Position numbers and translations under genes: made by a program
Shown here: positions 1 to 15,331 of the stretch, piece by piece
Numbering within the stretch: the first letter of the stretch is position 1
How the letters are laid out: every line of letters begins with the position of its first letter
The notes under the pieces: generated by a model
What the model was told of the DNA's origin: nothing
Databases searched by the model: none
Seen by the model: only the letters and a program-made list of their open reading frames with translations
Source of the DNA: a virus
Lineage: Duplodnaviria; Heunggongvirae; Uroviricota; Caudoviricetes
Length of the DNA: 15,331 bases
IMG/VR virus record: IMGVR_UViG_2617270976_000002
Location: 1-15,331 of that record
Reading direction: 5' to 3' (one strand)

Positions 1-46
1 AGCAGAATAATAATGGTGCGTAATTAATTCTGCAATCTCATCCGTT

Positions 47-1096
47 TCAAACGATTAAATCCTGAACTTCCCTGACTGTCTGCTCAAAACGTCCGGTCTC
101 CAGTTCAACGCCAATCGCACGACGCCCGAGCGCCAGTGCCGCTTTTACCGTTGAACCTGAGCCCATAAAAAAATCTGCAACCAGGTCACCCGGACGACTG
201 CTTGCGCTGATTATCTGCTGCAGCATTTCTGCCGGTTTTTCGCACGGATGTTTCCCGGGATAGAACTGCACCGGTTTATGTGTCCACACATCCGTGTACG
301 GCACCTGCGCCGTCACACCAAAATACCGCCGCAGATGCTTATATTCACTCTGCAGCTCCACATACTGCCGGTTCAGTGACGTATACGTATCCACCAGCTG
401 GTGGTGGGGCTTTTCCAGTTCACCGCGCTGATGTTTCTCTTCTGCCACCCGGGCAAACAGCGACTGTAATTTCAGATAATCGCTTTCGTTCGGTAGCTGC
501 CACTGACTGGCACTGAACCAGTGCGACACCATGTTTTTCTTTCCTGTGGCATCTGCAATCTGTTTTGCCGTTATCCCCAGGGCCGCGCGCGCATCACGAA
601 AGTAAGAAATCAGCGGGGCCATCACATGCTGTTTCAGTGCCCTGCCCTTCGCCTCATACCCGGCATCTTTCGGGCGATACGGCCCCTGATAATGTTCCGC
701 GAACAGAATGCGCTCTGTGGCGGGGAAATATGCCCTCAGGCTTTCCTTGTTGCACCCGTTCCAGCGTCCGGACGGCTTCGCCCAGATAATATGGTTCAGC
801 ACACTGAAGCGTTCACGCATCATGATTTCAATGTCAGACGCCAGGCGATGGCCACAGAACAGGTAAAGACTTCCGGCAGGTTTCAGCACCCGCCAGAACT
901 GCGCCAGACACTGGTCCAGCCACTTCAGGTAATCATCGTCGCCCTTCCACTGGTTATCCCAGCCCTCAGGCTTCACTTTAAAGTACGGCGGGTCCGTGAC
1001 TATCAGGTCAACAGAATTTTCGGGTAACGACCGGATAAATTCCAGGCAGTCAGCGTTGATCAACTCACAACTGGATATTTTTACAGTGTTAAACAT
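47..1096 (-). CDS. DNA N6-adenine methyltransferase (beta-class amino-MTase)
   Basis: 349-aa ORF. Catalytic motif DPPY (…DLIVTDPPYFK…) lies near the N-terminus and the AdoMet-binding motif FxGxG (…DFFMGSGSTVKAA…) near the C-terminus, which is the beta-class order. DPPY rather than SPPY/F favours N6-adenine specificity (family knowledge). Confidence 0.85.
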   Translation of the reverse strand: MFNTVKISSCELINADCLEFIRSLPENSVDLIVTDPPYFKVKPEGWDNQWKGDDDYLKWLDQCLAQFWRVLKPAGSLYLFCGHRLASDIEIMMRERFSVLNHIIWAKPSGRWNGCNKESLRAYFPATERILFAEHYQGPYRPKDAGYEAKGRALKQHVMAPLISYFRDARAALGITAKQIADATGKKNMVSHWFSASQWQLPNESDYLKLQSLFARVAEEKHQRGELEKPHHQLVDTYTSLNRQYVELQSEYKHLRRYFGVTAQVPYTDVWTHKPVQFYPGKHPCEKPAEMLQQIISASSRPGDLVADFFMGSGSTVKAALALGRRAIGVELETGRFEQTVREVQDLIV

Positions 1097-1232
1097 GGAT
1101 CATTAAGCCTGTCTCTGATAGGCTCATTCTGCTTTTGCGCAAAGCAGATGGGCCTGAGGTTTGCTTGTGATCCGGACGCATGAGCAGATGGCTGGTGAGT
1201 GCCCCTAACACCCACCAGCCGCCCATTTACCA

Positions 1233-1261
1233 CAAATAAAAAAGCCTTCAGGACTGAAGGC
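1233..1261 (-). terminator. Rho-independent terminator downstream of the small winged-helix gene
   Basis: Minus strand reads GCCTTCA-GTCC-TGAAGGC followed by TTTTTTATTTG: 7-bp GC-rich stem, 4-nt loop, U-tract. It overlaps the last codons of the 1248..1445 CDS. Confidence 0.6.
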
Positions 1262-1445
1262 GTCTGTAACAACCGAACTGATAGTCTGCCAGACCCGCCA
1301 TAACCAGCTGGGTCAGTATTAACTGGCAGCGTTCGCGTGAAAGGTAAGTATTCTGCGCAATCTCCCTGACTGTCGCCGGGTCGGTAACGCTTAATTCATT
1401 AAACACCACTCTGGCGGTTTCTGTCATATCCTGCTGTTTTAGCAT
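1248..1445 (-). CDS. small winged-helix-like protein (about 66 aa), FaeA/PapI-like by composition
   Basis: ORF track gives 1248..1580, but its first 45 codons run across the terminator hairpin at 1569-1596. The internal ATG at 1443-1445 (MLKQQDMTETARVVF…) follows a purine-rich RBS-like stretch. Family resemblance is weak and from memory. Confidence 0.5.
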   Translation of the reverse strand: MLKQQDMTETARVVFNELSVTDPATVREIAQNTYLSRERCQLILTQLVMAGLADYQFGCYRRLQS

Positions 1446-1568
1446 GTCTTTTTCCCTTTTCCGGTTAACGTGACATACCAATAACTCTTGTCGAAAAAGC
1501 CAGCAAGCTGAAAGACCCGTATTCGCAACCACCAGCGCGTTTACTGTACTGACGCGATTTTCGGACAT

Positions 1569-1596
1569 AAAAAAAACCACCTGGCGGTGGTTTTTT
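1569..1596 (-). terminator. strong intrinsic terminator (bidirectional architecture), candidate tR'-like
   Basis: Plus strand AAAAAAAA-CCACC-TGGC-GGTGG-TTTTTT; on the minus strand the stem is followed by eight U. Sits about 60 nt downstream of the 231-aa ORF stop. Confidence 0.7.
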
Positions 1597-1599
1597 CTT

Positions 1600-1672
1600 A
1601 CTTTGCCATCACGTACAAAATCGGCAAAATATCAGATTTATACGAAACATACGCGATTTAATTGACTTTTGC
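1600..1672 (-). promoter_or_regulatory. candidate late-type promoter between the Q-like gene and the terminator
   Basis: Minus strand carries TTGCAA, 17 nt, TATGTT, and a separate TATAAA, all within about 70 nt upstream of the terminator. Hexamer matching only; position relative to a Q-like gene is the main support. Confidence 0.25.
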
Positions 1673-2353
1673 AATATCTCGTCGTGAAAAGGTCGCTTTT
1701 TGTTGCGCTCTTATTTTCACGGAGCAAATCAAGGATTCTCTATCGAGGCGCTTAAAAATATCGCACATCTCACGCCAGTAGTTCGCATAATTATGGCTCC
1801 AGTTATCAGGCTTAACTCCACACAGTCTGGCAAGCTCCTGTCTCTGGTAGACCTCACACCCGGTAACCCATCCTCTGACATCCTGTGCCGCCAGCCAGAT
1901 CAACTTCTTCACACGCTCCAGCGTTTTCACTGCAATTTTTCTGGAGCCGGACTGAGTTTTAAATTCACTCCACACCCACTGCGTTATCGCGATCTGATGC
2001 TCCCAGCAAATGTTTCCGCCATAACACCACAACAACCACGCCTTCTGATGTTCTTCCAGTTCCAGAACGGCACGCCGCCACGATGATGTTGCAAACTCAA
2101 CAGGACTGACCAGCGCAATTGATGAGCCTTTCGCCAGTGATTGTTTACCCTGGATCGGGGGATTATCCCGCGTGATCATTTTTCCGGTTACCTCATCGCG
2201 GTAACGAATTTTTTTGCGTCTGTAACGCCCTGTATCGAACAGGGCATTTTCCTGCCAGGCTTCCAGCTGGCATTTTGTCGACCCACTGAGATCTGCAGTG
2301 GCAATCATGAGTTGCTCACGAACAAACTGTAAATACTGGTTATTCATGCACAC
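1658..2353 (-). CDS. putative late-gene antiterminator Q-like protein (function uncertain)
   Basis: 231-aa ORF with GTG start. It lies directly downstream of the rusA-like gene, where Q sits in phage 82-type lambdoid phages, and is followed by a promoter-like stretch and a strong terminator. It has no lambda-Q zinc-finger motif, so the function is inferred from synteny only. Confidence 0.4.
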   Translation of the reverse strand: MCMNNQYLQFVREQLMIATADLSGSTKCQLEAWQENALFDTGRYRRKKIRYRDEVTGKMITRDNPPIQGKQSLAKGSSIALVSPVEFATSSWRRAVLELEEHQKAWLLWCYGGNICWEHQIAITQWVWSEFKTQSGSRKIAVKTLERVKKLIWLAAQDVRGWVTGCEVYQRQELARLCGVKPDNWSHNYANYWREMCDIFKRLDRESLICSVKIRAQQKATFSRRDIAKVN

Positions 2354-2621
2354 CCACCTCTGTAATTCTTATCTCCAGCCGTCCACCAGATACTGGCTGG
2401 CCACGTACAATATTGATTTCATCAAACTGCTCATCGTCCATTAACAACCCCGCGTGCGTCAGCGCATCCAGTGGTGCTTTCAGAATATTGTCCAGGTCAC
2501 GACGACGCTTATCCGGTGGCTCTGCAATAATTTTTATTGCCAGCCGTCCGGACAGGCTTAATTTCAGTCGCTGCTGGCGAACAATAAGCGCCACTGAGGG
2601 CTTTCCTAAACTCATATCCAC
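2340..2621 (-). CDS. rusA: RusA-family Holliday-junction resolvase, N-terminally short
   Basis: …AIKIIAEPPDKRRRDLDNILKAPLDALTHAGLLMDDEQFDEINIV…GGRLEIRITE matches the conserved core of E. coli RusA (…[40 protein letters not shown]…GGRLELTITE, recalled). The frame is closed by TGA just upstream of the GTG start, so roughly 30 residues of the usual N-terminus are not encoded. Confidence 0.7.
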   Translation of the reverse strand: MDMSLGKPSVALIVRQQRLKLSLSGRLAIKIIAEPPDKRRRDLDNILKAPLDALTHAGLLMDDEQFDEINIVRGQPVSGGRLEIRITEVGVHE

Positions 2622-2781
2622 GTCTGCGGTAGTTATGAATCAGCCATTCGGCCTGTTCTTCAGTACAGGGATCGTGCTGATACCAGTCATATTTGAATGC
2701 GTGAGAACGCCACCCGTGCCTGCTGGCAAAGGCAGAATCAGAATTGCGAAATTTGAAATTATGCGCCATTGTCATCTCCAA
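2509..2781 (-). CDS. hypothetical protein (90 aa) overlapping the rusA-like start in another frame
   Basis: TTG-start ORF whose 3' 110 nt overlap the rusA-like ORF out of frame. Its N-terminal half (MAHNFKFRNSDSAFASRHGWRSHAFKYDWYQHDPCTEEQAEWLIH) does not resemble a RusA N-terminus. Could be a real small gene or a frameshift remnant. Confidence 0.3.
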   Translation of the reverse strand: MEMTMAHNFKFRNSDSAFASRHGWRSHAFKYDWYQHDPCTEEQAEWLIHNYRRRGYEFRKALSGAYCSPAATEIKPVRTAGNKNYCRATG

Positions 2782-2828
2782 TGGCGCTGCAGGTTGCCAG
2801 TTGTTCAGGCTGGCTCACGTATTATAAC

Positions 2829-3002
2829 TTATTCCCGAACTACCTTGAAACCGAGTCTTTCCAAGTATTCAATGAATGCCTCAACAGATAACACTACATG
2901 ATCATCAGGAATTAACGCTGTGTAGGTAATACCCCCATTCTCAACGCGCACAGCATAGAGGCCATCTTCACTAAAAATTTCACGTAATTCTTCGATTTTC
3001 AT
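2829..3002 (-). CDS. small hypothetical protein (57 aa)
   Basis: Hand-translated, below the ORF-track length cutoff: MKIEELREIFSEDGLYAVRVENGGITYTALIPDDHVVLSVEAFIEYLERLGFKVVRE. A GGAAGGA RBS sits about 8 nt upstream of the ATG at 3000-3002. Confidence 0.45.
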   Translation of the reverse strand: MKIEELREIFSEDGLYAVRVENGGITYTALIPDDHVVLSVEAFIEYLERLGFKVVRE

Positions 3003-3124
3003 CTTCAGAATCCTTCCAGATAAATAGCTCTTCCCCTTCGGGGTCCATCCCTCTTCTCCCTGCGCGCTACTTAAGTATTTTTGATTCTATTCCGGCACCA
3101 TCTAAAACTTCAAACGCGTTGAAA

Positions 3125-3155
3125 ATAAAAACAAAAACCCGCCGAAGCGGGTTAA
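3125..3155 (-). terminator. intrinsic terminator downstream of hok
   Basis: Minus strand CCCGC-TTCG-GCGGG followed by TTTTTGTTTTTATTTT: 5-bp GC stem with a UUCG tetraloop and a U-tract. Confidence 0.6.
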
Positions 3156-3221
3156 GTGCGGGTGCGTTGAGGATGCCTGACACATCAGAGGTGGCGAGGG
3201 ATTTCTCCCCCGCCCGGTCTC

Positions 3222-3377
3222 TTACTCCTCAGGTTCGTAAGCTGTGAAGACAGCGACCTCCGTCTGGCCGGTTCGGATTCGTACCTCGCAGAGGTCTTTC
3301 CTCGTTACCAGTGCCGTCACTATGACGGTTAAACAGATGACGATCAGGGCGATTAGCATCGCCTTTTGCTGCTTCAT
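3222..3377 (-). CDS. hok: Hok/Gef-family membrane toxin (HokD/RelF-like, 51 aa)
   Basis: MKQQKAMLIALIVICLTVIVTALVTRKDLCEVRIRTGQTEVAVFTAYEPEE has the Hok signature: single transmembrane helix, then conserved RK.LCE..IR…EVA.F.AYE. Matches my recollection of E. coli HokD/RelF. An AAGGAG SD sits 9 nt upstream of this ATG. Confidence 0.85.
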   Translation of the reverse strand: MKQQKAMLIALIVICLTVIVTALVTRKDLCEVRIRTGQTEVAVFTAYEPEE

Positions 3378-3434
3378 AGCCTGCTTCTCCTTGCCTTTCG
3401 GCACGTAAGAGGCTAACCTACGTGTGTAGAGCAT
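3222..3434 (-). CDS. mok: Mok-like in-frame upstream extension of hok (70 aa)
   Basis: Upstream ATG at 3432-3434 opens MLYTRRLASYVPKGKEKQA in frame with hok. This resembles the N-terminus of MokC (MLNTCRVPLTDRKVKEKRA…, recalled), the reading frame that modulates Hok translation. Confidence 0.5.
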   Translation of the reverse strand: MLYTRRLASYVPKGKEKQAMKQQKAMLIALIVICLTVIVTALVTRKDLCEVRIRTGQTEVAVFTAYEPEE

Positions 3435-3668
3435 AGATATGGCCTCAGATTAATGTTAAGCGTCTTGCCGGACGCGTAATGTTAACTGGGGCTTTTCTCT
3501 ATCTGCCTTTTGGTGTTCATGCCTGAGACAGATAGCCTCAAGCACCCGCTGCAATTCTACTTAACTCTCCTTTTCCCGCAAACCGTTTTTATCCCCAGCG
3601 GCAAATCGAATACACCACCAGCGCCACCGCCATCGCAATTCCTACCGTTGTTAATGCTTCAGGCCAGG

Positions 3669-3974
3669 TCATCGTAAAATATCCTCCACGCTTATCAGTC
3701 CGTTCCGCTCCAGATAACTCATCGCCTTATCCGGTAATTTGCAGTCTGGCTTCGCTTTCCTCAGTTGCCAGGTTAACTGCTTTACCAGCATGGTTAACTC
3801 ATCGACCAGACGCTGATATCCCACTGGTTTGTATTCATGCAATTTACCGGCTGGCTCTGCTGCCAGCGATGCCAGCGCAATCCGTGCCAGTTCCATTTGT
3901 TCACCACGGGTAAGCCCGTTTTCAAGCGGGTTTTTAATGAACAATTCAATACGTTCTTTGGTAATAGTGGTCAT
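3669..3974 (-). CDS. hypothetical protein (101 aa)
   Basis: Six-frame ORF with ATG start, same orientation as neighbours and tightly packed; no recognisable motif. Confidence 0.6.
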   Translation of the reverse strand: MTTITKERIELFIKNPLENGLTRGEQMELARIALASLAAEPAGKLHEYKPVGYQRLVDELTMLVKQLTWQLRKAKPDCKLPDKAMSYLERNGLISVEDILR

Positions 3975-3984
3975 GTGTTACTCC

Positions 3985-4248
3985 TTAACCCGCAGTGCTT
4001 TCAACTGATGAGGGGAACAAAATCTTTTCATCAAACCCTGCATTCATATCATGGACAGCAACACACCAATCCATTGACGAACGATTATCAAGAGCCTCCA
4101 TGATTTCATCCATGCGGCGCAGGTCATACAGGTAAATGCTTTTATCGCCAATGGTGTAAAAACCAATTTTTTTCGGTGATGGACAGCGATCAAGAACGTC
4201 CTGTAATTCGCTCAACCATGCTTGTTCTTTTTTTGTCAAAGTTGCCAT
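3985..4248 (-). CDS. hypothetical protein (87 aa)
   Basis: ORF with ATG start preceded by AAGGAGAG. Its 5' junction sequence is duplicated at the next gene upstream. Confidence 0.6.
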   Translation of the reverse strand: MATLTKKEQAWLSELQDVLDRCPSPKKIGFYTIGDKSIYLYDLRRMDEIMEALDNRSSMDWCVAVHDMNAGFDEKILFPSSVESTAG

Positions 4249-4249
4249 A

Positions 4250-4741
4250 TCACTCTCCTTTGATGCGAATGCCAGTGGTACTCATTCTCCTGATTTCCCA
4301 GAGCACACGAGGAACACCACCGTTTCCGACCGGATCGCGTTTACTCCGCAGGGCGACGCTTGATTCCGCCCAGCTTTTTCTTGGAGGAAGCTCTTTCACA
4401 CGAACAAAACCAGCTGCGCGGAGAGATGCTCCTGATTCATCTGCCTGGGTGTACGTAATACAACGTTGATAACCCATAGCCTTTGCTGCCCGCCAGACAG
4501 CACCATAAAGCGCGCTGTTAGCGTTGCGTTCTCCTGTGGTACATGTGCGATTTACTTCAAGCGTTAATCCATCGTCCAAATGTCGTGCAACAGGTCTACC
4601 GGCTGTCGCCACACCTATCAATTCTCCGGCATCATTTCTCAGACCAATGCTGAATTTATGCCCCACCGGGGGTTTATTGTGTCGGTGATGTCTGGATATA
4701 AACGCCTTCGCAACACGAAGAGTAACCGGTGAAATTTGCAT
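4250..4741 (-). CDS. hypothetical protein (about 163 aa), possibly acetyltransferase-like
   Basis: ORF track gives 4250..4780. The ATG at 4739-4741 (MQISPVTLRVAKAF…) has a strong AAGGAGAG RBS and sits 2 nt after the upstream stop, so I prefer it. C-terminal half (…NANSALYGAVWRAAKAMGYQRCITYTQADESGASLRAAGF…) vaguely resembles a GNAT-type motif. Confidence 0.55.
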   Translation of the reverse strand: MQISPVTLRVAKAFISRHHRHNKPPVGHKFSIGLRNDAGELIGVATAGRPVARHLDDGLTLEVNRTCTTGERNANSALYGAVWRAAKAMGYQRCITYTQADESGASLRAAGFVRVKELPPRKSWAESSVALRSKRDPVGNGGVPRVLWEIRRMSTTGIRIKGE

Positions 4742-4743
4742 TC

Positions 4744-5103
4744 TCACTCTCCTTTGATGCCAATGTTTACAGACTGGCAAGCCTCTTTGAGCACCCAGTC
4801 AACAGCGTCTTTCCATGCTCCGGTTTCGACTGGCGGATTCTCACGCTTTACCTGTTCATAAAAGCGCACAGCTTTAACCAGTCCTTCTGATGTCACCGAA
4901 GCTGGCGGGGCCGTGAATAACGCCTGAATTTCATAGTTTGGTCTGTCGTTACAATCCTCTTTTGTCGGGACATATTTCCAGTCACCAACCCACTGCTTCC
5001 CCTGAAAGTCTGTAACGCCTTTTTTCACGTAGCGATATCGCCATGCCACTGGTTTTGCCTGCCCTGCCTTTTCATGCCCTTCCTGATAATTAATCTCGCT
5101 CAT
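4744..5103 (-). CDS. hypothetical protein (119 aa)
   Basis: ORF with ATG start. Ends …NIGIKGE*, the same C-terminal pentapeptide and stop context as the 4250..4741 gene. Confidence 0.6.
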   Translation of the reverse strand: MSEINYQEGHEKAGQAKPVAWRYRYVKKGVTDFQGKQWVGDWKYVPTKEDCNDRPNYEIQALFTAPPASVTSEGLVKAVRFYEQVKRENPPVETGAWKDAVDWVLKEACQSVNIGIKGE

Positions 5104-5104
5104 T

Positions 5105-5276
5105 CATCGCCCCACTCATCACAATATGCTTCGACCGGTGTTTTCCCTGCTTCATAATCATCACGCCATGCTTCAGCATCAGCGGCACTTCCACCGCGTA
5201 ACTCTGCATAATCCATTAACAGTTCATGCCATTCTTCAAAACTGGCGTTATATTTAGTTGAACCAAAATCAGCCAT
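5105..5276 (-). CDS. small acidic protein (57 aa)
   Basis: Hand-translated, below the ORF-track cutoff: MADFGSTKYNASFEEWHELLMDYAELRGGSAADAEAWRDDYEAGKTPVEAYCDEWGDE. Start overlaps the upstream gene's stop by 8 nt; stop abuts the next start. Confidence 0.45.
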
Positions 5277-5451
5277 TTTGTTCTTCCTCTTCGTCTTTTA
5301 TTTCGTGGTATGAGTAATTGCAGTAGTTAAAGAAAATATCTTTAGCTTCATCCTGTATTTCATCTGGTGTTGCATCATCATCCACTTCGAATTCATCCTC
5401 GAAATCTCCACCGGCTATTCCCGTTTCAATAATTATTTTGAATTTTCGCAT
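5269..5451 (-). CDS. small highly acidic protein (60 aa)
   Basis: MRKFKIIIETGIAGGDFEDEFEVDDDATPDEIQDEAKDIFFNYCNYSYHEIKDEEEEQNG: about one third of residues are D or E. Confidence 0.5.
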   Translation of the reverse strand: MRKFKIIIETGIAGGDFEDEFEVDDDATPDEIQDEAKDIFFNYCNYSYHEIKDEEEEQNG

Positions 5452-5579
5452 TTCACTACCGCCCTTTCGGACGGCCTCCTGATGTTCTGAGGGTGCAGGA
5501 ATCCCTCCGGTTAAGGATTTAATAAAAATCGTTTCTGATTTAAATCTTCAGTATTTAGTTGTTAGTCGGTTTATAGCCT

Positions 5580-5891
5580 TTATGCTTCGGCCTTATTTCT
5601 CAGCCATACACAAACCGGGCCATCTTCGGTGTCATGTATTGAACCAATAAACCATCCATTGCCCTCTGGTCGTTCCGGTTCCCATGCAGAAATATCAGCA
5701 TCACACGCATCAAGGTCAGCACATCCTTCATCTCTGAAGCAGAGGACGTATTGAAGATTATTTTCCTCCATCCAGGCGTTAAACTCTTCCGTTGAAATAT
5801 ATTCCCGACCGTCACAGAATTTTTCATATTCAGGATGCGTCCAGTAGCCATATTCATCACGTACTACTGGTATTTCTTTAATTTCATTCAT
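5580..5891 (-). CDS. hypothetical protein (103 aa)
   Basis: ATG-start ORF whose start overlaps the upstream stop by 8 nt. Acidic and Trp-rich. The alternative frame 5600..5860 looks like a shadow. Confidence 0.6.
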   Translation of the reverse strand: MNEIKEIPVVRDEYGYWTHPEYEKFCDGREYISTEEFNAWMEENNLQYVLCFRDEGCADLDACDADISAWEPERPEGNGWFIGSIHDTEDGPVCVWLRNKAEA

Positions 5892-6138
5892 TTCTGTTCT
5901 CCCACGTTTTCAGACTTTCACCACAGAACGGACAAAATGAAACCCGAACTGGTAATTTAGAAAATTCACCGGAACGCAACATCACAAAATCAGGACCGCG
6001 AGTTAAACTCTCATTCCAGATTTTGTATATCAGCAGACCTTTTCGCATCGTGTATTCAGCATCACGCTCAAGGGACTTTGCCAGTGCTGCACATGGTTCT
6101 ATCTTGTTGCCATTAACCTGGCATTTTGATTCACTCAC
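5884..6138 (-). CDS. small zinc-ribbon-like protein (84 aa)
   Basis: Cys at both ends (…SKCQVNGNKIEPCAAL… and …SFCPFCGES…), i.e. CxxC-type pairs. Start overlaps the upstream stop (ATGA). Confidence 0.6.
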   Translation of the reverse strand: MSESKCQVNGNKIEPCAALAKSLERDAEYTMRKGLLIYKIWNESLTRGPDFVMLRSGEFSKLPVRVSFCPFCGESLKTWENRNE

Positions 6139-6563
6139 CGCACCACCTCCTCAAAATTCCCCTGATAAAACGCCAGTACACGCTGCATAGCTTCACTCTT
6201 CCGGCACTCGCGACAGATTATGTTTAGGCGCCTGTCGTAGCGGCGTATTTCGCCGTCTGGTAATAGCCAGATAAGGTCCGGATCAACCACAGATGGTTTC
6301 TTCAGCTTTGCCCTTGAGAGTTTTTTGCGGGCGTTTTGCCAGTCCTTGCGCGCCTGCTCAGACGGGAATACTCCGTAACCGGAATTGTAAACATCACCAC
6401 TGGCGGCCAGCTCCATGCATAAACGACCGACAGACGCATGACTGACACCAATTTCATCCGATAACTGCCGAATCGTGCCTCGTCCGTTAAGGCGTACGAA
6501 TTCCACGATCAGCCCCTTAATTTTTTCCCGCTCTTCTGGTGTAAATGCTCTTGTCATAAGCAC
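6135..6563 (-). CDS. HTH/winged-helix DNA-binding protein (142 aa)
   Basis: …GRGTIRQLSDEIGVSHASVGRLCMELAASGDV… has a helix-turn-helix pattern; basic C-terminal region. Confidence 0.6.
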   Translation of the reverse strand: MLMTRAFTPEEREKIKGLIVEFVRLNGRGTIRQLSDEIGVSHASVGRLCMELAASGDVYNSGYGVFPSEQARKDWQNARKKLSRAKLKKPSVVDPDLIWLLPDGEIRRYDRRLNIICRECRKSEAMQRVLAFYQGNFEEVVR

Positions 6564-6572
6564 CTCCGGAGA

Positions 6573-7316
6573 TCACTTTGTTGTCGGTGAATGAACCGGA
6601 ATATCAGCAATCGAACTGAAAATATCCCGGTGTTTATTCAGCTCCCGCAGCGCGGCGCAGACTCGCTCCCACTTCTGAACCTGACCTTTTGCCCGGCGCA
6701 GCTCACGGTTAGCCACATGCAGCGATGGTAAAATCAGACCATCCGGATGTTTTCTGGTGAACGACGGCTGTGACTGCACTGTGACCGCCACACTTTCCGT
6801 TTTTATTTCTTCCTGTGTTTCTGCTTCCCGAACTGGTAACGCAACACCTGCTGGCTGAGGAAAGGCTTTACCATCGGTTTCCGCTACGGATGCAGCTTCC
6901 GGCTCTGCCGGTAAATCAGCGCCCGGTATGCAGTAACGAAATTTACCGCCCTGATTCACGCGAATCAGACGCCCTTTGCTGATTGCCATGGCCAGCGATG
7001 AATTCGCCCGGCGGGAGGTAATCCCGAACATCAGTGCCAGCTCATCCGCCGTTTGTGGGCCATGTTGTTCAATCGCCTCAGTCAGCATTTGCGCTGTCAC
7101 TTTCGGTACCGGTGACACCGGTTCACTTTCACCAGCCTGAATCAGCCACCACATCGAACCCTTGTTATCCGCTTCACCGCGGCGCTTCAGTTTCCACAGT
7201 TCGTTGACCGCATCTTTACGGCTGATTCCAAGGCGGGCCGCCACTACCTGTGAAGAGGCTCTTTTCAGTGCTTTCAGTGCGTCAAATACGGTTTCCATTA
7301 AAATTTCCTCCGACAA
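6573..7316 (-). CDS. two-domain winged-helix protein (247 aa)
   Basis: Two HTH-like segments (…[26 protein letters not shown]… and …[30 protein letters not shown]…) separated by a Pro/Ala/Glu-rich linker. Lies immediately downstream of the P-like gene. Confidence 0.6.
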
Positions 7317-7331
7317 AATCGTTTCTCAGAT

Positions 7332-7997
7332 TCAAATAAAACCAGCTGCCTTCCGGCGTTCGTATTCCTGTTTCAGCCGTTCAATTGGCGTTGGCCCTTG
7401 CGGGTGTTTCGCCCCTTCCAGTTGTCGTCGCACTGGCGGAACACTCATCCCGTTACCAACATGCTTTGCCCATTTCGTCAGTTGCCGTTCTGCAAGTCGT
7501 TTTAACTCACCCTGCGTCATCTGGCGCTCAATCCCTCTGGTACGCATTTCGAGGCAGATGTGGTACAGCACAGGCTGTGGCCACGGGTATTTATCACTCC
7601 CGTCGTATCGCCAGGATTCATTGCGCCAGCGCCGGTACTCTTCCATCACTGCATCCACCGTAAGACCAAATGGATTTGCCCCACTCTCCGAAATCAGTGC
7701 AACAAACTCAGCCAGGTCCGGGGGCCACGTTTCACCCGCCCGGCAGCGGTCCATGCACTGACGGCAGACCAGCCGGATTTGCTGTTCAGTCATCGCGCCA
7801 ATCTGGGCAATCCAGAGCTTCGAAGGTGCGGCCCCGTTCTTCTGGGTCCAGCGGTTCGAATAAACCTCCCCCATGAGTTCCCACAGCTTCCAGACCGTTT
7901 CCGTCGCTGATAAATCCGTTTTCACGTTCCCACTGCTCACGTGCTGCCCGAATTTCCTGAACTGCCCGTGATGCGGTGCCACCTGGTGCTGCTGCAT
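7332..7997 (-). CDS. lambda-P-like replication protein (DnaB helicase loader); start uncertain
   Basis: …ETWPPDLAEFVALISE… and …YPWPQPVLYHICLEMRTRGIERQMTQGELKRLAERQLTKW… parallel lambda P (…PFLPSPGQFVAWCRE… and …YPWKSNAHYWLVTNLYQNMRANALTDAELRRKAADELVHM…, recalled). The longest ORF overlaps the O-like gene by about 210 nt; the true start is probably internal. Confidence 0.7.
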   Translation of the reverse strand: MQQHQVAPHHGQFRKFGQHVSSGNVKTDLSATETVWKLWELMGEVYSNRWTQKNGAAPSKLWIAQIGAMTEQQIRLVCRQCMDRCRAGETWPPDLAEFVALISESGANPFGLTVDAVMEEYRRWRNESWRYDGSDKYPWPQPVLYHICLEMRTRGIERQMTQGELKRLAERQLTKWAKHVGNGMSVPPVRRQLEGAKHPQGPTPIERLKQEYERRKAAGFI

Positions 7998-8832
7998 GGT
8001 TTACCCCCTTGCTGACTGGCTTAACCTGCGCCCTGACGTGATTTACGTGACGGGCGAATTTCTGCTCCCACTGAACCTGCGTGAAAACTTTCCCCTCCGC
8101 TGCCCAGTAGTCCCGGAAAGCGGCAAGTTCAGCAGGTGTAAATTCCGGCTCCGGCAAAGCCATCCCCCACAACGCAGCCCGTCGTCGAAAATCCGGCGAC
8201 GGATGCCAGTCATCGACCATCGGAAATTTCCCGATGGGTTCGCTCAGTCCATCCAGGGATGCAGGTTCTGCTGCCTGCAACGGCGTACCACTCGACTCAC
8301 TGGTCGGAGCACTCTCGCGCACGTGCGCGTTATGTGTGGGGTTTAATTCTTTATCTGTATCTTTATCTGTCGTGACTCGTCGTGACATGTCGTGACATAT
8401 GCGTGACTCGTCGTGACACCCCTCATTCTGTTTTCGTAATTTATCCCTCTCGCGCTGCGCTCTCTTGCGCTCTGCCGGGGATTTCGCGGTTTGTGAAACG
8501 TTGCCATTGTCCTCTTTCAGTACCTGGCGTTTTTCCCATCCGGTGATTAAATCTCCATCAAGTACCCGCCCCTGCATTGCCTGTAAAATTGAATCAATTA
8601 CTTCTTCCGTCACATCAAGCGCACTTGCTAAATCTTCCGTCGTGACATCAATGTGACCACGTAGTGACACGCCGTGACATGTCGTGACATTTCGTGACGC
8701 GTTCACCAGAAGGTGGATATACACCGCCATCACTGTTGCAATTGGCTGTCCTGACACCCTGGAAATTGTTCGCCACTTAGGATCATTTGGCATGTCATGC
8801 CATAACCTGAGCCAGGCATTAGCCATACTCAC
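7786..8832 (-). CDS. O-like replication initiator with DnaT-like C-terminal domain
   Basis: 348 aa. The C-terminal segment …IGKFPMVDDWHPSPDFRRRAALWGMALPEPEFTPAELAAFRDYWAAEGKVFTQVQWEQKFARH… closely parallels E. coli DnaT (…[62 protein letters not shown]…, recalled). Both iteron arrays lie inside this gene, and it sits directly upstream of the P-like gene. Confidence 0.8.
   Translation of the reverse strand: MSMANAWLRLWHDMPNDPKWRTISRVSGQPIATVMAVYIHLLVNASRNVTTCHGVSLRGHIDVTTEDLASALDVTEEVIDSILQAMQGRVLDGDLITGWEKRQVLKEDNGNVSQTAKSPAERKRAQRERDKLRKQNEGCHDESRICHDMSRRVTTDKDTDKELNPTHNAHVRESAPTSESSGTPLQAAEPASLDGLSEPIGKFPMVDDWHPSPDFRRRAALWGMALPEPEFTPAELAAFRDYWAAEGKVFTQVQWEQKFARHVNHVRAQVKPVSKGVNHAAAPGGTASRAVQEIRAAREQWERENGFISDGNGLEAVGTHGGGLFEPLDPEERGRTFEALDCPDWRDD
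8369..8417. repeat. iteron array A: five direct (G)TCGTGAC repeats at 10-11 bp phasing, next to an AT-rich tract
   Basis: CGTGAC at about 8371, 8381, 8391, 8402 and 8412. Preceded at 8341-8370 by an AT-rich tract containing a tandem CTTTATCTGT repeat. Located in the linker-coding middle of the O-like gene. Confidence 0.6.
8641..8698. repeat. iteron array B: six direct (C)GTGAC repeats at about 10 bp phasing
   Basis: GTGAC at about 8641, 8653, 8664, 8673, 8683 and 8693, plus one inverted copy (GTCAC) near 8612. Located in the N-terminal-domain coding part of the O-like gene. Confidence 0.55.
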
Positions 8833-8897
8833 CTCTTCTGATACCGAATCTTTTTACTCACGAATTACCGGAAGCGATCCGGTATGAATATTGTCAG

Positions 8898-9323
8898 TCA
8901 ATGCACAACCACAATATTTCCCGCCGGGCCACCACGATTCATCTGGTTGAAACCAGCGATCGCCACTGCGACAAAATCATCAGCGTCTCTCACCAGTCGT
9001 TCCCGCGTCTCCACCAGCTCCCGAAAATAAGCTGAACTGTGGCTGCGCATTCGGGCCACCAGCAGAGGCGGCATTGCTTTTTCGATCGCTGGTAACAACG
9101 CCTGAATTTTTTTAACCGCATCAGGAGTGTCTTTCTCCACCCAGCGGAAAATTTTCTGGGTATTGCGAGCCAGGGCTTCCGGATGGCTGTCGTCATATAA
9201 TTCCGGGAACGTCATACCAAGCTCAAAATAAGCCCGGGTTATTTCAGCTGCCGGAACTTTTTCACCGTCCGGATGCGCCCAGGCATTCATCGCCATGCGG
9301 ATGTGCTCATGCCTGATTTTCAT
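8898..9323 (-). CDS. YdaT-like protein (occupies the cII position)
   Basis: 141 aa. MKIRHEHI… start, internal …KKIQALLPAIEKAMPPLL… and C-terminal …VVVH resemble Rac prophage YdaT as I recall it. Start overlaps the Cro-like gene's end by 17 nt. Confidence 0.6.
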   Translation of the reverse strand: MKIRHEHIRMAMNAWAHPDGEKVPAAEITRAYFELGMTFPELYDDSHPEALARNTQKIFRWVEKDTPDAVKKIQALLPAIEKAMPPLLVARMRSHSSAYFRELVETRERLVRDADDFVAVAIAGFNQMNRGGPAGNIVVVH

Positions 9324-9582
9324 GAATCAACTCCGATGCATTTGGTGTGTTAGCCTTGAATCCAACAGGTAAGCCGTCGGTTGGATTCGGGTAAATATCA
9401 GGCCGGAGTTCATGAGGTGTAACCTCGAAATTCGTTACTTCAGCAACACGTAATGCTTTTTCAGGGCTGAATCTTTCATAGCCCCCCAGCACTCGACTTA
9501 CATGCACCTGAGATAAACCCGTTAGCTTCCCAAACTGTAGCTGGGTGATATGTTTCTCTTTTAAATAGTCTCTTAAGTTCAT
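9307..9582 (-). CDS. Cro-like HTH protein (YdaS-type)
   Basis: ORF track start is a TTG at 9588; I prefer the ATG at 9580-9582 (MNLRDYLKEKHITQLQFGKLTGLSQVHVSRV…), which has a GAAGG RBS. HTH near the N-terminus; …ELRPDIYPNP… resembles the ELRPDI motif of YdaS (recalled). Divergent from the repressor gene. Confidence 0.7.
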   Translation of the reverse strand: MNLRDYLKEKHITQLQFGKLTGLSQVHVSRVLGGYERFSPEKALRVAEVTNFEVTPHELRPDIYPNPTDGLPVGFKANTPNASELIHENQA

Positions 9583-9689
9583 AGCCAACCTTCTACGTTA
9601 TGCCCCGAGCAAATATTAGCCCCACTAATTTTAAAGATCAATAGCCAGGCTATCTTTGATAATATCGGTAAAACAAATAAACTCTATGT
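9583..9689. promoter_or_regulatory. immunity-region control region: divergent promoters with TAGCC-type operator half-sites
   Basis: Leftward promoter on the minus strand: TTGATC (9636-9641), 17 nt, TAATAT (9613-9618). Rightward extended -10 TGaTAATAT at about 9657-9665. Perfect palindrome ATAGCCAGGCTAT at 9641-9653, with related sites TTAGCCCCACTAA (9616-9628) and ATAGCCAACC (9581-9590). Confidence 0.5.
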
Positions 9690-10151
9690 ATGAAAAAAAC
9701 ACGCGAAGTGATTGCAACTCCAGCAGCGAGCAAGAATTTAAAAGCCGCATGGAATGCAAGAAAAAAAGAGCTGAAGCTGACTCAAGAGCTGGCGGCTGAG
9801 TTGTTGGGATTCGAATCTCAAGGCACCGTTAGCCAGTATCTGAACGGCAAGATACCGGTAAATACCGACGCTGCGCTAAAATTTGCGGCTCTGTTAAAGG
9901 TAAAACCAGAGGACATTCGAGAAGACCTTAAAGACTTAATGAATTATGTAAGATCATCAGATACTTATGATGATAGCTTTTCAGGCAAAGGATGGAGGCT
10001 GGTCAATGAAGAACAGGCAGAGTTACTTAACCTCTTCGAGATTCTACCTGCGTCAGAAAAAGCCAAACTCCTTAACCAGCTACGTGGACTAAACAAGCTC
10101 TACGAGGAAGCCTTCGAGAACATGCTGGCACTAAAGAAACGTAACCAGTAG
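9690..10151 (+). CDS. DicA-like prophage repressor (HTH_XRE, no S24 peptidase domain)
   Basis: 153 aa. HTH …LTQELAAELLGFESQGTVSQYLNG…; C-terminal …ELLNLFEILPASEKAKLLNQLRGLNKLYEEAFENMLALKKR parallels the DicA C-terminus (…ELLELFNALPESEQDTQLAEMRARVKNFNKLFEELLKARQR, recalled). No Ala-Gly/Ser-Lys autocleavage module is visible. Confidence 0.75.
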   Translation: MKKTREVIATPAASKNLKAAWNARKKELKLTQELAAELLGFESQGTVSQYLNGKIPVNTDAALKFAALLKVKPEDIREDLKDLMNYVRSSDTYDDSFSGKGWRLVNEEQAELLNLFEILPASEKAKLLNQLRGLNKLYEEAFENMLALKKRNQ

Positions 10152-10176
10152 CCACCGCTCACTACCCCATCCACAA

Positions 10177-10207
10177 CAAAAAAACCGACGTCTTAGTCGG
10201 TTTTTTT
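10177..10207 (+). terminator. intrinsic terminator after the repressor gene
   Basis: AAAAAAA-CCGAC-GTCTTA-GTCGG-TTTTTTT: symmetric A-tract, stem and U-tract, about 25 nt after the stop. Confidence 0.65.
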
Positions 10208-10304
10208 GTGCCATAACTTCTGCAAATCAGCTGTATAACTAATATTTTTCCCTTGAAAAAACATTTACATAGTTACCAAATCAAAAATATCATACGCCAT
10301 ACTG

Positions 10305-10333
10305 TTGACTTAAAATATCCGTGTTACTAATAT
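10305..10333 (+). promoter_or_regulatory. strong sigma70-type promoter for the ydfA-dicF-dicB operon
   Basis: TTGACT (10305-10310), 17-nt spacer, TAATAT (10328-10333). The first gene starts about 70 nt downstream. Confidence 0.5.
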
Positions 10334-10404
10334 TTCTATCAAGAACAACACGGCGCTGTAGGTTTTAGTTCCGCCACCCGGCGTTAAGGGGAAATGAGGT
10401 CAAC

Positions 10405-10557
10405 ATGGATATGCTCAATCTTGGCAACAACGAATCTCTGGTATGTGGTGTGTTCCCCAACCAGGACGGCACATTCACCGCGATGACGTATACCAAAAGT
10501 AAAACGTTTAAAACCGCAGCTGGCGCGCATCGCTGGTTAGCAAGAAACACTGACTGA
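10405..10557 (+). CDS. ydfA: YdfA-like small protein (50 aa)
   Basis: Hand-translated, below the ORF-track cutoff: MDMLNLGNNESLVCGVFPNQDGTFTAMTYTKSKTFKTAAGAHRWLARNTD, with GAGGT RBS. Size and position (first gene after the DicA-like repressor) match Qin ydfA. Replaces the antisense ORF 10365..10550. Confidence 0.55.
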   Translation: MDMLNLGNNESLVCGVFPNQDGTFTAMTYTKSKTFKTAAGAHRWLARNTD

Positions 10558-10568
10558 TGAGGTTGACG

Positions 10569-10907
10569 ATGGAATTTAAAGATTTACCTCCTTCAATCCA
10601 GGAGATTGCAGCACACACGCTTCGTCATCGTCTGAACGAACTTGAATTGGAATCGGTAACAAAAAAAGACACTGATAATATGGCTCGTAATGTGCGCGAT
10701 GCGTTTACTGGGCTGTTTTCAGATACAGCTTTAAATATCCATGGCACAGAGGATACAGCAAAACAATTTGCAGAAAAAGAAGTGGAAGATCCCAGTTCAA
10801 AGAGCCAGAAACAGCCAAACAACCATGAAATTAACGAACTGCTTCTGGCAACAGGCTTCATAAATATTAACGAATATGAACGCCGTAAAAAAATGTTATC
10901 TGATTAA
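10569..10907 (+). CDS. hypothetical protein (112 aa)
   Basis: ORF track gives a TTG start at 10557; the ATG at 10569 (MEFKDLPPSIQEIAAHTL…) is preferred. Acidic and Lys-rich; occupies the ydfB/ydfC position. Confidence 0.55.
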   Translation: MEFKDLPPSIQEIAAHTLRHRLNELELESVTKKDTDNMARNVRDAFTGLFSDTALNIHGTEDTAKQFAEKEVEDPSSKSQKQPNNHEINELLLATGFININEYERRKKMLSD

Positions 10908-11090
10908 TCCATCAAGATATCTTTTTAGCATCAGCGTTTCTACGTTATTAAAACCATCAGATTTTAACATAGCTTCGATTCGCTGATTTAAATTGCCAAC
11001 TAACTGTTGATACTGAGTAGATGGAAGCATGTGTACCAGCTCCTTGAGAACACAATAACATGCACCAAGTTTTAACTCCTGCTCTGACAT
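10896..11090 (-). CDS. small convergent ORF (64 aa) on the strand opposite the operon
   Basis: MSEQELKLGACYCVLKELVHMLPSTQYQQLVGNLNQRIEAMLKSDGFNNVETLMLKRYLDGLIR with GGAGGA 4 nt upstream. The plus strand is closed in all frames here. Tail-to-tail overlap of 12 nt with the 112-aa gene. Confidence 0.4.
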   Translation of the reverse strand: MSEQELKLGACYCVLKELVHMLPSTQYQQLVGNLNQRIEAMLKSDGFNNVETLMLKRYLDGLIR

Positions 11091-11429
11091 TTTATCCTCC
11101 ATTGAGGTTACTGGTTGAGAATGGAGACCTCTCGTGACAGCGTGTGGTCGTGCGCCGGACACGGATAAGAATCCGGCACTGACAGTTTACTGAAAGGATA
11201 TTTCCCTGAAAAGTCAGACCATAACGCGACAGCGCACGGCGAGGTAGCTGGTTCATAGATAGCCTGTCGTTAAATTTTCGTCGACCGTGCGCTTCCGGTT
11301 GTGGCAATCCGCGAAATGGCGCGGCGGTAAGTATGGCGGGGTTATTCCTTCCCCCGTTGAGGACACCGGGTTGTCAGGTTGACCATACGCTTAAGTGACA
11401 ACCCCGCTGCAACGCCCTCTGTTATCAAT

Positions 11430-11487
11430 TTTCTGGTGACTTTTGGCGGTATCAGTTTTACTCCGTGACTGCTCTGCCGCCCTTTTT
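11430..11487 (+). ncRNA. dicF: DicF small RNA (ftsZ-targeting sRNA of Qin-type prophages)
   Basis: TTTCTGGTGACTTTTGGCGGTATCAGTTTTACTCCGTGACTGCTCTGCCGCCC followed by TTTTT matches my recollection of the 53-nt E. coli DicF almost base for base. The 3' GGCGG…CCGCC stem plus U-tract forms its terminator. Confidence 0.8.
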
Positions 11488-11768
11488 AAAGTGAATTTTG
11501 TGATGCGGTGAATGCGGCTGAGCGCACGCGGAACAGTTAAAACCAAAAACAGTGTTATGGGTGGATTCTCTGTATCCGGCGTTAATTGTTAACTGGTTAA
11601 CGTCACCTGGAGGCACCAGGCACCGCATCAACAAAGTTCACTTCGGTGATGAAAGGTAAGAGAAAATGTTGAATGTAGCTATTGAAAACCAGAACGGGTG
11701 GAATTATAGTGCACCTGCACCTCATAAAACGGGTGCCGGGCGTGGAAACCCGAAATCATTCACGGCGC

Positions 11769-11795
11769 ATAACCGCGCTCAGGCGGTTTTTTTAT
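11769..11795 (+). terminator. intrinsic terminator or attenuator in the rha leader
   Basis: AACCGC-GCTCAG-GCGGTT followed by TTTTTTT, nested in a longer inverted repeat (GCGCATAA…TTATGCG). About 170 nt upstream of the rha start. Confidence 0.45.
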
Positions 11796-11962
11796 GCGTT
11801 AAGCACAGCCACATTCGCATTATGGTGGGGCGTGCAGGGCAGCCGCAAGGCTGGCCGGGTTCCGTGATGACCGGTATTTCCACCCCTGTACGTCTCACCA
11901 CCCTTATGGTCGTGGAAAACCTCGGTGGTGAGTTAATCAAATTCATCGCGGAGGCTGCCATC

Positions 11963-12520
11963 ATGGCTACTATCCTTACCCTTTCTCACCCTGACGTAAC
12001 CATCGAAAATGGTCGCGCTGTCACTACGTCTGTTGCGATCGCCGAGTTCTTTGGCAAACGCCACGAACGAGTGTTGGATAAAATTCGCAATCTGGACTGT
12101 TCAGCAAAATTCACTGAGCACAATTTTGTGTCGAGCGAATACACCGACTCAACCGGGCGCAAACTCCCAATGTACCAAATCACCAAAAACGGCTTCGTTT
12201 TCCTGGTGATGGGGTTCACAGGTAAAAAAGCCGCAACTTTCAAAGAAGCCTACATCGCTGAGTTCGATCGCATGGAGGAAGAACTGCGCCAGAATAACGC
12301 CCCGTCTCCCGACAAAATGATTCACGGGGACGGACGCACCCTGGTTATCCGTCTCGACGAACACGGCAATATCAAATTCACTGAAACCGTTCCTGACGGC
12401 GCAATGGTCTGCACCCTGGATACCTTCCGGTTTTATCTGGAGAAACAAGGATGGACTCTTGTAAACCGGAGCGCAATTAAAAATATGACTGTGGAGCAAT
12501 TGCTAAAAATTCATTGTTGA
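11963..12520 (+). CDS. rha: Rha-family phage regulatory protein
   Basis: ORF track gives 11666..12520. The ATG at 11963 (MATILTLSHPDVTIENGRAVTTSVAIAEFFGKRHERVLDKIRNL…) has a GGAGG RBS 8 nt upstream and puts the pRha-type domain at the N-terminus, as in this family. The upstream 99 codons are Gly/Arg/Pro/His-rich and span a terminator. Confidence 0.7.
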   Translation: MATILTLSHPDVTIENGRAVTTSVAIAEFFGKRHERVLDKIRNLDCSAKFTEHNFVSSEYTDSTGRKLPMYQITKNGFVFLVMGFTGKKAATFKEAYIAEFDRMEEELRQNNAPSPDKMIHGDGRTLVIRLDEHGNIKFTETVPDGAMVCTLDTFRFYLEKQGWTLVNRSAIKNMTVEQLLKIHC

Positions 12521-12530
12521 GGACGCGATA

Positions 12531-12719
12531 ATGGAAACGTCACTACCAAACGTTAATACGTCTGACGGGTGCTTTAATATTGGTGTTCTGCTCAGTAACA
12601 GGGATTTCACCGAGGATGCAATCAATATGAGAAAATATGAACCCTACCTGCTGAATGACAATTCCATACTCTCCAGAATTGCCCTTCTTAAACTCGGTAT
12701 TTTCGGAGAGTGGCGATGA
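12531..12719 (+). CDS. dicB: DicB-like cell-division inhibitor
   Basis: METSLPNVNTSDGCFNIGVLLSNRDFTEDAINMRK… parallels E. coli DicB (MKTLLPNVNTSEGCFEIGVTISNPVFTEDAINKRK…, recalled). 62 aa, GAGGA RBS, start 11 nt after the rha stop. Confidence 0.85.
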   Translation: METSLPNVNTSDGCFNIGVLLSNRDFTEDAINMRKYEPYLLNDNSILSRIALLKLGIFGEWR

Positions 12720-12919
12720 ACACATTATTCGTACTCATTCTGACTGTACATCTCAATACTGGTGAGTCGCTTGATGCAATCACCGGCATGTACAACTCAA
12801 TGAAAGAATGCATGGCTGCCGCAGCGGAACAGAAAATTCCCGGCAACTGTTATCCGGTCGATAAAGTTATTCACATGGACAATAACGAAATCCCGGCAGG
12901 ATTAAAAACAGCGCCGTAA
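12716..12919 (+). CDS. ydfD: YdfD-like small membrane protein
   Basis: MNTLFVLILTVHLNTGESLD…MKECMAAAAEQKIPGNCYPVDKVIHMDNNEIPAGL resembles Qin YdfD (recalled). Hydrophobic N-terminus; start overlaps the dicB stop. ORF track start is a GTG at 12710. Confidence 0.7.
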   Translation: MNTLFVLILTVHLNTGESLDAITGMYNSMKECMAAAAEQKIPGNCYPVDKVIHMDNNEIPAGLKTAP

Positions 12920-12998
12920 TTAATATCCAGTTTCATTTTTATATGCCAGCAATGGCAGGGATTTGTTCACCCTTAAATCTGTAATGAGGTAAAACAAA

Positions 12999-15331
12999 AT
13001 GAGTAAAGTCTTTATTTGCGCTGCTATTCCTGATGAACAGGCCATAAAAGAAGATAGCGCTGTTGCGGTGGCCACTGCCATTGAAGCTGGTGATGAGCGT
13101 CGCGCACGCGCAAAATTTCATTGGCAATTTCTGGAGCAATTCCCTGCAGCTCAGGACTGCGCTTATAAATTTATTGTCTGTGAGGATAAACCCGGCATAC
13201 CCCGCCCTGCCCTCGATTCCTGGGATGCTGAATATATGCAGGAAAACCGCTGGGATGAGGAGTCTGCTTCCTTTGTCCCGGTTGAGACTGAATCAGATCC
13301 GATGAACGTCACTTTTGACAAGCTGGTCCCTGAAGTACAGAACGCTGTCATGGTTAAGTTCGACACATGTGAAAACATCACCGTTGATATGGTTATTAGC
13401 GCACAGGAATTGTTGCAGGAAGACATGGCAACATTCGACGGACATATCGTTGAAGCGTTGATGAAAATGCCAGAAGTTAACGCCATGTATCCGGAGCTTA
13501 AGTTGCACGCCATTGGGTGGGTTAAGCATAAATGTATTCCTGGTGCTAAATGGCCCGAAATTCAGGCAGAGATGCGCATCTGGAAAAAACGTCGCGAAGG
13601 TGAACGCAAGGAAACCGGAAAATACACGTCTGTTGTTGATCTCGCCCGCGCCAGAGCCAATCAACAGTACACTGAAAATTCAACAGGAAAAATCAGCCCG
13701 GTCATTGCTGCCATTCATCGCGAATACAAGCAGACATGGAAAACACTGGATGACGAACTGGCCTACGCTCTCTGGCCTAGTGATGTGGATGCCGGAAACA
13801 TTGACGGCAGCATCCATCGCTGGGCAAAAAAAGAAGTTATCGACAACGACCGCGAAGACTGGAAGCGTATCTCGGCATCAATGCGCAAACAGCCTGATGC
13901 CCTTCGCTACGACCGCCAAACTATTTTTGGCCTTGTCCGTGAGCGTCCGATCGACATTCACAAAGATCCCGTAGCACTGAACAAATATATCTGCGAATAC
14001 CTGACGACAAAGGGCGTGTTTGAGAATGAAGAAACAGACCTGGGCACTGTTGATGTTCTCCAGTCATCAGAAACACAAACTGATGCAGTGGAAACTGAGG
14101 TATCTGATATCCCAAAAAATGAAACCGCGCCGGAAGCTGAACCATCTGTAGAGCGTGAGGGGCCGTTCTATTTCCTCTTCGCAGATAAGGACGGAGAAAA
14201 ATACGGTCGCGCAAACAAACTCTCTGGTCTGGATAAGGCACTGGCTGCTGGCGCCACTGAAATCACAAAAGAAGAATATTTTGCCCGAAAAAATGGCACA
14301 TACACGGGCTTACCGCAAAATGTAGATACCGCTGAAGATTCAGAACAACCAGAGCCGATAAAAGTTACCGCTGACGAAGTAAACAAAATTATGCAGGCAG
14401 CCAATATCAGCCAGCCTGACGCCGATAAGTTGCTTGCTGCATCACGTGGTGAATTTGTTGAAGGGATTAGTGACCCGAATGATCCGAAATGGGTTAAGGG
14501 GCTCCAGACCCGCGATTCTGTGAACCAGAACCAGCATGAATCGGAACGGAACTACCAAAAAGCGGAACAAAACAGTCCAAATGCGTTACAAAACGAGCCA
14601 GAAACGAAACAGCCTGAACCAGTAGCGCAACAGGAAGTGGAAAAAGTCTGCACCGCCTGCGGTCAGACCGGCGGCGGCAACTGCCCTGATTGTGGCGCGG
14701 TGATGGGCGACGCAACATACCAAGAAACATTCGATGAAGAGTATCAGGTTGAAGTTCAGGAAGATGATCCGGAGGAAATGGAAGGCGCTGAACATCCACA
14801 CAAGGAGAACACTGGCGGCAATCAGCATCACAATAGCGATAATGAAACTGGCGAGACGGCAGATCACCCAATTAAGGTGAACGGTCATCACGAAATCACA
14901 TCCACCAGCAGGACGTGTGACCATCTAATGATCGACCTTGAAACCATGGGAAAAAATCCTGATGCCCCGATCATCTCAATAGGTGCAATATTTTTCGATC
15001 CGCAAACCGGAGATATGGGACCGGAATTTAGTAAGACTATCGATCTGGAAACTGCTGGCGGAGTCATTGATCGGGACACCATTAAATGGTGGCTTAAGCA
15101 ATCACGCGAAGCGCAATCTGCCATTATGACCGATGAAATCCCGTTAGATGATGCACTGTTACAATTGCGGGAATTTATCGACGAAAACTCCGGTGAATTT
15201 TTTGTTCAGGTCTGGGGAAATGGAGCCAACTTCGACAACACGATTTTGCGCCGTTCATACGAACGGCAGGGGATCCCCTGCCCGTGGCGTTACTACAACG
15301 ATCGCGATGTACGCACAATCGTTGAGCTGGG
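12999..15331 (+). CDS. RecE/YdfE-like large early protein (exodeoxyribonuclease VIII-like), 3' end outside the window
   Basis: Hand-translated frame with ATG at 12999-13001 and GAGG RBS, open for at least 777 codons to the window edge. All ORF-track entries in 13063-15124 are short shadows in other frames. N-terminus MSKVFICAAIPDE… matches recalled Qin YdfE; …DADKLLAASRGEFVEGISDPNDPKWVKGLQTRD… matches a recalled RecE segment. The C-terminal part (…HLMIDLETMGKNPDAPIISIGAIFFD…) looks like a DEDD-type 3'-5' exonuclease. Confidence 0.8.
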   Translation, partial: MSKVFICAAIPDEQAIKEDSAVAVATAIEAGDERRARAKFHWQFLEQFPAAQDCAYKFIVCEDKPGIPRPALDSWDAEYMQENRWDEESASFVPVETESDPMNVTFDKLVPEVQNAVMVKFDTCENITVDMVISAQELLQEDMATFDGHIVEALMKMPEVNAMYPELKLHAIGWVKHKCIPGAKWPEIQAEMRIWKKRREGERKETGKYTSVVDLARARANQQYTENSTGKISPVIAAIHREYKQTWKTLDDELAYALWPSDVDAGNIDGSIHRWAKKEVIDNDREDWKRISASMRKQPDALRYDRQTIFGLVRERPIDIHKDPVALNKYICEYLTTKGVFENEETDLGTVDVLQSSETQTDAVETEVSDIPKNETAPEAEPSVEREGPFYFLFADKDGEKYGRANKLSGLDKALAAGATEITKEEYFARKNGTYTGLPQNVDTAEDSEQPEPIKVTADEVNKIMQAANISQPDADKLLAASRGEFVEGISDPNDPKWVKGLQTRDSVNQNQHESERNYQKAEQNSPNALQNEPETKQPEPVAQQEVEKVCTACGQTGGGNCPDCGAVMGDATYQETFDEEYQVEVQEDDPEEMEGAEHPHKENTGGNQHHNSDNETGETADHPIKVNGHHEITSTSRTCDHLMIDLETMGKNPDAPIISIGAIFFDPQTGDMGPEFSKTIDLETAGGVIDRDTIKWWLKQSREAQSAIMTDEIPLDDALLQLREFIDENSGEFFVQVWGNGANFDNTILRRSYERQGIPCPWRYYNDRDVRTIVEL

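What the first reader, a model, noticed from the sequence alone, without database searches (positions are those of the whole stretch)
1233..1672. Small winged-helix gene bracketed by two strong terminators downstream of the putative Q gene
Two strong intrinsic terminators (1569-1596 and 1233-1261) flank a 66-aa gene, with promoter-like hexamers overlapping the 3' end of the 231-aa ORF. This resembles a pR'/tR' late-control module in which a short transcript terminates unless Q-modified polymerase reads through. The unusual part is that the first gene after the terminator is a small regulator rather than lysis genes.
Basis: partly seen in the sequence, partly recalled or inferred. Interest (0 to 1): 0.45.

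Follow-up and report, generated by a model that had tools for sequence, protein, structure and literature searches.

The report
Phage late switch guarding a methylase
This is an ordinary phage-82-type late-gene switch in an E. coli prophage, and just downstream of it lies an apparently undescribed folded RNA that precedes a toxic DNA-methylase gene in many related phages.

Summary
On the minus strand, a Q gene (2347-1658) is followed by promoter-like hexamers, a strong terminator (1598-1569), a 65-aa gene (1445-1248), a second terminator (1261-1233) and a 349-aa DNA methylase (1096-47).

The reading as a pR'/tR' late-control module is well supported. The Q protein is 66% identical to phage 82 Q. 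The DNA after it matches the experimentally studied 82 pR' at 26 of 28 initially transcribed positions, including the sigma-dependent pause element. The predicted terminated RNA is about 70 nt.

The claim that a small regulator as first late gene is unusual does not hold. The same small-gene-plus-methylase cassette sits right after tR' of 82-, lambda- and 21-type Q modules in phiP27, many Stx phages and about 20 enterobacterial species. The methylase belongs to the M.EcoGII family, which is non-specific, toxic and silent in lysogens.

The new result is the 150-nt spacer between the small gene and the methylase (about 1236-1094). It is a conserved multi-helix RNA with strong covariation, has no Rfam match, and abuts the start codon. 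It also occurs without the small gene, usually right after a terminator.

The small protein's role is unknown. It may be a Com-like regulator or a self-contained moron. Its winged-helix assignment is weak.

The parts
1658..2347 (-). Q antiterminator gene, phage-82 family (229 aa from the ATG at 2347; the maximal ORF starts at GTG 2353).
   Evidence: Pfam PF06323 E = 4.8e-82. PHROG 304, 'anti-termination protein Q-like', E = 5e-103. 66% identity to phage 82 Q, record X92588.
1646..1674 (-). pR'-type late promoter: -35 TTGCAA (1674-1669), 17-bp spacer (the position of the Q-binding element in 82 pR'), -10 TATGTT (1651-1646).
   Evidence: Aligns with TTGCAA-17-TATATT of the phage-82-like PhiR47_2, whose Q is 97% identical to Q82. 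TTGCAAAA and ATTRAA are invariant in 7 Q82-family relatives. QBE position taken from PMC4914094.
1612..1639 (-). Initially transcribed region with the sigma70-dependent pause element. Predicted +1 is A1639. Extended -10-like TG (1634-1633) plus TATTTT (1631-1626), discriminator GCC (1625-1623), predicted pause at +25 (1615).
   Evidence: 26 of 28 positions are identical to the 82-like sequence. GCC falls at +15-17, the -10-like element carries an extended TG, and a pause is expected at +25/26, all as described for 82 pR' in PMC5001585.
1569..1598 (-). tR'-type intrinsic terminator (two-way hairpin with an A-tract before and a U8 tract after). The predicted terminated RNA is about 70 nt (1639 to about 1570).
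   Evidence: -16.7 kcal/mol, z = -4.9. Every Q82-family relative has a terminator 45-110 nt after the conserved pR'. The mosaic junction with other phages lies here.
1470..1507 (-). Conserved non-coding block upstream of the small gene: CTTGCTG-N-CAAGAGTTATTGGTATGTCAC. It could be read as -35 TTGCTG (1506-1501), 17 bp, TATTGG (1483-1478). Function unknown; candidate weak promoter or operator.
   Evidence: Conserved across 18 species-level loci with no RNA structure signal. Retained in distant small-gene-bearing cassettes. Only 6 of 12 match to the sigma70 consensus.
1248..1445 (-). 65-aa small protein, a putative winged helix-turn-helix (PHROG 331, unknown function; NCBI name 'TrmB family transcriptional regulator').
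   Evidence: The ORF is kept in 20 or more species-level loci and always sits next to the methylase leader.
1233..1261 (-). Second intrinsic terminator (t2). The hairpin at 1261-1244 overlaps the small gene's stop codon and is followed by UUUUUUAUUU.
   Evidence: The hairpin is kept by compensatory changes across species, but the U-tract is strong only in the E. coli lineage. It is absent in subclade L302-L311.
1094..1236 (-). Conserved structured leader RNA of the methylase. P1 1225-1221/1153-1149; P2 1220-1209/1201-1190; P3 1187-1179/1169-1161; P4 1147-1141/1135-1129; P5 1128-1121/1109-1102. It ends at the methylase ATG (1096-1094).
   Evidence: No conserved ORF. No Rfam match.
47..1096 (-). 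M.EcoGII-family beta-class N6-adenine DNA methyltransferase (349 aa).
   Evidence: Pfam PF01555 E = 2e-44. 96% identity to the phage 1720a-02 methylase, which PMC5778455 names as very similar to M.EcoGII.

Best explanation
The window comes from a lambdoid, Stx-phage-like E. coli prophage that carries no stx in its closest relative. The finding is its late-gene control point.

Shown by sequence and homology:
- A phage-82-family Q gene ends at 1658.
- A sigma70 promoter homologous to 82 pR' overlaps its 3' end, with -35 at 1674-1669 and -10 at 1651-1646.
- The transcript should start at A1639 and carries the 82-type pause element: TG-N-TATTTT, then the GCC discriminator, with the pause expected near +25.
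- It runs into a strong intrinsic terminator at 1598-1569.

Inferred from the phage 82, lambda and Stx-phage paradigms:
- In the lysogen the promoter fires constitutively and makes only a 70-nt RNA.
- After induction, Q binds between -35 and -10, loads onto the paused polymerase and makes it terminator-resistant.
- The polymerase then reads through tR' and through the second terminator at 1261-1233.

Shown: the first cargo of this late transcript is a portable cassette made of a 65-aa putative DNA-binding protein, a 140-nt structured leader and an M.EcoGII-type methylase. It is found directly behind tR' of 82-, lambda- and 21-type Q modules.

Inferred: M.EcoGII-type enzymes methylate adenine in any sequence context and are harmful when expressed constitutively. 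The two terminators and the folded leader, whose last helix abuts the start codon and which has no Shine-Dalgarno sequence, would therefore form layered safeguards that restrict methylase synthesis to lytic growth. There the enzyme would protect progeny DNA from restriction.

Speculative: the small protein is an accessory regulator of this cassette. It could be a Com-like modulator of leader and methylase translation, or a lysogen-expressed moron using the conserved block at 1507-1470 as its own promoter, with t2 insulating the methylase from that transcription.
For: Q identity.

pR' and pause-element homology. The positions match those published for 82 pR' (PMC5001585). The QBE location comes (PMC4914094).

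Terminators.

Short pR'-tR' RNAs are the rule in lambda, 82, 21, Stx phages and Gifsy-1 (PMC7547250).

Downstream late genes in the closest genome are tRNAs, nanS-p esterase, holin and lysozyme. The phiP27 arrangement is the same, with stx2e present.

Cassette linkage: the methylase follows the small gene in 22 of 23 loci. The cassette sits behind three pR' types. The mosaic junction lies at tR'.

Methylase family and its silence and toxicity.

Leader RNA: 82% of cells are paired against 32-46% in the slid controls. The covariation score is 0.306 against 0.10 or less. All 12 P2 pairs covary. The model hits 73 of 80 divergent methylase loci immediately upstream of the start codon.

In lineages without the small gene, the leader is directly preceded by a terminator, often tR' itself.

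Precedent for a small regulator plus a toxic adenine modifier or non-specific adenine methylase under RNA-level control: Mu com-mom and FluMu com-hin1523.
Against: - No experiment was done here. Promoter activity, pausing, termination efficiency and Q read-through are all inferred.
- The promoter hexamers match only 8 of 12 consensus positions, and the spacer (QBE region) differs from phage 82, so Q specificity is untested.
- t2 has a canonical U-tract only in the E. coli lineage. It is weak or absent in other lineages, so a second terminator is not essential to the cassette.
- The winged-helix fold of the small protein is unconfirmed.
- The leader occurs without the small gene, so that protein is not required for leader function.
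- P5 is only 64% paired in the diverse set. The minimum-energy fold of the window's own leader uses alternative pairings. The exact way the start codon is occluded is therefore unsettled.
Confidence: 0.78

Rival explanations
1. The small gene is a classical moron: a self-contained unit of promoter, gene and terminator inserted in the late operon and expressed from the prophage. Under this reading the two hairpins simply delimit it. The 1598-1569 hairpin ends the upstream unit, and 1261-1233 is the moron's own terminator. Any relation to Q control or to the methylase is incidental.
For: A conserved non-coding block lies 25-60 nt upstream of the start codon with -35-like and -10-like spacing of 17 bp. 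It is kept across genera without RNA structure. A canonical terminator follows directly after the stop codon in the E. coli lineage.
Against: The block matches the sigma70 consensus at only 6 of 12 positions and lacks the -7 T. The small gene is found next to the methylase leader in 22 of 23 loci, whatever lies upstream, so the association is not incidental. Subclade L302-L311 keeps the block but has no terminator after the gene.
Confidence: 0.3
2. The small protein is a functional analogue of phage Mu Com. It would bind the methylase leader RNA, or the DNA encoding it, and switch the leader between a closed fold that hides the start codon and an open fold. Methylase would then be translated only once enough of the small protein has been made from the same late transcript.
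For: There is strict one-way linkage: the small gene is essentially always next to leader plus methylase. The leader is structured, has no Shine-Dalgarno sequence, and its helix abuts the AUG. A mutually exclusive helix between the 3' strand of P1 and the 5' strand of P5 is 89.6% paired, with 20 A-U and 20 G-C pairs at one position. Precedents are com-mom and com-hin1523.
Against: The leader and methylase exist in several clades without the small gene. There is no sequence or fold similarity to Com, which is a zinc finger. No RNA-binding evidence exists. The A-U/G-C split at the alternative helix could be a single clade-level event.
Confidence: 0.25
3. The two hairpins are not regulatory terminators read through by Q. 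They would be generic RNA-stabilising or processing hairpins, or recombination hot spots that mark module junctions, and the methylase would be transcribed from its own promoter inside the 150-nt spacer.
For: Module junctions do coincide with the tR' hairpin. Terminator-like matches are common in the window, 23 against 16 expected. The spacer is highly conserved and could hide a promoter.
Against: The spacer's conservation follows RNA base-pairing rules, with G-U pairs on the sense strand and compensatory changes. That is not the pattern of a promoter. No sigma70-like site was found there. M.EcoGI and M.EcoGII are reported silent in lysogens. The position and shape of the first hairpin match tR' of all Q82-family relatives.
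Confidence: 0.07

Closest known systems
Phage 82 late control module (Q82, 82 pR', sigma70-dependent pause at +25, downstream terminator)
   Same: The Q protein belongs to the same family at 66% identity. The -35 is identical (TTGCAA), the spacing is 17 bp, and +1 to +17 are identical, including the extended -10-like TGATATTTT and the GCC discriminator. A T occupies +25. An intrinsic terminator lies within 100 nt.
   Different: The spacer between -35 and -10, where the Q-binding element sits, differs at about half its positions. The terminator sequence is unrelated. The cargo after the terminator is the small-gene and methylase cassette, not lysis genes (one search shows the holin directly after tR' in the 82-like phage).
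Lambda 6S RNA, StxS of Stx phages and IsrK of Gifsy-1 (short RNAs made from pR' and ended at tR')
   Same: A predicted constitutive short transcript (about 70 nt, 1639-1570) ending at tR' (PMC7547250). A sub-threshold Rfam isrK hit spans exactly this interval.
   Different: No sequence homology to StxS. The isrK score is 19 bits against a 50-bit cut-off. No evidence of Hfq binding or any trans function.
phiP27 L23-L24, phage 1720a-02 and the M.EcoGI/M.EcoGII prophage loci (small 'TrmB-like' gene plus non-specific adenine methylase between Q and tRNAs/stx)
   Same: The cassette is the same at 91-96% DNA identity. The methylase is 96% identical to that of 1720a-02. Position is the same: after tR' and before ileZ/argN/argO.
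   Different: Those phages carry other Q types. phiP27 has a short Q plus a GIY-YIG gene, and 1720a-02 has a different Q. The published descriptions seen here do not mention the terminators or the leader RNA.
Phage Mu com-mom operon and the Mu-like com-hin1523 (non-specific adenine methylase) operons
   Same: A small regulatory protein gene lies immediately upstream of a host-toxic, late-expressed adenine-modifying enzyme whose start region is buried in RNA structure (PMC3299994, PMC6483171).
   Different: Com is a zinc finger that binds a short stem-loop. Here the protein is a putative winged helix with no similarity to Com. The leader is a five-helix, 140-nt element, and it also exists without the small gene. 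Control is by Q antitermination rather than by the C protein, Dam and OxyR.
Morons of lambdoid phages (promoter-gene-terminator inserts)
   Same: A small accessory gene flanked by terminators, with a conserved upstream non-coding block, inserted between core modules.
   Different: Its promoter is unproven, and it is tightly linked to a second cargo gene rather than free-standing.

Membership tests
Q82-type antitermination module | Q protein homologous to phage 82 Q (Pfam PF06323) | tested here: met
   E = 4.8e-82 with full-length coverage. 66% identity to X92588 Q.
Q82-type antitermination module | Sigma70 late promoter immediately after or overlapping the 3' end of Q | tested here: met
   TTGCAA-17-TATGTT at 1674-1646 aligns with the 82-like promoter and is conserved in 7 relatives. 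The consensus match alone is only 8 of 12. Activity was not tested.
Q82-type antitermination module | Promoter-proximal sigma-dependent pause element: -10-like with extended TG, GCC at +15-17, pause at +25 | tested here: met
   Positions +1 to +17 are identical to the 82-like sequence, and +25 is T. The positions are those described in PMC5001585. Pausing itself was not tested.
Q82-type antitermination module | Q-binding element between -35 and -10 recognised by the cognate Q | not testable with these tools
   The spacer is partly conserved (AAGTCAATTAAAT against AACTGGATTAAAA in the 82-like phage). Binding needs an experiment.
Q82-type antitermination module | Intrinsic terminator shortly downstream that is read through only with Q | tested here: inconclusive
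   The terminator is present and strong. Q-dependent read-through was not tested.
Intrinsic (Rho-independent) terminators | GC-rich stem-loop followed directly by a U-tract | tested here: met
   1598-1569: 11-13 bp stem plus U8. 1261-1233: 7 bp stem plus U6AU3.
Winged helix-turn-helix regulators (TrmB / MarR / HTH_24) | Significant profile match or a confident three-helix-plus-wing fold | tested here: inconclusive
   Best Pfam hit is TrmB at 19.7 bits against a 25.6 cut-off, E = 7.6e-4. AlphaFold gives pLDDT 65.5 with three helices in the expected order. Foldseek and the PDB profile search find nothing.
M.EcoGII-type non-specific adenine DNA methyltransferases | Beta-class N6_N4 methylase of 349 aa closely related to M.EcoGI/GII | tested here: met
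   PF01555 E = 2e-44. 96% identity to the 1720a-02 methylase, which PMC5778455 names as very similar. Identity to M.EcoGII itself and lack of sequence specificity were not measured.
Rfam RNA families (any) | Covariance-model match of the 1236-1094 leader | tested here: not met
   No hit at E <= 1 in the window. No hit at E <= 0.1 in six diverse loci.
Mu Com/mom-type translational control | Small protein homologous to Com (zinc finger) that binds the leader of the modifier gene | tested here: not met
   No Com-like domain was found. The resemblance is in gene order and logic only.
Riboswitch | Conserved aptamer with covariation plus a ligand | tested here: inconclusive
   The P1-P2-P3 three-way junction has invariant junction nucleotides and covariation. 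A candidate alternative helix exists. No ligand is known and no known class matches.

The most novel reading that the evidence does not exclude
The 140-nt element between the second terminator and the methylase start (about 1236-1094) may be a previously undescribed class of cis-regulatory RNA switch. It has a three-way junction (P1-P3), P4, and a start-codon-proximal helix that competes with an alternative pairing between the 3' strand of P1 and the 5' strand of P5. It would gate translation of M.EcoGII-type non-specific adenine methylases in lambdoid and Stx phages. The gating could respond to a trans factor (the adjacent 65-aa protein where present, the methylase itself, or a metabolite such as SAM) or to co-transcriptional folding behind Q-modified polymerase.
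Probability: 0.45. Interest if true: 0.72.

Novelty: new member of a known kind. Interest (0 to 1): 0.5.

Why it matters
The late switch itself is textbook biology. This copy only adds one more allele of the Q82/pR' pair, with a different putative Q-binding spacer. That could be useful for studying Q specificity.

The more consequential point concerns the silent M.EcoGII-family methylases. These are a widely used reagent enzyme, and they form the gene block just upstream of stx in many Shiga-toxin phages. Here they sit behind layered controls, one of which is a conserved structured RNA with no Rfam family and no literature hit in the single sequence-string search made here.

If that RNA is a switch, it would explain how phages keep a genome-wide adenine methylase harmless in lysogens. 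It would also give a testable handle on anti-restriction timing, and a new RNA motif present in roughly half of sequenced E. coli genomes.

Tried and rejected
- **Leader as a small protein gene.** The ATG-GGC-GGC-TGG reading (MGGWWVL...) has stop codons or frameshifts in most relatives, and no frame on either strand is open throughout. Rejected.
- **The 106/110-aa extended form of the small gene.** The upstream part is out of frame or absent in other species. Rejected.
- **RNA structure in the small gene's 5' region.** RNAalifold finds none, at -0.5 kcal/mol with no covariation.
- **Sigma54 or sigmaE reading of the conserved upstream block.** By eye there is no conserved GG at -24 and no GAACTT motif. 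Dropped.
- **Structure-based function for the small protein.** The AlphaFold model is low confidence, Foldseek against the PDB gives only E > 6, and the PDB profile search finds nothing.
- **PDB sequence search for a solved Q82 relative.** None found.
- **First collection scan for the leader.** It used a wrong gap length and found nothing, so one scan was wasted. The corrected pattern worked.
- **Long-range pairing between the invariant P3-loop GGUCAC-AAGC and the pre-AUG GCUUAC-UGAUC.** The window's minimum-energy fold suggests it. The variants seen do not clearly compensate. Left open, not claimed.
- **Literature string search for the leader sequence.** No hits.
- **Rfam sub-threshold hits at the tR' hairpin** (STnc370, Phe_leader, isrK). 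The terminator hairpin drives the scores. Not taken as membership.
Full report
**What is there.** All genes in the left part of the window run on the minus strand. The order is:
- a 5'-truncated rusA (2621-2340)
- a Q gene (2347-1658)
- a 60-nt gap
- a strong hairpin with a U8 tract (1598-1569)
- a 65-aa ORF (1445-1248)
- a second hairpin with a U-tract (1261-1233) that overlaps that ORF's stop codon
- a 150-nt spacer
- a 349-aa DNA methylase (1096-47)

The first hairpin folds at -16.7 kcal/mol (z = -4.9). The second folds at -10.5 kcal/mol (z about -2). Two small corrections apply. The small protein is 65 aa. Q most likely starts at the ATG at 2347 (229 aa), as in phage 82 and in RefSeq.

**Context.** The window is a lambdoid prophage of E. 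coli. Further right it has a repressor, Cro-like and YdaT genes, replication genes and a nin region. The closest complete genome is 98% identical. Beyond the methylase it continues with tRNA-Ile/Arg/Arg, a nanS-p-type esterase, DUF1378, DUF826, holin and lysozyme. That is the late region typical of Stx phages, but without stx. phiP27 has the same small gene plus methylase, followed by ileZ, argO, stx2e and lysis genes.

**The Q/pR'/tR' module.**
- The protein matches Pfam PF06323 (E = 5e-82) and PHROG 304. It is 66% identical to phage 82 Q.
- The phage 82 GenBank record stops at the end of Q. Phage PhiR47_2 encodes a Q that is 97% identical to Q82 and supplies the downstream sequence.
- Aligned with it, the window shows -35 TTGCAA (identical), a 17-bp spacer and -10 TATGTT (TATATT in the 82-like phage).
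- The following stretch, AAATCTGATATTTTGCCGATTTTGTACG, is identical to the 82-like phage at 26 of 28 positions.
- The published description of 82 pR' lists a -10-like pause element closer to consensus than lambda's, with an extended -10. It also lists a GCC discriminator at +15-17 and a pause at +25/26 (PMC5001585).
- This maps exactly if +1 is the first A of AAATC (window 1639). Then TG is at +6/+7, TATTTT at +9 to +14, GCC at +15 to +17, and T at +25 (1615).
- The 82 Q-binding element lies between -35 and -10 (PMC4914094). That spacer is only partly conserved here, as expected for a 66%-identical Q allele.
- Seven Q82-family relatives all keep TTGCAAAA, ATTRAA, the -10 and TGATAT, and each has its own terminator 45-110 nt downstream.
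- The hexamers alone match only 8 of 12 consensus positions and are not above chance. The case rests on homology with an experimentally defined promoter.
- The predicted terminated RNA is about 70 nt (1639 to about 1570). It is the counterpart of lambda 6S RNA, StxS and IsrK (PMC7547250).

No activity was measured here. Constitutive firing, pausing and Q-dependent read-through are inferences from the family.

**The cargo is a portable cassette.** BLAST hits to Stx phages cover the window only from the methylase up to about 1594. Hits to other Q82-type phages cover only from about 1589 rightwards. The module junction therefore lies in the tR' hairpin.

A genome-wide search with the 65-aa protein returned 23 loci from different Enterobacterales. 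In 22 of them an M.EcoGII-like methylase starts about 150 nt after the small gene. The DNA upstream carries 82-type, lambda-type (TAAATT...AACGATGGG) or 21-like (TAAGAGT) late promoters. Loci with the 82-type motif are the ones with a Q82-family gene.

A small gene as the first late gene is thus common. Parts of this region are found in 2655 of 5426 complete E. coli genomes, and 280 carry the full 1.4 kb.

**The methylase.** It is 349 aa and belongs to the beta class (PF01555). It is 96% identical to the methylase of phage 1720a-02. The M.EcoGII paper names that enzyme as very similar to M.EcoGII and M.EcoGI. It reports that these enzymes methylate adenine in any context, are not expressed in the lysogen, and are deleterious when expressed constitutively (PMC5778455). 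That gives a rationale for tight, lytic-only expression.

**The small protein.**
- The family is small, with 327 clusters, and is restricted to Enterobacterales. It is named 'TrmB family transcriptional regulator' by NCBI and 'unknown function' by PHROGs.
- Pfam hits are sub-threshold: TrmB scores 19.7 bits against a 25.6 cut-off.
- AlphaFold gives three helices in winged-helix order, but with pLDDT 65.
- Foldseek and PDB profile searches find nothing.
- The helix ERCQLILTQLVMAGL is invariant.
- Upstream lies a conserved non-coding block, CTTGCTG-N12-CCAGAGTTATCTGTATGTCAC (1507-1470 in the window). It has no RNA structure signal and is retained even in distant cassettes. It can be read as a -35 and -10 pair 17 bp apart, but it matches the consensus at only 6 of 12 positions. 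Its role remains open: weak promoter, operator or processing site.

**The unexpected part: a structured leader RNA.**
- *Conservation.* The spacer between the small gene and the methylase is more conserved than either coding region.
- *Not coding.* The one plausible ORF is broken in most relatives, and no frame on either strand stays open.
- *Further examples.* A pattern scan and a methylase-based scan of viral contigs yielded over 100 distinct variants, including very divergent ones.
- *Covariance model.* A model built from 36 representatives hit 73 of 80 divergent methylase loci at 52-117 bits. Every hit lay immediately upstream of the start codon.
- *Pair statistics on that alignment.* 82% of cells form standard pairs, against 32-46% when partners are slid. 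The covariation score is 0.306 against 0.10 or less. There are 221 double-change cells against 54 or fewer. All 12 pairs of P2 covary, and P3 and P4 also covary. This alignment is model-fitted, which favours the structure.
- *Independent check.* The MAFFT alignment gives the same direction: 88% paired against 26-48%. RNAalifold recovers P1, P2 and P4 on its own.
- *Strand.* G-U pairs place the structure on the sense strand.
- *Architecture.* P1 encloses P2 and P3, forming a three-way junction with invariant junction nucleotides. P4 is a hairpin. The P5 region ends 6-8 nt before the AUG, and in some clades it contains the AUG. There is no Shine-Dalgarno sequence.
- *Uncertain parts.* P5 is the weakest helix, at 64% paired. 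A mutually exclusive helix between the 3' strand of P1 and the 5' strand of P5 is 89.6% paired, with 20 A-U and 20 G-C pairs at one position. The minimum-energy fold of the window's own sequence uses this alternative. A conformational switch is therefore plausible but unproven.
- *Known families.* No Rfam family matches. A literature string search found nothing.

**Relation between terminators, small gene and leader.**
- In clades that lack the small gene, the leader starts right after a terminator, often tR' itself. Examples are L308 and L250, with the layout 82-type pR', tR', UGUGRAA, leader, methylase. The basic unit therefore looks like terminator, leader, methylase.
- In the main enterobacterial clade, the small gene with its upstream block lies between tR' and a second hairpin.
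- That second hairpin has a full U-tract only in the E. coli lineage. Elsewhere it is followed by UUUCUGCUGUG or is absent.
- For this window, t2 has all the features of a working terminator. Its most economical role is to keep any Q-independent transcription of the small gene out of the methylase. That role is inferred.

**How it most likely works.**
- Shown by sequence: an 82-type Q, pR', pause element and tR'; a portable cassette as first late cargo; a structured leader at the methylase start.
- Inferred from family knowledge: there is constitutive short transcription in the lysogen. Q loads at the +25 pause after induction. The polymerase reads through both terminators. The methylase is then made late and protects progeny DNA from restriction.
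- Speculative: the small protein modulates the leader, in the manner of Mu Com acting on mom mRNA. Mu-like prophages pair a com homologue with a non-specific adenine methylase (PMC3299994, PMC6483171). Alternatively, it is a lysogen-expressed moron.

**Verdict.** The pR'/tR' interpretation is well supported by homology. The 'unusual' aspect is ordinary for Stx-like phages. The late switch is a new member of a known kind. The leader RNA found while checking the second terminator is the item that deserves follow-up.

Noticed in passing
window 1094-1236 (minus strand); also L009-L031 and L112-L311: A 140-nt conserved, multi-helix RNA lies immediately upstream of the M.EcoGII-type methylase start codon. 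It shows strong covariation, has no Rfam match and has no Shine-Dalgarno sequence. It is found with or without the small gene, usually right after a terminator.
   Followed up: yes
window 1470-1507 (minus strand): A conserved non-coding block, CTTGCTG-N12-(C)CAGAGTTAYNTGTRTGTCAC, lies upstream of the small gene. It is kept across genera, shows no RNA structure, and matches sigma70 hexamers at only 6 of 12 positions with 17-bp spacing. Its function is unexplained.
   Followed up: partly
window 391-398, 1212-1219, 1529-1536, 3615-3622, 9011-9018, 9056-9063, 14902-14909 (minus strand); 397-404 (plus strand): There are eight Chi octamers (GCTGGTGG) in 15.3 kb against 0.5 expected by chance. Seven of them are co-oriented with transcription. 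One is the 5' strand of leader helix P2, and one lies between tR' and the small gene.
   Followed up: partly
window 1599-1631 (minus strand): The predicted pR' transcript forms a hairpin (UAUUUUGCC...GGCAAAGUA) between the pause site and tR'. Q82-family relatives with long leaders appear to keep a hairpin there with different sequences. This was judged by eye only.
   Followed up: partly
window 1527-1651: Sub-threshold Rfam hits are centred on the tR' hairpin. isrK spans 1570-1648 on the minus strand (19 bits against a 50-bit cut-off), exactly the predicted pR'-tR' RNA. STnc370 lies on the plus strand (36 bits against 54). Phe_leader scores 28 bits against 55.
   Followed up: partly
window 2340-2621 (minus strand): The rusA ORF is only 93 aa and matches positions 32-124 of the 124-position Pfam RusA profile. 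The closest genome encodes a 120-aa RusA. The 5' end seems truncated or replaced, and a 90-aa ORF with no Pfam match overlaps it at 2509-2781.
   Followed up: no
window 4250-4780 (minus strand): A 176-aa nin-region ORF has a sub-threshold match to the Pfam Mom protein family (22.7 bits against a 27.1 cut-off, E = 8.6e-5). This hints at a possible second DNA-modification function in the same prophage.
   Followed up: no
window 1098-1101 (minus strand): A GATC (Dam) site lies directly before the methylase ATG (UGAUCCAUG). It is conserved in most leader variants as CUGAUCUAUG. The same bases are complementary to the 3' end of 16S rRNA (GAUCA).
   Followed up: no
L302-L311 (e.g. L311 about 1030-1050): In one divergent subclade there is no hairpin between the small gene and the leader. 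In some members (L310, L311) the gene's stop codon is the UGA inside the conserved UGUGAAA at the 5' edge of the leader. In others (L304, L307) a TAG stop lies a few nt upstream of it.
   Followed up: partly
L284 2457-2517: A full-score rydB sRNA gene (79 bits) lies about 230 nt downstream of the methylase in one divergent locus. This may mark a prophage boundary or integration site.
   Followed up: no

Follow-up and report, generated by a model that had tools for sequence, protein, structure and literature searches.

A lambdoid prophage with a complete and probably functional hok/mok/sok toxin–antitoxin module of the hokD/hokW subtype in its nin-like region

Introduction

The hok/sok (parB) locus of plasmid R1 has a proven role in post-segregational killing, and a closed conformation of its hok mRNA, as well as the role of the ucb box, have been described (PMC9841398). 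A phage-borne counterpart, hokW-sokW, is located near the right genome end of the Stx2 phage 933W (= Sakai prophage Sp5), in which all three genes, hokW, mokW and sokW, are annotated. For this system, toxicity, Sok-dependent rescue, both RNAs on Northern blots and membrane localisation have been shown; upon RecA-dependent prophage induction, Sok vanished and Hok appeared, and, compared to a deletion mutant, lysis occurred earlier and the phage yield was roughly doubled (PMC8621323). What hok/sok does in a prophage is known from this single study, which concerns a copy placed elsewhere in its phage genome than the one analysed here (PMC8621323). Prophage retention and abortive infection are other documented roles of the family, and the enrichment of hok in prophages has already been reported.

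Two loci of Escherichia coli K-12 complete the set of close relatives. The hokC/mokC/sokC (gef) locus belongs to the chromosomal backbone rather than to a prophage nin region and has IS186 just downstream, whereas hokD (relF) resides in the Qin prophage, in the arrangement relB-relE-hokD; toxicity of HokD upon overexpression has been reported (10.1101/2025.08.07.668861). The family and its mechanism are thus textbook matter and the subtype has been tested experimentally, as hokW-sokW. Below, we compare with these systems a further, already known type of module, found in a viral contig from IMG/VR.

Genomic context of the locus

The DNA analysed here (IMG/VR record IMGVR_UViG_2617270976_000002, positions 1 to 15,331), hereafter the window, is a 15,331-nt stretch of a lambdoid prophage. 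On the minus strand, the replication genes are followed by numerous small open reading frames (ORFs), hok, a truncated rusA, a gene for a Q-like antiterminator (PHROG 304) and, finally, one for a DNA methyltransferase; the plus strand carries the DicF/dicB side of the immunity region. This gene order, from immunity and replication via the small ORFs to hok, rusA and the Q-like antiterminator, makes the term ‘nin-equivalent region’, used in the original prediction, a fair one. The comparison presented below leaves little doubt that the cargo in this nin-like region is a complete, probably functional hok/mok/sok type I toxin–antitoxin module of the hokD/hokW subtype.

The rusA gene (2340-2621, minus strand) is truncated at its 5′ end by ~35 codons, such that only residues 36-119 of the EcPF7 RusA align. 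The N-terminal part was sought in all frames and none was found, and the window lacks the DUF968 gene by which rusA is preceded in related prophages. This arrangement suggests that a deletion or recombination event has left its joint in the stretch from hok to rusA. On the other side of hok, PHROG 660 is split (3669-5103, minus strand), with profile positions 34-143 in ORF 4744..5103 and positions 145-193 in the C-terminal half of ORF 3669..3974. The two halves are separated by a PHROG 1714 gene (3985..4248) and a Mom-like gene for DNA modification (4250..4780; PHROG 1384, E = 9.6e-43), an arrangement suggestive of inserted cargo or of a mosaic joint.

An unannotated hydrophobic ORF of 27 aa (3589-3672, minus strand; MTWPEALTTVGIAMAVALVVYSICRWG), the ATG of which overlaps the stop codon of the 101-aa ORF (ATGA), leaves 42 nt between its end and the start of the hok transcript downstream; this ORF is also conserved in 933W and gave no match against PHROG. 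On the plus strand, three small RNAs of the prophage reach their Rfam gathering scores: DicF (11431-11482; 75.8 bits), isrK (11717-11793; 67.7 bits) and the C4 antisense RNA (11818-11905; 81.9 bits). The latter two are inside the 5′ part of ORF 11666..12520, the EcPF7 prophage counterpart of which appears to be annotated as a Rha-family phage regulator.

Toxin reading frames

The features assigned to the hok strand are as follows.

3554..3581, minus strand: putative hok promoter (−35-like TTGCGG at 3581..3576, 16-nt spacer, −10 TAGAAT at 3559..3554)
3127..3547, minus strand: full-length hok mRNA, ~421 nt, delimited by the Rfam leader match and the terminator
3536..3547, minus strand: tac box, GGGUGCUUGAGG, at the 5′ end of the hok mRNA (nt 1-12)
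3488..3495, minus strand: ucb (anti-SD) box, AAAGCCCC; C57, C58 and C60 pair with the mok Shine–Dalgarno (SD) in the full-length minimum free energy (MFE) fold
3443..3446, minus strand: mok SD, GAGG, 8 nt upstream of the mok AUG, read from the sequence
3434..3222, minus strand: mok reading frame of 70 codons, which contains hok in the same frame
3392..3387, minus strand: hok SD, AAGGAG, read from the sequence
3222..3377, minus strand: hok toxin gene, 51 aa plus stop, ATG at 3377
3160..3172, minus strand: fbi box, CCUCAACGCACCC, located 49 nt beyond the stop codon of hok
3127..3153, minus strand: hok intrinsic terminator, an AACCCGC-UUCG-GCGGGUU stem-loop (3153..3136) followed by a T run

The toxin had been described from the sequence as HokD/RelF-like, with an in-frame Mok-like extension and its own AAGGAG SD, and all three elements are confirmed. 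The Hok peptide, which corresponds to residues 20-70 of the 70-aa ORF, is 100% identical to the K-12-type HokD (51 residues) and 92% identical to HokW, with four C-terminal residues differing in the latter. It covers the entire Pfam HOK_GEF profile (PF01848; positions 1-42 of 42, E = 2.9e-23), and a match to PHROG 251, ‘MokW-like host killing’, was obtained as well (E = 7.8e-33). Members of the Hok family are toxins of ~50 aa in which an N-terminal transmembrane helix is joined to a conserved periplasmic portion, and the peptide conforms to this description. A match of Mok to Pfam DUF6232 (E = 0.006) was below the cutoff and was set aside. Disruption of Hok residues, which would have spoken for an inactive product, was looked for and not found: all family-invariant residues (C15, T17, T25, R26, L29, E31, R35, G37, E40, V41 and A42) are intact.

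The in-frame mok extension represents the normal architecture of the family, being present also in MokW, MokC and R1-type Mok. The frame has the same 70 codons in 933W and in R1, and R1 shares the GAGG-8nt-ATG mok start, even though its Hok is only 41% identical to that of the window; for the K-12 HokC, the identity is 82%. The hok Tyr47 codon, UAC at 3237-3239 (minus strand), lies in the context GCUUACGAACC, that is, in a UACG motif, which is reported to undergo TadA A-to-I editing (Tyr to Cys) in hokB, with similar findings for hokC, hokD and hokE (10.1101/2025.08.07.668861). Editing of Tyr47 would provide a second cysteine for a disulfide with Cys30.

Extent and folding of the hok mRNA

The covariance model RF01794 of Rfam matches 3372..3547 on the minus strand from end to end (model positions 1-157 of 157), scoring 117 bits where the gathering threshold is 59 (E = 1.3e-26). 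Although named ‘sok antitoxin’, the model has the same sense as hok and stops at the hok AUG; it describes, therefore, the conserved, structured leader of the hok mRNA, with a tac stem, a Sok-complement hairpin and a target hairpin. The transcript start, set by homology, is at G3547, where the model begins, ~7 nt past the −10; this promoter-to-start geometry matches those of hokC (TATAAT-AGCGGC-GGGTGC) and R1-type hok (TATGAT-GTGCCC-GGCGC). The −35 is poor, and the promoter was missed by a consensus scan of positions 2900-3800 that required at least 4 of 6 matches per hexamer for promoters and an uninterrupted stem for terminators. Promoter-like matches on the minus strand at 3459..3430 (in the leader) and 3113..3084 (downstream) were treated as chance, with 2 found versus 0.9 expected from shuffles; the former overlaps the hypervariable cassette considered below and is not conserved in other alleles.

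These coordinates extend the interval originally proposed for the locus, 3120-3480, which contains the toxin region but is too short: the hok mRNA starts near 3547, with the −10 further upstream, so that the interval lacks mRNA nt 1-67, with the tac box, a 5′ hairpin and ucb, as well as the 3′-terminal third of Sok. The hairpins noticed within this interval are recovered in the minimum-energy fold, namely, UGCC-GAAA-GGCA just upstream of the hok SD and CUAC-ACAC-GUAG right after the mok ATG, and the UUCG-loop terminator is present as described, with the T run after it.

Fold-back pairing, for which a fold of the whole transcript had been suggested, is indeed predicted. The 421-nt hok mRNA has an MFE of −170.6 kcal/mol (z = −6.5 versus shuffles), and in both the MFE and the centroid structures, tac and fbi are joined by 12 pairs with one bulged C. 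In both structures, moreover, the CCCC of ucb is base-paired to the GAGG of mok, and the hok AAGGAG is paired too. The tac and fbi boxes are identical between 933W and the window, and R1 contains the same tac, fbi and ucb boxes, with its tac reading GGCGC instead of GGGUGC and a matching fbi. IMG/VR loci found with the Mok protein were 96-100% similar, too close for covariation, and a GTDB scan with a Hok alignment was used instead. Across ~60 related loci, tac and fbi covary (GGGUGC/GCACCC, GGCGC/GCGCC, GGGCGCC/GGCGCCC and GGGUGCC/GGCACCC), and in nearly all of them, the best 3′ partner of the cognate tac is 46-58 nt past the hok stop codon. The predicted full-length fold corresponds to the closed and untranslatable conformation known from R1 (PMC9841398). 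The alternative tac-ucb pairing is possible (−10.7 kcal/mol) and is part of the Rfam consensus structure. MFE folds of 3′-truncated hok mRNAs, ending at nt 375, 379 and 385, contain no open tac-ucb stem, thermodynamic prediction not being decisive here, and the refolding step is therefore one that we infer from the described systems.

The Sok antisense gene

The original prediction left open whether the locus is antisense-regulated or silent, as no Sok promoter and terminator could be recognized with confidence on the plus strand. When this strand is aligned to the annotated sokW (933W) and to the K-12 genes sokC and sokB, the Sok gene is located as follows.

3391..3419, plus strand: Sok promoter (−35 TTGCCT at 3391-3396, 17-nt spacer, −10 TAACCT at 3414-3419)
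3426..3502, plus strand: Sok antisense RNA, 71-77 nt; its ends (3426 and ~3496-3502) are by alignment to sokW (71 nt) and K-12 sokC

The RNA begins with a 5′ single-stranded tail, GUAGAGCAUAGAUAUG, which is complementary to the mok start codon and spacer, continues with a long hairpin (3441-3493; −31.8 kcal/mol, z = −4.65) and ends in a U-rich tail, UUUUCUCUAU. The −35 partly coincides with the complement of the hok SD. In R1, too, the antisense promoter lies over the complement of the hok ribosome-binding site and the Sok hairpin carries a U-tail, with the −10 being TATCCT rather than TAACCT. More generally, the pattern TTGnnn-17-TAnnnT occurs at the same place across 77 loci from GTDB species representatives, including R1 (TTGCGC-17-TATCCT). 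The annotated K-12 sokC aligns end to end with the predicted Sok, the tail GGGGCUUUUCUCUAU being common to both, but has a different −10 region (CACTCT) and a shorter hairpin. The closest agreement is with sokW of 933W, in which the promoter (−35, spacer and −10) and the terminator hairpin are base for base the same as in the window.

The predictor scan of 2900-3800 detected neither a promoter nor a terminator on the plus strand, a result that is overruled by the homology. The promoter was missed because the −10, TAACCT, matches the consensus at only 3/6 positions, and the terminator because its stem contains internal mismatches; for the same reasons, Sok could not be found in the original prediction. 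That this promoter matters is known from sokW: a ‘promoter-less’ mutant lost protection, whereas Sok from its own promoter protected cells, and the mutagenic primers of that study, from which the mutation was judged, change TAACCTA to GAGCCGG, exactly the −10 that corresponds to 3414-3419 (PMC8621323). We conclude, from sequence comparison, that the plus strand carries a Sok gene complete with promoter and terminator. Of the two states considered originally, the identity of the Sok promoter and hairpin to those of the validated sokW settles the matter for antisense regulation, at the level of predicted function.

Comparison with prophage relatives and alternative explanations

Overall, the 933W locus is ~94% identical to that of the window at the DNA level, over 90% of its length. 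The two diverge right after fbi (3127-3155 in the window; 2950-2990 in the 933W locus sequence), and 933W lacks the UUCG terminator, which the window shares with K-12 hokD. Together with the different positions of the two loci in their genomes, the right end in 933W versus the nin region here, this comparison evidently reveals a hok module that moves as a unit ending at fbi.

An intact locus, defined as at least 80% of its 501 nt, is present in 3826 of the 5426 complete E. coli genomes (~70%), at a median of 2 places per genome (maximum, 9), and is found in many Stx and other lambdoid phages; RefSeq records of the locus annotate only the ‘hokD’ coding sequence. The exact 70-aa Mok of the window recurs in 41 IMG/VR contigs, and its cassette allele is the commonest one, which fits a maintained rather than a decaying gene.

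An alternative, which we regard as improbable, is that the locus is a structurally intact but silent relic, transcribed too weakly or repressed too tightly for Hok to be made, as concluded for hokA, hokB and hokC of K-12 and the ECOR strains. These native chromosomal loci were reported to cause neither post-segregational nor rifampicin-induced killing (summarised in 10.1101/2025.08.07.668861); an intact structure is, therefore, no guarantee of activity, and we retain a small probability of silence. Moreover, both promoters are weak by consensus, and the host prophage is decaying, with its rusA truncated. Nevertheless, all regulatory boxes and both reading frames are intact, and the nearly identical hokW-sokW produces Hok upon induction and alters lysis timing and phage yield. 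The prevalence of the intact locus in E. coli and the low diversity of its hok coding sequence and Sok promoter likewise argue against a relic.

The original prediction was also correct in that relBE neighbours are missing: no relBE was found in the window, and the upstream genes (3669..3974 and 3985..4248) are phage ORFs of unknown function. K-12 hokD encodes the same 51-aa toxin and shares the hok ribosome-binding site, the 3′ UTR, fbi and the terminator. However, in K-12-type genomes (for instance, ATCC 8739, with relB, relE and hokD annotated), the alignment with the window sets in abruptly at 3391, with 99% identity from there to the end of the terminator, whereas tac, ucb, the mok start and the Sok gene with its promoter are missing and the end of relE abuts instead; the 170-nt leader of the window is absent from these copies. 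Since the similarity is confined to the part from the hok ribosome-binding site on, the relBE-hokD arrangement of K-12 is, judging by this alignment, a truncated derivative form, and for this reason, the absence of relBE from the window is not an anomaly. Pedersen and Gerdes (1999) are said to have put the inactivation of hokD down to a major rearrangement, which agrees with truncation. The possibility that the toxin is Sok-less and expressed only as the tail of an upstream operon, in the style of K-12 relB-relE-hokD and with a non-functional mok/Sok region, is extremely slim: Hok is indeed identical to K-12 HokD and hok is co-oriented with the phage genes upstream, no terminator being predicted in between, but the similarity to K-12-type copies excludes the leader, which here reaches 117 bits on Rfam and carries the conserved antisense promoter and a hairpin identical to that of the functional sokW. 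With only ‘hokD’ annotated in the RefSeq records, comparison with K-12 can mislead, making the toxin seem unregulated or relBE seem missing, when the intact form with mok and Sok is the majority state.

Proposed mechanism

For the intact, antisense-regulated module favoured here, the following course of events can be proposed; the ends of the hok and Sok transcripts are set by homology only, the steps are taken from R1 and hokW-sokW, and the pairings at the mRNA ends are supported by the folding and covariation presented above. A weak constitutive promoter would yield the hok mRNA of ~420 nt, which would be inert at full length, with tac paired to fbi, ucb covering the mok ribosome-binding site and the hok ribosome-binding site paired as well. 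Slow trimming from the 3′ end would remove fbi, whereupon tac would pair with ucb and the mok start region would open, permitting translation of mok and, driven by it, of the in-frame hok. The unstable Sok, of ~71 nt, would bind the opened mok start region through its 5′ tail and block mok/hok translation, the Sok–hok mRNA duplex then being cut by RNase III. When Sok synthesis stops, be it because the element is lost, transcription is shut off or the prophage is induced, the pool of stable mRNA would give rise to Hok, which would insert into the inner membrane and depolarise it. By analogy with the described systems, the prophage would probably profit by being retained, by being assisted in lysis upon induction, as in hokW-sokW, or in both ways.

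A hypervariable cassette in the recognition region

The otherwise conserved locus contains one conspicuously variable segment.

3417..3441, both strands: hypervariable 25-nt cassette, covering the Sok 5′ tail and discriminator and the mok start region

On the hok strand, the cassette comprises the mok spacer, ATG and first codons; on the Sok strand, it contains nt 1-16 of Sok together with the nucleotides that separate the −10 from the Sok start. Among 11 distinct hokD-type sequences, 76% of the cassette columns are variable; the corresponding values are 6% for the adjacent Sok hairpin and 15% for the Sok promoter as well as for the hok coding sequence. A scan anchored only on the identical flanks identified 22 cassette variants, 7 of them common, in 119 IMG/VR contigs; the pairwise diversity is 0.289 in the cassette versus 0.04-0.06 in neighbouring parts. 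When six common alleles were compared, 6-9 of the 16 Sok-tail positions differed, except for one pair that differs at 3. The 933W locus carries a different allele from that of the window, with 6 of the 16 positions distinct. Two genomes with three hok copies each contain three different alleles each, but this observation is uninformative as evidence, because it is estimated to arise by chance in ~70% of cases at the observed allele frequencies.

We tentatively suggest, as a possibility that falls short of an even chance, that the cassette is a specificity module, whereby the Sok of each prophage would recognise only its own hok mRNA. A search of a limited collection of papers for hok/sok cross-talk or recognition-tail variability yielded nothing relevant; the R1 hok/Sok, for its part, did not cross-talk with chromosomal K-12 hok loci (PMC9841398).

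Concluding remarks

Apart from the variability of the cassette, the locus offers nothing biologically new, and the value of the analysis for annotation is small. The possible function of the cassette as an orthogonality device among co-resident prophages is the only thread that may be worth following. Should it hold true, several hok/sok prophages could share one cell, each of them ‘addictive’, given that the loss of one would not be rescued by the Sok of another, and this would imply diversifying selection on the antisense-RNA recognition tail within an otherwise conserved locus.

Follow-up and report, generated by a model that had tools for sequence, protein, structure and literature searches.

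The locus examined here raises the question of whether four small, tightly packed genes within the window (the whole 15,331-nt stretch of DNA analysed) act together as one system or merely lie side by side. The first-pass annotation, which could assign no motif to any of them, had placed them between the replication genes and hok and, on positional grounds, regarded them as the most plausible site in the window for an undescribed system of the exclusion or defence kind.

Gene organization of the locus

On the minus strand, ORF calling placed g1 (5103-4744, 119 aa) as the upstream-most of the four genes, followed by g2 (4741-4250, 163 aa counted from its ATG), g3 (4248-3985, 87 aa) and g4 (3974-3669, 101 aa), and the four lengths given previously were thus confirmed. 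The mechanical ORF of g2 has its start further upstream, at 4780 (TTG); it is the ATG that matches both the annotation of the RefSeq orthologue (492 nt) and the N-termini of homologues. The coupling of stops and starts noted earlier was also borne out, as the ATG of g1 overlaps the stop codon of the preceding 58-aa gene (ATGA), the spacers of g1/g2, g2/g3 and g3/g4 measure 2, 1 and 10 nt, respectively, and an AAGGAG-type ribosome-binding site lies within the 3' end of the preceding gene at each of these three junctions. Since all four products matched PHROG families (E values of 1e-37 to 1e-50), the ORFs did not arise by chance and are real, conserved genes of phages.

Recognisable in the window are genes for a cI-like repressor, Cro/YdaS, YdaT, O-like and P-like proteins, DUF1627 and DUF977 proteins and small ORFs; then come hok/sok, RusA, Q and a DNA methylase. 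A Rac/Qin-like lambdoid prophage is the setting of the block, which belongs to its early-right operon (cro-O-P...hok). The replication genes and hok do not delimit the block as described earlier, because six further genes (DUF1627, DUF977, an 84-aa, a 103-aa, DUF7167 and the 58-aa gene) separate the P-like gene (7997-7332) from g1. The whole run from the P-like gene to hok/sok comprises approximately 12 small accessory genes, and tight coupling is normal throughout. When a 'moron' reading with its own promoter was examined, the promoter and terminator motifs inside the block were as numerous as in shuffled sequence, with no excess, and an Rfam scan found no RNA family within 3669-5103.

Independent assortment of the four genes

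The view that the four genes make up a single, undescribed system of defence or superinfection exclusion that the prophage carries as cargo draws on their tight packing and translational coupling, on the variable hotspot adjoining the hok/sok toxin-antitoxin locus, and on the lack of a known function for three of the four. The position was indeed found to be a variable accessory hotspot, as at least 80% of 3400-5500 was held by only 26 of 5,426 E. coli genomes. Presence/absence mapping thus supported the variability of the block, but its members were not co-inherited. Among the 5,426 complete E. coli genomes, g2 was present in 154, g3 in 979 and g1 (at least 80% of its length) in 759, and g4 occurred only as two genes. 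In 56 viral contigs carrying a close g2, this gene was flanked by full-length g1 and g3 in 11, by the g1 C-terminus and g3 in 28, and by neither in 20, and the exact four-gene order was seen only in two contigs (L107 and L108). Beyond these 20 contigs, g2 lacked the other three genes in nearly all other taxa, while g3 adjoined cassettes other than g2. A PADLOC-DB 2.0 scan returned no family at E<=1 for g1-g4. In addition, the coupling is that of the entire run, and the operon is a repressed early lytic one in which the promoter signal does not rise above chance. We regard a single four-gene system as very unlikely. Since the prevalences and neighbours differ, g2 occurs elsewhere without g1 and g3, and g4 is chimeric (see below), these comparisons indicate that the four are independently assorting accessory genes and not one system. 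Because the operon is an early lytic one under repressor control, counter-defence of the phage during lytic growth would fit better than defence or exclusion by the lysogen.

Cassette junctions and mosaicism

The g2 cassette is bracketed by an imperfect direct repeat of 37 nt (repeat family D1). The upstream copy (4729-4765), whose core reads ATCAAAGGAGAGTGA on the coding strand, encodes the ...I-K-G-E-stop end of g1 and contains the ribosome-binding site of g2, and the downstream copy (4235-4271) likewise encodes the ...I-K-G-E-stop end of g2 and contains that of g3. The two copies are 84% identical and lie 494 nt apart, which approximates the length of g2 plus one junction, and the repeat core is found twice in exact form in the window, where 0.04 copies would be expected. 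Identical junctions, or variants with one or two mismatches, bound other cassettes in the related prophages L001-L004. In otherwise collinear prophages the g2 slot was occupied by an 'Ea22' gene (L001) or by a DUF4014 gene and a 71-aa gene (L004). Lambdoid mosaicism has been proposed to arise through exchange at such short conserved boundaries (summarized in PMC3029335).

The g4 gene is a chimera. Its N-terminal residues (approximately 40) come from a 55-aa 'EaA'-like gene and its C-terminal ones (approximately 60) from the adjoining 114-aa gene; alignment of 3601-4010 of the window with 4201-4815 of the related prophage L002 revealed a 203-bp deletion producing an in-frame fusion. The repeat GGCT(G/C)TGCT(G/T)CCAGCGAT(A/G)CCAG, present as two similar segments of approximately 25 nt, was found at both ends of the deletion. 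The best matches to g4 in the complete E. coli genomes (n = 5,426) were two pieces across two genes, and among 80 viral contigs g4 was contiguous only in L107 and L108. The PHROG matches were split in the same manner, with phrog_60 and phrog_3323 at the N-terminus and positions 145-193 of phrog_660 at the C-terminus. By these comparisons, g4 is a recent, lineage-specific deletion chimera.

As g1 matched phrog_660 over positions 34-143 of 193, i.e., the N-terminal part (E = 1.9e-45), and the g4 C-terminus covers 145-193, an insertion of g2-g3 into an ancestral phrog_660 gene was considered. When all the collected loci were searched for a protein joining the g1 body to the g4 C-terminus without interruption, only spurious read-through alignments appeared, and the phrog_660 profile may itself derive from mosaic proteins. 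No match to g1 was obtained in Pfam, NCBIfam, PADLOC or PDB sequences. Any part of g1 was detectable in 2,179 of the 5,426 E. coli genomes, and its C-terminal 47-60 residues accompany the g2 cassette in many phages: of 57 viral contigs with close g2 copies, 32 had this C-terminus immediately upstream of g2 and only 11 had full-length g1 there.

The acidic 87-aa g3 product belongs to phrog_1714, a family of 143 clusters confined to Enterobacterales, and its predicted fold was confident without having a solved relative. It followed g2 directly in 32 of 57 close contigs and was six times as frequent as g2 in E. coli. Neither g3 nor g4 matched Pfam or NCBIfam, and searches of PDB sequences with g1, g3 (as a profile) and g4 gave only chance-level matches. 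Profile searches and structure prediction thus assigned g2, as described below, and left g1, g3 and g4 without a Pfam or NCBIfam family. These three are 'ea'-type small proteins having no demonstrable functional link to g2.

Family and fold of g2

The earlier statement that no motif was assignable does not apply to g2, which is clearly an XF1762-family, Mom-like GNAT according to NCBIfam and PHROG. It matched NCBIfam NF045478 (XF1762_fam) with an E value of 5e-61 and 204.7 bits (cut-off 50) over model positions 2-130 of 143, and phrog_1384, a 'Mom-like DNA modification protein', with an E value of 4e-42. The match to the Pfam family Mom (PF25680; positions 3-124 of 202) reached an E value of 1e-4 and 22.4 bits, below the gathering score of 27.1; some other XF1762 members hold a precomputed PF25680 assignment. 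In a set of 28 diverse XF1762 members, 20 matched Pfam Mom (E<0.01), which was the sole Pfam family matched. The family is therefore already named in NCBIfam, PHROGs and Pfam, and RefSeq orthologues of g2 are annotated as 'XF1762 family protein'. Literature searches for 'XF1762' retrieved no papers, and those combining 'Mom-like' and 'prophage' retrieved nothing relevant.

In the predicted structure, g2 displays the GNAT core (beta1-alpha1-alpha2-beta2-beta3-beta4-alpha3-beta5-alpha4-beta6-beta7) across the whole protein, and two methods agreed on Mu Mom (PDB 8bv8) as its top structural match in the PDB. The acetyltransferase-like character suggested previously for the 163-aa product was thus upheld with respect to the fold, of which Mu Mom is the nearest solved example, but it is not restricted to the C-terminal segment. 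A search of PDB sequences with the XF1762 profile did not recover Mom, and the kinship is visible only through fold and profile-profile comparison. The protein is strongly basic (pI 10.9, net charge +14). Taken together, g2 is a predicted stand-alone XF1762-family enzyme of GNAT fold, representing a short, very basic sister branch of Mu Mom.

Distribution, neighbours and fusions of g2

Relatives 55-85% identical to g2 extend from Enterobacteria to Clostridia, Actinobacteria and Acidobacteria, and XF1762 comprises 3,313 clusters at 50% identity; within one database, 5,663 XF1762 clusters compare with 843 of Mom proper. Strong constraint and such a wide spread would fit universally conserved substrates. 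Across 24 loci in genomes of other genera and phyla, g2 never had g1 or g3 beside it, and a single locus (L006) had a weak g4-like gene (39% identity) directly downstream.

DNA methyltransferase genes adjoin g2 homologues or lie within approximately 2 kb at five loci (L017, L018, L020, L022 and L025), a raw count over about 24 loci, and also in phages phi1026b and prophi68-1. XF1762 was likewise found fused to methyltransferases (D12 N6-adenine in P0269, C5 in P0308), to a PAPS-reductase domain in P0370 and, in P0343, to LPD28 and YodL, which are polyvalent-protein domains; some of these fusion proteins are metagenome gene calls and may be artefacts.

This distribution bears on the proposal that g2 is a toxin of the TacT/AtaT/KacT type, which would acetylate aminoacyl-tRNA and halt translation, with g3 as its antitoxin, in the service of abortive infection or stabilisation. 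The size and fold of g2 are those of GNAT toxins, and since Mom handles the CCA end of charged tRNA (PMC13219725), tRNA binding by g2 is plausible. The small, acidic g3 product, encoded directly after g2 in the 32 close contigs mentioned above, would suit the part of an antitoxin. In known GNAT toxin pairs the antitoxin gene, of the DUF1778/RHH type, lies upstream of the toxin gene, but Pfam and PHROG searches detected no such domain in g1 or g3. Furthermore, the 28 XF1762 members matched Mom and none of the acetyltransferase or toxin families of Pfam, PADLOC gave no match, and g2 has DNA methyltransferases, and no antitoxins, as its neighbours and fusion partners. The far greater frequency of g3 in E. 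coli, and its confinement to Enterobacterales when g2 occurs in thousands of clusters from many phyla without it, also speak against a pair. We regard the toxin reading as highly unlikely. As a toxin-antitoxin pair, g2/g3 was rejected in view of distribution and family matches.

Putative active site of g2

Comparison with Mu Mom was made by a profile-profile alignment of low confidence (probability 28%) that does not extend past beta6; in it, H19, R65, S76 and D101/E102 of g2 pair with H58, R111, S124 and D149/E150 of Mom, respectively. Among members 40-65% identical to g2, R65 is invariant and S76 nearly so, and H19 is likewise invariant. [quoted passage not shown] The motif A loop R72-N-A-N-S76-A of g2 aligned with R120-N-S-E-S124-R of Mom, the glycines of the canonical Q/R-x-x-G-x-G/A being replaced. 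A motif A degenerate in this way may still bind CoA.

Three other active-site residues of Mom have no counterpart in g2: Y59 is replaced by R20 and Y159 by L107, and R151 falls in a four-residue stretch absent from g2. Also lacking is the HTH-like insertion (Mom 175-209, between beta6 and beta7), in place of which g2 has a conserved loop of 26 residues (119-144; pLDDT 53-66). As deletion of this insertion abolishes the activity of Mom (PMC13219725), and g2 is devoid of it, Mom-style DNA binding by g2 is not assured.

These absences, together with expression that is early and not late as judged from the operon position, would be consistent with g2 being an active Mom-like GNAT acting on RNA (tRNA or rRNA), on a protein or on a small molecule, whether to take over the host or to another end, and the authors of PMC13219725 themselves point out that GNAT substrates are not predictable from the fold alone. 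Against a non-DNA substrate stand the Mom-specific Arg65, the repeated adjacency and fusion to methyltransferases, the fusions to polyvalent-protein domains and the strong positive charge, which suits DNA although it suits RNA too. We consider this possibility unlikely, although far less so than the toxin reading.

Proposed role of g2

With these alternatives weighed, we think it somewhat probable that the locus is a mosaic early-right region of four independent genes, in which g2 encodes a predicted Mom-like, nucleic-acid-modifying counter-restriction enzyme. The net charge, the methyltransferase neighbours and the XF1762 fusions are indications of a nucleic-acid target, possibly DNA, and the most likely function of g2, as far as can be judged from sequence comparison, would be that of a stand-alone counter-restriction enzyme modifying nucleic acid, probably DNA. 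In the proposed scheme, cassettes would be swapped by recombination at the short gene-end/ribosome-binding-site junctions and within shared coding motifs, and transcription of g2 would accompany that of the early lytic genes upon induction or infection. The enzyme would then bind nucleic acid, most probably replicating phage dsDNA, and move an acyl or aminoacyl group onto a nucleobase by means of a Mom-type active site putatively formed by the conserved His19, Arg65 and Ser76; the group might come from aminoacyl-tRNA, which is the donor of Mom, or from acyl-CoA. Phage DNA marked in this way would escape restriction in the next host, a job that may equal that of the DNA methyltransferases adjoining or fused to the homologues.

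A wider proposal, which we put forward tentatively and rate as somewhat unlikely, is that XF1762 constitutes a second, larger Mom-like GNAT branch installing, as a single small enzyme, an undescribed DNA base mark, maybe via charged tRNA and without the HTH insertion; it would then be an unrecognised epigenetic anti-restriction mark across thousands of temperate phages of many phyla, this prophage included.

The supposed four-gene system thus dissolves into ordinary lambdoid mosaicism, and the useful outcome is the identity of g2. Mom defines a new enzyme class, in which a GNAT uses charged tRNA to hypermodify DNA (PMC13219725). On the basis of the predicted structure, XF1762 is the closest structural relative of Mom found here and appears to keep the essential Arg and Ser; in sequence databases it outnumbers Mom proper several-fold, spans many phyla and shows recurrent methyltransferase links and fusions. 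If XF1762 modifies DNA, it would provide widespread single-gene counter-restriction and maybe a new modification of use in epigenetic sequencing and phage engineering, and if it spares DNA, the redirection of a Mom-type active site by small changes could be learned from it. As a single 492-bp gene amenable to work in E. coli, g2 is a cheap experimental target.

Comparison with known systems

The locus resembles the 'ea'/'nin'-type regions of lambdoid phages in its coupled run of small genes within an early operon and their module-wise presence and absence, in relatives named 'Ead/Ea22-like' and 'EaA', and in the conserved junctions of 15-37 nt that bracket the cassettes. The 'ea'-type genes of lambda and P22 lie in the early-left operon, whereas those described here lie in the early-right operon, from the replication genes to hok. 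The TacT/TacA, AtaT/AtaR and KacT/KacA pairs are similar in having a GNAT of approximately 160-175 aa beside a protein of approximately 90 aa, and the wider Mom clade shares with them a link to charged tRNA, but g2/g3 differ from them by the absence of a family match and of DUF1778/RHH, by the reversed gene order and by the lack of a conserved partner. With respect to NCBIfam NF045478 and PHROG 1384, g2 is a full-length, high-scoring member showing no structural difference.

The most informative comparison is with Mu Mom, a GNAT that depends on Gly-tRNA(Gly) and serves to evade restriction by turning the adenine of dsDNA into N6-carbamoylmethyl-adenine. Both are single-gene, phage-borne, basic proteins of GNAT fold, and the aligned g2 residues offer probable counterparts of H58, R111, S124 and D149/E150 and a similarly degenerate motif A loop (R-N-x-x-S). 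They differ in length (241 aa in Mom and 163 aa in g2), Mom having a segment of approximately 43 aa where g2 has the 26-aa loop, and their structure-based identity is approximately 11%, with g2 scoring under the Pfam gathering threshold. They also differ in regulation, since mom is expressed late under tight control by Com, whereas g2 belongs to an early operon having no Com-like regulator.

Gene organization of the early-right operon

The window contains a lambdoid prophage, with its early-right operon on the minus strand. The cI-like repressor gene (9690–10151, plus strand) is accompanied, all on the minus strand, by a Cro/YdaS-like gene (9588–9307), a YdaT/cII-like gene (9323–8898), an O-like gene whose product has a DnaT DNA-binding domain (8832–7786), and a lambda-P-like gene (7997–7332). 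The mechanical ORFs of the last two overlap by 212 nt (7786–7997, minus strand); since the Pfam P match starts only at residue 59, the real start of the P-like gene probably lies further downstream. From here the order runs through DUF1627, DUF977, an 84-aa gene, a 103-aa gene, DUF7167, and a 58-aa gene to the four minus-strand genes g1 (5103–4744, 119 aa), g2 (4741–4250, 163 aa), g3 (4248–3985, 87 aa), and g4 (3974–3669, 101 aa), followed by hok/mok with sok, a 57-aa gene, RusA, antiterminator Q, and an N6/N4 DNA methylase.

The coordinates and lengths of g1–g4 in the first-pass annotation proved exact, and all four matched PHROG families (E 1e-37 to 1e-50), indicating that they are genuine conserved phage genes. 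g1 overlaps the upstream gene by ATGA, the later spacers measure 2, 1, and 10 nt, and an AAGGAG-type site lies ahead of each junction spacer. The block does not form a natural unit: about 12 small coupled genes lie between P and hok, and it makes up their distal third. Promoter-like and terminator-like motifs were not in excess within it; we infer, as the simplest reading, that it belongs to the repressor-controlled early lytic transcript.

Directly downstream of g4 lies a complete hok/mok/sok type I toxin-antitoxin locus (3222–3547, minus strand), with a Hok_Gef domain in the 70-aa Mok/Hok ORF (E 3e-23), an Rfam sok match at 3372–3547 (117 bits), and a terminator-like hairpin nearby at 3153–3136. 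The RusA ORF (2340–2621, minus strand; 93 aa, GTG start) matches only positions 32–124 of the Pfam RusA profile, and a second ORF of 90 aa (2509–2781, minus strand) overlaps its 5' end; an N-terminal truncation or a rearrangement may have affected RusA, and the short form also occurs in the related contigs L107 and L108. In the immunity-left region (11431–11905, plus strand), Rfam identified DicF (11431–11482), isrK (11717–11793), and C4 antisense RNA (11818–11905), a row typical of Qin/Rac-like dicB-type operons. The N6/N4 methylase (47–1096, minus strand; 349 aa; Pfam E 2e-44), just downstream of the Q gene, is likely a late-expressed orphan methyltransferase, and together with the Mom-like g2 it would give the prophage two candidate DNA-marking enzymes.

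Independent assortment of the four genes

The four genes are not one system, as their distribution differs gene by gene. Over 5,426 complete E. coli genomes, g2 was found in 154, g3 in 979, and g1 in 759 when at least 80% of its length was required or 2,179 when any part was counted, while g4 appeared solely as two pieces across two adjacent genes; the region 3400–5500 was kept at 80% or more in only 26. In 56 IMG/VR contigs having a g2 copy at 90% identity or higher, g2 was flanked by full-length g1 and g3 in 11, by a C-terminal fragment of g1 and g3 in 28, and by neither in 20. In two otherwise collinear loci, other genes take the place of g2 between g1 and g3: a 146-aa 'Ea22' gene in L001, and DUF4014 with a 71-aa gene in L004. 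Of 24 genome loci with a g2 homologue, taken from other genera and phyla, none had g1 or g3 beside it, and one alone (L006) had a weak g4-like gene (39% identity) after it. Homologues of g3 form 143 clusters confined to Enterobacterales, versus more than 5,600 clusters for g2. A PADLOC search recognized none of the four proteins. The earlier proposal of a single undescribed defence system is contradicted by the way the genes assort independently, by PADLOC matching none of them, and by where the block lies in the operon.

Searches of Pfam, NCBIfam, PADLOC, and PDB sequences gave no match for g1, which is neutral and corresponds to the N-terminal part of phrog_660, or for the chimeric g4. Their partial relatives are labelled 'Ead/Ea22-like' and 'EaA' in RefSeq/GenBank, names that denote a class of small early accessory proteins in lambda and P22. 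g1, g3, and g4 are read as independent accessory proteins, possibly with an anti-defence role. E. coli plasmids (e.g., H77, 99.6 kb; H85, 88 kb), possibly phage-plasmids, also carry g2 (at 20 places) and g3 (at 90 places), so that these cassettes circulate beyond chromosomal lambdoid prophages.

Origin of the mosaic

g2 is flanked by an imperfect 37-nt direct repeat (4729–4765 and 4235–4271; 84% identity; spacing 494 nt). Its core, ATCAAAGGAGAGTGA, present in two exact copies in the window versus 0.04 expected, encodes the I-K-G-E-stop that ends g1 and g2 alike and includes the ribosome-binding site for the next gene. The same junction, identical or with one or two mismatches, borders other cassettes in related prophages, which fits the route to lambdoid mosaicism via a "short conserved boundary sequence" (PMC3029335). 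g4 is the outcome of the same kind of process: relative to the related locus L002, the window lacks 203 bp between two similar segments of about 25 nt, and this loss joined ~40 N-terminal residues from a 55-aa 'EaA'-like gene, in frame, to the last ~60 of the neighbouring 114-aa gene. Among 80 viral contigs, contiguous g4 was found in L107 and L108 only. On the phrog_660 profile, g1 (4744–5103, minus strand) covers positions 34–143 and the C-terminal 49 residues of g4 (3669–3830, minus strand) cover 145–193; it looks as if these modules, now 1.1 kb apart, came from one ancestral protein type, and no gene joining the g1 body to the g4 C-terminus occurred in the fetched loci. Overall, the region is ordinary lambdoid mosaicism, and all its genes fall into families that had already been named or numbered.

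Relatives and proposed role of g2

g2 belongs, as a full-length member, to NCBIfam XF1762_fam (E 5e-61) and to phrog_1384, "Mom-like DNA modification protein" (E 4e-42). At 50% identity the XF1762 family resolves into 3,313 clusters; it is present in 32 phage records covering at least 10 host genera, and retains 55–85% identity among Enterobacteria, Betaproteobacteria, Clostridia, Mycobacterium, Streptomyces, Acidobacteria, and others. That a mobile single gene is so well conserved suggests that its substrates are conserved universally.

DNA methyltransferase genes recur beside the homologues. Directly upstream lie SNF2 and an N6/N4 methylase (L017), a C5 methylase (L020), or C5 and D12 methylases followed by DUF5131 (L018), and within ~1–2 kb a C5 methylase (L025) or phage Dam-like plus phage GNAT-like domains (L022). 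In Burkholderia phage phi1026b there is overlap between the homologue and the beginning of a DNA methyltransferase gene, and a Mycobacterium abscessus prophage has a methyltransferase two genes upstream. Among longer family members, the XF1762 domain is fused to a D12 N6-adenine methyltransferase (P0269), a C5 methylase (P0308), a PAPS-reductase domain (P0370), or the polyvalent-protein domains LPD28 and YodL (P0343). In other phyla, homologues reside in small "DNA-modification islands" (L018, 5503–6624; L022, 1756–3108), the Mycobacterium one including DUF5131 and the Thermodesulfobacteriota one a phage Dam-like plus phage GNAT-like two-domain protein and DUF1643.

Spread and conservation, methyltransferase neighbours, and fusions together point to a nucleic-acid-modifying role of the counter-restriction kind, with DNA as the most probable substrate. 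The rival idea of a GNAT toxin (g2) paired with an antitoxin (g3) is contradicted by the families matched, by the order of the genes, by how narrowly g3 is distributed, and by the methyltransferase-type genes next to g2. As a putative DNA modifier, g2 would work as a solitary enzyme, as Mom does. What the data establish for g2 are its fold and family, its conserved residues, how it is distributed, and what it neighbours or is fused to; its DNA substrate, its acyl or aminoacyl chemistry, the donor, and the biological role are inferred. The family already has a name, and g2 is a candidate, easy to test, for a single-gene DNA-modifying enzyme of wide occurrence; it became interpretable once the Mom mechanism had been published.

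Comparison with Mom

The AlphaFold2 model of g2 (pLDDT 85) has the GNAT topology. Pfam Mom, the family of the phage Mu DNA-modification enzyme, matched g2 below threshold (22.4 vs 27.1 bits) and over the N-terminal two-thirds only. It reached E<0.01 for 20 of 28 family members 40–65% identical to g2, and none of the 28 matched any other Pfam family. Profile-profile alignment with diverse proteins on both sides was weak (E 6e-4, probability 28%, 120 columns) but consistent in three runs. In this weak alignment, Mom H58 and R111 correspond to invariant H19 and R65, S124 to nearly invariant S76, and D149/E150 to D101/E102, of which E102 is nearly invariant. [quoted passage not shown] In contrast, Y59 and Y159 are replaced by R20 and L107, and R151 falls in a 4-residue segment missing from XF1762.

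The two families do not align past beta6, where Mom has an HTH-like insertion of ~43 residues, whose deletion abolishes activity (PMC13219725), whereas XF1762 has a 26-residue loop (residues 119–144) that is conserved (W124, S127, S128, D136, P137, G139, G141, G142) but modelled with low confidence. Because this DNA-binding insertion is missing, a Mom-like enzyme acting on a non-DNA substrate is a serious, if less likely, alternative to the favoured DNA-modifying role. g2 itself is strongly basic (pI 10.9, net charge +14). With the insertion and three Mom active-site residues absent, g2 cannot be classed as a Mom orthologue, and its product, if any, need not be N6-carbamoylmethyl-adenine. The XF1762 family is best regarded as a variant of the Mom-like GNATs that is distinct, shorter, and far commoner, with 5,663 clusters versus 843 for Mom in the same database.

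Follow-up and report, generated by a model that had tools for sequence, protein, structure and literature searches.

How does a single gene of a phage operon come to stand between two copies of the same gene-junction sequence, and does this arrangement mark a gene that can be exchanged between prophages? The question was raised by a 15,331-nt stretch of DNA from a member of the Caudoviricetes (IMG/VR record IMGVR_UViG_2617270976_000002, positions 1 to 15,331), the whole of which is called the window below. A whole-window scan located exact plus-strand copies of the 17-mer TCACTCTCCTTTGATGC at 4250-4266 and 4744-4760, with no match beyond these two even when up to three mismatches were allowed. 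The count expected by chance is 0.04, and two matches were found in 0 of 200 dinucleotide-preserving shuffles. The original prediction had reported this duplication, and it is exact.

On the minus (coding) strand the 17-mer reads GC-ATC-AAA-GGA-GAG-TGA and provides the final codons and the stop of both a 119-aa gene (4744..5103) and a 163-aa gene (4250..4741), and its AAGGAG lies 6-7 nt 5' of the next ATG at both junctions. The gene end, the stop and the AAGGAG for the following start, all of them proposed in the original prediction, can thus be read directly from this strand. The shared IKGE was described there as a pentapeptide; the 17-mer encodes four residues, and the full C-terminal tails are NIGIKGE in the 119-aa protein and GIRIKGE in the 163-aa protein. 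The two junctions, which had been called identical, do carry the same 17-mer around the 163-aa gene, but stop and ATG are separated by 2 nt (GA) in the upstream junction and by 1 nt (T) in the downstream one.

Beyond the exact match, the repeat reaches 22 nt with one mismatch (4250-4271 and 4744-4765), and a repeat search returned 37 nt at 84% identity in direct orientation with a spacing of 494. The upstream copy (4744..4765, minus strand) is the variant …AACATTGGCATCAAAGGAGAGTGA, followed by GA (4742-4743) and ATG (4739-4741), with the exact 17-mer at 4744-4760; it contains the …N-I-G-I-K-G-E codons and TGA of the 119-aa gene and the AAGGAG Shine-Dalgarno for the bracketed gene, which belongs to the XF1762 family. 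The downstream copy (4246..4275, minus strand; exact 17-mer at 4250-4266) has the near-canonical form CTGGCATTCGCATCAAAGGAGAGTGA-T-ATG and contains the …G-I-R-I-K-G-E tail and stop of the XF1762 gene, a Shine-Dalgarno and the start codon of an 87-aa gene. This sequence is called the linker hereafter.

Domain and PHROG assignments identify the minus strand of the window as the rightward early operon of a lambdoid prophage. It begins with a YdaT-like gene, an O-like gene with a DnaT domain, P, DUF1627, DUF977 (Ren-like) and a run of small genes, continues with the 119-aa gene, the 163-aa gene, the 87-aa gene and a 101-aa gene with an Ea22-type N-terminus, and ends with hok/mok and its sok RNA, RusA, Q and a DNA methylase. 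From this gene order, the linker pair sits in the nin-type region. The ten large open reading frames of the window comprise the methylase, Q, RusA, DUF1627, P, the O-like protein, YdaT, an HTH repressor, Rha/Ash and one without a Pfam match.

Both neighbors of the bracketed gene are small. The upstream 119-aa gene (4744..5103, minus strand, phrog_660) ends in about 48 residues that constitute the C-terminal module of one Ead/Ea22-like class, and a homology breakpoint lies inside it near 4880-4890. Its protein gave no Pfam match, and the Ead/Ea22-like signature IPR025153, which according to PMC10834534 combines an N-terminal segment and a coiled coil, was not found in it. Hence, this gene is best described as a fragment or a mosaic and not as a full Ea22. 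The downstream 87-aa gene (3985..4248, minus strand, phrog_1714) is preceded elsewhere, among the matches listed, by seven different upstream gene classes ahead of the same linker.

The bracketed gene itself (4250..4741, minus strand) encodes an XF1762-family protein of 163 aa, a Mom-like protein with an acyltransferase fold. Residues 3-136 matched the NCBIfam XF1762 equivalog model NF045478 with 204.7 bits against a cut-off of 50, and XF1762 family protein is also the RefSeq name. The Mom-like label is that of PHROGs (phrog_1384), and the Pfam Mom model PF25680 reached 22.4 bits, under its gathering threshold of 27.1. The cargo is accordingly described here as a rare XF1762/Mom-like putative DNA-modification gene, in which Mom-like stands for the PHROG label only. 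The XF1762 unit was present in 154 of 5426 complete E. coli genomes, with 20 of its places on plasmids; some part of the surrounding 1.9-kb region occurred in 3079 of the same genomes, and the whole arrangement in 26. GC content and codon usage, which had been proposed as a check for foreign cargo, do not set the gene apart: its GC is 0.51 and its GC3 0.40, against 0.42-0.49 for its neighbors, and the small genes of the region are all heterogeneous in composition.

The linker extends well beyond the 17-mer. With one representative per class, the consensus is (CGC)GCCGCTGGCATTCGCATCAAAGGAGAGTGA-K-ATG and the flanks beyond it are unrelated; conservation has sharp edges and stops abruptly outside a block of about 31-37 nt. 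This block encodes the (R)AAGIRIKGE end and the stop of Ead/Ea22-type genes, a strong Shine-Dalgarno and the next start codon. Phage lambda ea22 ends in exactly the 17-mer (DNA …GACGCTGGCATTCGCATCAAAGGAGAGTGA, protein …MMSDAGIRIKGE and stop, that is …AGIRIKGE-stop), and the 17-mer also forms the hkaG/hkaF junction of HK620 (CGCCGCTGGCATTCGCATCAAAGGAGAGTGAGATG). Conservation runs 10-20 nt upstream of the Shine-Dalgarno into codons without a role in translation initiation, and unrelated upstream classes hardly differ in the Gly and Ile codons that precede the 17-mer. A scan with a degenerate pattern that covers every coding of GIRIKGE-stop recovered, among the matches listed, largely the loci already found with the 17-mer; 71 of the 80 listed loci carried the canonical DNA, and the variants seen among them differed at one position, except for one that was more divergent. 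Such near-invariance of DNA across unrelated classes agrees better with DNA shared through descent and transfer than with a peptide maintained convergently. Searches of the open-access full-text literature with the DNA string, IRIKGE and GIRIKGE returned nothing relevant.

Occurrences of this sequence are widespread. The exact 17-mer was found in at least 119 stretches of IMG/VR viral contigs. Many of these contigs are near-identical E. coli prophages and most loci were picked by an exact match to the 17-mer; therefore the locus counts given here do not represent independent events. In most of the listed loci there is a single linker, with which an Ead/Ea22-like gene ends. The linker is accompanied by early-left markers (int, xis, ea8.5, abc2 and recT) in 40 of the 119 listed loci, nin or replication genes in 33, both in 7 and neither in 39. 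Two linker copies with at most two mismatches, 494-861 bp apart and with one or two genes between them, occurred in 11 of the 119, in part through more degenerate …AAAGGAGnGTGAkATG junctions.

The canonical form of 36 nt was present in 395 phage records, including those of HK022, the P22-like phage SE1, 933W, VT2-Sakai, ES18 and the P1-like P7, SJ46 and D6. Moreover, 2903 of the 5426 complete E. coli genomes contained this form, at 5901 places in total (288 on plasmids) and up to 10 per genome. A scan of 596 Gb of genome contigs, in which about 70 matches to the 17-mer are expected by chance, was largely uninformative for taxonomic spread: 32 of 38 linker-like matches were flanked as in lambda ea22; they lay mostly on short contigs from unrelated taxa and are probably contamination. 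The few real enterobacterial matches left came from Escherichia sp. and Shimwellia.

If the linker is a place where genes are exchanged, it should join many different partners, and this is what was observed. Wherever both flanks were readable among the matches listed, the 17-mer ends one open reading frame, and in most listed loci the next start lies 1-2 nt beyond it. Upstream proteins were clustered by the last 61 residues ahead of the shared tail, and downstream proteins were clustered separately. Among the matches listed there were 127 junctions, 92 of them scorable, and these gave at least 46 distinct combinations between at least 13 unrelated upstream C-terminal classes and at least 19 downstream gene classes. 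Most of the upstream genes are mosaic Ead/Ea22-like genes, whose proteins have the N-terminus in common, contain a coiled coil and vary in the C-terminal domain. Three families outside Ea22 also end in the linker among these matches: XF1762, an HNH endonuclease (class U13, locus L112) and a membrane protein. The upstream junction of the HNH gene in L112 is frameshifted in appearance and shows no clear linker. In addition, the upstream-copy variant AACATTGGCATCAAAGGAGAGTGA, which belongs to upstream class U2, precedes seven different downstream gene classes among the matches listed.

Rearrangements of the window genes themselves follow the same pattern. Locus L055 represents the empty site: a single linker connects a gene of the 119-aa type with the 87-aa gene. 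Here two aligned segments overlap on the linker (3303-3339 of that locus), sequence identity shifts from 89% to 98% at it, and a 494-bp indel, equal to the repeat spacing, distinguishes the locus from the window. Elsewhere the XF1762 gene is followed by a 95-aa gene (L081), the order is permuted so that the 87-aa gene lies upstream of a 119-aa-type gene (L020), or the XF1762 gene follows a different Ea22-like gene via a degenerate linker (L091 and phage Kapi1). In Kapi1 the XF1762 gene belongs to the early-left operon, downstream of recT. The original prediction expected the 17-mer at gene boundaries of related prophages with varying genes around it, and would have been contradicted by a 17-mer found only here with constant neighbors. 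The 17-mer is in fact widespread, both the bracketed and the flanking genes vary, and the empty site and the other neighbors in L081, L091, L020 and Kapi1 run counter to a constant neighborhood.

When the region was compared with 17-mer loci, BLAST homology endpoints clustered at 4260-4279 (15) and 4730-4749 (11), a test that is biased because the loci were picked for containing the 17-mer. Further breakpoints lie inside genes, near 4880 and at 3850-3869.

The protein tail through which the bracketed gene carries the linker is foreign to this gene. A tblastn search of phages found XF1762 homologues in phages of Pectobacterium, Mycobacterium, Burkholderia, Synechococcus and other hosts, and their similarity to the window protein ends by residue 152. 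In the alignment, gp36 of ZF40 ends with …LWEVRR and a protein of an M. abscessus prophage with …LWEAV, whereas the E. coli copies go on with MSTTGIRIKGE; these last 11 residues are absent from both of the non-lambdoid homologues aligned. The linker-bearing tail is therefore an addition specific to the lambdoid setting.

According to our reading, which we consider probable and well ahead of an even chance, the 17-mer is the core of a boundary sequence of about 27-36 nt that enables the exchange of single genes between prophages. The same DNA joins many unrelated genes and so offers a patch of homology, within which co-resident or co-infecting phage genomes would cross over. Comparative patterns point to homologous recombination at the linker as the cause, and the likely agents would be Rad52-like recombinases of phages, such as Red-beta, RecT or Erf, and to a smaller extent RecA. 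In De Paepe et al. 2014 (PMC3945230), phage recombinases of the Rad52-like type were found to generate mosaics where homology is short or diverged; the shortest segment that pairs efficiently is given there as 23-27 bp with Red-beta and 31-34 bp with RecA. The canonical linker of 27-36 nt falls in this range of pairing lengths, near the minimum for Red-beta. Every product of such a crossover would keep an intact upstream open reading frame, stop, ribosome-binding site and start; since a crossover in the linker leaves all of these elements in order, recombinants should be viable.

In accordance with this reading, the XF1762/Mom-like gene would have acquired the linker as an 11-aa C-terminal extension. 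Lying between two linker copies in a nin-type region, it could be gained, lost or re-partnered as a single-gene unit. The two copies in the window share 17 exact nt, or 22 with one mismatch, which is shorter than the minimal pairing length, so that direct excision should be inefficient. Exchange with other genomes carrying the canonical form at the downstream copy would be more plausible. The original prediction of exchange by recombination at short conserved linkers thus gains support from the shuffled partners, the empty site in L055 and the foreign tail. Its term mobile cargo cassette suits an exchangeable single gene; it does not suit an autonomous element, for which a recombinase among the ORFs tested, a hairpin or an own promoter or terminator would be expected, and none of these was found.

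Different histories can leave similar patterns, and genes that were joined illegitimately, with selection then favoring joints that had a functional stop, ribosome-binding site and start, would look much like the products of a crossover in the linker. In this alternative the junction is conserved for its function only, as a device for translational coupling and perhaps with GIRIKGE as a docking or stability tag, and the shuffling is due to illegitimate recombination and selection. The layout of the junctions agrees with it: AAGGAG, stop and ATG fall within 16 nt, with 6-7 nt between the Shine-Dalgarno and the ATG and 1-2 nt between stop and start. Degenerate …AAAGGAGnGTGAkATG junctions at other boundaries, and the finding that neither junction folds into notable RNA structure, also agree with it, and constraint on the Shine-Dalgarno, stop and start alone could maintain part of the linker. 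However, the conserved stretch 10-20 nt upstream of the Shine-Dalgarno is left unexplained, synonymous positions are almost invariant across at least 13 unrelated gene classes, and an identical 27-nt string arising independently in the XF1762, HNH and membrane-protein genes is implausible without transfer of DNA. The peptide is not mentioned in the accessible part of the Ea22 structure paper (PMC10834534). We regard function alone as an unlikely account of the linker, though one with a real minority claim; as a contributor to its conservation, through coupling or a peptide tag, function may act beside exchange.

A bolder proposal would make the linker the recognition or stimulation site of a dedicated shuffling process, or GIRIKGE a functional tag on every gene that joins. 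To our knowledge, no function of the GIRIKGE peptide is known. In the dedicated version, cleavage by the linker-tagged HNH endonuclease or by another nuclease of the nin region may drive an integron-like shuffling of single genes, which may span the early-left and nin-type regions of lambdoid prophages as well as P1-like phages. We consider this proposal improbable. Still less probable is the specific case of a target for a site-specific or nuclease-driven cassette system, either attC-like or based on HNH-stimulated homing. It can call on an HNH endonuclease gene that itself ends in the linker (U13, L112), on HNH genes annotated beside Ead/Ea22-like genes in ArgO145, and on the recurrence of linker-bracketed single-gene units in 11 of the 119 listed loci. 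Against it, the linker has neither dyad symmetry nor a hairpin, no recombinase is encoded among the ten large ORFs of the window, most listed loci have no HNH gene adjoining the linker, and the breakpoints that lie inside genes are those predicted by general recombination.

Two known types of mobile gene resemble the bracketed unit in part. Morons carry their own promoter and terminator and are often distinct in composition. Like a moron, the bracketed gene is an accessory gene with a patchy distribution between conserved prophage genes; unlike a moron, it is coupled to its neighbors by spacers of just 1-2 nt, a scan found no promoter-like or terminator-like sites at either junction, and its GC content is unremarkable, which excludes this class on both counts. 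Integron cassettes likewise consist of single promoterless genes that lie between copies of a short recurrent sequence and are reshuffled between arrays. Here, in contrast, the recurring sequence consists of coding DNA and a ribosome-binding site, without an inverted-repeat hairpin or an integrase partner. A repeat search found no inverted repeats at the junctions, and so an attC-like site is rejected; as RNA, the two junctions folded no more stably than shuffled sequences do (z-scores of -0.10 and 0.19), Rfam gave no match at the junctions, and no IntI-type tyrosine recombinase was found among the ten large window ORFs.

Finally, a local accident such as tandem duplication, slippage or a chance repeat accords with just two copies in direct orientation 494 bp apart, but it has practically no probability left, refuted as it is by the shuffles, by the occurrence of each copy alone in many other loci with different partners, and by the DNA between the copies, which is an intact gene of a widespread family and not duplicated DNA.

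Exchange at the linker, our preferred reading, has clear precedents. Susskind & Botstein 1978 and Clark et al. 2001, as cited in PMC3029335, put forward conserved boundary sequences as recombination foci in lambdoid phages. Like the linker, these sequences are short and conserved, lie at boundaries of genes or modules between non-homologous flanks, and occur in the early ('metabolic') regions. The linker has the corresponding properties: a conserved block of about 31-37 nt has unrelated flanks among the matches listed, it is shared by several independent lambdoid phages (lambda, HK620, HK022, 933W, VT2-Sakai and SE1), and homology breakpoints coincide with it, on loci selected by the 17-mer. 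HK620, for which the study of Clark et al. 2001 (J Mol Biol 311:657) reportedly lists seven boundary sequences, itself carries the linker at hkaG/hkaF. The differences are that the linker is found at single small accessory genes rather than at functional modules, that it overlaps coding DNA and adds a shared C-terminal peptide to unrelated proteins, and that it occurs also in the P1-like records P7, SJ46 and D6. The epsilon34 paper contains no discussion of ead or of boundary sequences.

The relaxed recombination of Rad52-like proteins (PMC3945230; Martinsohn et al. 2008, PMC2327257) would be the likely enzymology, and a pairing segment of 23-27 bp is comparable to a linker of 27-36 nt. The exchanges in those studies were measured over hundreds of bases of diverged homology, against the roughly 30 nt of the linker. 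A third precedent is the mosaic structure of the Ead/Ea22-like proteins of lambda and Stx phages, to which most linker-ended genes belong, the linker being the 3' end of ea22. The Ea22 structure paper (PMC10834534) describes proteins that share the N-terminus and a conserved coiled coil and have C-terminal domains that can be interchanged, and reports that the C-termini of three Stx-phage variants share only a 16-aa segment, present in two of the three. In the larger set analysed here, by comparison, the (A)GIRIKGE end is common to Ea22 C-terminal classes and to genes outside Ea22.

Our results can help to understand why unrelated proteins share an AGIRIKGE tail, which follows from the linker. 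The linker pair fits a clear but ordinary case of the long-proposed swapping of prophage genes through linkers, and it provides a quantified example of the conserved-linker route to phage mosaicism. This route is usually deemed rare relative to illegitimate recombination. One string of about 30 nt is present in about half of the complete E. coli genomes, often in several copies each; within lambdoid prophages it joins genes in dozens of combinations and in two genomic contexts, it occurs in P1-like phages as well, and it would mark points where accessory genes are exchanged. In practical terms, the linker could serve as a natural landing pad for the recombineering of lambdoid prophages. The current picture of phage evolution is unchanged by these findings: the reach and prevalence of the linker are striking, yet they fit established ideas of lambdoid mosaicism.

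The junction between the 87-aa and 101-aa genes (window 3960-3990, minus strand) was a second recurrent boundary, at which 24 homology endpoints fell within 3970-3989 in BLAST comparisons with the listed loci containing the 17-mer. A shared 5′ block, ATGACCACTATTACCAAAGAACGTAT…, opens many downstream genes of related loci and gives protein starts of MTTITKER… or MSAITKER…, and HK620 hkaE starts with this same block. Together, the endpoint cluster and the common block suggest a conserved 5′-end linker at this junction, complementing the 3′ IKGE linker.

Homology also breaks inside the small genes, at window ~4880-4890 in the 119-aa gene (8 endpoints among the listed loci) and at ~3850-3869 in the 101-aa Ea22-N-like gene (30 endpoints among the same loci). 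These intragenic breakpoints indicate that both genes are themselves mosaics of Ea22 modules. In addition, an HNH endonuclease gene in 17-mer locus L112 (~1062-1608, reverse strand), the 5′ region of which appears frameshifted, and a 154-aa membrane-protein gene (L017) both terminate in the …GIRIKGE or …HGIKGE linker. As with XF1762, these non-Ea22 genes have acquired the tail.

Directly downstream of the shuffled small genes, within the nin-type region, lie a hok/mok-type toxin ORF (3222..3434, minus strand; Pfam HOK_GEF) and the overlapping sok antitoxin RNA (3372-3547; Rfam RF01794, 117 bits), together spanning 3222-3547 (minus strand). Elsewhere in the window, DicF (11431-11482), isrK (11717-11793) and C4 antisense RNA (11818-11905) form a consecutive row of regulatory RNAs on the plus strand (11431-11905), and the latter two overlap the 5′ part of an Ash/Rha-domain ORF (11666..12520).

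In the genome_contigs scan, the ea22 linker with lambda's own flanking bases (ACGCTGGCATTC…GATCGGTT) occurred on contigs assigned to unrelated taxa, including Streptomyces, Prevotella, Streptococcus, Bradyrhizobium and Vibrio (loci L129, L136, L152, L154, L158, L161, L170, L186 and ~24 more). These contigs range from 0.3 to at least 8 kb, the majority being <2 kb, and most likely represent lambda DNA contamination of those assemblies. The 17-mer also has separate conserved flanks in several genomes of Dehalococcoidia (L123, L125, L142) and of Flavobacteriaceae (L124, L135, L139); these flanks bear no relation to the phage linker, and in those clades the 17-mer presumably belongs to a conserved gene.

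The XF1762/Mom-like gene (window 4250-4741, minus strand) was also found on E. coli plasmid records of 42-58 kb (H152, H153, H155; 20 plasmid places). The linker itself is carried by P1-like phages and occurs on plasmids at 288 places. Hence, exchange does not seem to be confined to integrated lambdoid prophages. Mom of phage Mu is a DNA-modifying protein, an activity that is putative for XF1762. A 349-aa N6/N4 DNA methylase (PF01555) is encoded downstream of Q (window 47-1096, minus strand). Counting the Mom-like gene as well, the prophage has a pair of putative DNA-modification functions in a stretch of 5 kb.

Follow-up and report, generated by a model that had tools for sequence, protein, structure and literature searches.

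A candidate replication origin with two iteron arrays inside the initiator gene of an E. coli lambdoid prophage

Replicons in which one initiator-binding repeat forms two separate clusters include phage P4 (ori and crr) and the plasmids P1 and F (ori with incA and incC). Their second cluster works in cis, as an enhancer in the case of P4 crr and as a negative control element in the case of incA. The iteron of phage lambda is an inverted repeat that is bound by a dimer of the O protein. Lambda carries one cluster of four 19-bp iterons in gene O, and variants with six iterons occur in Stx phages (PMC7466680). Phage SPP1 has two sets of binding sites: oriL is located in gene 38, where the replisome organizer G38P binds direct repeats beside an AT-rich element, and oriR lies ca. 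13 kb away with an AT-rich element of its own (PMC6316719). In the RepA_N plasmid pSK41 the origin is situated centrally in rep and contains a single set of four Rep boxes (PMC5703833).

The stretch of DNA analysed here (15,331 nucleotides, called the window below) originates from an E. coli lambdoid prophage that is integrated next to ompW; about half of the complete E. coli genomes match this region. An O-like initiator gene sits at the position of lambda O, and upstream of it are a repressor-like HTH gene (9690-10151, plus strand), a Cro/YdaS-like gene and a CII/YdaT-like gene. A preliminary description had pointed to two arrays of the hexamer CGTGAC within the O-like gene as a candidate origin with an architecture unlike the single four-iteron set of lambda, a proposal that is supported by the comparative conservation reported below. 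The literature that was searched contains no description of such a two-array arrangement or of the origin of this initiator family.

The O-like gene and its repeat arrays

The repeat unit reads GTCACG in the orientation of the gene. We call the central array (the first one in the preliminary description) array B and the N-proximal array (the second one) array A. The relevant features are as follows.

7332-7793, minus strand: lambda-P-like helicase loader gene, overlapping the end of the O-like gene (Pfam Phage_lambda_P PF06992, E 1e-15)
7786-8826, minus strand: O-like initiator ('replisome organizer') gene, 346 amino acids with the ATG at 8826 (open reading frame and translation)
8026-8226, minus strand: region coding for a DnaT-like ssDNA-binding domain, res. 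201-267 (Pfam DnaT PF17948, E 1e-17)
8316-8329, no strand: GC-rich perfect palindrome of 14 bp, CGCGCACGTGCGCG, just past the AT tract
8340-8370, minus strand: AT/purine-rich tract, ACAGATAAAGATACAGATAAAGAATTAAACC in gene orientation, GC content 35%, candidate DNA-unwinding element
8371-8417, minus strand: array B, five exact GTCACG copies at gene nt 410, 420, 431, 441 and 451
8515-8826, minus strand: region coding for the N-terminal DnaD-NTD-like winged-helix domain, res. 1-104, the presumed iteron-binding module
8608-8613, minus strand: single inverted iteron, GTGACG in gene orientation, gene nt 214, 33 bp downstream of the last copy of array A
8641-8698, minus strand: array A, six GTCAC(G) copies at gene nt 129, 139, 149, 159, 170 and 181, of which four are exact GTCACG and two degenerate

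All elements, i.e. both arrays, the inverted copy and the AT tract, lie inside the minus-strand O-like gene. Array B consists of five exact copies of CGTGAC on the plus strand (8371, 8381, 8391, 8402 and 8412; spacing 10, 10, 11 and 10 bp), in agreement with the five copies at 10/11-bp phasing described earlier. The six copies earlier assigned to array A include only four exact ones (8641, 8673, 8683 and 8693, plus strand), the other two units being TGTGAC at 8653 and AGTGAC at 8663; GTGAC is common to all six, with spacings of 12, 10, 10, 10 and 10 bp. The 270 bp that were given as the separation of the arrays are correct as the start-to-start distance. In gene orientation array A lies ca. 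230 bp upstream of array B, and both are contained within 330 bp of the gene. The inverted copy at 8608-8613, which the preliminary description missed, is conserved in most relatives.

Both arrays are real, and the clustering of the hexamer is far beyond chance. The window contains 15 matches against 6.4 expected, a number reached by none of 200 shuffles. Five copies occur within 60 bp, whereas the maximum in 5000 Markov simulations was three; with a look-elsewhere correction over all hexamers, four copies were reached in 1 of 300 simulations and five in none of 300. As a result of the 10-bp period the hexamer falls in all three reading frames, giving VT, SR and HD/CH, so that the earlier remark that the arrays impose repetitive peptide segments on the protein is correct. 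A hexamer that is read in all three frames cannot itself be a peptide repeat.

The AT-rich tandem repeat that was noted beside array B is present as well: TCTTTATCTGT occurs twice in 8348-8370 and abuts the array. The tract codes for an Asp-Lys-rich linker and forms the joint of a mosaic gene. Over the C-terminal half (7702-8368) the DNA matches ydaU of phage Rac-SA53 at 92% identity, and over the N-terminal half (8348-9000) it matches 'O' genes from other coliphages at 88%; the stretch shared by the two blocks of homology (8348-8368) falls exactly in the AT tract. The palindrome at 8316-8329 is possibly a boundary element of the origin; similar GC palindromes are found in locus L005 and in Rac-SA53. 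No DnaA boxes were found in or near the O-like gene, and GATC sites are not clustered and are under-represented in the window. A promoter and terminator scan of 8200-9700 gave no site overlapping either array, with counts that match those of shuffled sequences. A second AT-rich unwinding element beside array A was considered on account of a dip to 35% GC at 8580-8619 and was rejected, the dip not being conserved in GC-rich relatives; no adjacent AT tract of array A is conserved among relatives.

From its N-terminus the O-like protein comprises a winged-helix domain, then a basic helix and a disordered linker, and last a DnaT-like domain for binding ssDNA. In an AlphaFold (AF2) model built on 47 homologues the winged-helix domain is predicted with confidence (helices 2-11, 16-25 and 29-45, hairpin 47-56, helices 63-70 and 74-84, and a wing), followed by the basic helix (res. 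117-134), a disordered segment (res. 138-195) and the DnaT-like domain (res. ca. 200-270). According to the model, array A covers the codons for the last part of helix 29-45, for the hairpin and for the stretch leading into the HTH, while array B and the AT tract code for a linker with pLDDT below 50. The N-terminal domain is a predicted winged helix of the DnaD-NTD/RepA_N-like type. PHROG replication-initiation families match the O-like protein, and the N-terminal domain gives weak PHROG matches to a DnaD-like loader (2e-7) and a replisome organizer (5e-5). Residues 1-137 match no Pfam family even at E up to 10, except for a faint match to a Crp HTH, and no sequence relative of the domain was found in the PDB. 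The DnaT-like domain shares 55-60% identity with the domain by which DnaT binds ssDNA and for which structures are solved (4ou6/6aeq). RefSeq names the O-like protein 'DnaT-like ssDNA-binding domain-containing protein' and the P-like protein 'replication protein P'; the name 'primosomal protein I' that appears in phage records is a domain-level name only. An assignment as DnaT equivalog (NF002770) was rejected, the score being 97 bits against a cut-off of 201 with only profile positions 80-166 matched.

Conservation of the arrays among related loci

The N-terminal domain is widespread. Its matches form 815 clusters at 90% identity, and at 50% identity there are 1287 representatives, 817 of them with E ≤ 1e-10, in hosts that include Enterobacterales, Pseudomonas, Bordetella, Chromobacterium, Acidovorax and Sphingomonas. 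Among deposited phage genomes only 25 possess the domain, and no model phage is among them. For the searched sources neither a Pfam or NCBIfam model, nor a solved structure, nor an experimental study of this domain family was found.

Motifs were mapped in gene coordinates in a survey of 52 genomic loci, each from a different species. Among 49 homologous loci, the central zone contains a phased array in 40. The same 5-mer is found N-proximally in at least two copies in 36 of 40 and in at least three in 31 of 40, and elsewhere in the first 620 nt it is almost absent. In the relatives array B occupies the same place in the gene with 3 to 9 copies. Some two dozen loci of many different genera (class I) have GTCACG at nt 129, 139, 149 and 160, GTGAC in inverted orientation at nt 193, and another three or four GTCACG copies at ca. 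nt 387-420, directly followed by CAGATAAAGATAAAGA. The (GATAAA)n tract always comes directly after array B, even in hosts where this part of the gene has a GC content of 60-65%. Eleven loci carry CGAACGC instead, at nt 131, 141 and 151 and again at ca. nt 355-395, five loci have GTAACGC in both places, and one Erwinia locus has a CGTCA variant with 5-bp spacing, also in both places. There are therefore at least three motif classes (GTCACG, CGAACGC and GTAACGC), and they switch in both arrays together, the two arrays sharing one specificity.

The preliminary description had named lack of conserved position across homologous replication modules as the finding that would speak against an origin. 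Given the co-switching of the motif and its conserved position, the opposite is the case: both arrays recur at unchanged places in the gene in dozens of homologues, which come from Gamma-, Beta- and Alphaproteobacteria, and their sequence changes in concert. A third motif cluster, which would be the analogue of SPP1 oriR, was found neither in the window nor in the complete 40-kb genome of phage Evi, which has only arrays A and B.

Copy number varies among close relatives. In the commonest four-copy form the arrays are located at gene nt 129-160 and ca. 387-418, and other relatives have 3 to 5 copies in array B; compared to this form, the gene in the window is 21 bp (two iterons, seven codons) longer in each array. 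In a coliphage whose N-terminal half is homologous, both arrays occur, array B as five copies and array A, which is 21 bp shorter, as four. Of 80 close relatives in E. coli, 77 have an array A of six copies and 3 have one of four; array B has 4, 5, 6 or 9 copies. A scan of viral contigs returned close E. coli relatives only and revealed copy-number polymorphism, with no new specificity classes. Copy number shifts in steps of 21 bp that preserve the reading frame; change is forced into units of two iterons and seven codons.

The comparative data show that selection acts on the DNA of both arrays, and for array A synonymous sites reveal it in two motif classes. For the GTCACG class (18 co-linear genes) the relative synonymous entropy is 0.14 inside array A and 0.81 outside (p = 2e-6, 18 loci), and for the CGAACGC class it is 0.10 inside and 0.72 outside (p = 3e-6, 7 loci). 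In the GTCACG class synonymous sites are near saturation outside the array and almost invariant inside. When one further near-identical locus is included in the codon counts, Val is encoded by GTC and Thr by ACG in 19 of 19 sequences at two sites each, Gly is encoded by GGT and His by CAC. The inverted copy is constrained as well, with the Val codon GTG in 17 of 17 sequences. The locus is a natural case of overlapping codes, in which putative binding sites freeze synonymous positions in the coding DNA of the presumed binding domain itself.

The arrays are linked only to the N-terminal domain. In the 23 class I (GTCACG) loci this domain is always present, whereas YdaT-, YdaS-, P- and DnaT-like proteins are encoded within 3 kb in only two or three of them. 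The downstream genes vary and include IstB/DnaC-like ATPases, DUF977, DUF6475, a ParB-HTH protein and proteins without a match. The motif class changes with the subfamily of the N-terminal domain. The idea that the geometry of the repeats matches the DnaT-like C-terminal domain, put forward in the preliminary description, is rejected on these data: of 10 C-terminal halves that were tested only 2 have a DnaT domain, only 3 of the 23 class I loci have a DnaT-like C-terminus in the surrounding 3 kb, and Rac-SA53 ydaU has the same C-terminal half with no CGTGAC arrays. Since the C-terminal halves and the neighbours vary while the arrays stay with the N-terminal domain, the arrays belong to the module formed by that domain.

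Possible roles of the two arrays

The comparative evidence strongly supports the region as the replication origin of the prophage. On balance it also tilts towards a particular layout, in which this E. coli lambdoid prophage has its origin inside its own initiator gene, with array B and the AT tract as core and array A as an auxiliary element acting through looping. The core would comprise the same-orientation GTCACG copies of array B, one per helical turn, and the subsequent (GATAAA)n tract, in the DNA that codes for the linker, a placement shared with lambda ori and pSK41 ori. In combination these features would repeat the logic of lambda ori (PMC7466680), SPP1 oriL (PMC6316719) and pSK41 ori (PMC5703833). 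The auxiliary element would comprise the six copies of array A and the inverted one, located in DNA that codes for the hairpin of the initiator's own winged-helix domain. A direct core of 6-7 bp repeated once per helical turn suggests that monomers bind head-to-tail on one face of the DNA, and we propose that DnaD-like winged-helix monomers coat each array in this way. The protein-coated arrays would then interact in cis with looping out of the intervening DNA, which would raise the occupancy and cooperativity of array B and help to melt the adjacent AT tract. In the last step the DnaT-like C-terminal domain would hold the single strand and the P-like protein would deliver the host DnaB.

We infer from sequence comparison that the initiator probably binds the arrays, that they probably mark the origin, and that array A may play a positive role through looping. 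The most economical reading would make array A an auxiliary group of initiator sites, cooperating with array B in cis. A fixed helical phase between the arrays was considered and is not conserved, the start-to-start distance ranging from ca. 230 to 350 bp among relatives, a spread that speaks against a rigid wrap with fixed phase. Some lineages with an array B (L042 and L048) have a degenerate array A or none at all, and hence array A is not essential everywhere; together with the variable phase, its absence from a few lineages makes it look accessory.

A different function for array A has to be taken seriously as a rival, though we regard it as less likely: array B and the AT tract would again form the origin, and array A would serve negative control, by an autoregulatory block of transcription, by gating the transcriptional activation of the origin, or by titration or handcuffing. 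A transcription block would affect both the O-like gene itself and the downstream loader gene, and titration would resemble that by the incA and incC iterons of P1 and F. The shared motif and orientation of the arrays imply the same binding protein for both. Array A lies early in the transcription unit (gene nt 129-186), is not accompanied by a conserved AT tract and is dispensable in some lineages, features that would suit a regulatory site. Plasmid Rep proteins use inverted half-iterons for autorepression, and the inverted copy near array A recalls these. Against negative control, no promoter-like site covers array A, and the origin of a lytic phage has little obvious need of copy-number restraint. 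Furthermore, the extra distal iterons in Stx phages are needed for efficient replication and are not inhibitory (PMC7466680).

The position of array A also allows a more speculative proposal that concerns specificity. The DNA of array A might encode, besides binding sites, the hairpin (res. ca. 45-62) that sets iteron recognition, so that one segment would be both the target and part of the code for its reader; we consider this doubtful. A change of specificity would then begin with co-mutation of the array A segment and be followed by conversion of array B. In an alignment of the winged-helix domain the only columns that cleanly separate the GTCACG from the CGAACGC class are in the hairpin (NVTRGH and ATERGR, respectively), with one more discriminating column just past the domain, and the putative recognition helix does not discriminate. 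Locus L042, from which array A has been lost, retains GTCACGCC in array B and has the class I hairpin residue of 'RGH' in an otherwise class II-like domain. The peptide must, however, change with its coding DNA, by which the correlation between hairpin and motif class is confounded. The basic helix after the domain co-varies with the class too, which speaks against a reading in which the hairpin alone is responsible. In DnaD, the structural neighbour, the extra elements around the winged helix serve oligomerisation, and this counts against the hairpin as well. A hairpin that did set specificity would illustrate a way for initiator and origin to switch specificity together.

That a protein other than the O-like initiator, either a phage regulator or a host factor, binds the arrays, or that they have a role outside replication such as that of a recombination hotspot, is very improbable. 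Recombination does occur here, as the mosaic joint in the AT tract illustrates, but the N-terminal domain is the sole coding element linked to the arrays across the 23 class I loci, the motif class follows its subfamily, and the specificity of a host factor would not differ between prophages of related hosts. Least probable of all is that the repeats lack a function at the DNA level and are a by-product of a repetitive peptide, of replication slippage or of mRNA structure: VT, SR and HD peptide motifs do arise and copy number is polymorphic, but the same hexamer occurs in all three frames, synonymous sites are frozen only inside the array and this in two independent classes, the pattern is conserved across Gamma-, Beta- and Alphaproteobacteria, and the RNA of array A folds no better than shuffled sequences (MFE z = +0.42) with no Rfam match in the region.

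Comparison with known systems

YdaU of the Rac prophage (Rac-SA53) has the same DnaT-like C-terminal half, AT tract, GC palindrome and gene order. Unlike the protein described here it has an unrelated N-terminal domain, and its gene contains neither CGTGAC nor a second array. What Rac-SA53 ydaU does have is a single small group of TGTTCAAACA/TGTTTGAACA sites in inverted orientation next to the AT tract, and with only this one cluster the Rac-type YdaU was rejected as a further two-array system.

Similar to P4, P1 and F, the locus has two separated clusters of the same repeat. In those replicons the clusters are intergenic or kilobases apart and the initiators are unrelated, whereas here both lie in the open reading frame of the initiator. 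The arrangement differs also from that of pSK41, for which no array is reported in the region coding for the DNA-binding domain, and a family match to the pSK41 type of initiator was not obtained at the sequence level. The likeness to SPP1 consists in an initiator of the replisome-organizer type, direct repeats within its own gene beside an AT-rich element, the presence of two sets of sites, and weak HMM links to replisome organizer and DnaD-like PHROGs. In contrast to the distant oriL and oriR, both arrays are here located within 330 bp of one gene and only one of them has an AT tract.

The resemblance to lambda ori and gene O is more extensive. In both cases the origin (here the candidate) is located in the initiator gene, in linker-coding DNA between the DNA-binding and the loader-recruiting domain, an AT-rich tract comes after the iterons, and a P-like loader gene is located downstream. 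As in lambda and the Stx phages, copy number varies among relatives and lengthens the protein accordingly (PMC7466680). There are also clear differences. No relation in sequence could be detected between the N-terminal domain and lambda O, and the type of loader varies in the relatives. Instead of one cluster of 19-bp iterons, the O-like gene contains direct cores of 6-7 bp with a 10/11-bp period in two clusters 270 bp apart, and the second array is inside the coding sequence of the DNA-binding domain.

Judged by its sequence, the architecture would be a variant of the intragenic iteron origin, extended by a second array and found in a large family of initiators. The comparative signal may be used to map candidate origins, with at least three initiator specificities, for hundreds of prophages of Gamma-, Beta- and Alphaproteobacteria. 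If array A is a cis-acting enhancer or control element, origins of the lambda style, in which a single iteron cluster is embedded in the initiator gene, would gain a second functional element.

Mosaic structure and naming of the O-like gene

Comparison of homology blocks placed the mosaic joint of the O-like gene, the candidate initiator gene, exactly at the AT tract of (GATAAA)n type (window 8348-8368). The C-terminal half (7702-8368) shares 92% identity with ydaU of Rac-SA53, and the N-terminal half (8348-9000) shares 88% identity with the 'O' genes of other coliphages. The AT tract seems to act as a linker at which recombination shuffles initiator domains. Just past it lies the following element:

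Window 8316-8329: perfect 14-bp GC-rich palindrome, CGCGCACGTGCGCG

Rac-SA53 and a Serratia relative have similar GC palindromes in the same position.

In deposited phage genomes (records H1, H18 and H21) the O-like gene (7786-8826) is labelled 'primosomal protein I'. This name is misleading, since the match of the encoded protein to DnaT is limited to the C-terminal ssDNA-binding domain and scores 97 bits, below the equivalog cut-off of 201 bits.

Variation of the iteron arrays among relatives

Among the close E. coli prophages (L056-L135) iteron copy number is polymorphic, with 6 or 4 copies in the N-proximal array A and 4, 5, 6 or 9 copies in the central array B, the 9 copies occurring in L110 (gene nt 410-493). 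In the Pseudomonas relative L026 array A is rearranged (gene nt 149-218): GTCAC occurs in direct orientation at nt 149, 170, 180 and 218, and three inverted GTGAC copies are found at nt 193, 202 and 211 with 9-bp spacing.

The Noviherbaspirillum homologue L042 (3001-3520, compared with L050) is without array A and carries three GTCACGCCAT units in array B. Its domain is nearest to the CGAACGC iteron class overall, yet it possesses the 'RGH' hairpin residue of class I, the GTCACG iteron class, and its basic helix is also class I-like. In the Serratia and Pantoea relatives L047 and L052 a different C-terminal part (YVYYV...GISxNPWAR) is fused to the N-terminal domain, and at the fusion junction (about gene nt 320-370) TACTACGTAG-like repeats replace the usual iterons and the (GATAAA)n tract.

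Other features of the window

GATC is rarer than expected in the whole window, with 39 sites against about 61 expected; all 200 shuffles of the whole window contained at least 39 sites. Rfam matches exceeding the gathering score identified four RNA features:

Window 3372-3547, minus strand: sok antitoxin RNA, adjoining hokD
Window 11431-11482, plus strand: DicF sRNA
Window 11717-11793, plus strand: isrK
Window 11818-11905, plus strand: C4 antisense RNA

Sok, DicF, isrK and C4 antisense RNA are typical cargo of Qin/Rac-like prophages.

Follow-up and report, generated by a model that had tools for sequence, protein, structure and literature searches.

DicF is a textbook prophage sRNA, an Hfq-dependent RNA of 53 nt that blocks FtsZ synthesis and cell division, and the 137 nt attached to it in its 190-nt intermediate are treated as spacer in the published accounts consulted. 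The DNA analyzed here, a stretch of 15,331 nt (positions 1 to 15,331 of the IMG/VR record IMGVR_UViG_2617270976_000002, hereafter the window), carries a DicF sequence embedded in an operon and, just upstream of it, a 9-bp inverted repeat. The locus raises the question of how DicF is released from its polycistronic transcript, and of what the sequence in front of it does. An earlier note, made from the sequence alone, had suggested that the repeat could be the double-stranded processing site from which DicF is released.

The DicF Allele and Its Operon

The Rfam family RF00039 (DicF) matched positions 11431–11482 on the plus strand with 75.8 bits (gathering score 48, E = 1.5e-15, model positions 1–52 of 52). 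Alignment with dicF of E. coli K-12 MG1655 (b1574, 53 nt) placed the sRNA at 11430–11482, with 52 of 53 nt identical and a G-to-U change at nt 12 as the sole difference. This substitution lies in the 5′ single-stranded part, outside both the terminator and the 3′ region that pairs with ftsZ (PMC5069750), and nt 13–53 are the same as in K-12. The terminator hairpin (11445–11481; -15.9 kcal/mol) was intact and identical to that of K-12, and was followed by a T-run at 11483–11487. For pairing with the ftsZ leader of K-12, the predicted energy was -37.1 kcal/mol with the window DicF and -38.5 kcal/mol with that of K-12. The near-exact DicF with its own terminator that the earlier note had recognized is thus borne out, its ftsZ-pairing region and terminator stem being unharmed. 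The U12 allele was rare among the retrieved loci (4 of 101 canonical copies); in K-12 the 5′ end of DicF pairs with xylR (PMC5069750). Judged by its sequence, 11430–11482 is a DicF allele that looks functional.

The gene content was that of a dicB-type early operon of a lambdoid prophage, with a DicA-like repressor (9690–10151), ydfA (10405–10557), and dicB in the same operon downstream of dicF (12531–12719, plus strand, 62 aa; phrog_1251 over its full length, and labeled DicB in strain CFSAN061761, whose sequence is identical here), followed by exonuclease, xis and int genes. A sok/hok locus and a YdaT-family gene were also present, in agreement with the DicB, Hok and YdaT-like products named in the earlier note. 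Compared with dicBF of the K-12 prophage Qin, the operon type was alike (dicA-like repressor, ydfA, then dicB) and the flanks of dicF matched for about 280 nt upstream and 170 nt downstream, 11254–11515 being the same as K-12 except for an extra C at 11351–11355, a T/C difference at 11308 and G12U. However, the window had another gene set between ydfA and dicF, and a 0.9-kb Rha/Ant-like cassette with isrK and C4 RNAs between dicF and dicB. No N-like antiterminator was found in the window's operon and no promoter in a scan of 11300–11430, and none has been reported inside the dicBF operon (PMC10448788).

Processing of DicF

DicF maturation has a published pathway (Faubladier 1990, as cited elsewhere; Ragunathan 2023, PMC10448788). 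In K-12, a transcript ending at the dicF terminator has been detected and DicF is made, showing that the terminator works (PMC10448788). The 5′ end of the 53-nt DicF depends on RNase E and that of a 190-nt species on RNase III (PMC10448788, PMC9438474); the longer species builds up and remains stable in stationary-phase cells (PMC10448788). Neither study reports a DicF species of about 80–115 nt, the size expected from a cut in the 9-bp stem (PMC10448788, PMC9438474). Ragunathan 2023 (PMC10448788) maps the ends and describes no structure for the 137 nt that lie between the cuts, and the text of two RNase III mapping papers, as far as consulted, names no site at dicF.

Counted back from the terminator, the 190-nt size puts the RNase III-dependent 5′ end at about 11296 (about 11292–11300), within the 3′ arm of a 21-bp helix on the plus strand (5′ arm 11220–11242, 3′ arm 11281–11303). 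This helix, a candidate RNase III substrate, was obtained both with RNAalifold on 22 relatives and in the minimum free energy (MFE) fold of 11150–11490. Its pairs are nearly invariant among the 22 relatives, with no compensatory changes, and its backing therefore comes from energy and conservation. The RNase E cut maps to 11429|11430 (AAU|UUU), where the K-12 dicF start aligns, at the end of the linker GCCCTCTGTTATCAAT (11414–11429, plus strand). The AU-rich, single-stranded cut site is flanked by the folded domain described below, 16 nt upstream, and, 15 nt downstream, by the terminator hairpin. The MFE fold places the cut in the loop of a small hairpin (11421–11427/11434–11440).

The 9-bp repeat itself was found exactly as the earlier note had it, with GGGTTGTCA at 11368–11376 and TGACAACCC at 11396–11404 (9 nt, 100% complementary, 19 nt between the arms) and 25 nt from the end of the stem to the 5′ end of DicF; K-12 has the same sequence across it. 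The release function proposed for it found no support. Although the stem is a genuine, conserved helix near DicF and RNase III does act in DicF maturation, the RNase III end lies near 11296 rather than in 11368–11404, about 70–72 nt upstream of the stem, while the end 25 nt downstream of the stem is RNase E-dependent and the intermediate-sized DicF species is missing from the reports. A stem of 9 bp with a loop of 19 nt is also short for an RNase III substrate. The double helix of about two turns expected of an RNase III site is provided by the 21-bp helix, which is at the right place, and not by the 9-bp stem, whose lower pairs moreover carry a mismatch in 111 of 259 copies (frequently A·C) and would make it a poor substrate. 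That this stem is an RNase III-type site releasing DicF is very improbable. DicF in the window is ordinary, its release being already explained by known enzymes at other positions, and the 9-bp stem is an internal helix of a larger domain retained in the 190-nt intermediate, and neither of the cut sites.

A Conserved Pseudoknotted Domain Upstream of DicF

Taken alone, the 9-bp repeat is only mildly unusual. A perfect inverted repeat of at least 9 bp with a loop of 3–60 nt occurred in 62 of 5000 dinucleotide shuffles of 11358–11490 (1.2%), and the whole window holds 15 starts of such repeats, figures that would suit a chance repeat or a DNA-level feature, such as a protein-binding palindrome, with no role as RNA. 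This reading is extremely improbable, as compensatory double substitutions occur at five of the nine pairs (GGATTGTCA/TGACAATCC, GAGTTGCCA/TGGCAACTC and GGGTAACCA/TGGTTACCC among relatives), with 96% of cells paired in the relatives' alignment; G·U pairs, here and throughout the domain alignments, are consistent with plus-strand RNA only, and the repeat sits within a larger covarying fold. Being conserved with compensatory change in relatives, the stem was judged real: a genuine, functional-looking RNA helix.

The larger fold is a structured RNA domain of about 116 nt on the plus strand (11298–11413), comprising a closing helix, three hairpins and a pseudoknot. In the closing helix, GTTGTGGC (11298–11305) pairs with GCTGCAAC (11406–11413); six of its eight pairs show compensatory change, as in GTTGTGGT/ACCACAAC of the cdtI/Erwinia clade, and the helix persists as a small hairpin in a locus where the interior is deleted (L269). 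Hairpin H1 (11309–11324; CCGCG, AAATGG loop, CGCGG) is paired in 97.7% of cells and almost invariant, hence uninformative for covariation. Hairpin H2 (11337–11356; CGGGG, loop, CCCCG) is the most variable, with compensatory change at three of five pairs and replacement in relatives by CTGGGG/CTCCAG, CAGGTG/CACCTG, CCCGGG/CCCGGG, CAGGG/CCCTG or CTGGG/CCCAG. Hairpin H3 (11368–11404) is the 9-bp stem with its 19-nt loop. The pseudoknot joins the H3 loop to the linker between H1 and H2: GGT (11326–11328) and GTATGG (11331–11336) of the 5′ strand (11326–11336) pair with CCATAC (11383–11388) and GCT (11389–11391) of the 3′ strand (11383–11391), with 99% of cells paired. Within the P1-like lineage a U-A pair of the pseudoknot is switched to C-G (GCATGG/CCATGC vs. 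GTATGG/CCATAC), and the F1055 type has a U·G intermediate. The pseudoknot helix was left out of the covariance model, so that the alignment was not fitted to it.

Covariance model R1 scored 84–152 bits in 44 relatives and 150.4 bits in the window. Across the domain, 96.1% of cells were paired, compared with 33–53% when partners were slid. Compensatory change was seen at 15 pairs, against 5.1 ± 1.3 in shuffles (0 of 500 reached 15) and at most 5 in the slid controls, this covariation being drawn from a modest number of independent lineages in an alignment (A4) fitted to the nested helices. An alternative helix, 11336–11343/11400–11407, was paired in 82.3% of cells, the same value as the mean of the shuffles, and showed no surplus of covariation; H2 and H3 were preferred to it. 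A coding reading was rejected: ATG 11333 to TGA 11396 spans 21 codons, but the CCCC/CCCCC length polymorphism at 11351–11355 (K-12 vs. window) shifts the frame, and the ATG of the mini-ORF ATGGCGCGGCGGTAA is missing in P1, Erwinia and Trabulsiella. Searches of Rfam 15 gave no match to the domain at E ≤ 10 in the window, nor at E ≤ 1 in the P1, cdtI, Erwinia, Izhakiella and F1055 versions; ARAGORN on 11000–12000 was negative for a tRNA- or tmRNA-like element, and no Rfam tRNA-clan family matched the domain. Taken together, the comparative data indicate that 11298–11413 is a compact, conserved and pseudoknotted fold supported by covariation.

The borders of the domain follow the processing map. 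Its 5′ edge at 11298 is a few nt from the size-derived 190-nt 5′ end and its 3′ edge lies 16 nt short of the RNase E cut; the 190-nt species is thus composed of the domain and DicF. The last 6 nt of the 3′ arm of the 21-bp helix (11298–11303) double as part of the 5′ strand of the closing helix, which makes the two helices mutually exclusive there.

Distribution of the Domain

The domain is kept in lambdoid prophages of Escherichia, Citrobacter, Trabulsiella, Erwinia and Izhakiella, in a Salmonella phage and in the ban leader of P1; it thus ranges over at least six genera, in Qin-like and cdtI-like lambdoid prophages, and over P1-type phage-plasmids. It was found in more than 500 P1-like plasmids and in most E. 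coli genomes, with about 10,900 places counted in E. coli. Such a domain class, preceding DicF-like RNAs in many temperate phages, is apparently undescribed.

The P1 version occupies the “dicF-like region” annotated in the ban leader (misc_feature 68791–68892, NC_005856), at 77–82% identity to the window. Relative to the window it shows compensatory changes in H2, H3 and the pseudoknot, and an intrinsic terminator follows it; however, it has no DicF seed and a different terminator, and its closing helix is not evident (helix 1 mismatches). It starts about 20 nt after the -10 of the P1ban promoter and forms a unit of about 180 nt, whereas the domain of the window lies about 1 kb into its operon. 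The annotation is corrected accordingly: P1 has the leader domain in common, not DicF.

Between domain and terminator lies varying sRNA-like cargo, with a spacer of 12 to about 110 nt that is unrelated among cargo types; in the cdtI type there are only 12 nt from domain to terminator. Column identity was 0.96–0.985 in the domain and about 0.91 in the cargo. Among 130 homologous cassettes, the domain was present in 85, and the other 45 had a 4–5-bp hairpin built from the closing-helix strands, so that a structured element stood 5′ of the cargo in all 130.

This distribution bears on the possibility that the domain and its terminator form a free-standing ncRNA of about 180–190 nt with a trans function, for instance the binding of a host protein or RNA soon after the prophage is induced, the DicF seed being a lineage-specific 3′ add-on. 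The P1 unit, which begins at the C1-controlled P1ban promoter, ends at a terminator and includes no DicF-like seed, and the short cdtI type fit this view, as do the accumulation and stationary-phase stability of the 190-nt species (PMC10448788), the higher conservation of the domain than of its cargo and its spread among plasmids and E. coli genomes. Yet a partner is neither known nor predictable from these data, the pseudoknot consumes the best-conserved segments that look single-stranded, and domain-less alleles are common. A trans-acting RNA of this kind is improbable.

Terminators and Known Regulatory RNAs

Essentially all domain copies are followed by an intrinsic terminator at a distance of about 12–125 nt (217 of 230 by script, and the rest by eye except for one rearranged locus). 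Beyond that terminator lie operon genes: dicB, ydfD, exonuclease VIII, xis and int in phage Tritos, tRNAs and ban in P1, and all early-left genes in cdtI. This order suggests a further candidate role, the main rival of the explanation favored below, in which the domain would act in cis on transcription at the next terminator, as a riboswitch-like aptamer or a put/nut-like antiterminator, and set the ratio of terminated DicF to read-through into dicB and the remaining early genes. The combination of a four-way junction and a pseudoknot, with unpaired nucleotides that hardly vary and a terminator behind it, resembles an aptamer; the window's operon lacks a detectable N-like antiterminator, and in one clade a boxA-like GTGCTCTYT stands immediately 5′ of the domain. 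In a 341-nt MFE fold, the domain sequence GGCGGUA, which repeats the 5′ arm of the terminator, suggested an anti-terminator, with 11322–11345 paired to the terminator 3′ arm.

Several observations weigh against such control. The anti-terminator pairing was rejected, as it is not maintained in L121/L028, where the terminator base became GGTGG/CCACC while the domain stayed GGCGG. More generally, the spacing and sequence between domain and terminator vary freely, with no conserved alternative pairing. The 45 domain-less cassettes keep the terminator and the downstream genes, most with no N gene seen, and read-through therefore does not need the domain; in addition, the K-12 terminator works and yields DicF (PMC10448788). 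The proposal that the domain substitutes for N was also discarded. Two Stx-type phages without the domain encode N, yet no association was found overall: among domain-less loci with at least 2.5 kb upstream, that N type occurred in 3 of 32 (tblastn, one N type searched, so that other N families may be missed). One domain-less locus annotated with PHROGs had a DicA-like repressor and Kil, with no N.

Like HK022 put, the domain is a phage early-operon RNA upstream of terminators that has no dedicated protein. The put element, of about 70 nt, has two stem-loops and a triplex (PMC9378689), whereas the architecture of the domain differs. RNAs of the put type suppress downstream terminators through the zinc-binding domain of RNA polymerase β′; indirectly, the domain-less alleles, which carry the same downstream genes, speak against a need for such an activity here. 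A position between an early promoter and the first terminators, as in put, holds for P1 and plausibly for cdtI; in the window about 1 kb, with ydfA and one other ORF, separates the domain from the promoter region. HK022 putL and the domain have short words in common, GCGCGGCGG and, in the P1 version, ACCATGCG, but in reversed order. An nhmmer search of the HK022 PL/PR region gave no match, the covariance model gave none at E ≤ 10, and with filters off over the putL region the best match was 4.8 bits and located elsewhere. Homology to put based on these words was rejected, and no sequence or structure similarity to putL/putR speaks for control of this type.

Four-way-junction aptamers with a pseudoknot from loop to junction, followed by a terminator, are exemplified by SAM-I. 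The domain resembles them in architecture, size, conserved unpaired and tertiary nucleotides and the downstream terminator; in contrast to SAM-I-type riboswitches, it has no Rfam riboswitch match and no ligand clue from gene context. As for an expression platform, no conserved, mutually exclusive pairing of aptamer and terminator was detected, the GGCGG/CCGCC competition being lost in L121/L028. Cis control of the terminator is possible but unlikely. Only a low probability is given to the reading in which the domain would be a new class of phage regulatory RNA that senses a ligand, or binds RNA polymerase or a host factor, and decides between a stop at the terminator, yielding DicF or its cargo variants, and read-on into dicB, kil, recombination genes or ban. 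If this were true, DicF, the best-known prophage sRNA, would be a by-product of an undescribed attenuator or antiterminator common to lambdoid phages and P1.

A Proposed Folded Handle at the RNase E Site

The explanation favored here, with moderate confidence, combines the known cut sites with a cis-acting domain that serves as a folded handle beside the RNase E site. By near-identity to K-12, where the experiments were made, the 3′ end of DicF is set by the intrinsic terminator. RNase III cuts near 11296, in or beside the helix 11220–11242/11281–11303, to give the 190-nt intermediate, from which RNase E then releases the 53-nt RNA by cleavage at 11429|11430 in the AU-rich linker, both steps being transferred from K-12. 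The domain would be the stably folded neighbor by which RNase E finds, or is activated for, cleavage in the adjacent single-stranded linker, and may also form a protective 5′ body of the 190-nt intermediate. The closing helix and the upper end of the RNase III helix compete with each other, and domain folding is therefore probably coupled to processing by RNase III. The processed sequence is the same as in the published pathway (PMC10448788); the difference is that the intervening 137 nt appear here as a pseudoknotted domain that also occurs in non-DicF loci.

The handle is modeled on tRNA units and on stem-loops in other RNase E substrates. In polycistronic tRNA precursors RNase E uses adjacent structured elements (PMC9841416), and in these and in MicL (10.1101/341578) the cut site is likewise beside stable structures. 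In MicL, however, the stem-loops 3′ of the cut set the position of RNase E and 5′ sequences are without effect (10.1101/341578), so the terminator hairpin of DicF may suffice, and the DicF-leader domain is far more elaborate than needed. In addition, 35% of related cassettes have no domain, which is thus not required for an sRNA of this family. We infer that a cis role is the most likely one for the domain, by analogy with these substrates.

Some features of the fold stand apart from RNase E guidance, for which a simple hairpin would serve. Near-invariant tertiary segments in a pseudoknotted four-helix fold, kept from Erwinia to P1, point to something more specific, and the 12-nt spacer of the cdtI type leaves little room for a seed released by RNase E. 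An elaborate and strongly conserved fold suggests an additional function beyond that of a handle.

These results replace a presumed spacer by a leader with a covariation-supported compact fold, joined to interchangeable sRNA-plus-terminator cassettes. The leader is now testable, since its helices and pseudoknot are defined well enough for mutation and alleles that naturally lack the domain can serve as controls. The question that it raises is whether the domain controls RNase III and RNase E maturation, RNA stability or terminator read-through, and with them the amount of DicF relative to that of DicB.

Identity and Processing of DicF

The DicF RNA and terminator that an earlier note had placed at 11430–11482 were borne out by the Rfam DicF family (RF00039), whose full model matched 11431–11482 (+) with 75.8 bits (gathering score, 48). 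Alignment with the 53-nt dicF of E. coli K-12 MG1655 (b1574) delimited the copy to 11430–11482, with a single difference, G12 to U, in the 5′ single-stranded part of DicF. This position is variable in nature (G in 89, A in 8 and T in 4 of the 101 canonical copies fetched). Nucleotides 13–53 were the same as in K-12, including the terminator hairpin (11445–11481) and its T-run, and pairing with the K-12 ftsZ leader was predicted at -37.1 kcal/mol vs. -38.5 for K-12 DicF; neither the ftsZ-pairing region nor the terminator stem was lost. Published mutagenesis has shown that DicF uses its 3′ region to pair with the ftsZ ribosome-binding site, and the 5′ end is used for other targets, e.g., xylR (PMC5069750). 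Matches to the region occurred in 4571 of 5426 complete E. coli genomes, at 10,914 places, and DicF and its processing enzymes are already known.

In K-12, the 5′ end of the 53-nt DicF depends on RNase E and that of a 190-nt species on RNase III, the intrinsic terminator being the 3′ end of both, and a 72-nt alternative form arises from read-through RNA with a 3′ end made by RNase III (PMC10448788 and PMC9438474, both of which cite Faubladier 1990). Around the stem and DicF, K-12 and the window had the same sequence except for one extra C in a C-run and G12U. By transfer of the K-12 experiments through this identity, DicF is shown to be made here by termination, RNase III cleavage near 11296 and RNase E cleavage between 11429 and 11430 (after AAU and before UUU). 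The RNase III-dependent end is an estimate (11292–11300), counted 190 nt back from the terminator, and falls within the 3′ arm of a 21-pair helix (11220–11242/11281–11303), obtained by RNAalifold from 22 relatives and again in the MFE fold of 11150–11490. This helix, backed by energy and conservation rather than covariation because its pairs hardly vary, is likely the real RNase III substrate. GCGCACG, which could pair with CGTGCGC of this helix (11287–11293), was seen again 3′ of DicF at 11520–11526.

RNase E prefers AU-rich single strands, which the 11429/11430 cut fits. In the MFE fold of the segment under study, the cut sits in the loop of a small predicted hairpin (11421–11427/11434–11440). 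This hairpin, GTTATCA/TGGTGAC, would, in the precursor, mask the 5′ seed of DicF while showing the RNase E cut in its loop, and a short-DicF variant (L023, L127) keeps a hairpin at this place (ATCAC/GTGAT).

The 9-bp inverted repeat upstream was found as described, with GGGTTGTCA at 11368–11376 and TGACAACCC at 11396–11404, 19 nt between the arms and its end 25 nt before DicF. Dinucleotide shuffling of the segment gave a perfect repeat of that size in 62 of 5000 cases, and 15 such starts occur in the 15-kb window, so that the stem alone is only mildly unusual. Its proposed role as the double-stranded site releasing DicF did not hold, in position or in enzyme, since the stem lies between the RNase III and RNase E cuts, inside the 190-nt intermediate. 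Instead, it forms helix H3 of a pseudoknotted, conserved domain retained on this intermediate. Confidence is high in the identity of DicF and in these structural conclusions.

A Structured Domain Upstream of DicF

The domain spans about 116 nt (11298–11413, +). Sequence comparison supports a predicted fold of four helices: a closing helix (11298–11305/11406–11413; GTTGTGGC/GCTGCAAC), hairpins H1 (11309–11313/11320–11324; CCGCG/CGCGG), H2 (11337–11341/11352–11356; CGGGG/CCCCG) and H3, with a pseudoknot, first indicated by RNAalifold, between 11326–11328 plus 11331–11336 (GGT, GTATGG) and the H3 loop at 11383–11391 (CCATACGCT). In a MAFFT alignment of 65 distinct copies, 96.2% of cells were paired compared to 33–53% with slid partners, and eight pairs had changes on both sides, a number reached by none of 500 shuffles. 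An alignment of a broader set of 45 sequences to a covariance model, which is biased toward nested helices, had 96.1% of cells paired and compensatory change in 15 pairs, vs. 5.1 ± 1.3 in shuffled alignments (0/500) and no more than 5 in slid controls. As many copies are near-identical, few independent events underlie these counts. The pseudoknot was absent from that model and thus had no part in fitting the alignment; it was 99% paired.

Within H3, five of nine pairs were compensatory in the covariance-model alignment, with variants such as GGATTGTCA/TGACAATCC, GAGTTGCCA/TGGCAACTC and, in Izhakiella, GGGTAACCA/TGGTTACCC; an A.C mismatch at one of two lower-middle pairs in 111 of 259 copies restricts the constant core to the upper six pairs. 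H2 was swapped wholesale for other hairpins in relatives, and the closing helix alternated between wobble and Watson–Crick pairs. The pseudoknot made a clean U-A to C-G switch within the P1-like lineage (GTATGG/CCATAC vs. GCATGG/CCATGC), and the F1055 type had the intermediate U.G pair. G.U pairs made the fold compatible with the + strand only. A rival helix proposed by a repeat finder (11336–11343/11400–11407) had no support.

No Rfam 15 family matched the domain of the window (E up to 10) or its versions in P1, cdtI, Erwinia, Izhakiella or F1055, and ARAGORN gave no match. A coding role was rejected, the sole ORF being frameshifted by length polymorphism and its start codons being absent in relatives. 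Rfam and the searchable literature other than Faubladier 1990 and King 2011 yielded no description of the domain.

Distribution and Modularity

A search of phage genomes revealed that 11298–11421 is conserved independently, with 89.5% identity in phage cdtI, Ayreon and Stx2c phages, all devoid of canonical DicF, and 77–82% in P1 and P7, where the copy lies directly downstream of the C1-controlled P1ban promoter and was labeled a 'dicF-like region' by the P1 annotators. Copies were gathered by four pattern scans, two anchored inside the element and two only outside; two scans fixed parts of the pseudoknot strands, which were still conserved in the scans free of that constraint. Subsequently, 246 copies were retrieved by HMM. 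Besides Escherichia and Shigella, hosts were Citrobacter, Trabulsiella, Erwinia tracheiphila and Izhakiella, together with Salmonella phage F1055 and >500 P1-like plasmids. Copies in MAG bins labeled Bacillota, Veillonella parvula and Collinsella (L137, L138, L143) were identical to E. coli or P1 copies and are most likely binning contamination.

The domain begins (11298) within a few nt of where the size of the 190-nt RNA places its 5′ end, and it ends 16 nt before the RNase E cut, so the 190-nt species corresponds to domain plus DicF. Elsewhere the cargo was one of at least six further seed-and-hairpin versions, a spacer of 12 nt with a terminator (cdtI type), long hairpins (Erwinia-type clade) or an unrelated terminator (P1). 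The domain interior was absent in 45 of 130 loci with a shared downstream flank, leaving only a 4–5-bp hairpin from the closing-helix strands (GTTGTR-AATAA-CRAC); locus L269 was a clean deletion of the interior.

By script, 217 of 230 loci had a terminator-like hairpin and T-run after the domain, and by eye so did the rest except one rearranged locus; the terminator base GGCGG/CCGCC was kept in nearly all non-P1 loci. The near-constant terminator, with operon genes beyond it, favors the main rival reading, in which the domain is a riboswitch-like or antiterminator-like element controlling termination. This reading is nonetheless unlikely, given that domain-less alleles exist, the K-12 terminator works and no alternative pairing is conserved. 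The obvious analogue, the put RNA of HK022, is an early-operon RNA overriding terminators (PMC9378689); it shares two words with the domain, in reversed order. Homology to put was rejected, as nhmmer and a covariance model with filters on or off found nothing in the HK022 immunity region, putL included. The view of the domain as a stand-in for an N-type antiterminator found no support either: domain-less cassettes mostly lacked the searched N type, and one domain-less locus with the same repressor type and downstream kil was without N.

Interchangeable sRNA-like cassettes were observed 3′ of the domain or its short-hairpin substitute (L007, L023, L028, L034, L091, L110, L117, L121, L132, L255 and others). 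Seeds and upper terminator stems differed between conserved flanks on both sides, with a constant GGCGG/CCGCC base, which suggests diversified target specificity among DicF relatives. In L131, L144 (Trabulsiella), L146 (Erwinia), L147 (Izhakiella) and L148 (Salmonella phage F1055, 2640–2800), the long terminator hairpin carried in its loop GGAGG and the ATG/GTG start of a short ORF running through the 3′ arm and T-run; termination could be under translation-coupled control in this clade. A boxA-like GTGCTCT(C/T)(T/A) followed by GTTGTGG lay directly 5′ of the domain in L004 (cdtI), L140 and L146–L148, and recurred ∼150 nt downstream of the terminator as GGTGCTCTTCTCTGTT(T/G)TGTGG.

Operon Context

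The operon setting agreed with the earlier note, comprising a DicA-like repressor, ydfA, dicB (12531–12719, then exonuclease, xis and int), a YdaT-family gene and a sok RNA. The sok match (3372–3547, -, 117.1 bits) confirms a hok/sok locus, the note having named Hok. A 0.9-kb cassette (11666–12520), without counterpart in K-12, lay between dicF and dicB and encoded a 284-aa Rha/Ant-like ORF matching phrog_995 over its full length. Rfam matches at 11704–11905, namely isrK (11717–11793, 67.7 bits), C4 antisense RNA (11818–11905, 81.9 bits) and a weak c4-a1b1 (11704–11756), overlapped the first third of this ORF. The cassette looks like a P1 immI-type C4/ant control module, and therefore the annotated ORF start may be too far upstream; cdtI has the same isrK and C4 pair (L004 40–228, minus strand). 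Directly 3′ of the DicF terminator, a conserved stretch (11494–11635) gave a sub-threshold STnc100 match (39 bits vs. 47), and the P1 ban leader a similarly weak one (L003 3842–3961); PGAP annotates part of the stretch (11552–11635) as a truncated dicB. The interval from ydfA to the dicF leader contained a 116-aa ORF in the window (10557–10907; phrog_2151, no known function), whereas K-12 and the otherwise identical strain CFSAN061761 (L001 3260–4060) had ydfB and ydfC, CFSAN061761 with one more ORF. This comparison shows mosaic exchange upstream of a constant dicF leader.

Possible Roles of the Domain

The domain may act in cis on its own RNA as a stable folded neighbor of the RNase E site, and could form the protective 5′ body of the 190-nt intermediate. 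RNase E has a groove known to bind adjacent tRNA units or stem-loops, which activates cleavage of the neighboring single strand (PMC9841416). The top six pairs of the RNase III helix (CATAAC 11220–11225/GTTGTG 11298–11303) use a closing-helix strand, making the two structures mutually exclusive, and through this shared strand domain closure would be coupled to RNase III cleavage. These functional proposals are tentative: the RNase E-determining stem-loops of MicL lie 3′ of the cut, domain-less alleles are common, and a guide hairpin would require much less elaboration and conservation than this fold has. The versions of P1 and cdtI lack an obvious seed and would instead suit a free-standing ncRNA with a trans partner, a reading we consider quite improbable.

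What is new here is the conserved leader domain; the whole amounts to an sRNA precursor that is processed and whose leader is structured and modular. Were the domain to control termination or bind a host factor, its significance would be high.

Follow-up and report, generated by a model that had tools for sequence, protein, structure and literature searches.

A probable RNA-immunity cassette of the P1 immI/P4/Gifsy-1 isrK type upstream of rha, between dicF and dicB of a lambdoid dicBF operon

Introduction

In phages P1 and P7, the C4 RNA of the immI region (c4 - icd - ant) is released from the operon transcript by cleavage (in P1, RNase P makes the cut) and represses downstream translation, with Rho-dependent polarity as a further effect. 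This class of mechanism has reportedly been known since work on P1 c4 in 1990. In phage P4, where the order is seqA - CI RNA/seqB - seqC, the immunity factor is the CI RNA and not a protein, and it acts by making transcription of the replication operon terminate early.

A third system is found in Gifsy-1, where isrK is followed by orf45 (STnc1160), anrP and isrJ. Read-through from the IsrK promoter makes the mRNA of this locus, and IsrK in trans raises the translation of anrP ~100-fold, pairing with the orf45/STnc1160 region (PMC4825925). The mapped start of orf45 (Hershko-Shalev et al. 2016, PMC4825925) is an AUG that falls in the C4 5' arm.

The dicBF operon of the K-12 prophage Qin (ydfABC - dicF - dicB - ydfD) is the closest described relative of the genomic surroundings considered here; its dicF occupies positions 1649382-1649434 of K-12 and its dicB starts at 1649609. 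The present work concerns a window of 15,331 nucleotides, that is, the whole stretch of caudoviral DNA that was analysed, in which the interval between dicF and dicB also holds an rha gene. We propose, with a probability of roughly 0.85, that positions 11631-11962 of the window represent an RNA-immunity cassette of the P1 immI/P4/Gifsy-1 isrK type, which controls rha and forms one block with it.

The Block between dicF and dicB

The elements framing this interval, and the block within it, are as follows:

11431-11482, plus strand: DicF sRNA (Rfam RF00039; 75.8 bits, gathering threshold 48)
11483-11630, plus strand: ancestral dicF-dicB spacer, outside the rha block (~99% identical to K-12 Qin)
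11631-12505, plus strand: block absent from K-12 Qin, comprising the promoter, isrK, C4, the target sites and rha (K-12 alignment)
11963-12520, plus strand: rha, 185 aa (Pfam PF09669 Phage_pRha, 4.7e-31; ATG behind a Shine-Dalgarno sequence)
12531-12719, plus strand: dicB (Pfam DicB, 1.3e-32; K-12-shared from ~12503)

The gap between dicF and dicB amounts to 1048 nt in the window versus 174 nt in K-12 Qin, in agreement with an earlier sequence-only reading of the locus, which had set about 1 kb here against about 200 nt or less in Qin. The dicF of the window, with a T-run (11483-11487) directly 3' of DicF, is 98% identical to K-12 dicF. In the pairwise alignment, an identity of ~99% to K-12 extends from 5' of dicF up to ~11630, and similarity returns at ~12503 with the ribosome-binding site of dicB (AAAATTCATTGTTGAGGACGCGATAATG). 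The additional sequence therefore corresponds to ~11631-12505, or ~875 bp, and rha is indeed an addition between dicF and dicB, as had been supposed from the letters. The attribution of the gap to a gene of the Rha family holds as well, the residues encoded from 11963 to 12517 matching Phage_pRha, with the domain itself at residues 21-106 of the 185-aa Rha.

The distance from dicF to dicB thus exceeds the ~200 nt or less of the Qin type, while the remaining parts of the operon are all present: dicF, the repeat-bearing spacer, the dicB ribosome-binding site, dicB and a DUF1482 gene are collinear in K-12 Qin and in the window. Unlike the window, where the ~875-bp block follows the long stem of the spacer, K-12 Qin contains no rha, isrK or C4. 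At the right end of the block, rha and dicB meet closely, the stop codon of the former (12518-12520) coinciding in part with the Shine-Dalgarno sequence of the latter; the final ~15 nt of rha belong to K-12-shared sequence. An imperfect direct repeat is found at both block junctions (ACAAAGTTCAC / AAAAATTCAT). This repeat and the K-12-shared end of rha would be compatible both with an insertion in the window and with a deletion in K-12.

Two repeats pointed out in the sequence-only reading are located in the spacer preceding the block. The first consists of three copies of GTTAA at 11581-11600, with inter-copy spacings of 2 and 3 nt (one match in the window, none in 200 shuffles), while the second, according to direct reading of the sequence, has its CCTGG arm at 11606-11610 and its CCAGG arm at 11616-11620. 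Both elements are real; however, they had been taken for parts of an rha leader, whereas the alignment places them in the K-12-type spacer. Since they lie in the K-12-shared stretch and are both kept in 62 of 67 related spacers, we regard them as parts of the old spacer and not of the rha block. The same spacer holds the 5' arm (11489-11510) of a long stem, the 3' arm of which (11621-11643) crosses the left junction; the RNA fold of 11483-11640 reaches -58.9 kcal/mol (z = -4.9). A repeat scan listed the inverted repeats I1 and I2 in this spacer.

RNA Genes and Target Sites

The part of the block lying upstream of rha contains the following elements:

11682-11710, plus strand: predicted isrK promoter (TTGAAA, 17-nt spacer, TATAGT; 10/12 in a consensus scan)
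11717-11793, plus strand: IsrK-type sRNA (Rfam RF01394; 67.7 bits, threshold 50; all model positions covered, 1-77 of 77)
11818-11905, plus strand: C4-type antisense RNA (Rfam RF01695, clan CL00128; 81.9 bits, threshold 45; all model positions covered, 1-87 of 87)
11912-11918, plus strand: a2 target site, GUGGAAA (complementary to a'; 7/7 complement in 27/27 homologues, 7 a-types)
11943-11954, plus strand: b2 target site (b2 itself at 11943-11951, UCAUCGCGG; overlaps the rha Shine-Dalgarno sequence GGAGG at 11950-11954)

The IsrK and C4 matches, each of full length, are found on one strand and 24 nt apart. IsrK of the window corresponds to P1 a1b1 and to P4 seqA, and the C4-type RNA to P4 CI and Salmonella STnc1160. 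The distance from the end of the -10 hexamer (11705-11710) of the predicted isrK promoter to IsrK position 1 is 7 nt, and a TAnAnT hexamer occupies the matching alignment columns of mEp460, phiP27 and Gifsy-1. It is also important to mention that similarity to Stx phages, mEp460, phiP27 and Salmonella phages begins at 11714-11718, which coincides with IsrK +1. A search of 11631-11716 for an operator-like repeat returned just a weak 11-nt direct repeat, probably due to chance, and a C1-type operator was not found at the isrK promoter.

The intrinsic terminator reported in the sequence-only reading was recovered by the terminator scan, with a stem at 11771-11788 (AACCGC/GCGGTT) and seven T at 11787-11793. 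Judging by its sequence and position, it would be the 3' end of the IsrK sRNA; distant IsrK homologues keep a GC-rich hairpin and a T-run, although their sequences differ. The predicted elements thus provide IsrK with what defines its short form, a promoter of its own and a Rho-independent terminator.

Within IsrK, we located site a1 at 11742-11748 (GUGGAAA) and site b1 at 11756-11765 (UCAUUCACGG). In the C4-type RNA, an outer stem of 17 bp (11823-11839 with 11884-11900) encloses two hairpins; b' (11862-11870, CCGUGAUGA) occupies the loop of hairpin 2, and a' (11877-11883, UUUCCAC) the 3' junction. Both b' and a' are complementary not only to a1/b1 in IsrK but also to a2/b2 downstream. The score, the stem, the correspondence of a'/b' to a2/b2 and the upstream a1/b1 copy are those of a C4 of the P1 immI type. 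Calculated duplex energies were -31.0 and -27.5 kcal/mol for cognate partners versus -18.8 and -18.4 kcal/mol for non-cognate ones, the first member of each pair referring to the complementarity between the mid-region of IsrK and the downstream orf45/STnc1160 region.

The fold and co-variation of the leader, suggested as a check in the sequence-only reading, were both computed. The fold of 11717-11970 has an energy of -110.3 kcal/mol (z = -4.5 versus shuffled sequences), and co-variation was assessed in an alignment of 27 homologues. Taken together, the internal stems of IsrK and C4 are 98.3% paired, with 15 of 39 pairs changed on both sides; the C4 outer stem alone is 99.6% paired (8 pairs changed on both sides), and in C4 hairpin 1, four of the five pairs have changed on both sides.

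The same holds for pairing between the separate sites. The a1-a' duplex is 100% paired, and 6/7 of its pairs have changed on both sides. For b1-b', the paired fraction is 89%; jointly, the two reach 94.0%, against 67.4% in shuffles (0/500 reach the observed value) and 31-50% with slid partners. For b'-b2, 88.0% of positions are paired versus 63.8% in shuffles (again 0/500), and 8/9 pairs have changed on both sides. The a2-a' pairing was scored by an anchor-free best-complement search and not by alignment columns, because MAFFT introduces a gap of 3 nt inside a2. Across the 27 homologues, 7 a-types and 14 b-types co-change at all three sites: every a-type has its cognate a1 and a2 (7/7 match), and each of the 14 b-types its cognate b2 (9/9 match, or 8/8 for Gifsy-1, where b' is 8 nt long). 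The b1 site matches 9/9 without gaps, except in Gifsy-1 and in window-like b' sequences, where there is a 1-nt bulge. Another b-type, CUCUAGUGA, occurs in variant L047.

Reading Frame Upstream of rha

One further element needs to be introduced here:

11822-11962, plus strand: counterpart of Gifsy-1 orf45, with its AUG in the C4 5' arm (ATGGTGGGGCGT common with Gifsy-1; frame analysis)

PGAP calls a gene of 284 aa at 11666-12520 (WP_000935598.1), and the translation of 11666-11962 matches Phage_ASH (PF10554; 55.3 bits against a gathering score of 26; 1e-14). The true rha ATG is 11963, consistent with the sequence-only reading, in which the region upstream of rha ended at 11962. That reading was also right in calling this region open in frame and not protein-like: variable columns by codon position 1/2/3 number 37/36/35 in the leader versus 39/30/83 in the rha coding sequence, and third-codon-position variation begins only at 11963.

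The frame from ATG 11666 is open in 34/38 variants, with 0 stops where the other frames contain 4-12; for the window alone, shuffling puts the probability of an open frame at 0.04, so some translation through the 11666-rha region may be under selection. Conservation of this ATG, and of the open frame behind it, is confined to the dicF-linked lineage, and the frame is broken in L019, L041, L057, Gifsy-1 and P1, which speaks against a conserved, translated extension from ATG 11666, the outcome named in the sequence-only reading as incompatible with a leader. Neither the third-position excess nor the frame conservation of a sequence evolving as a protein is therefore seen in the Phage_ASH part.

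Several observations accompany the PGAP call on the side of a coding region, namely that in mEp460 and phiP27, the frame is open as well, with the annotated ORF start overlapping the stop of the upstream gene, and that the indels in the a2 region measure 3 nt. Yet variation is concentrated in patches that coincide exactly with the RNA pairing sites and change complementarily, the predicted promoter and the terminator lie inside the supposed ORF, and the frameshifted natural variants (L019, L041 and L057) keep their RNA elements intact. Phage_ASH also matches the obsolete "cI gene product" ORF of P4, which holds the Rfam C4 match. Overall, the N-terminal "extension" (284-aa Rha, Phage_ASH) is best read as translated RNA genes, and the annotation as 284-aa "Rha family" protein, "Ash family protein" or PF10554 is probably wrong, apparently representing the translation of two sRNA genes and their targets.

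The shorter frame from AUG 11822 runs into rha without a stop, so the counterpart of orf45 is an in-frame fusion and not an ORF with an AUGA overlap. The 40 unique Rha-type cassettes are heterogeneous in this respect: 24 are in-frame fusions, in 5 the stop overlaps or abuts the start, and 11 show neither arrangement.

Discussion

Our comparison with P1 relies on the annotated P1 record and PMC8201110. The immI region of P1/P7 and the window share the same order, with near-same spacing, of promoter, a1, b1, C4 (b', a'), a2, b2 and regulated gene. In both, the distance from the -10 hexamer to a1 is 32 nt, 10-11 nt separate the end of b2 from the ATG (10 nt in P1, where the gene is icd), C4 scores above the Rfam threshold, and the operon includes a cell-division inhibitor, icd in P1 and dicB in the window. 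The two differ in the first regulated gene, which is rha (Phage_pRha) in the window versus icd/ant in P1, and in the a1b1 element, which in the window has a clear intrinsic terminator and an IsrK score above the Rfam threshold, whereas the a1b1 region of P1 scores 35.1 bits. Their settings differ too, the cassette of the window belonging to a lambdoid dicBF early-left operon and that of P1 to a plasmid prophage.

In Gifsy-1, as in the window, IsrK comes with its own promoter and a terminator that is leaky (by prediction in the window), the downstream C4-like RNA begins with ATGGTGGGGCGT and IsrK is complementary to that region, and an antirepressor-like gene (putatively so in the window) follows. 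Gifsy-1, too, has perfect a1/a2 and b1/b2 sites, its b2 abutting the anrP Shine-Dalgarno sequence. However, orf45 of Gifsy-1, a 45-codon ORF, ends in an AUGA overlap with anrP, which allows translational coupling; such coupling is absent from the window, since there the ORF is fused in frame with rha. The Gifsy-1 locus is situated after antQ in the late region, and that of the window between dicF and dicB. At the nucleotide level, the isrK and rha sequences of the window gave no match to Gifsy-1, and the C4 part alone aligned (79-80% identity). We considered whether Rha might be an AnrP orthologue and rejected this at the domain level, as AnrP has an ORF6N N-terminal domain and Rha of the window is a Phage_pRha protein, with weak similarity in the C-terminal part alone (E = 0.003).

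P4 shows the order of the window, its IsrK scoring 60.8 bits and its C4 74.9 bits, and by analogy the two may share one logic, in which a processed RNA is flanked up- and downstream by sites complementary to it. Its corresponding conceptual ORF was also mistaken for a protein (Pfam Phage_ASH). The genes downstream are epsilon and alpha in P4 and rha in the window.

It should be added that the published models stand apart, with C4 repressing in P1 and IsrK activating in Gifsy-1, and that the Rha family differs from P1 Ant and from Gifsy-1 AnrP (ORF6N); both points were counted against the cassette reading. Elsewhere, C4-type cassettes precede genes for Rha, Bro-N, ORF6N, P4-epsilon-like Derepression and Icd/Ant proteins. 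By analogy, the guarded gene of the window would fall into the antirepressor/derepression class, much as the sequence-only reading had it.

Such evidence induces us to propose the following scenario. A constitutive-looking sigma-70 promoter would start transcription at ~11717, and most transcripts would end at the intrinsic terminator, giving an IsrK sRNA of ~77 nt that carries a1 and b1. Transcripts that escape termination would extend across the C4-type RNA to rha, and probably reach dicB and the sequence after it. The exposed elements of C4, b' in the loop of the second hairpin and a' in the 3' junction, would then pair with a2/b2 upstream of rha, and, since the GGAGG Shine-Dalgarno sequence lies partly inside b2, the resulting duplex is proposed to block rha translation; on the P1 model, Rho-dependent polarity on downstream genes may follow. 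IsrK would compete for C4 via the same two sites, in cis on the read-through RNA or in trans as the short sRNA. Because IsrK carries the a and b sites, we suppose that the IsrK:C4 balance may decide whether Rha is made. The start of transcription, the efficiency of termination and the processing of C4 at this locus are predictions, and for C4 processing, the direction of regulation, an antirepressor-like role of Rha and any effect on dicB, we follow what is described for P1, P7, P4 and Gifsy-1.

A variation of this scenario, possible though on balance rather unlikely, is that the cassette has a dual use, translation from AUG 11822 into rha either unfolding the a2/b2/Shine-Dalgarno region or yielding a 232-aa Rha isoform. 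Gifsy-1 uses the counterpart AUG, and translation of orf45 is needed there for anrP activation (PMC4825925). The AUG and the open frame are kept in most E. coli variants, and the proportion of fusions, 24/40, exceeds our rough chance expectation of ~10%, although the cassettes are related and not independent. However, the AUG lies in the conserved 5' arm of C4, where the Rfam consensus reads UUAUGG; conservation of this RNA arm is enough to account for the AUG without any coding role. Moreover, no Shine-Dalgarno sequence stands ahead of AUG 11822, the P1 frame stops after 14 codons, 16 of the 40 Rha-type cassettes are unfused, and rha has a start of its own, ATG 11963 with a strong Shine-Dalgarno sequence ahead of it.

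We consider it very improbable that the 470 nt upstream of rha act as a cis-acting attenuation or riboregulatory leader of the dicBF transcript, in which the hairpin at 11771-11795 would terminate transcription conditionally, while GTTAA and CCTGG would serve for sensing or binding. The terminator is real, the fold of 11717-11970 lies far below that of shuffled sequences, and transcripts from the dicBF promoter could enter the block too; in the Gifsy-1 homologue, read-through of the terminator is needed for downstream gene expression (PMC4825925). Against this, GTTAA and CCTGG are present in K-12-type spacers without rha, the cassette has its own predicted promoter, and it is found in many other genomic contexts, where it begins at IsrK +1. 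The matches are to trans-acting RNA families, the window showing no Rfam cis-regulatory family at the gathering threshold, and three separate sites co-vary, which would not be expected of a simple terminator/antiterminator pair. What stands from the sequence-only reading is therefore the RNA-regulatory character of the region; the idea of an undescribed cis attenuator yields to the IsrK and C4 matches and to the promoter predicted at 11682-11710. On this evidence, we take the cassette for a known trans-acting riboregulator system with a promoter of its own, not for a new attenuator.

Scarcely credible is a protein-coding nature of the region, that is, a 284-aa Rha with an N-terminal "Ash" domain and incidental RNA-family matches, because, for all its open frame, it shows no third-codon-position excess, its frame is closed in Gifsy-1 and P1, and in-frame fusions make up just 24 of the 40 Rha-type cassettes.

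If the cassette reading is accepted, what looked like an odd leader becomes a fully parsed and testable regulatory unit, its sites named to the base. This does not overturn current understanding, the mechanism class being already known from P1 c4. The probable misannotation (284-aa Rha, Ash family, PF10554) touches many enterobacterial prophage annotations, while the 7 a-types and 14 b-types with their matched targets provide a ready natural series for the specificity of C4-type RNA immunity. It is tempting to go further and to suppose, tentatively and with the odds somewhat against us, that the a and b sites constitute many orthogonal, reassorting specificities (at least 7 a-types and at least 14 b-types), that cassettes switch independently and that dicB is under the C4/IsrK switch. 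If so, several Rha/antirepressor cassettes in co-resident prophages would be switched separately, and the Qin-type division inhibitor dicB and later genes would be RNA-switched, mirroring icd in the P1 c4 operon; as a corollary, Phage_ASH and the long PGAP Rha models would be translations of RNA genes. The presence of the block between DicF and DicB could also change the timing of DicB expression.

Finally, we would like to comment on the occurrence of this arrangement. Of 5426 complete E. coli genomes, 400 contain the left junction with the block at a query coverage of at least 80%, and 4215 the K-12-type junction. Strains B19374 (NZ_CP142915.1) and CFSAN067215 are among the carriers of the block. 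We are thus dealing with a minority form of dicBF, present in ~7% of complete E. coli genomes, in which an apparently RNA-gated gene of antirepressor type with its own predicted promoter is placed between DicF and DicB. The maximum coverage of the window by any complete E. coli genome is 84%. The best genome match to 10900-13000 is that of strain B19374, and, as the annotation of B19374 does not span the whole window, the neighbouring ORFs were checked by Pfam directly.

An extra block between dicF and dicB

The gap between dicF and dicB spans 1048 nt in the window versus 174 nt in the Qin prophage of E. coli K-12 (dicF end, 1649434; dicB start, 1649609). In a pairwise alignment identity is ~99% over a stretch that opens upstream of dicF and runs to ~11630; it resumes at ~12503, in the dicB ribosome-binding region. 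We therefore delimit an extra block of ~875 bp (~11631-12505), in agreement with the sequence-only reading, which placed rha in an enlarged gap relative to Qin; the block may have been gained in this lineage or lost from K-12. At its two ends stand the copies of an imperfect direct repeat (ACAAAGTTCAC / AAAAATTCAT). Its left junction occurs in 400 of 5426 complete E. coli genomes, the K-12-type junction in 4215. The final ~15 nt of rha (AAAATTCATTGTTGA) lie within K-12-shared sequence, and the rha stop codon and the dicB Shine-Dalgarno overlap there (12503-12531). Since a literature search found no description of this block in the dicBF operon, what is new here is context and annotation, not mechanism.

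Features of the dicF-dicB interval in the window
11431-11482, +, DicF RNA (Rfam)
11581-11600, threefold GTTAA repeat (none in 200 shuffles)
11606-11620, CCTGG/CCAGG inverted repeat
11682-11710, predicted sigma-70-like promoter TTGAAA-17-TATAGT, ending 7 nt before IsrK position 1
11717-11793, +, isrK (Rfam 67.7 bits, threshold 50)
11742-11748, a1, GUGGAAA, in IsrK
11756-11765, b1, in IsrK
11771-11788, stem of intrinsic terminator, plus seven T; IsrK 3' end
11818-11905, +, C4 antisense RNA (Rfam 81.9 bits, threshold 45)
11862-11870, b', CCGUGAUGA, C4 hairpin-2 loop
11877-11883, a', UUUCCAC, in C4
11912-11918, a2, GUGGAAA, downstream of C4
11943-11951, b2, UCAUCGCGG, downstream of C4
11950-11954, rha Shine-Dalgarno GGAGG
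11963-12517, rha, ATG 11963 (Pfam Phage_pRha, 4.7e-31)
12531-12719, +, dicB (Pfam)

The GTTAA and CCTGG/CCAGG repeats, earlier counted as part of the rha leader, are present as described, but both fall within the K-12-shared part and are kept in 62 of 67 related spacers. Judging by this distribution, they are parts of the older spacer between dicF and dicB and not of the rha block. The spacer (11483-11643) is strongly structured (fold z = -4.9): a long stem of ~22 bp (11489-11510 with 11621-11643) encloses a GTTAA hairpin and a CCTGG/CCAGG hairpin and ends at the left edge of the block, with the rha block directly after it. This stem may serve as a processing stem for DicF maturation.

An isrK-C4 cassette upstream of rha

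Within 11491-11962, an Rfam scan at curated thresholds called two RNA genes on the + strand, isrK and C4. The region had been read as an attenuation or riboregulatory leader of rha; its RNA-regulatory nature stands, but it holds two known RNA genes with a predicted promoter of their own. The intrinsic terminator and the Rha-family gene recognized by eye were both recovered. Other phages (Stx phages, mEp460, phiP27, Salmonella phages) resemble this sequence from 11714-11718, the IsrK +1 position, onward.

In P1/P7, the immI operon is repressed by the antisense RNA C4. The P1 record is annotated in the order two promoters, a1, b1, c4, a2, b2 and icd start; Rfam scores there are 68.8 bits for C4, 35.1 bits for isrK on the a1b1 element and 51.0 bits for c4-a1b1, and in P4 they are 74.9, 60.8 and 44.1 bits, respectively. 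Judged by the isrK-model scores on P1 a1b1 and on P4, IsrK is the a1b1/seqA element plus a terminator, and the window has the whole cassette. P1 and the window share a distance of 32 nt from the -10 element to a1 and a b2 end 10-11 nt before the start codon; they differ in the regulated gene, and the window promoter has no identifiable repressor operator. At the sequence level all testable defining features were found, which places the locus in the C4/IsrK cassette family. An earlier catalogue (PMC2864571) records c4 and c4-a1b1 motifs as widespread among phages and Proteobacteria. The P1 c4 operon includes the division inhibitor icd, a parallel to isrK-C4-rha-dicB beside dicF in the window, and a "dicF-like region" is annotated in P1 (23791-23892 of locus L087, 68791-68892 of the P1 record).

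In Gifsy-1 of Salmonella, the isrK promoter yields a short sRNA, and transcripts that run past the terminator form an isrK-orf45-anrP mRNA; the orf45 region gives rise to the processed RNA STnc1160, and pairing of short IsrK with this region raises translation of the antirepressor-like AnrP ~100-fold (PMC4825925). The authors also remarked on the likeness of the locus to P4 seqA and CI (PMC4825925). The window differs from Gifsy-1 in the N-terminal domain of the regulated protein and in genomic position. Moreover, the AUG inside C4 at 11822, whose Gifsy-1 counterpart is the mapped orf45 start (PMC4825925), is fused in frame to rha in the window, while Gifsy-1 has an AUGA overlap; translation from this AUG might play a part in the window too.

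Complementary sites and their co-variation

We compared 80 IMG/VR loci encoding close Rha relatives. Nearly all keep the order dicF, spacer, promoter block, isrK, C4, rha. Where it was detected, the promoter block showed 94-100% identity; isrK and C4 range from 76% to 100%, with variation clustered in six short patches that are complementary in threes (sets a and b). The rha Shine-Dalgarno begins with the final two bases of b2.

In an alignment of 27 sequences, including mEp460, phiP27 and Gifsy-1, a1-a' was paired in 100% of cells, with 6 of 7 pairs changed on both sides, and b1-b' in 89% (7 of 9). Together they reached 94.0%, versus 67.4% when shuffled (0/500) and 31-50% when slid. The b'-b2 pairing stood at 88.0% (8 of 9 changed on both sides; shuffled 63.8%, 0/500) and the internal IsrK and C4 stems at 98.3% (15 of 39; shuffled 94.6%, 0/500). 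We distinguished 7 a-types and 14 b-types, all matched by perfect cognate a1, a2 and b2 sites; b1 is perfect too, except with the window-like b' (1-nt bulge) and in Gifsy-1. The a- and b-types occur in reassorted combinations. For the C4 core, predicted duplex energies were -31.0 kcal/mol with cognate IsrK versus -18.8 ± 4.9 for non-cognate combinations, and -27.5 versus -18.4 ± 3.9 kcal/mol with the downstream sites. In two loci (L048, L056) a gene of this Rha family follows an unrelated leader, lacking IsrK and C4, in the ~340 nt ahead of rha (1160-1500 of the locus), and dicF is ~1.3 kb upstream.

The open frame upstream of rha

The stretch ahead of rha could instead encode an N-terminal extension of Rha from ATG 11666, an outcome that the sequence-only reading named as refuting its leader; PGAP calls a 284-aa Rha from this ATG. 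Translated conceptually, 11666-11962 gives a Pfam Phage_ASH (PF10554) match at 1e-14, the frame is stop-free in 34 of 38 variants against 4-12 stops in other frames (shuffling P = 0.04, window alone), and still longer fused ORFs are annotated in mEp460 and phiP27. However, variable columns fall evenly on the three codon positions (37/36/35, versus 39/30/83 in rha), and the variable residues coincide exactly with the positions of RNA pairing. The RNA elements survive in natural frameshift variants (loci L019, L041, L057), and the frame is closed in both Gifsy-1 and P1, the latter having a stop after 14 codons. DNA pattern retrieval gave 92 unique C4 cassettes; only 24 of the 40 followed by a Rha gene are fused in frame. 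Finally, an obsolete P4 ORF, "cI gene product (AA 1-137)", matches Phage_ASH and contains an Rfam C4 match, and in P4 it is the CI RNA that confers immunity. A genuine protein extension is thus very improbable, the earlier impression of a non-protein-like frame was sound, and we conclude that "Ash" is a translated RNA cassette.

Phage_ASH likewise matches translated IsrK, C4 and a2/b2 in two further loci (L004, 2141-2746; L006, 2447-2758); the P4 ORF lies at 8168-8584 (- strand) of locus L208, with the C4 match at 8420-8507. PF10554 and the PGAP calls of long Rha and "Ash family protein" look like translated RNA genes. The isrK and C4 Rfam matches of E. coli O157 were among ncRNAs left out of a published analysis, ribosome footprints being expected on them; reasons for exclusion included same-strand position within annotated genes (PMC5331693).

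Proposed mechanism

The window and its homologues display the family membership, the promoter and terminator placement, the pairings and the co-variation on which the following scheme, the most likely one, builds. Transcription would start at ~11717 and mostly terminate, giving IsrK, and the read-through RNA would hold C4, a2/b2, rha and probably dicB. Pairing of C4 with a2/b2 would occlude the rha Shine-Dalgarno; IsrK would compete for the C4 elements and relieve repression. We infer from P1, P4 and Gifsy-1 that RNA processing and Rho-dependent polarity would take part, in which direction control runs, what Rha does and how dicB might be affected. A derepression role would fit Rha, because C4 cassettes elsewhere precede genes of the Rha, Bro-N, P4-epsilon-like "Derepression", Icd-like and ORF6N families.

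Cassette diversity and the surrounding prophage

One might speculate, though we lean against it, that DicB is gated by the block and that the numerous a/b types serve co-resident prophages as orthogonal immunity groups. Tandem pairs of C4 cassettes occur in some prophages, and some genomes have several cassettes (L081 at 945 and 1359, L042 at 1359 and 2889, L138, L143, L146; same-genome pairs L037/L041 and L014/L091). Most co-resident cassettes have different a' or b' types, an anecdotal hint at orthogonal specificities; the first cassettes of L042 and L081 come from the same genome and are identical. In locus L117 and 14 similar IMG/VR loci, a small P4-epsilon-like protein (Pfam Derepression, 6e-08) is encoded after one class of C4 cassette, and an ORF of ~148 codons without Pfam match runs from the C4 AUG over its gene, out of frame.

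The prophage is a mosaic; any complete E. coli genome covers at most 84% of 1-15331 at megablast level. In the immunity region lie an HTH repressor (9690-10148), oppositely oriented YdaS/YdaT-like genes and, before dicF, a ydfA-like DUF1391 gene. A sok antitoxin RNA match (3372-3547, - strand, 117.1 bits, Rfam RF01794) indicates a hok/sok-type module elsewhere in the prophage.
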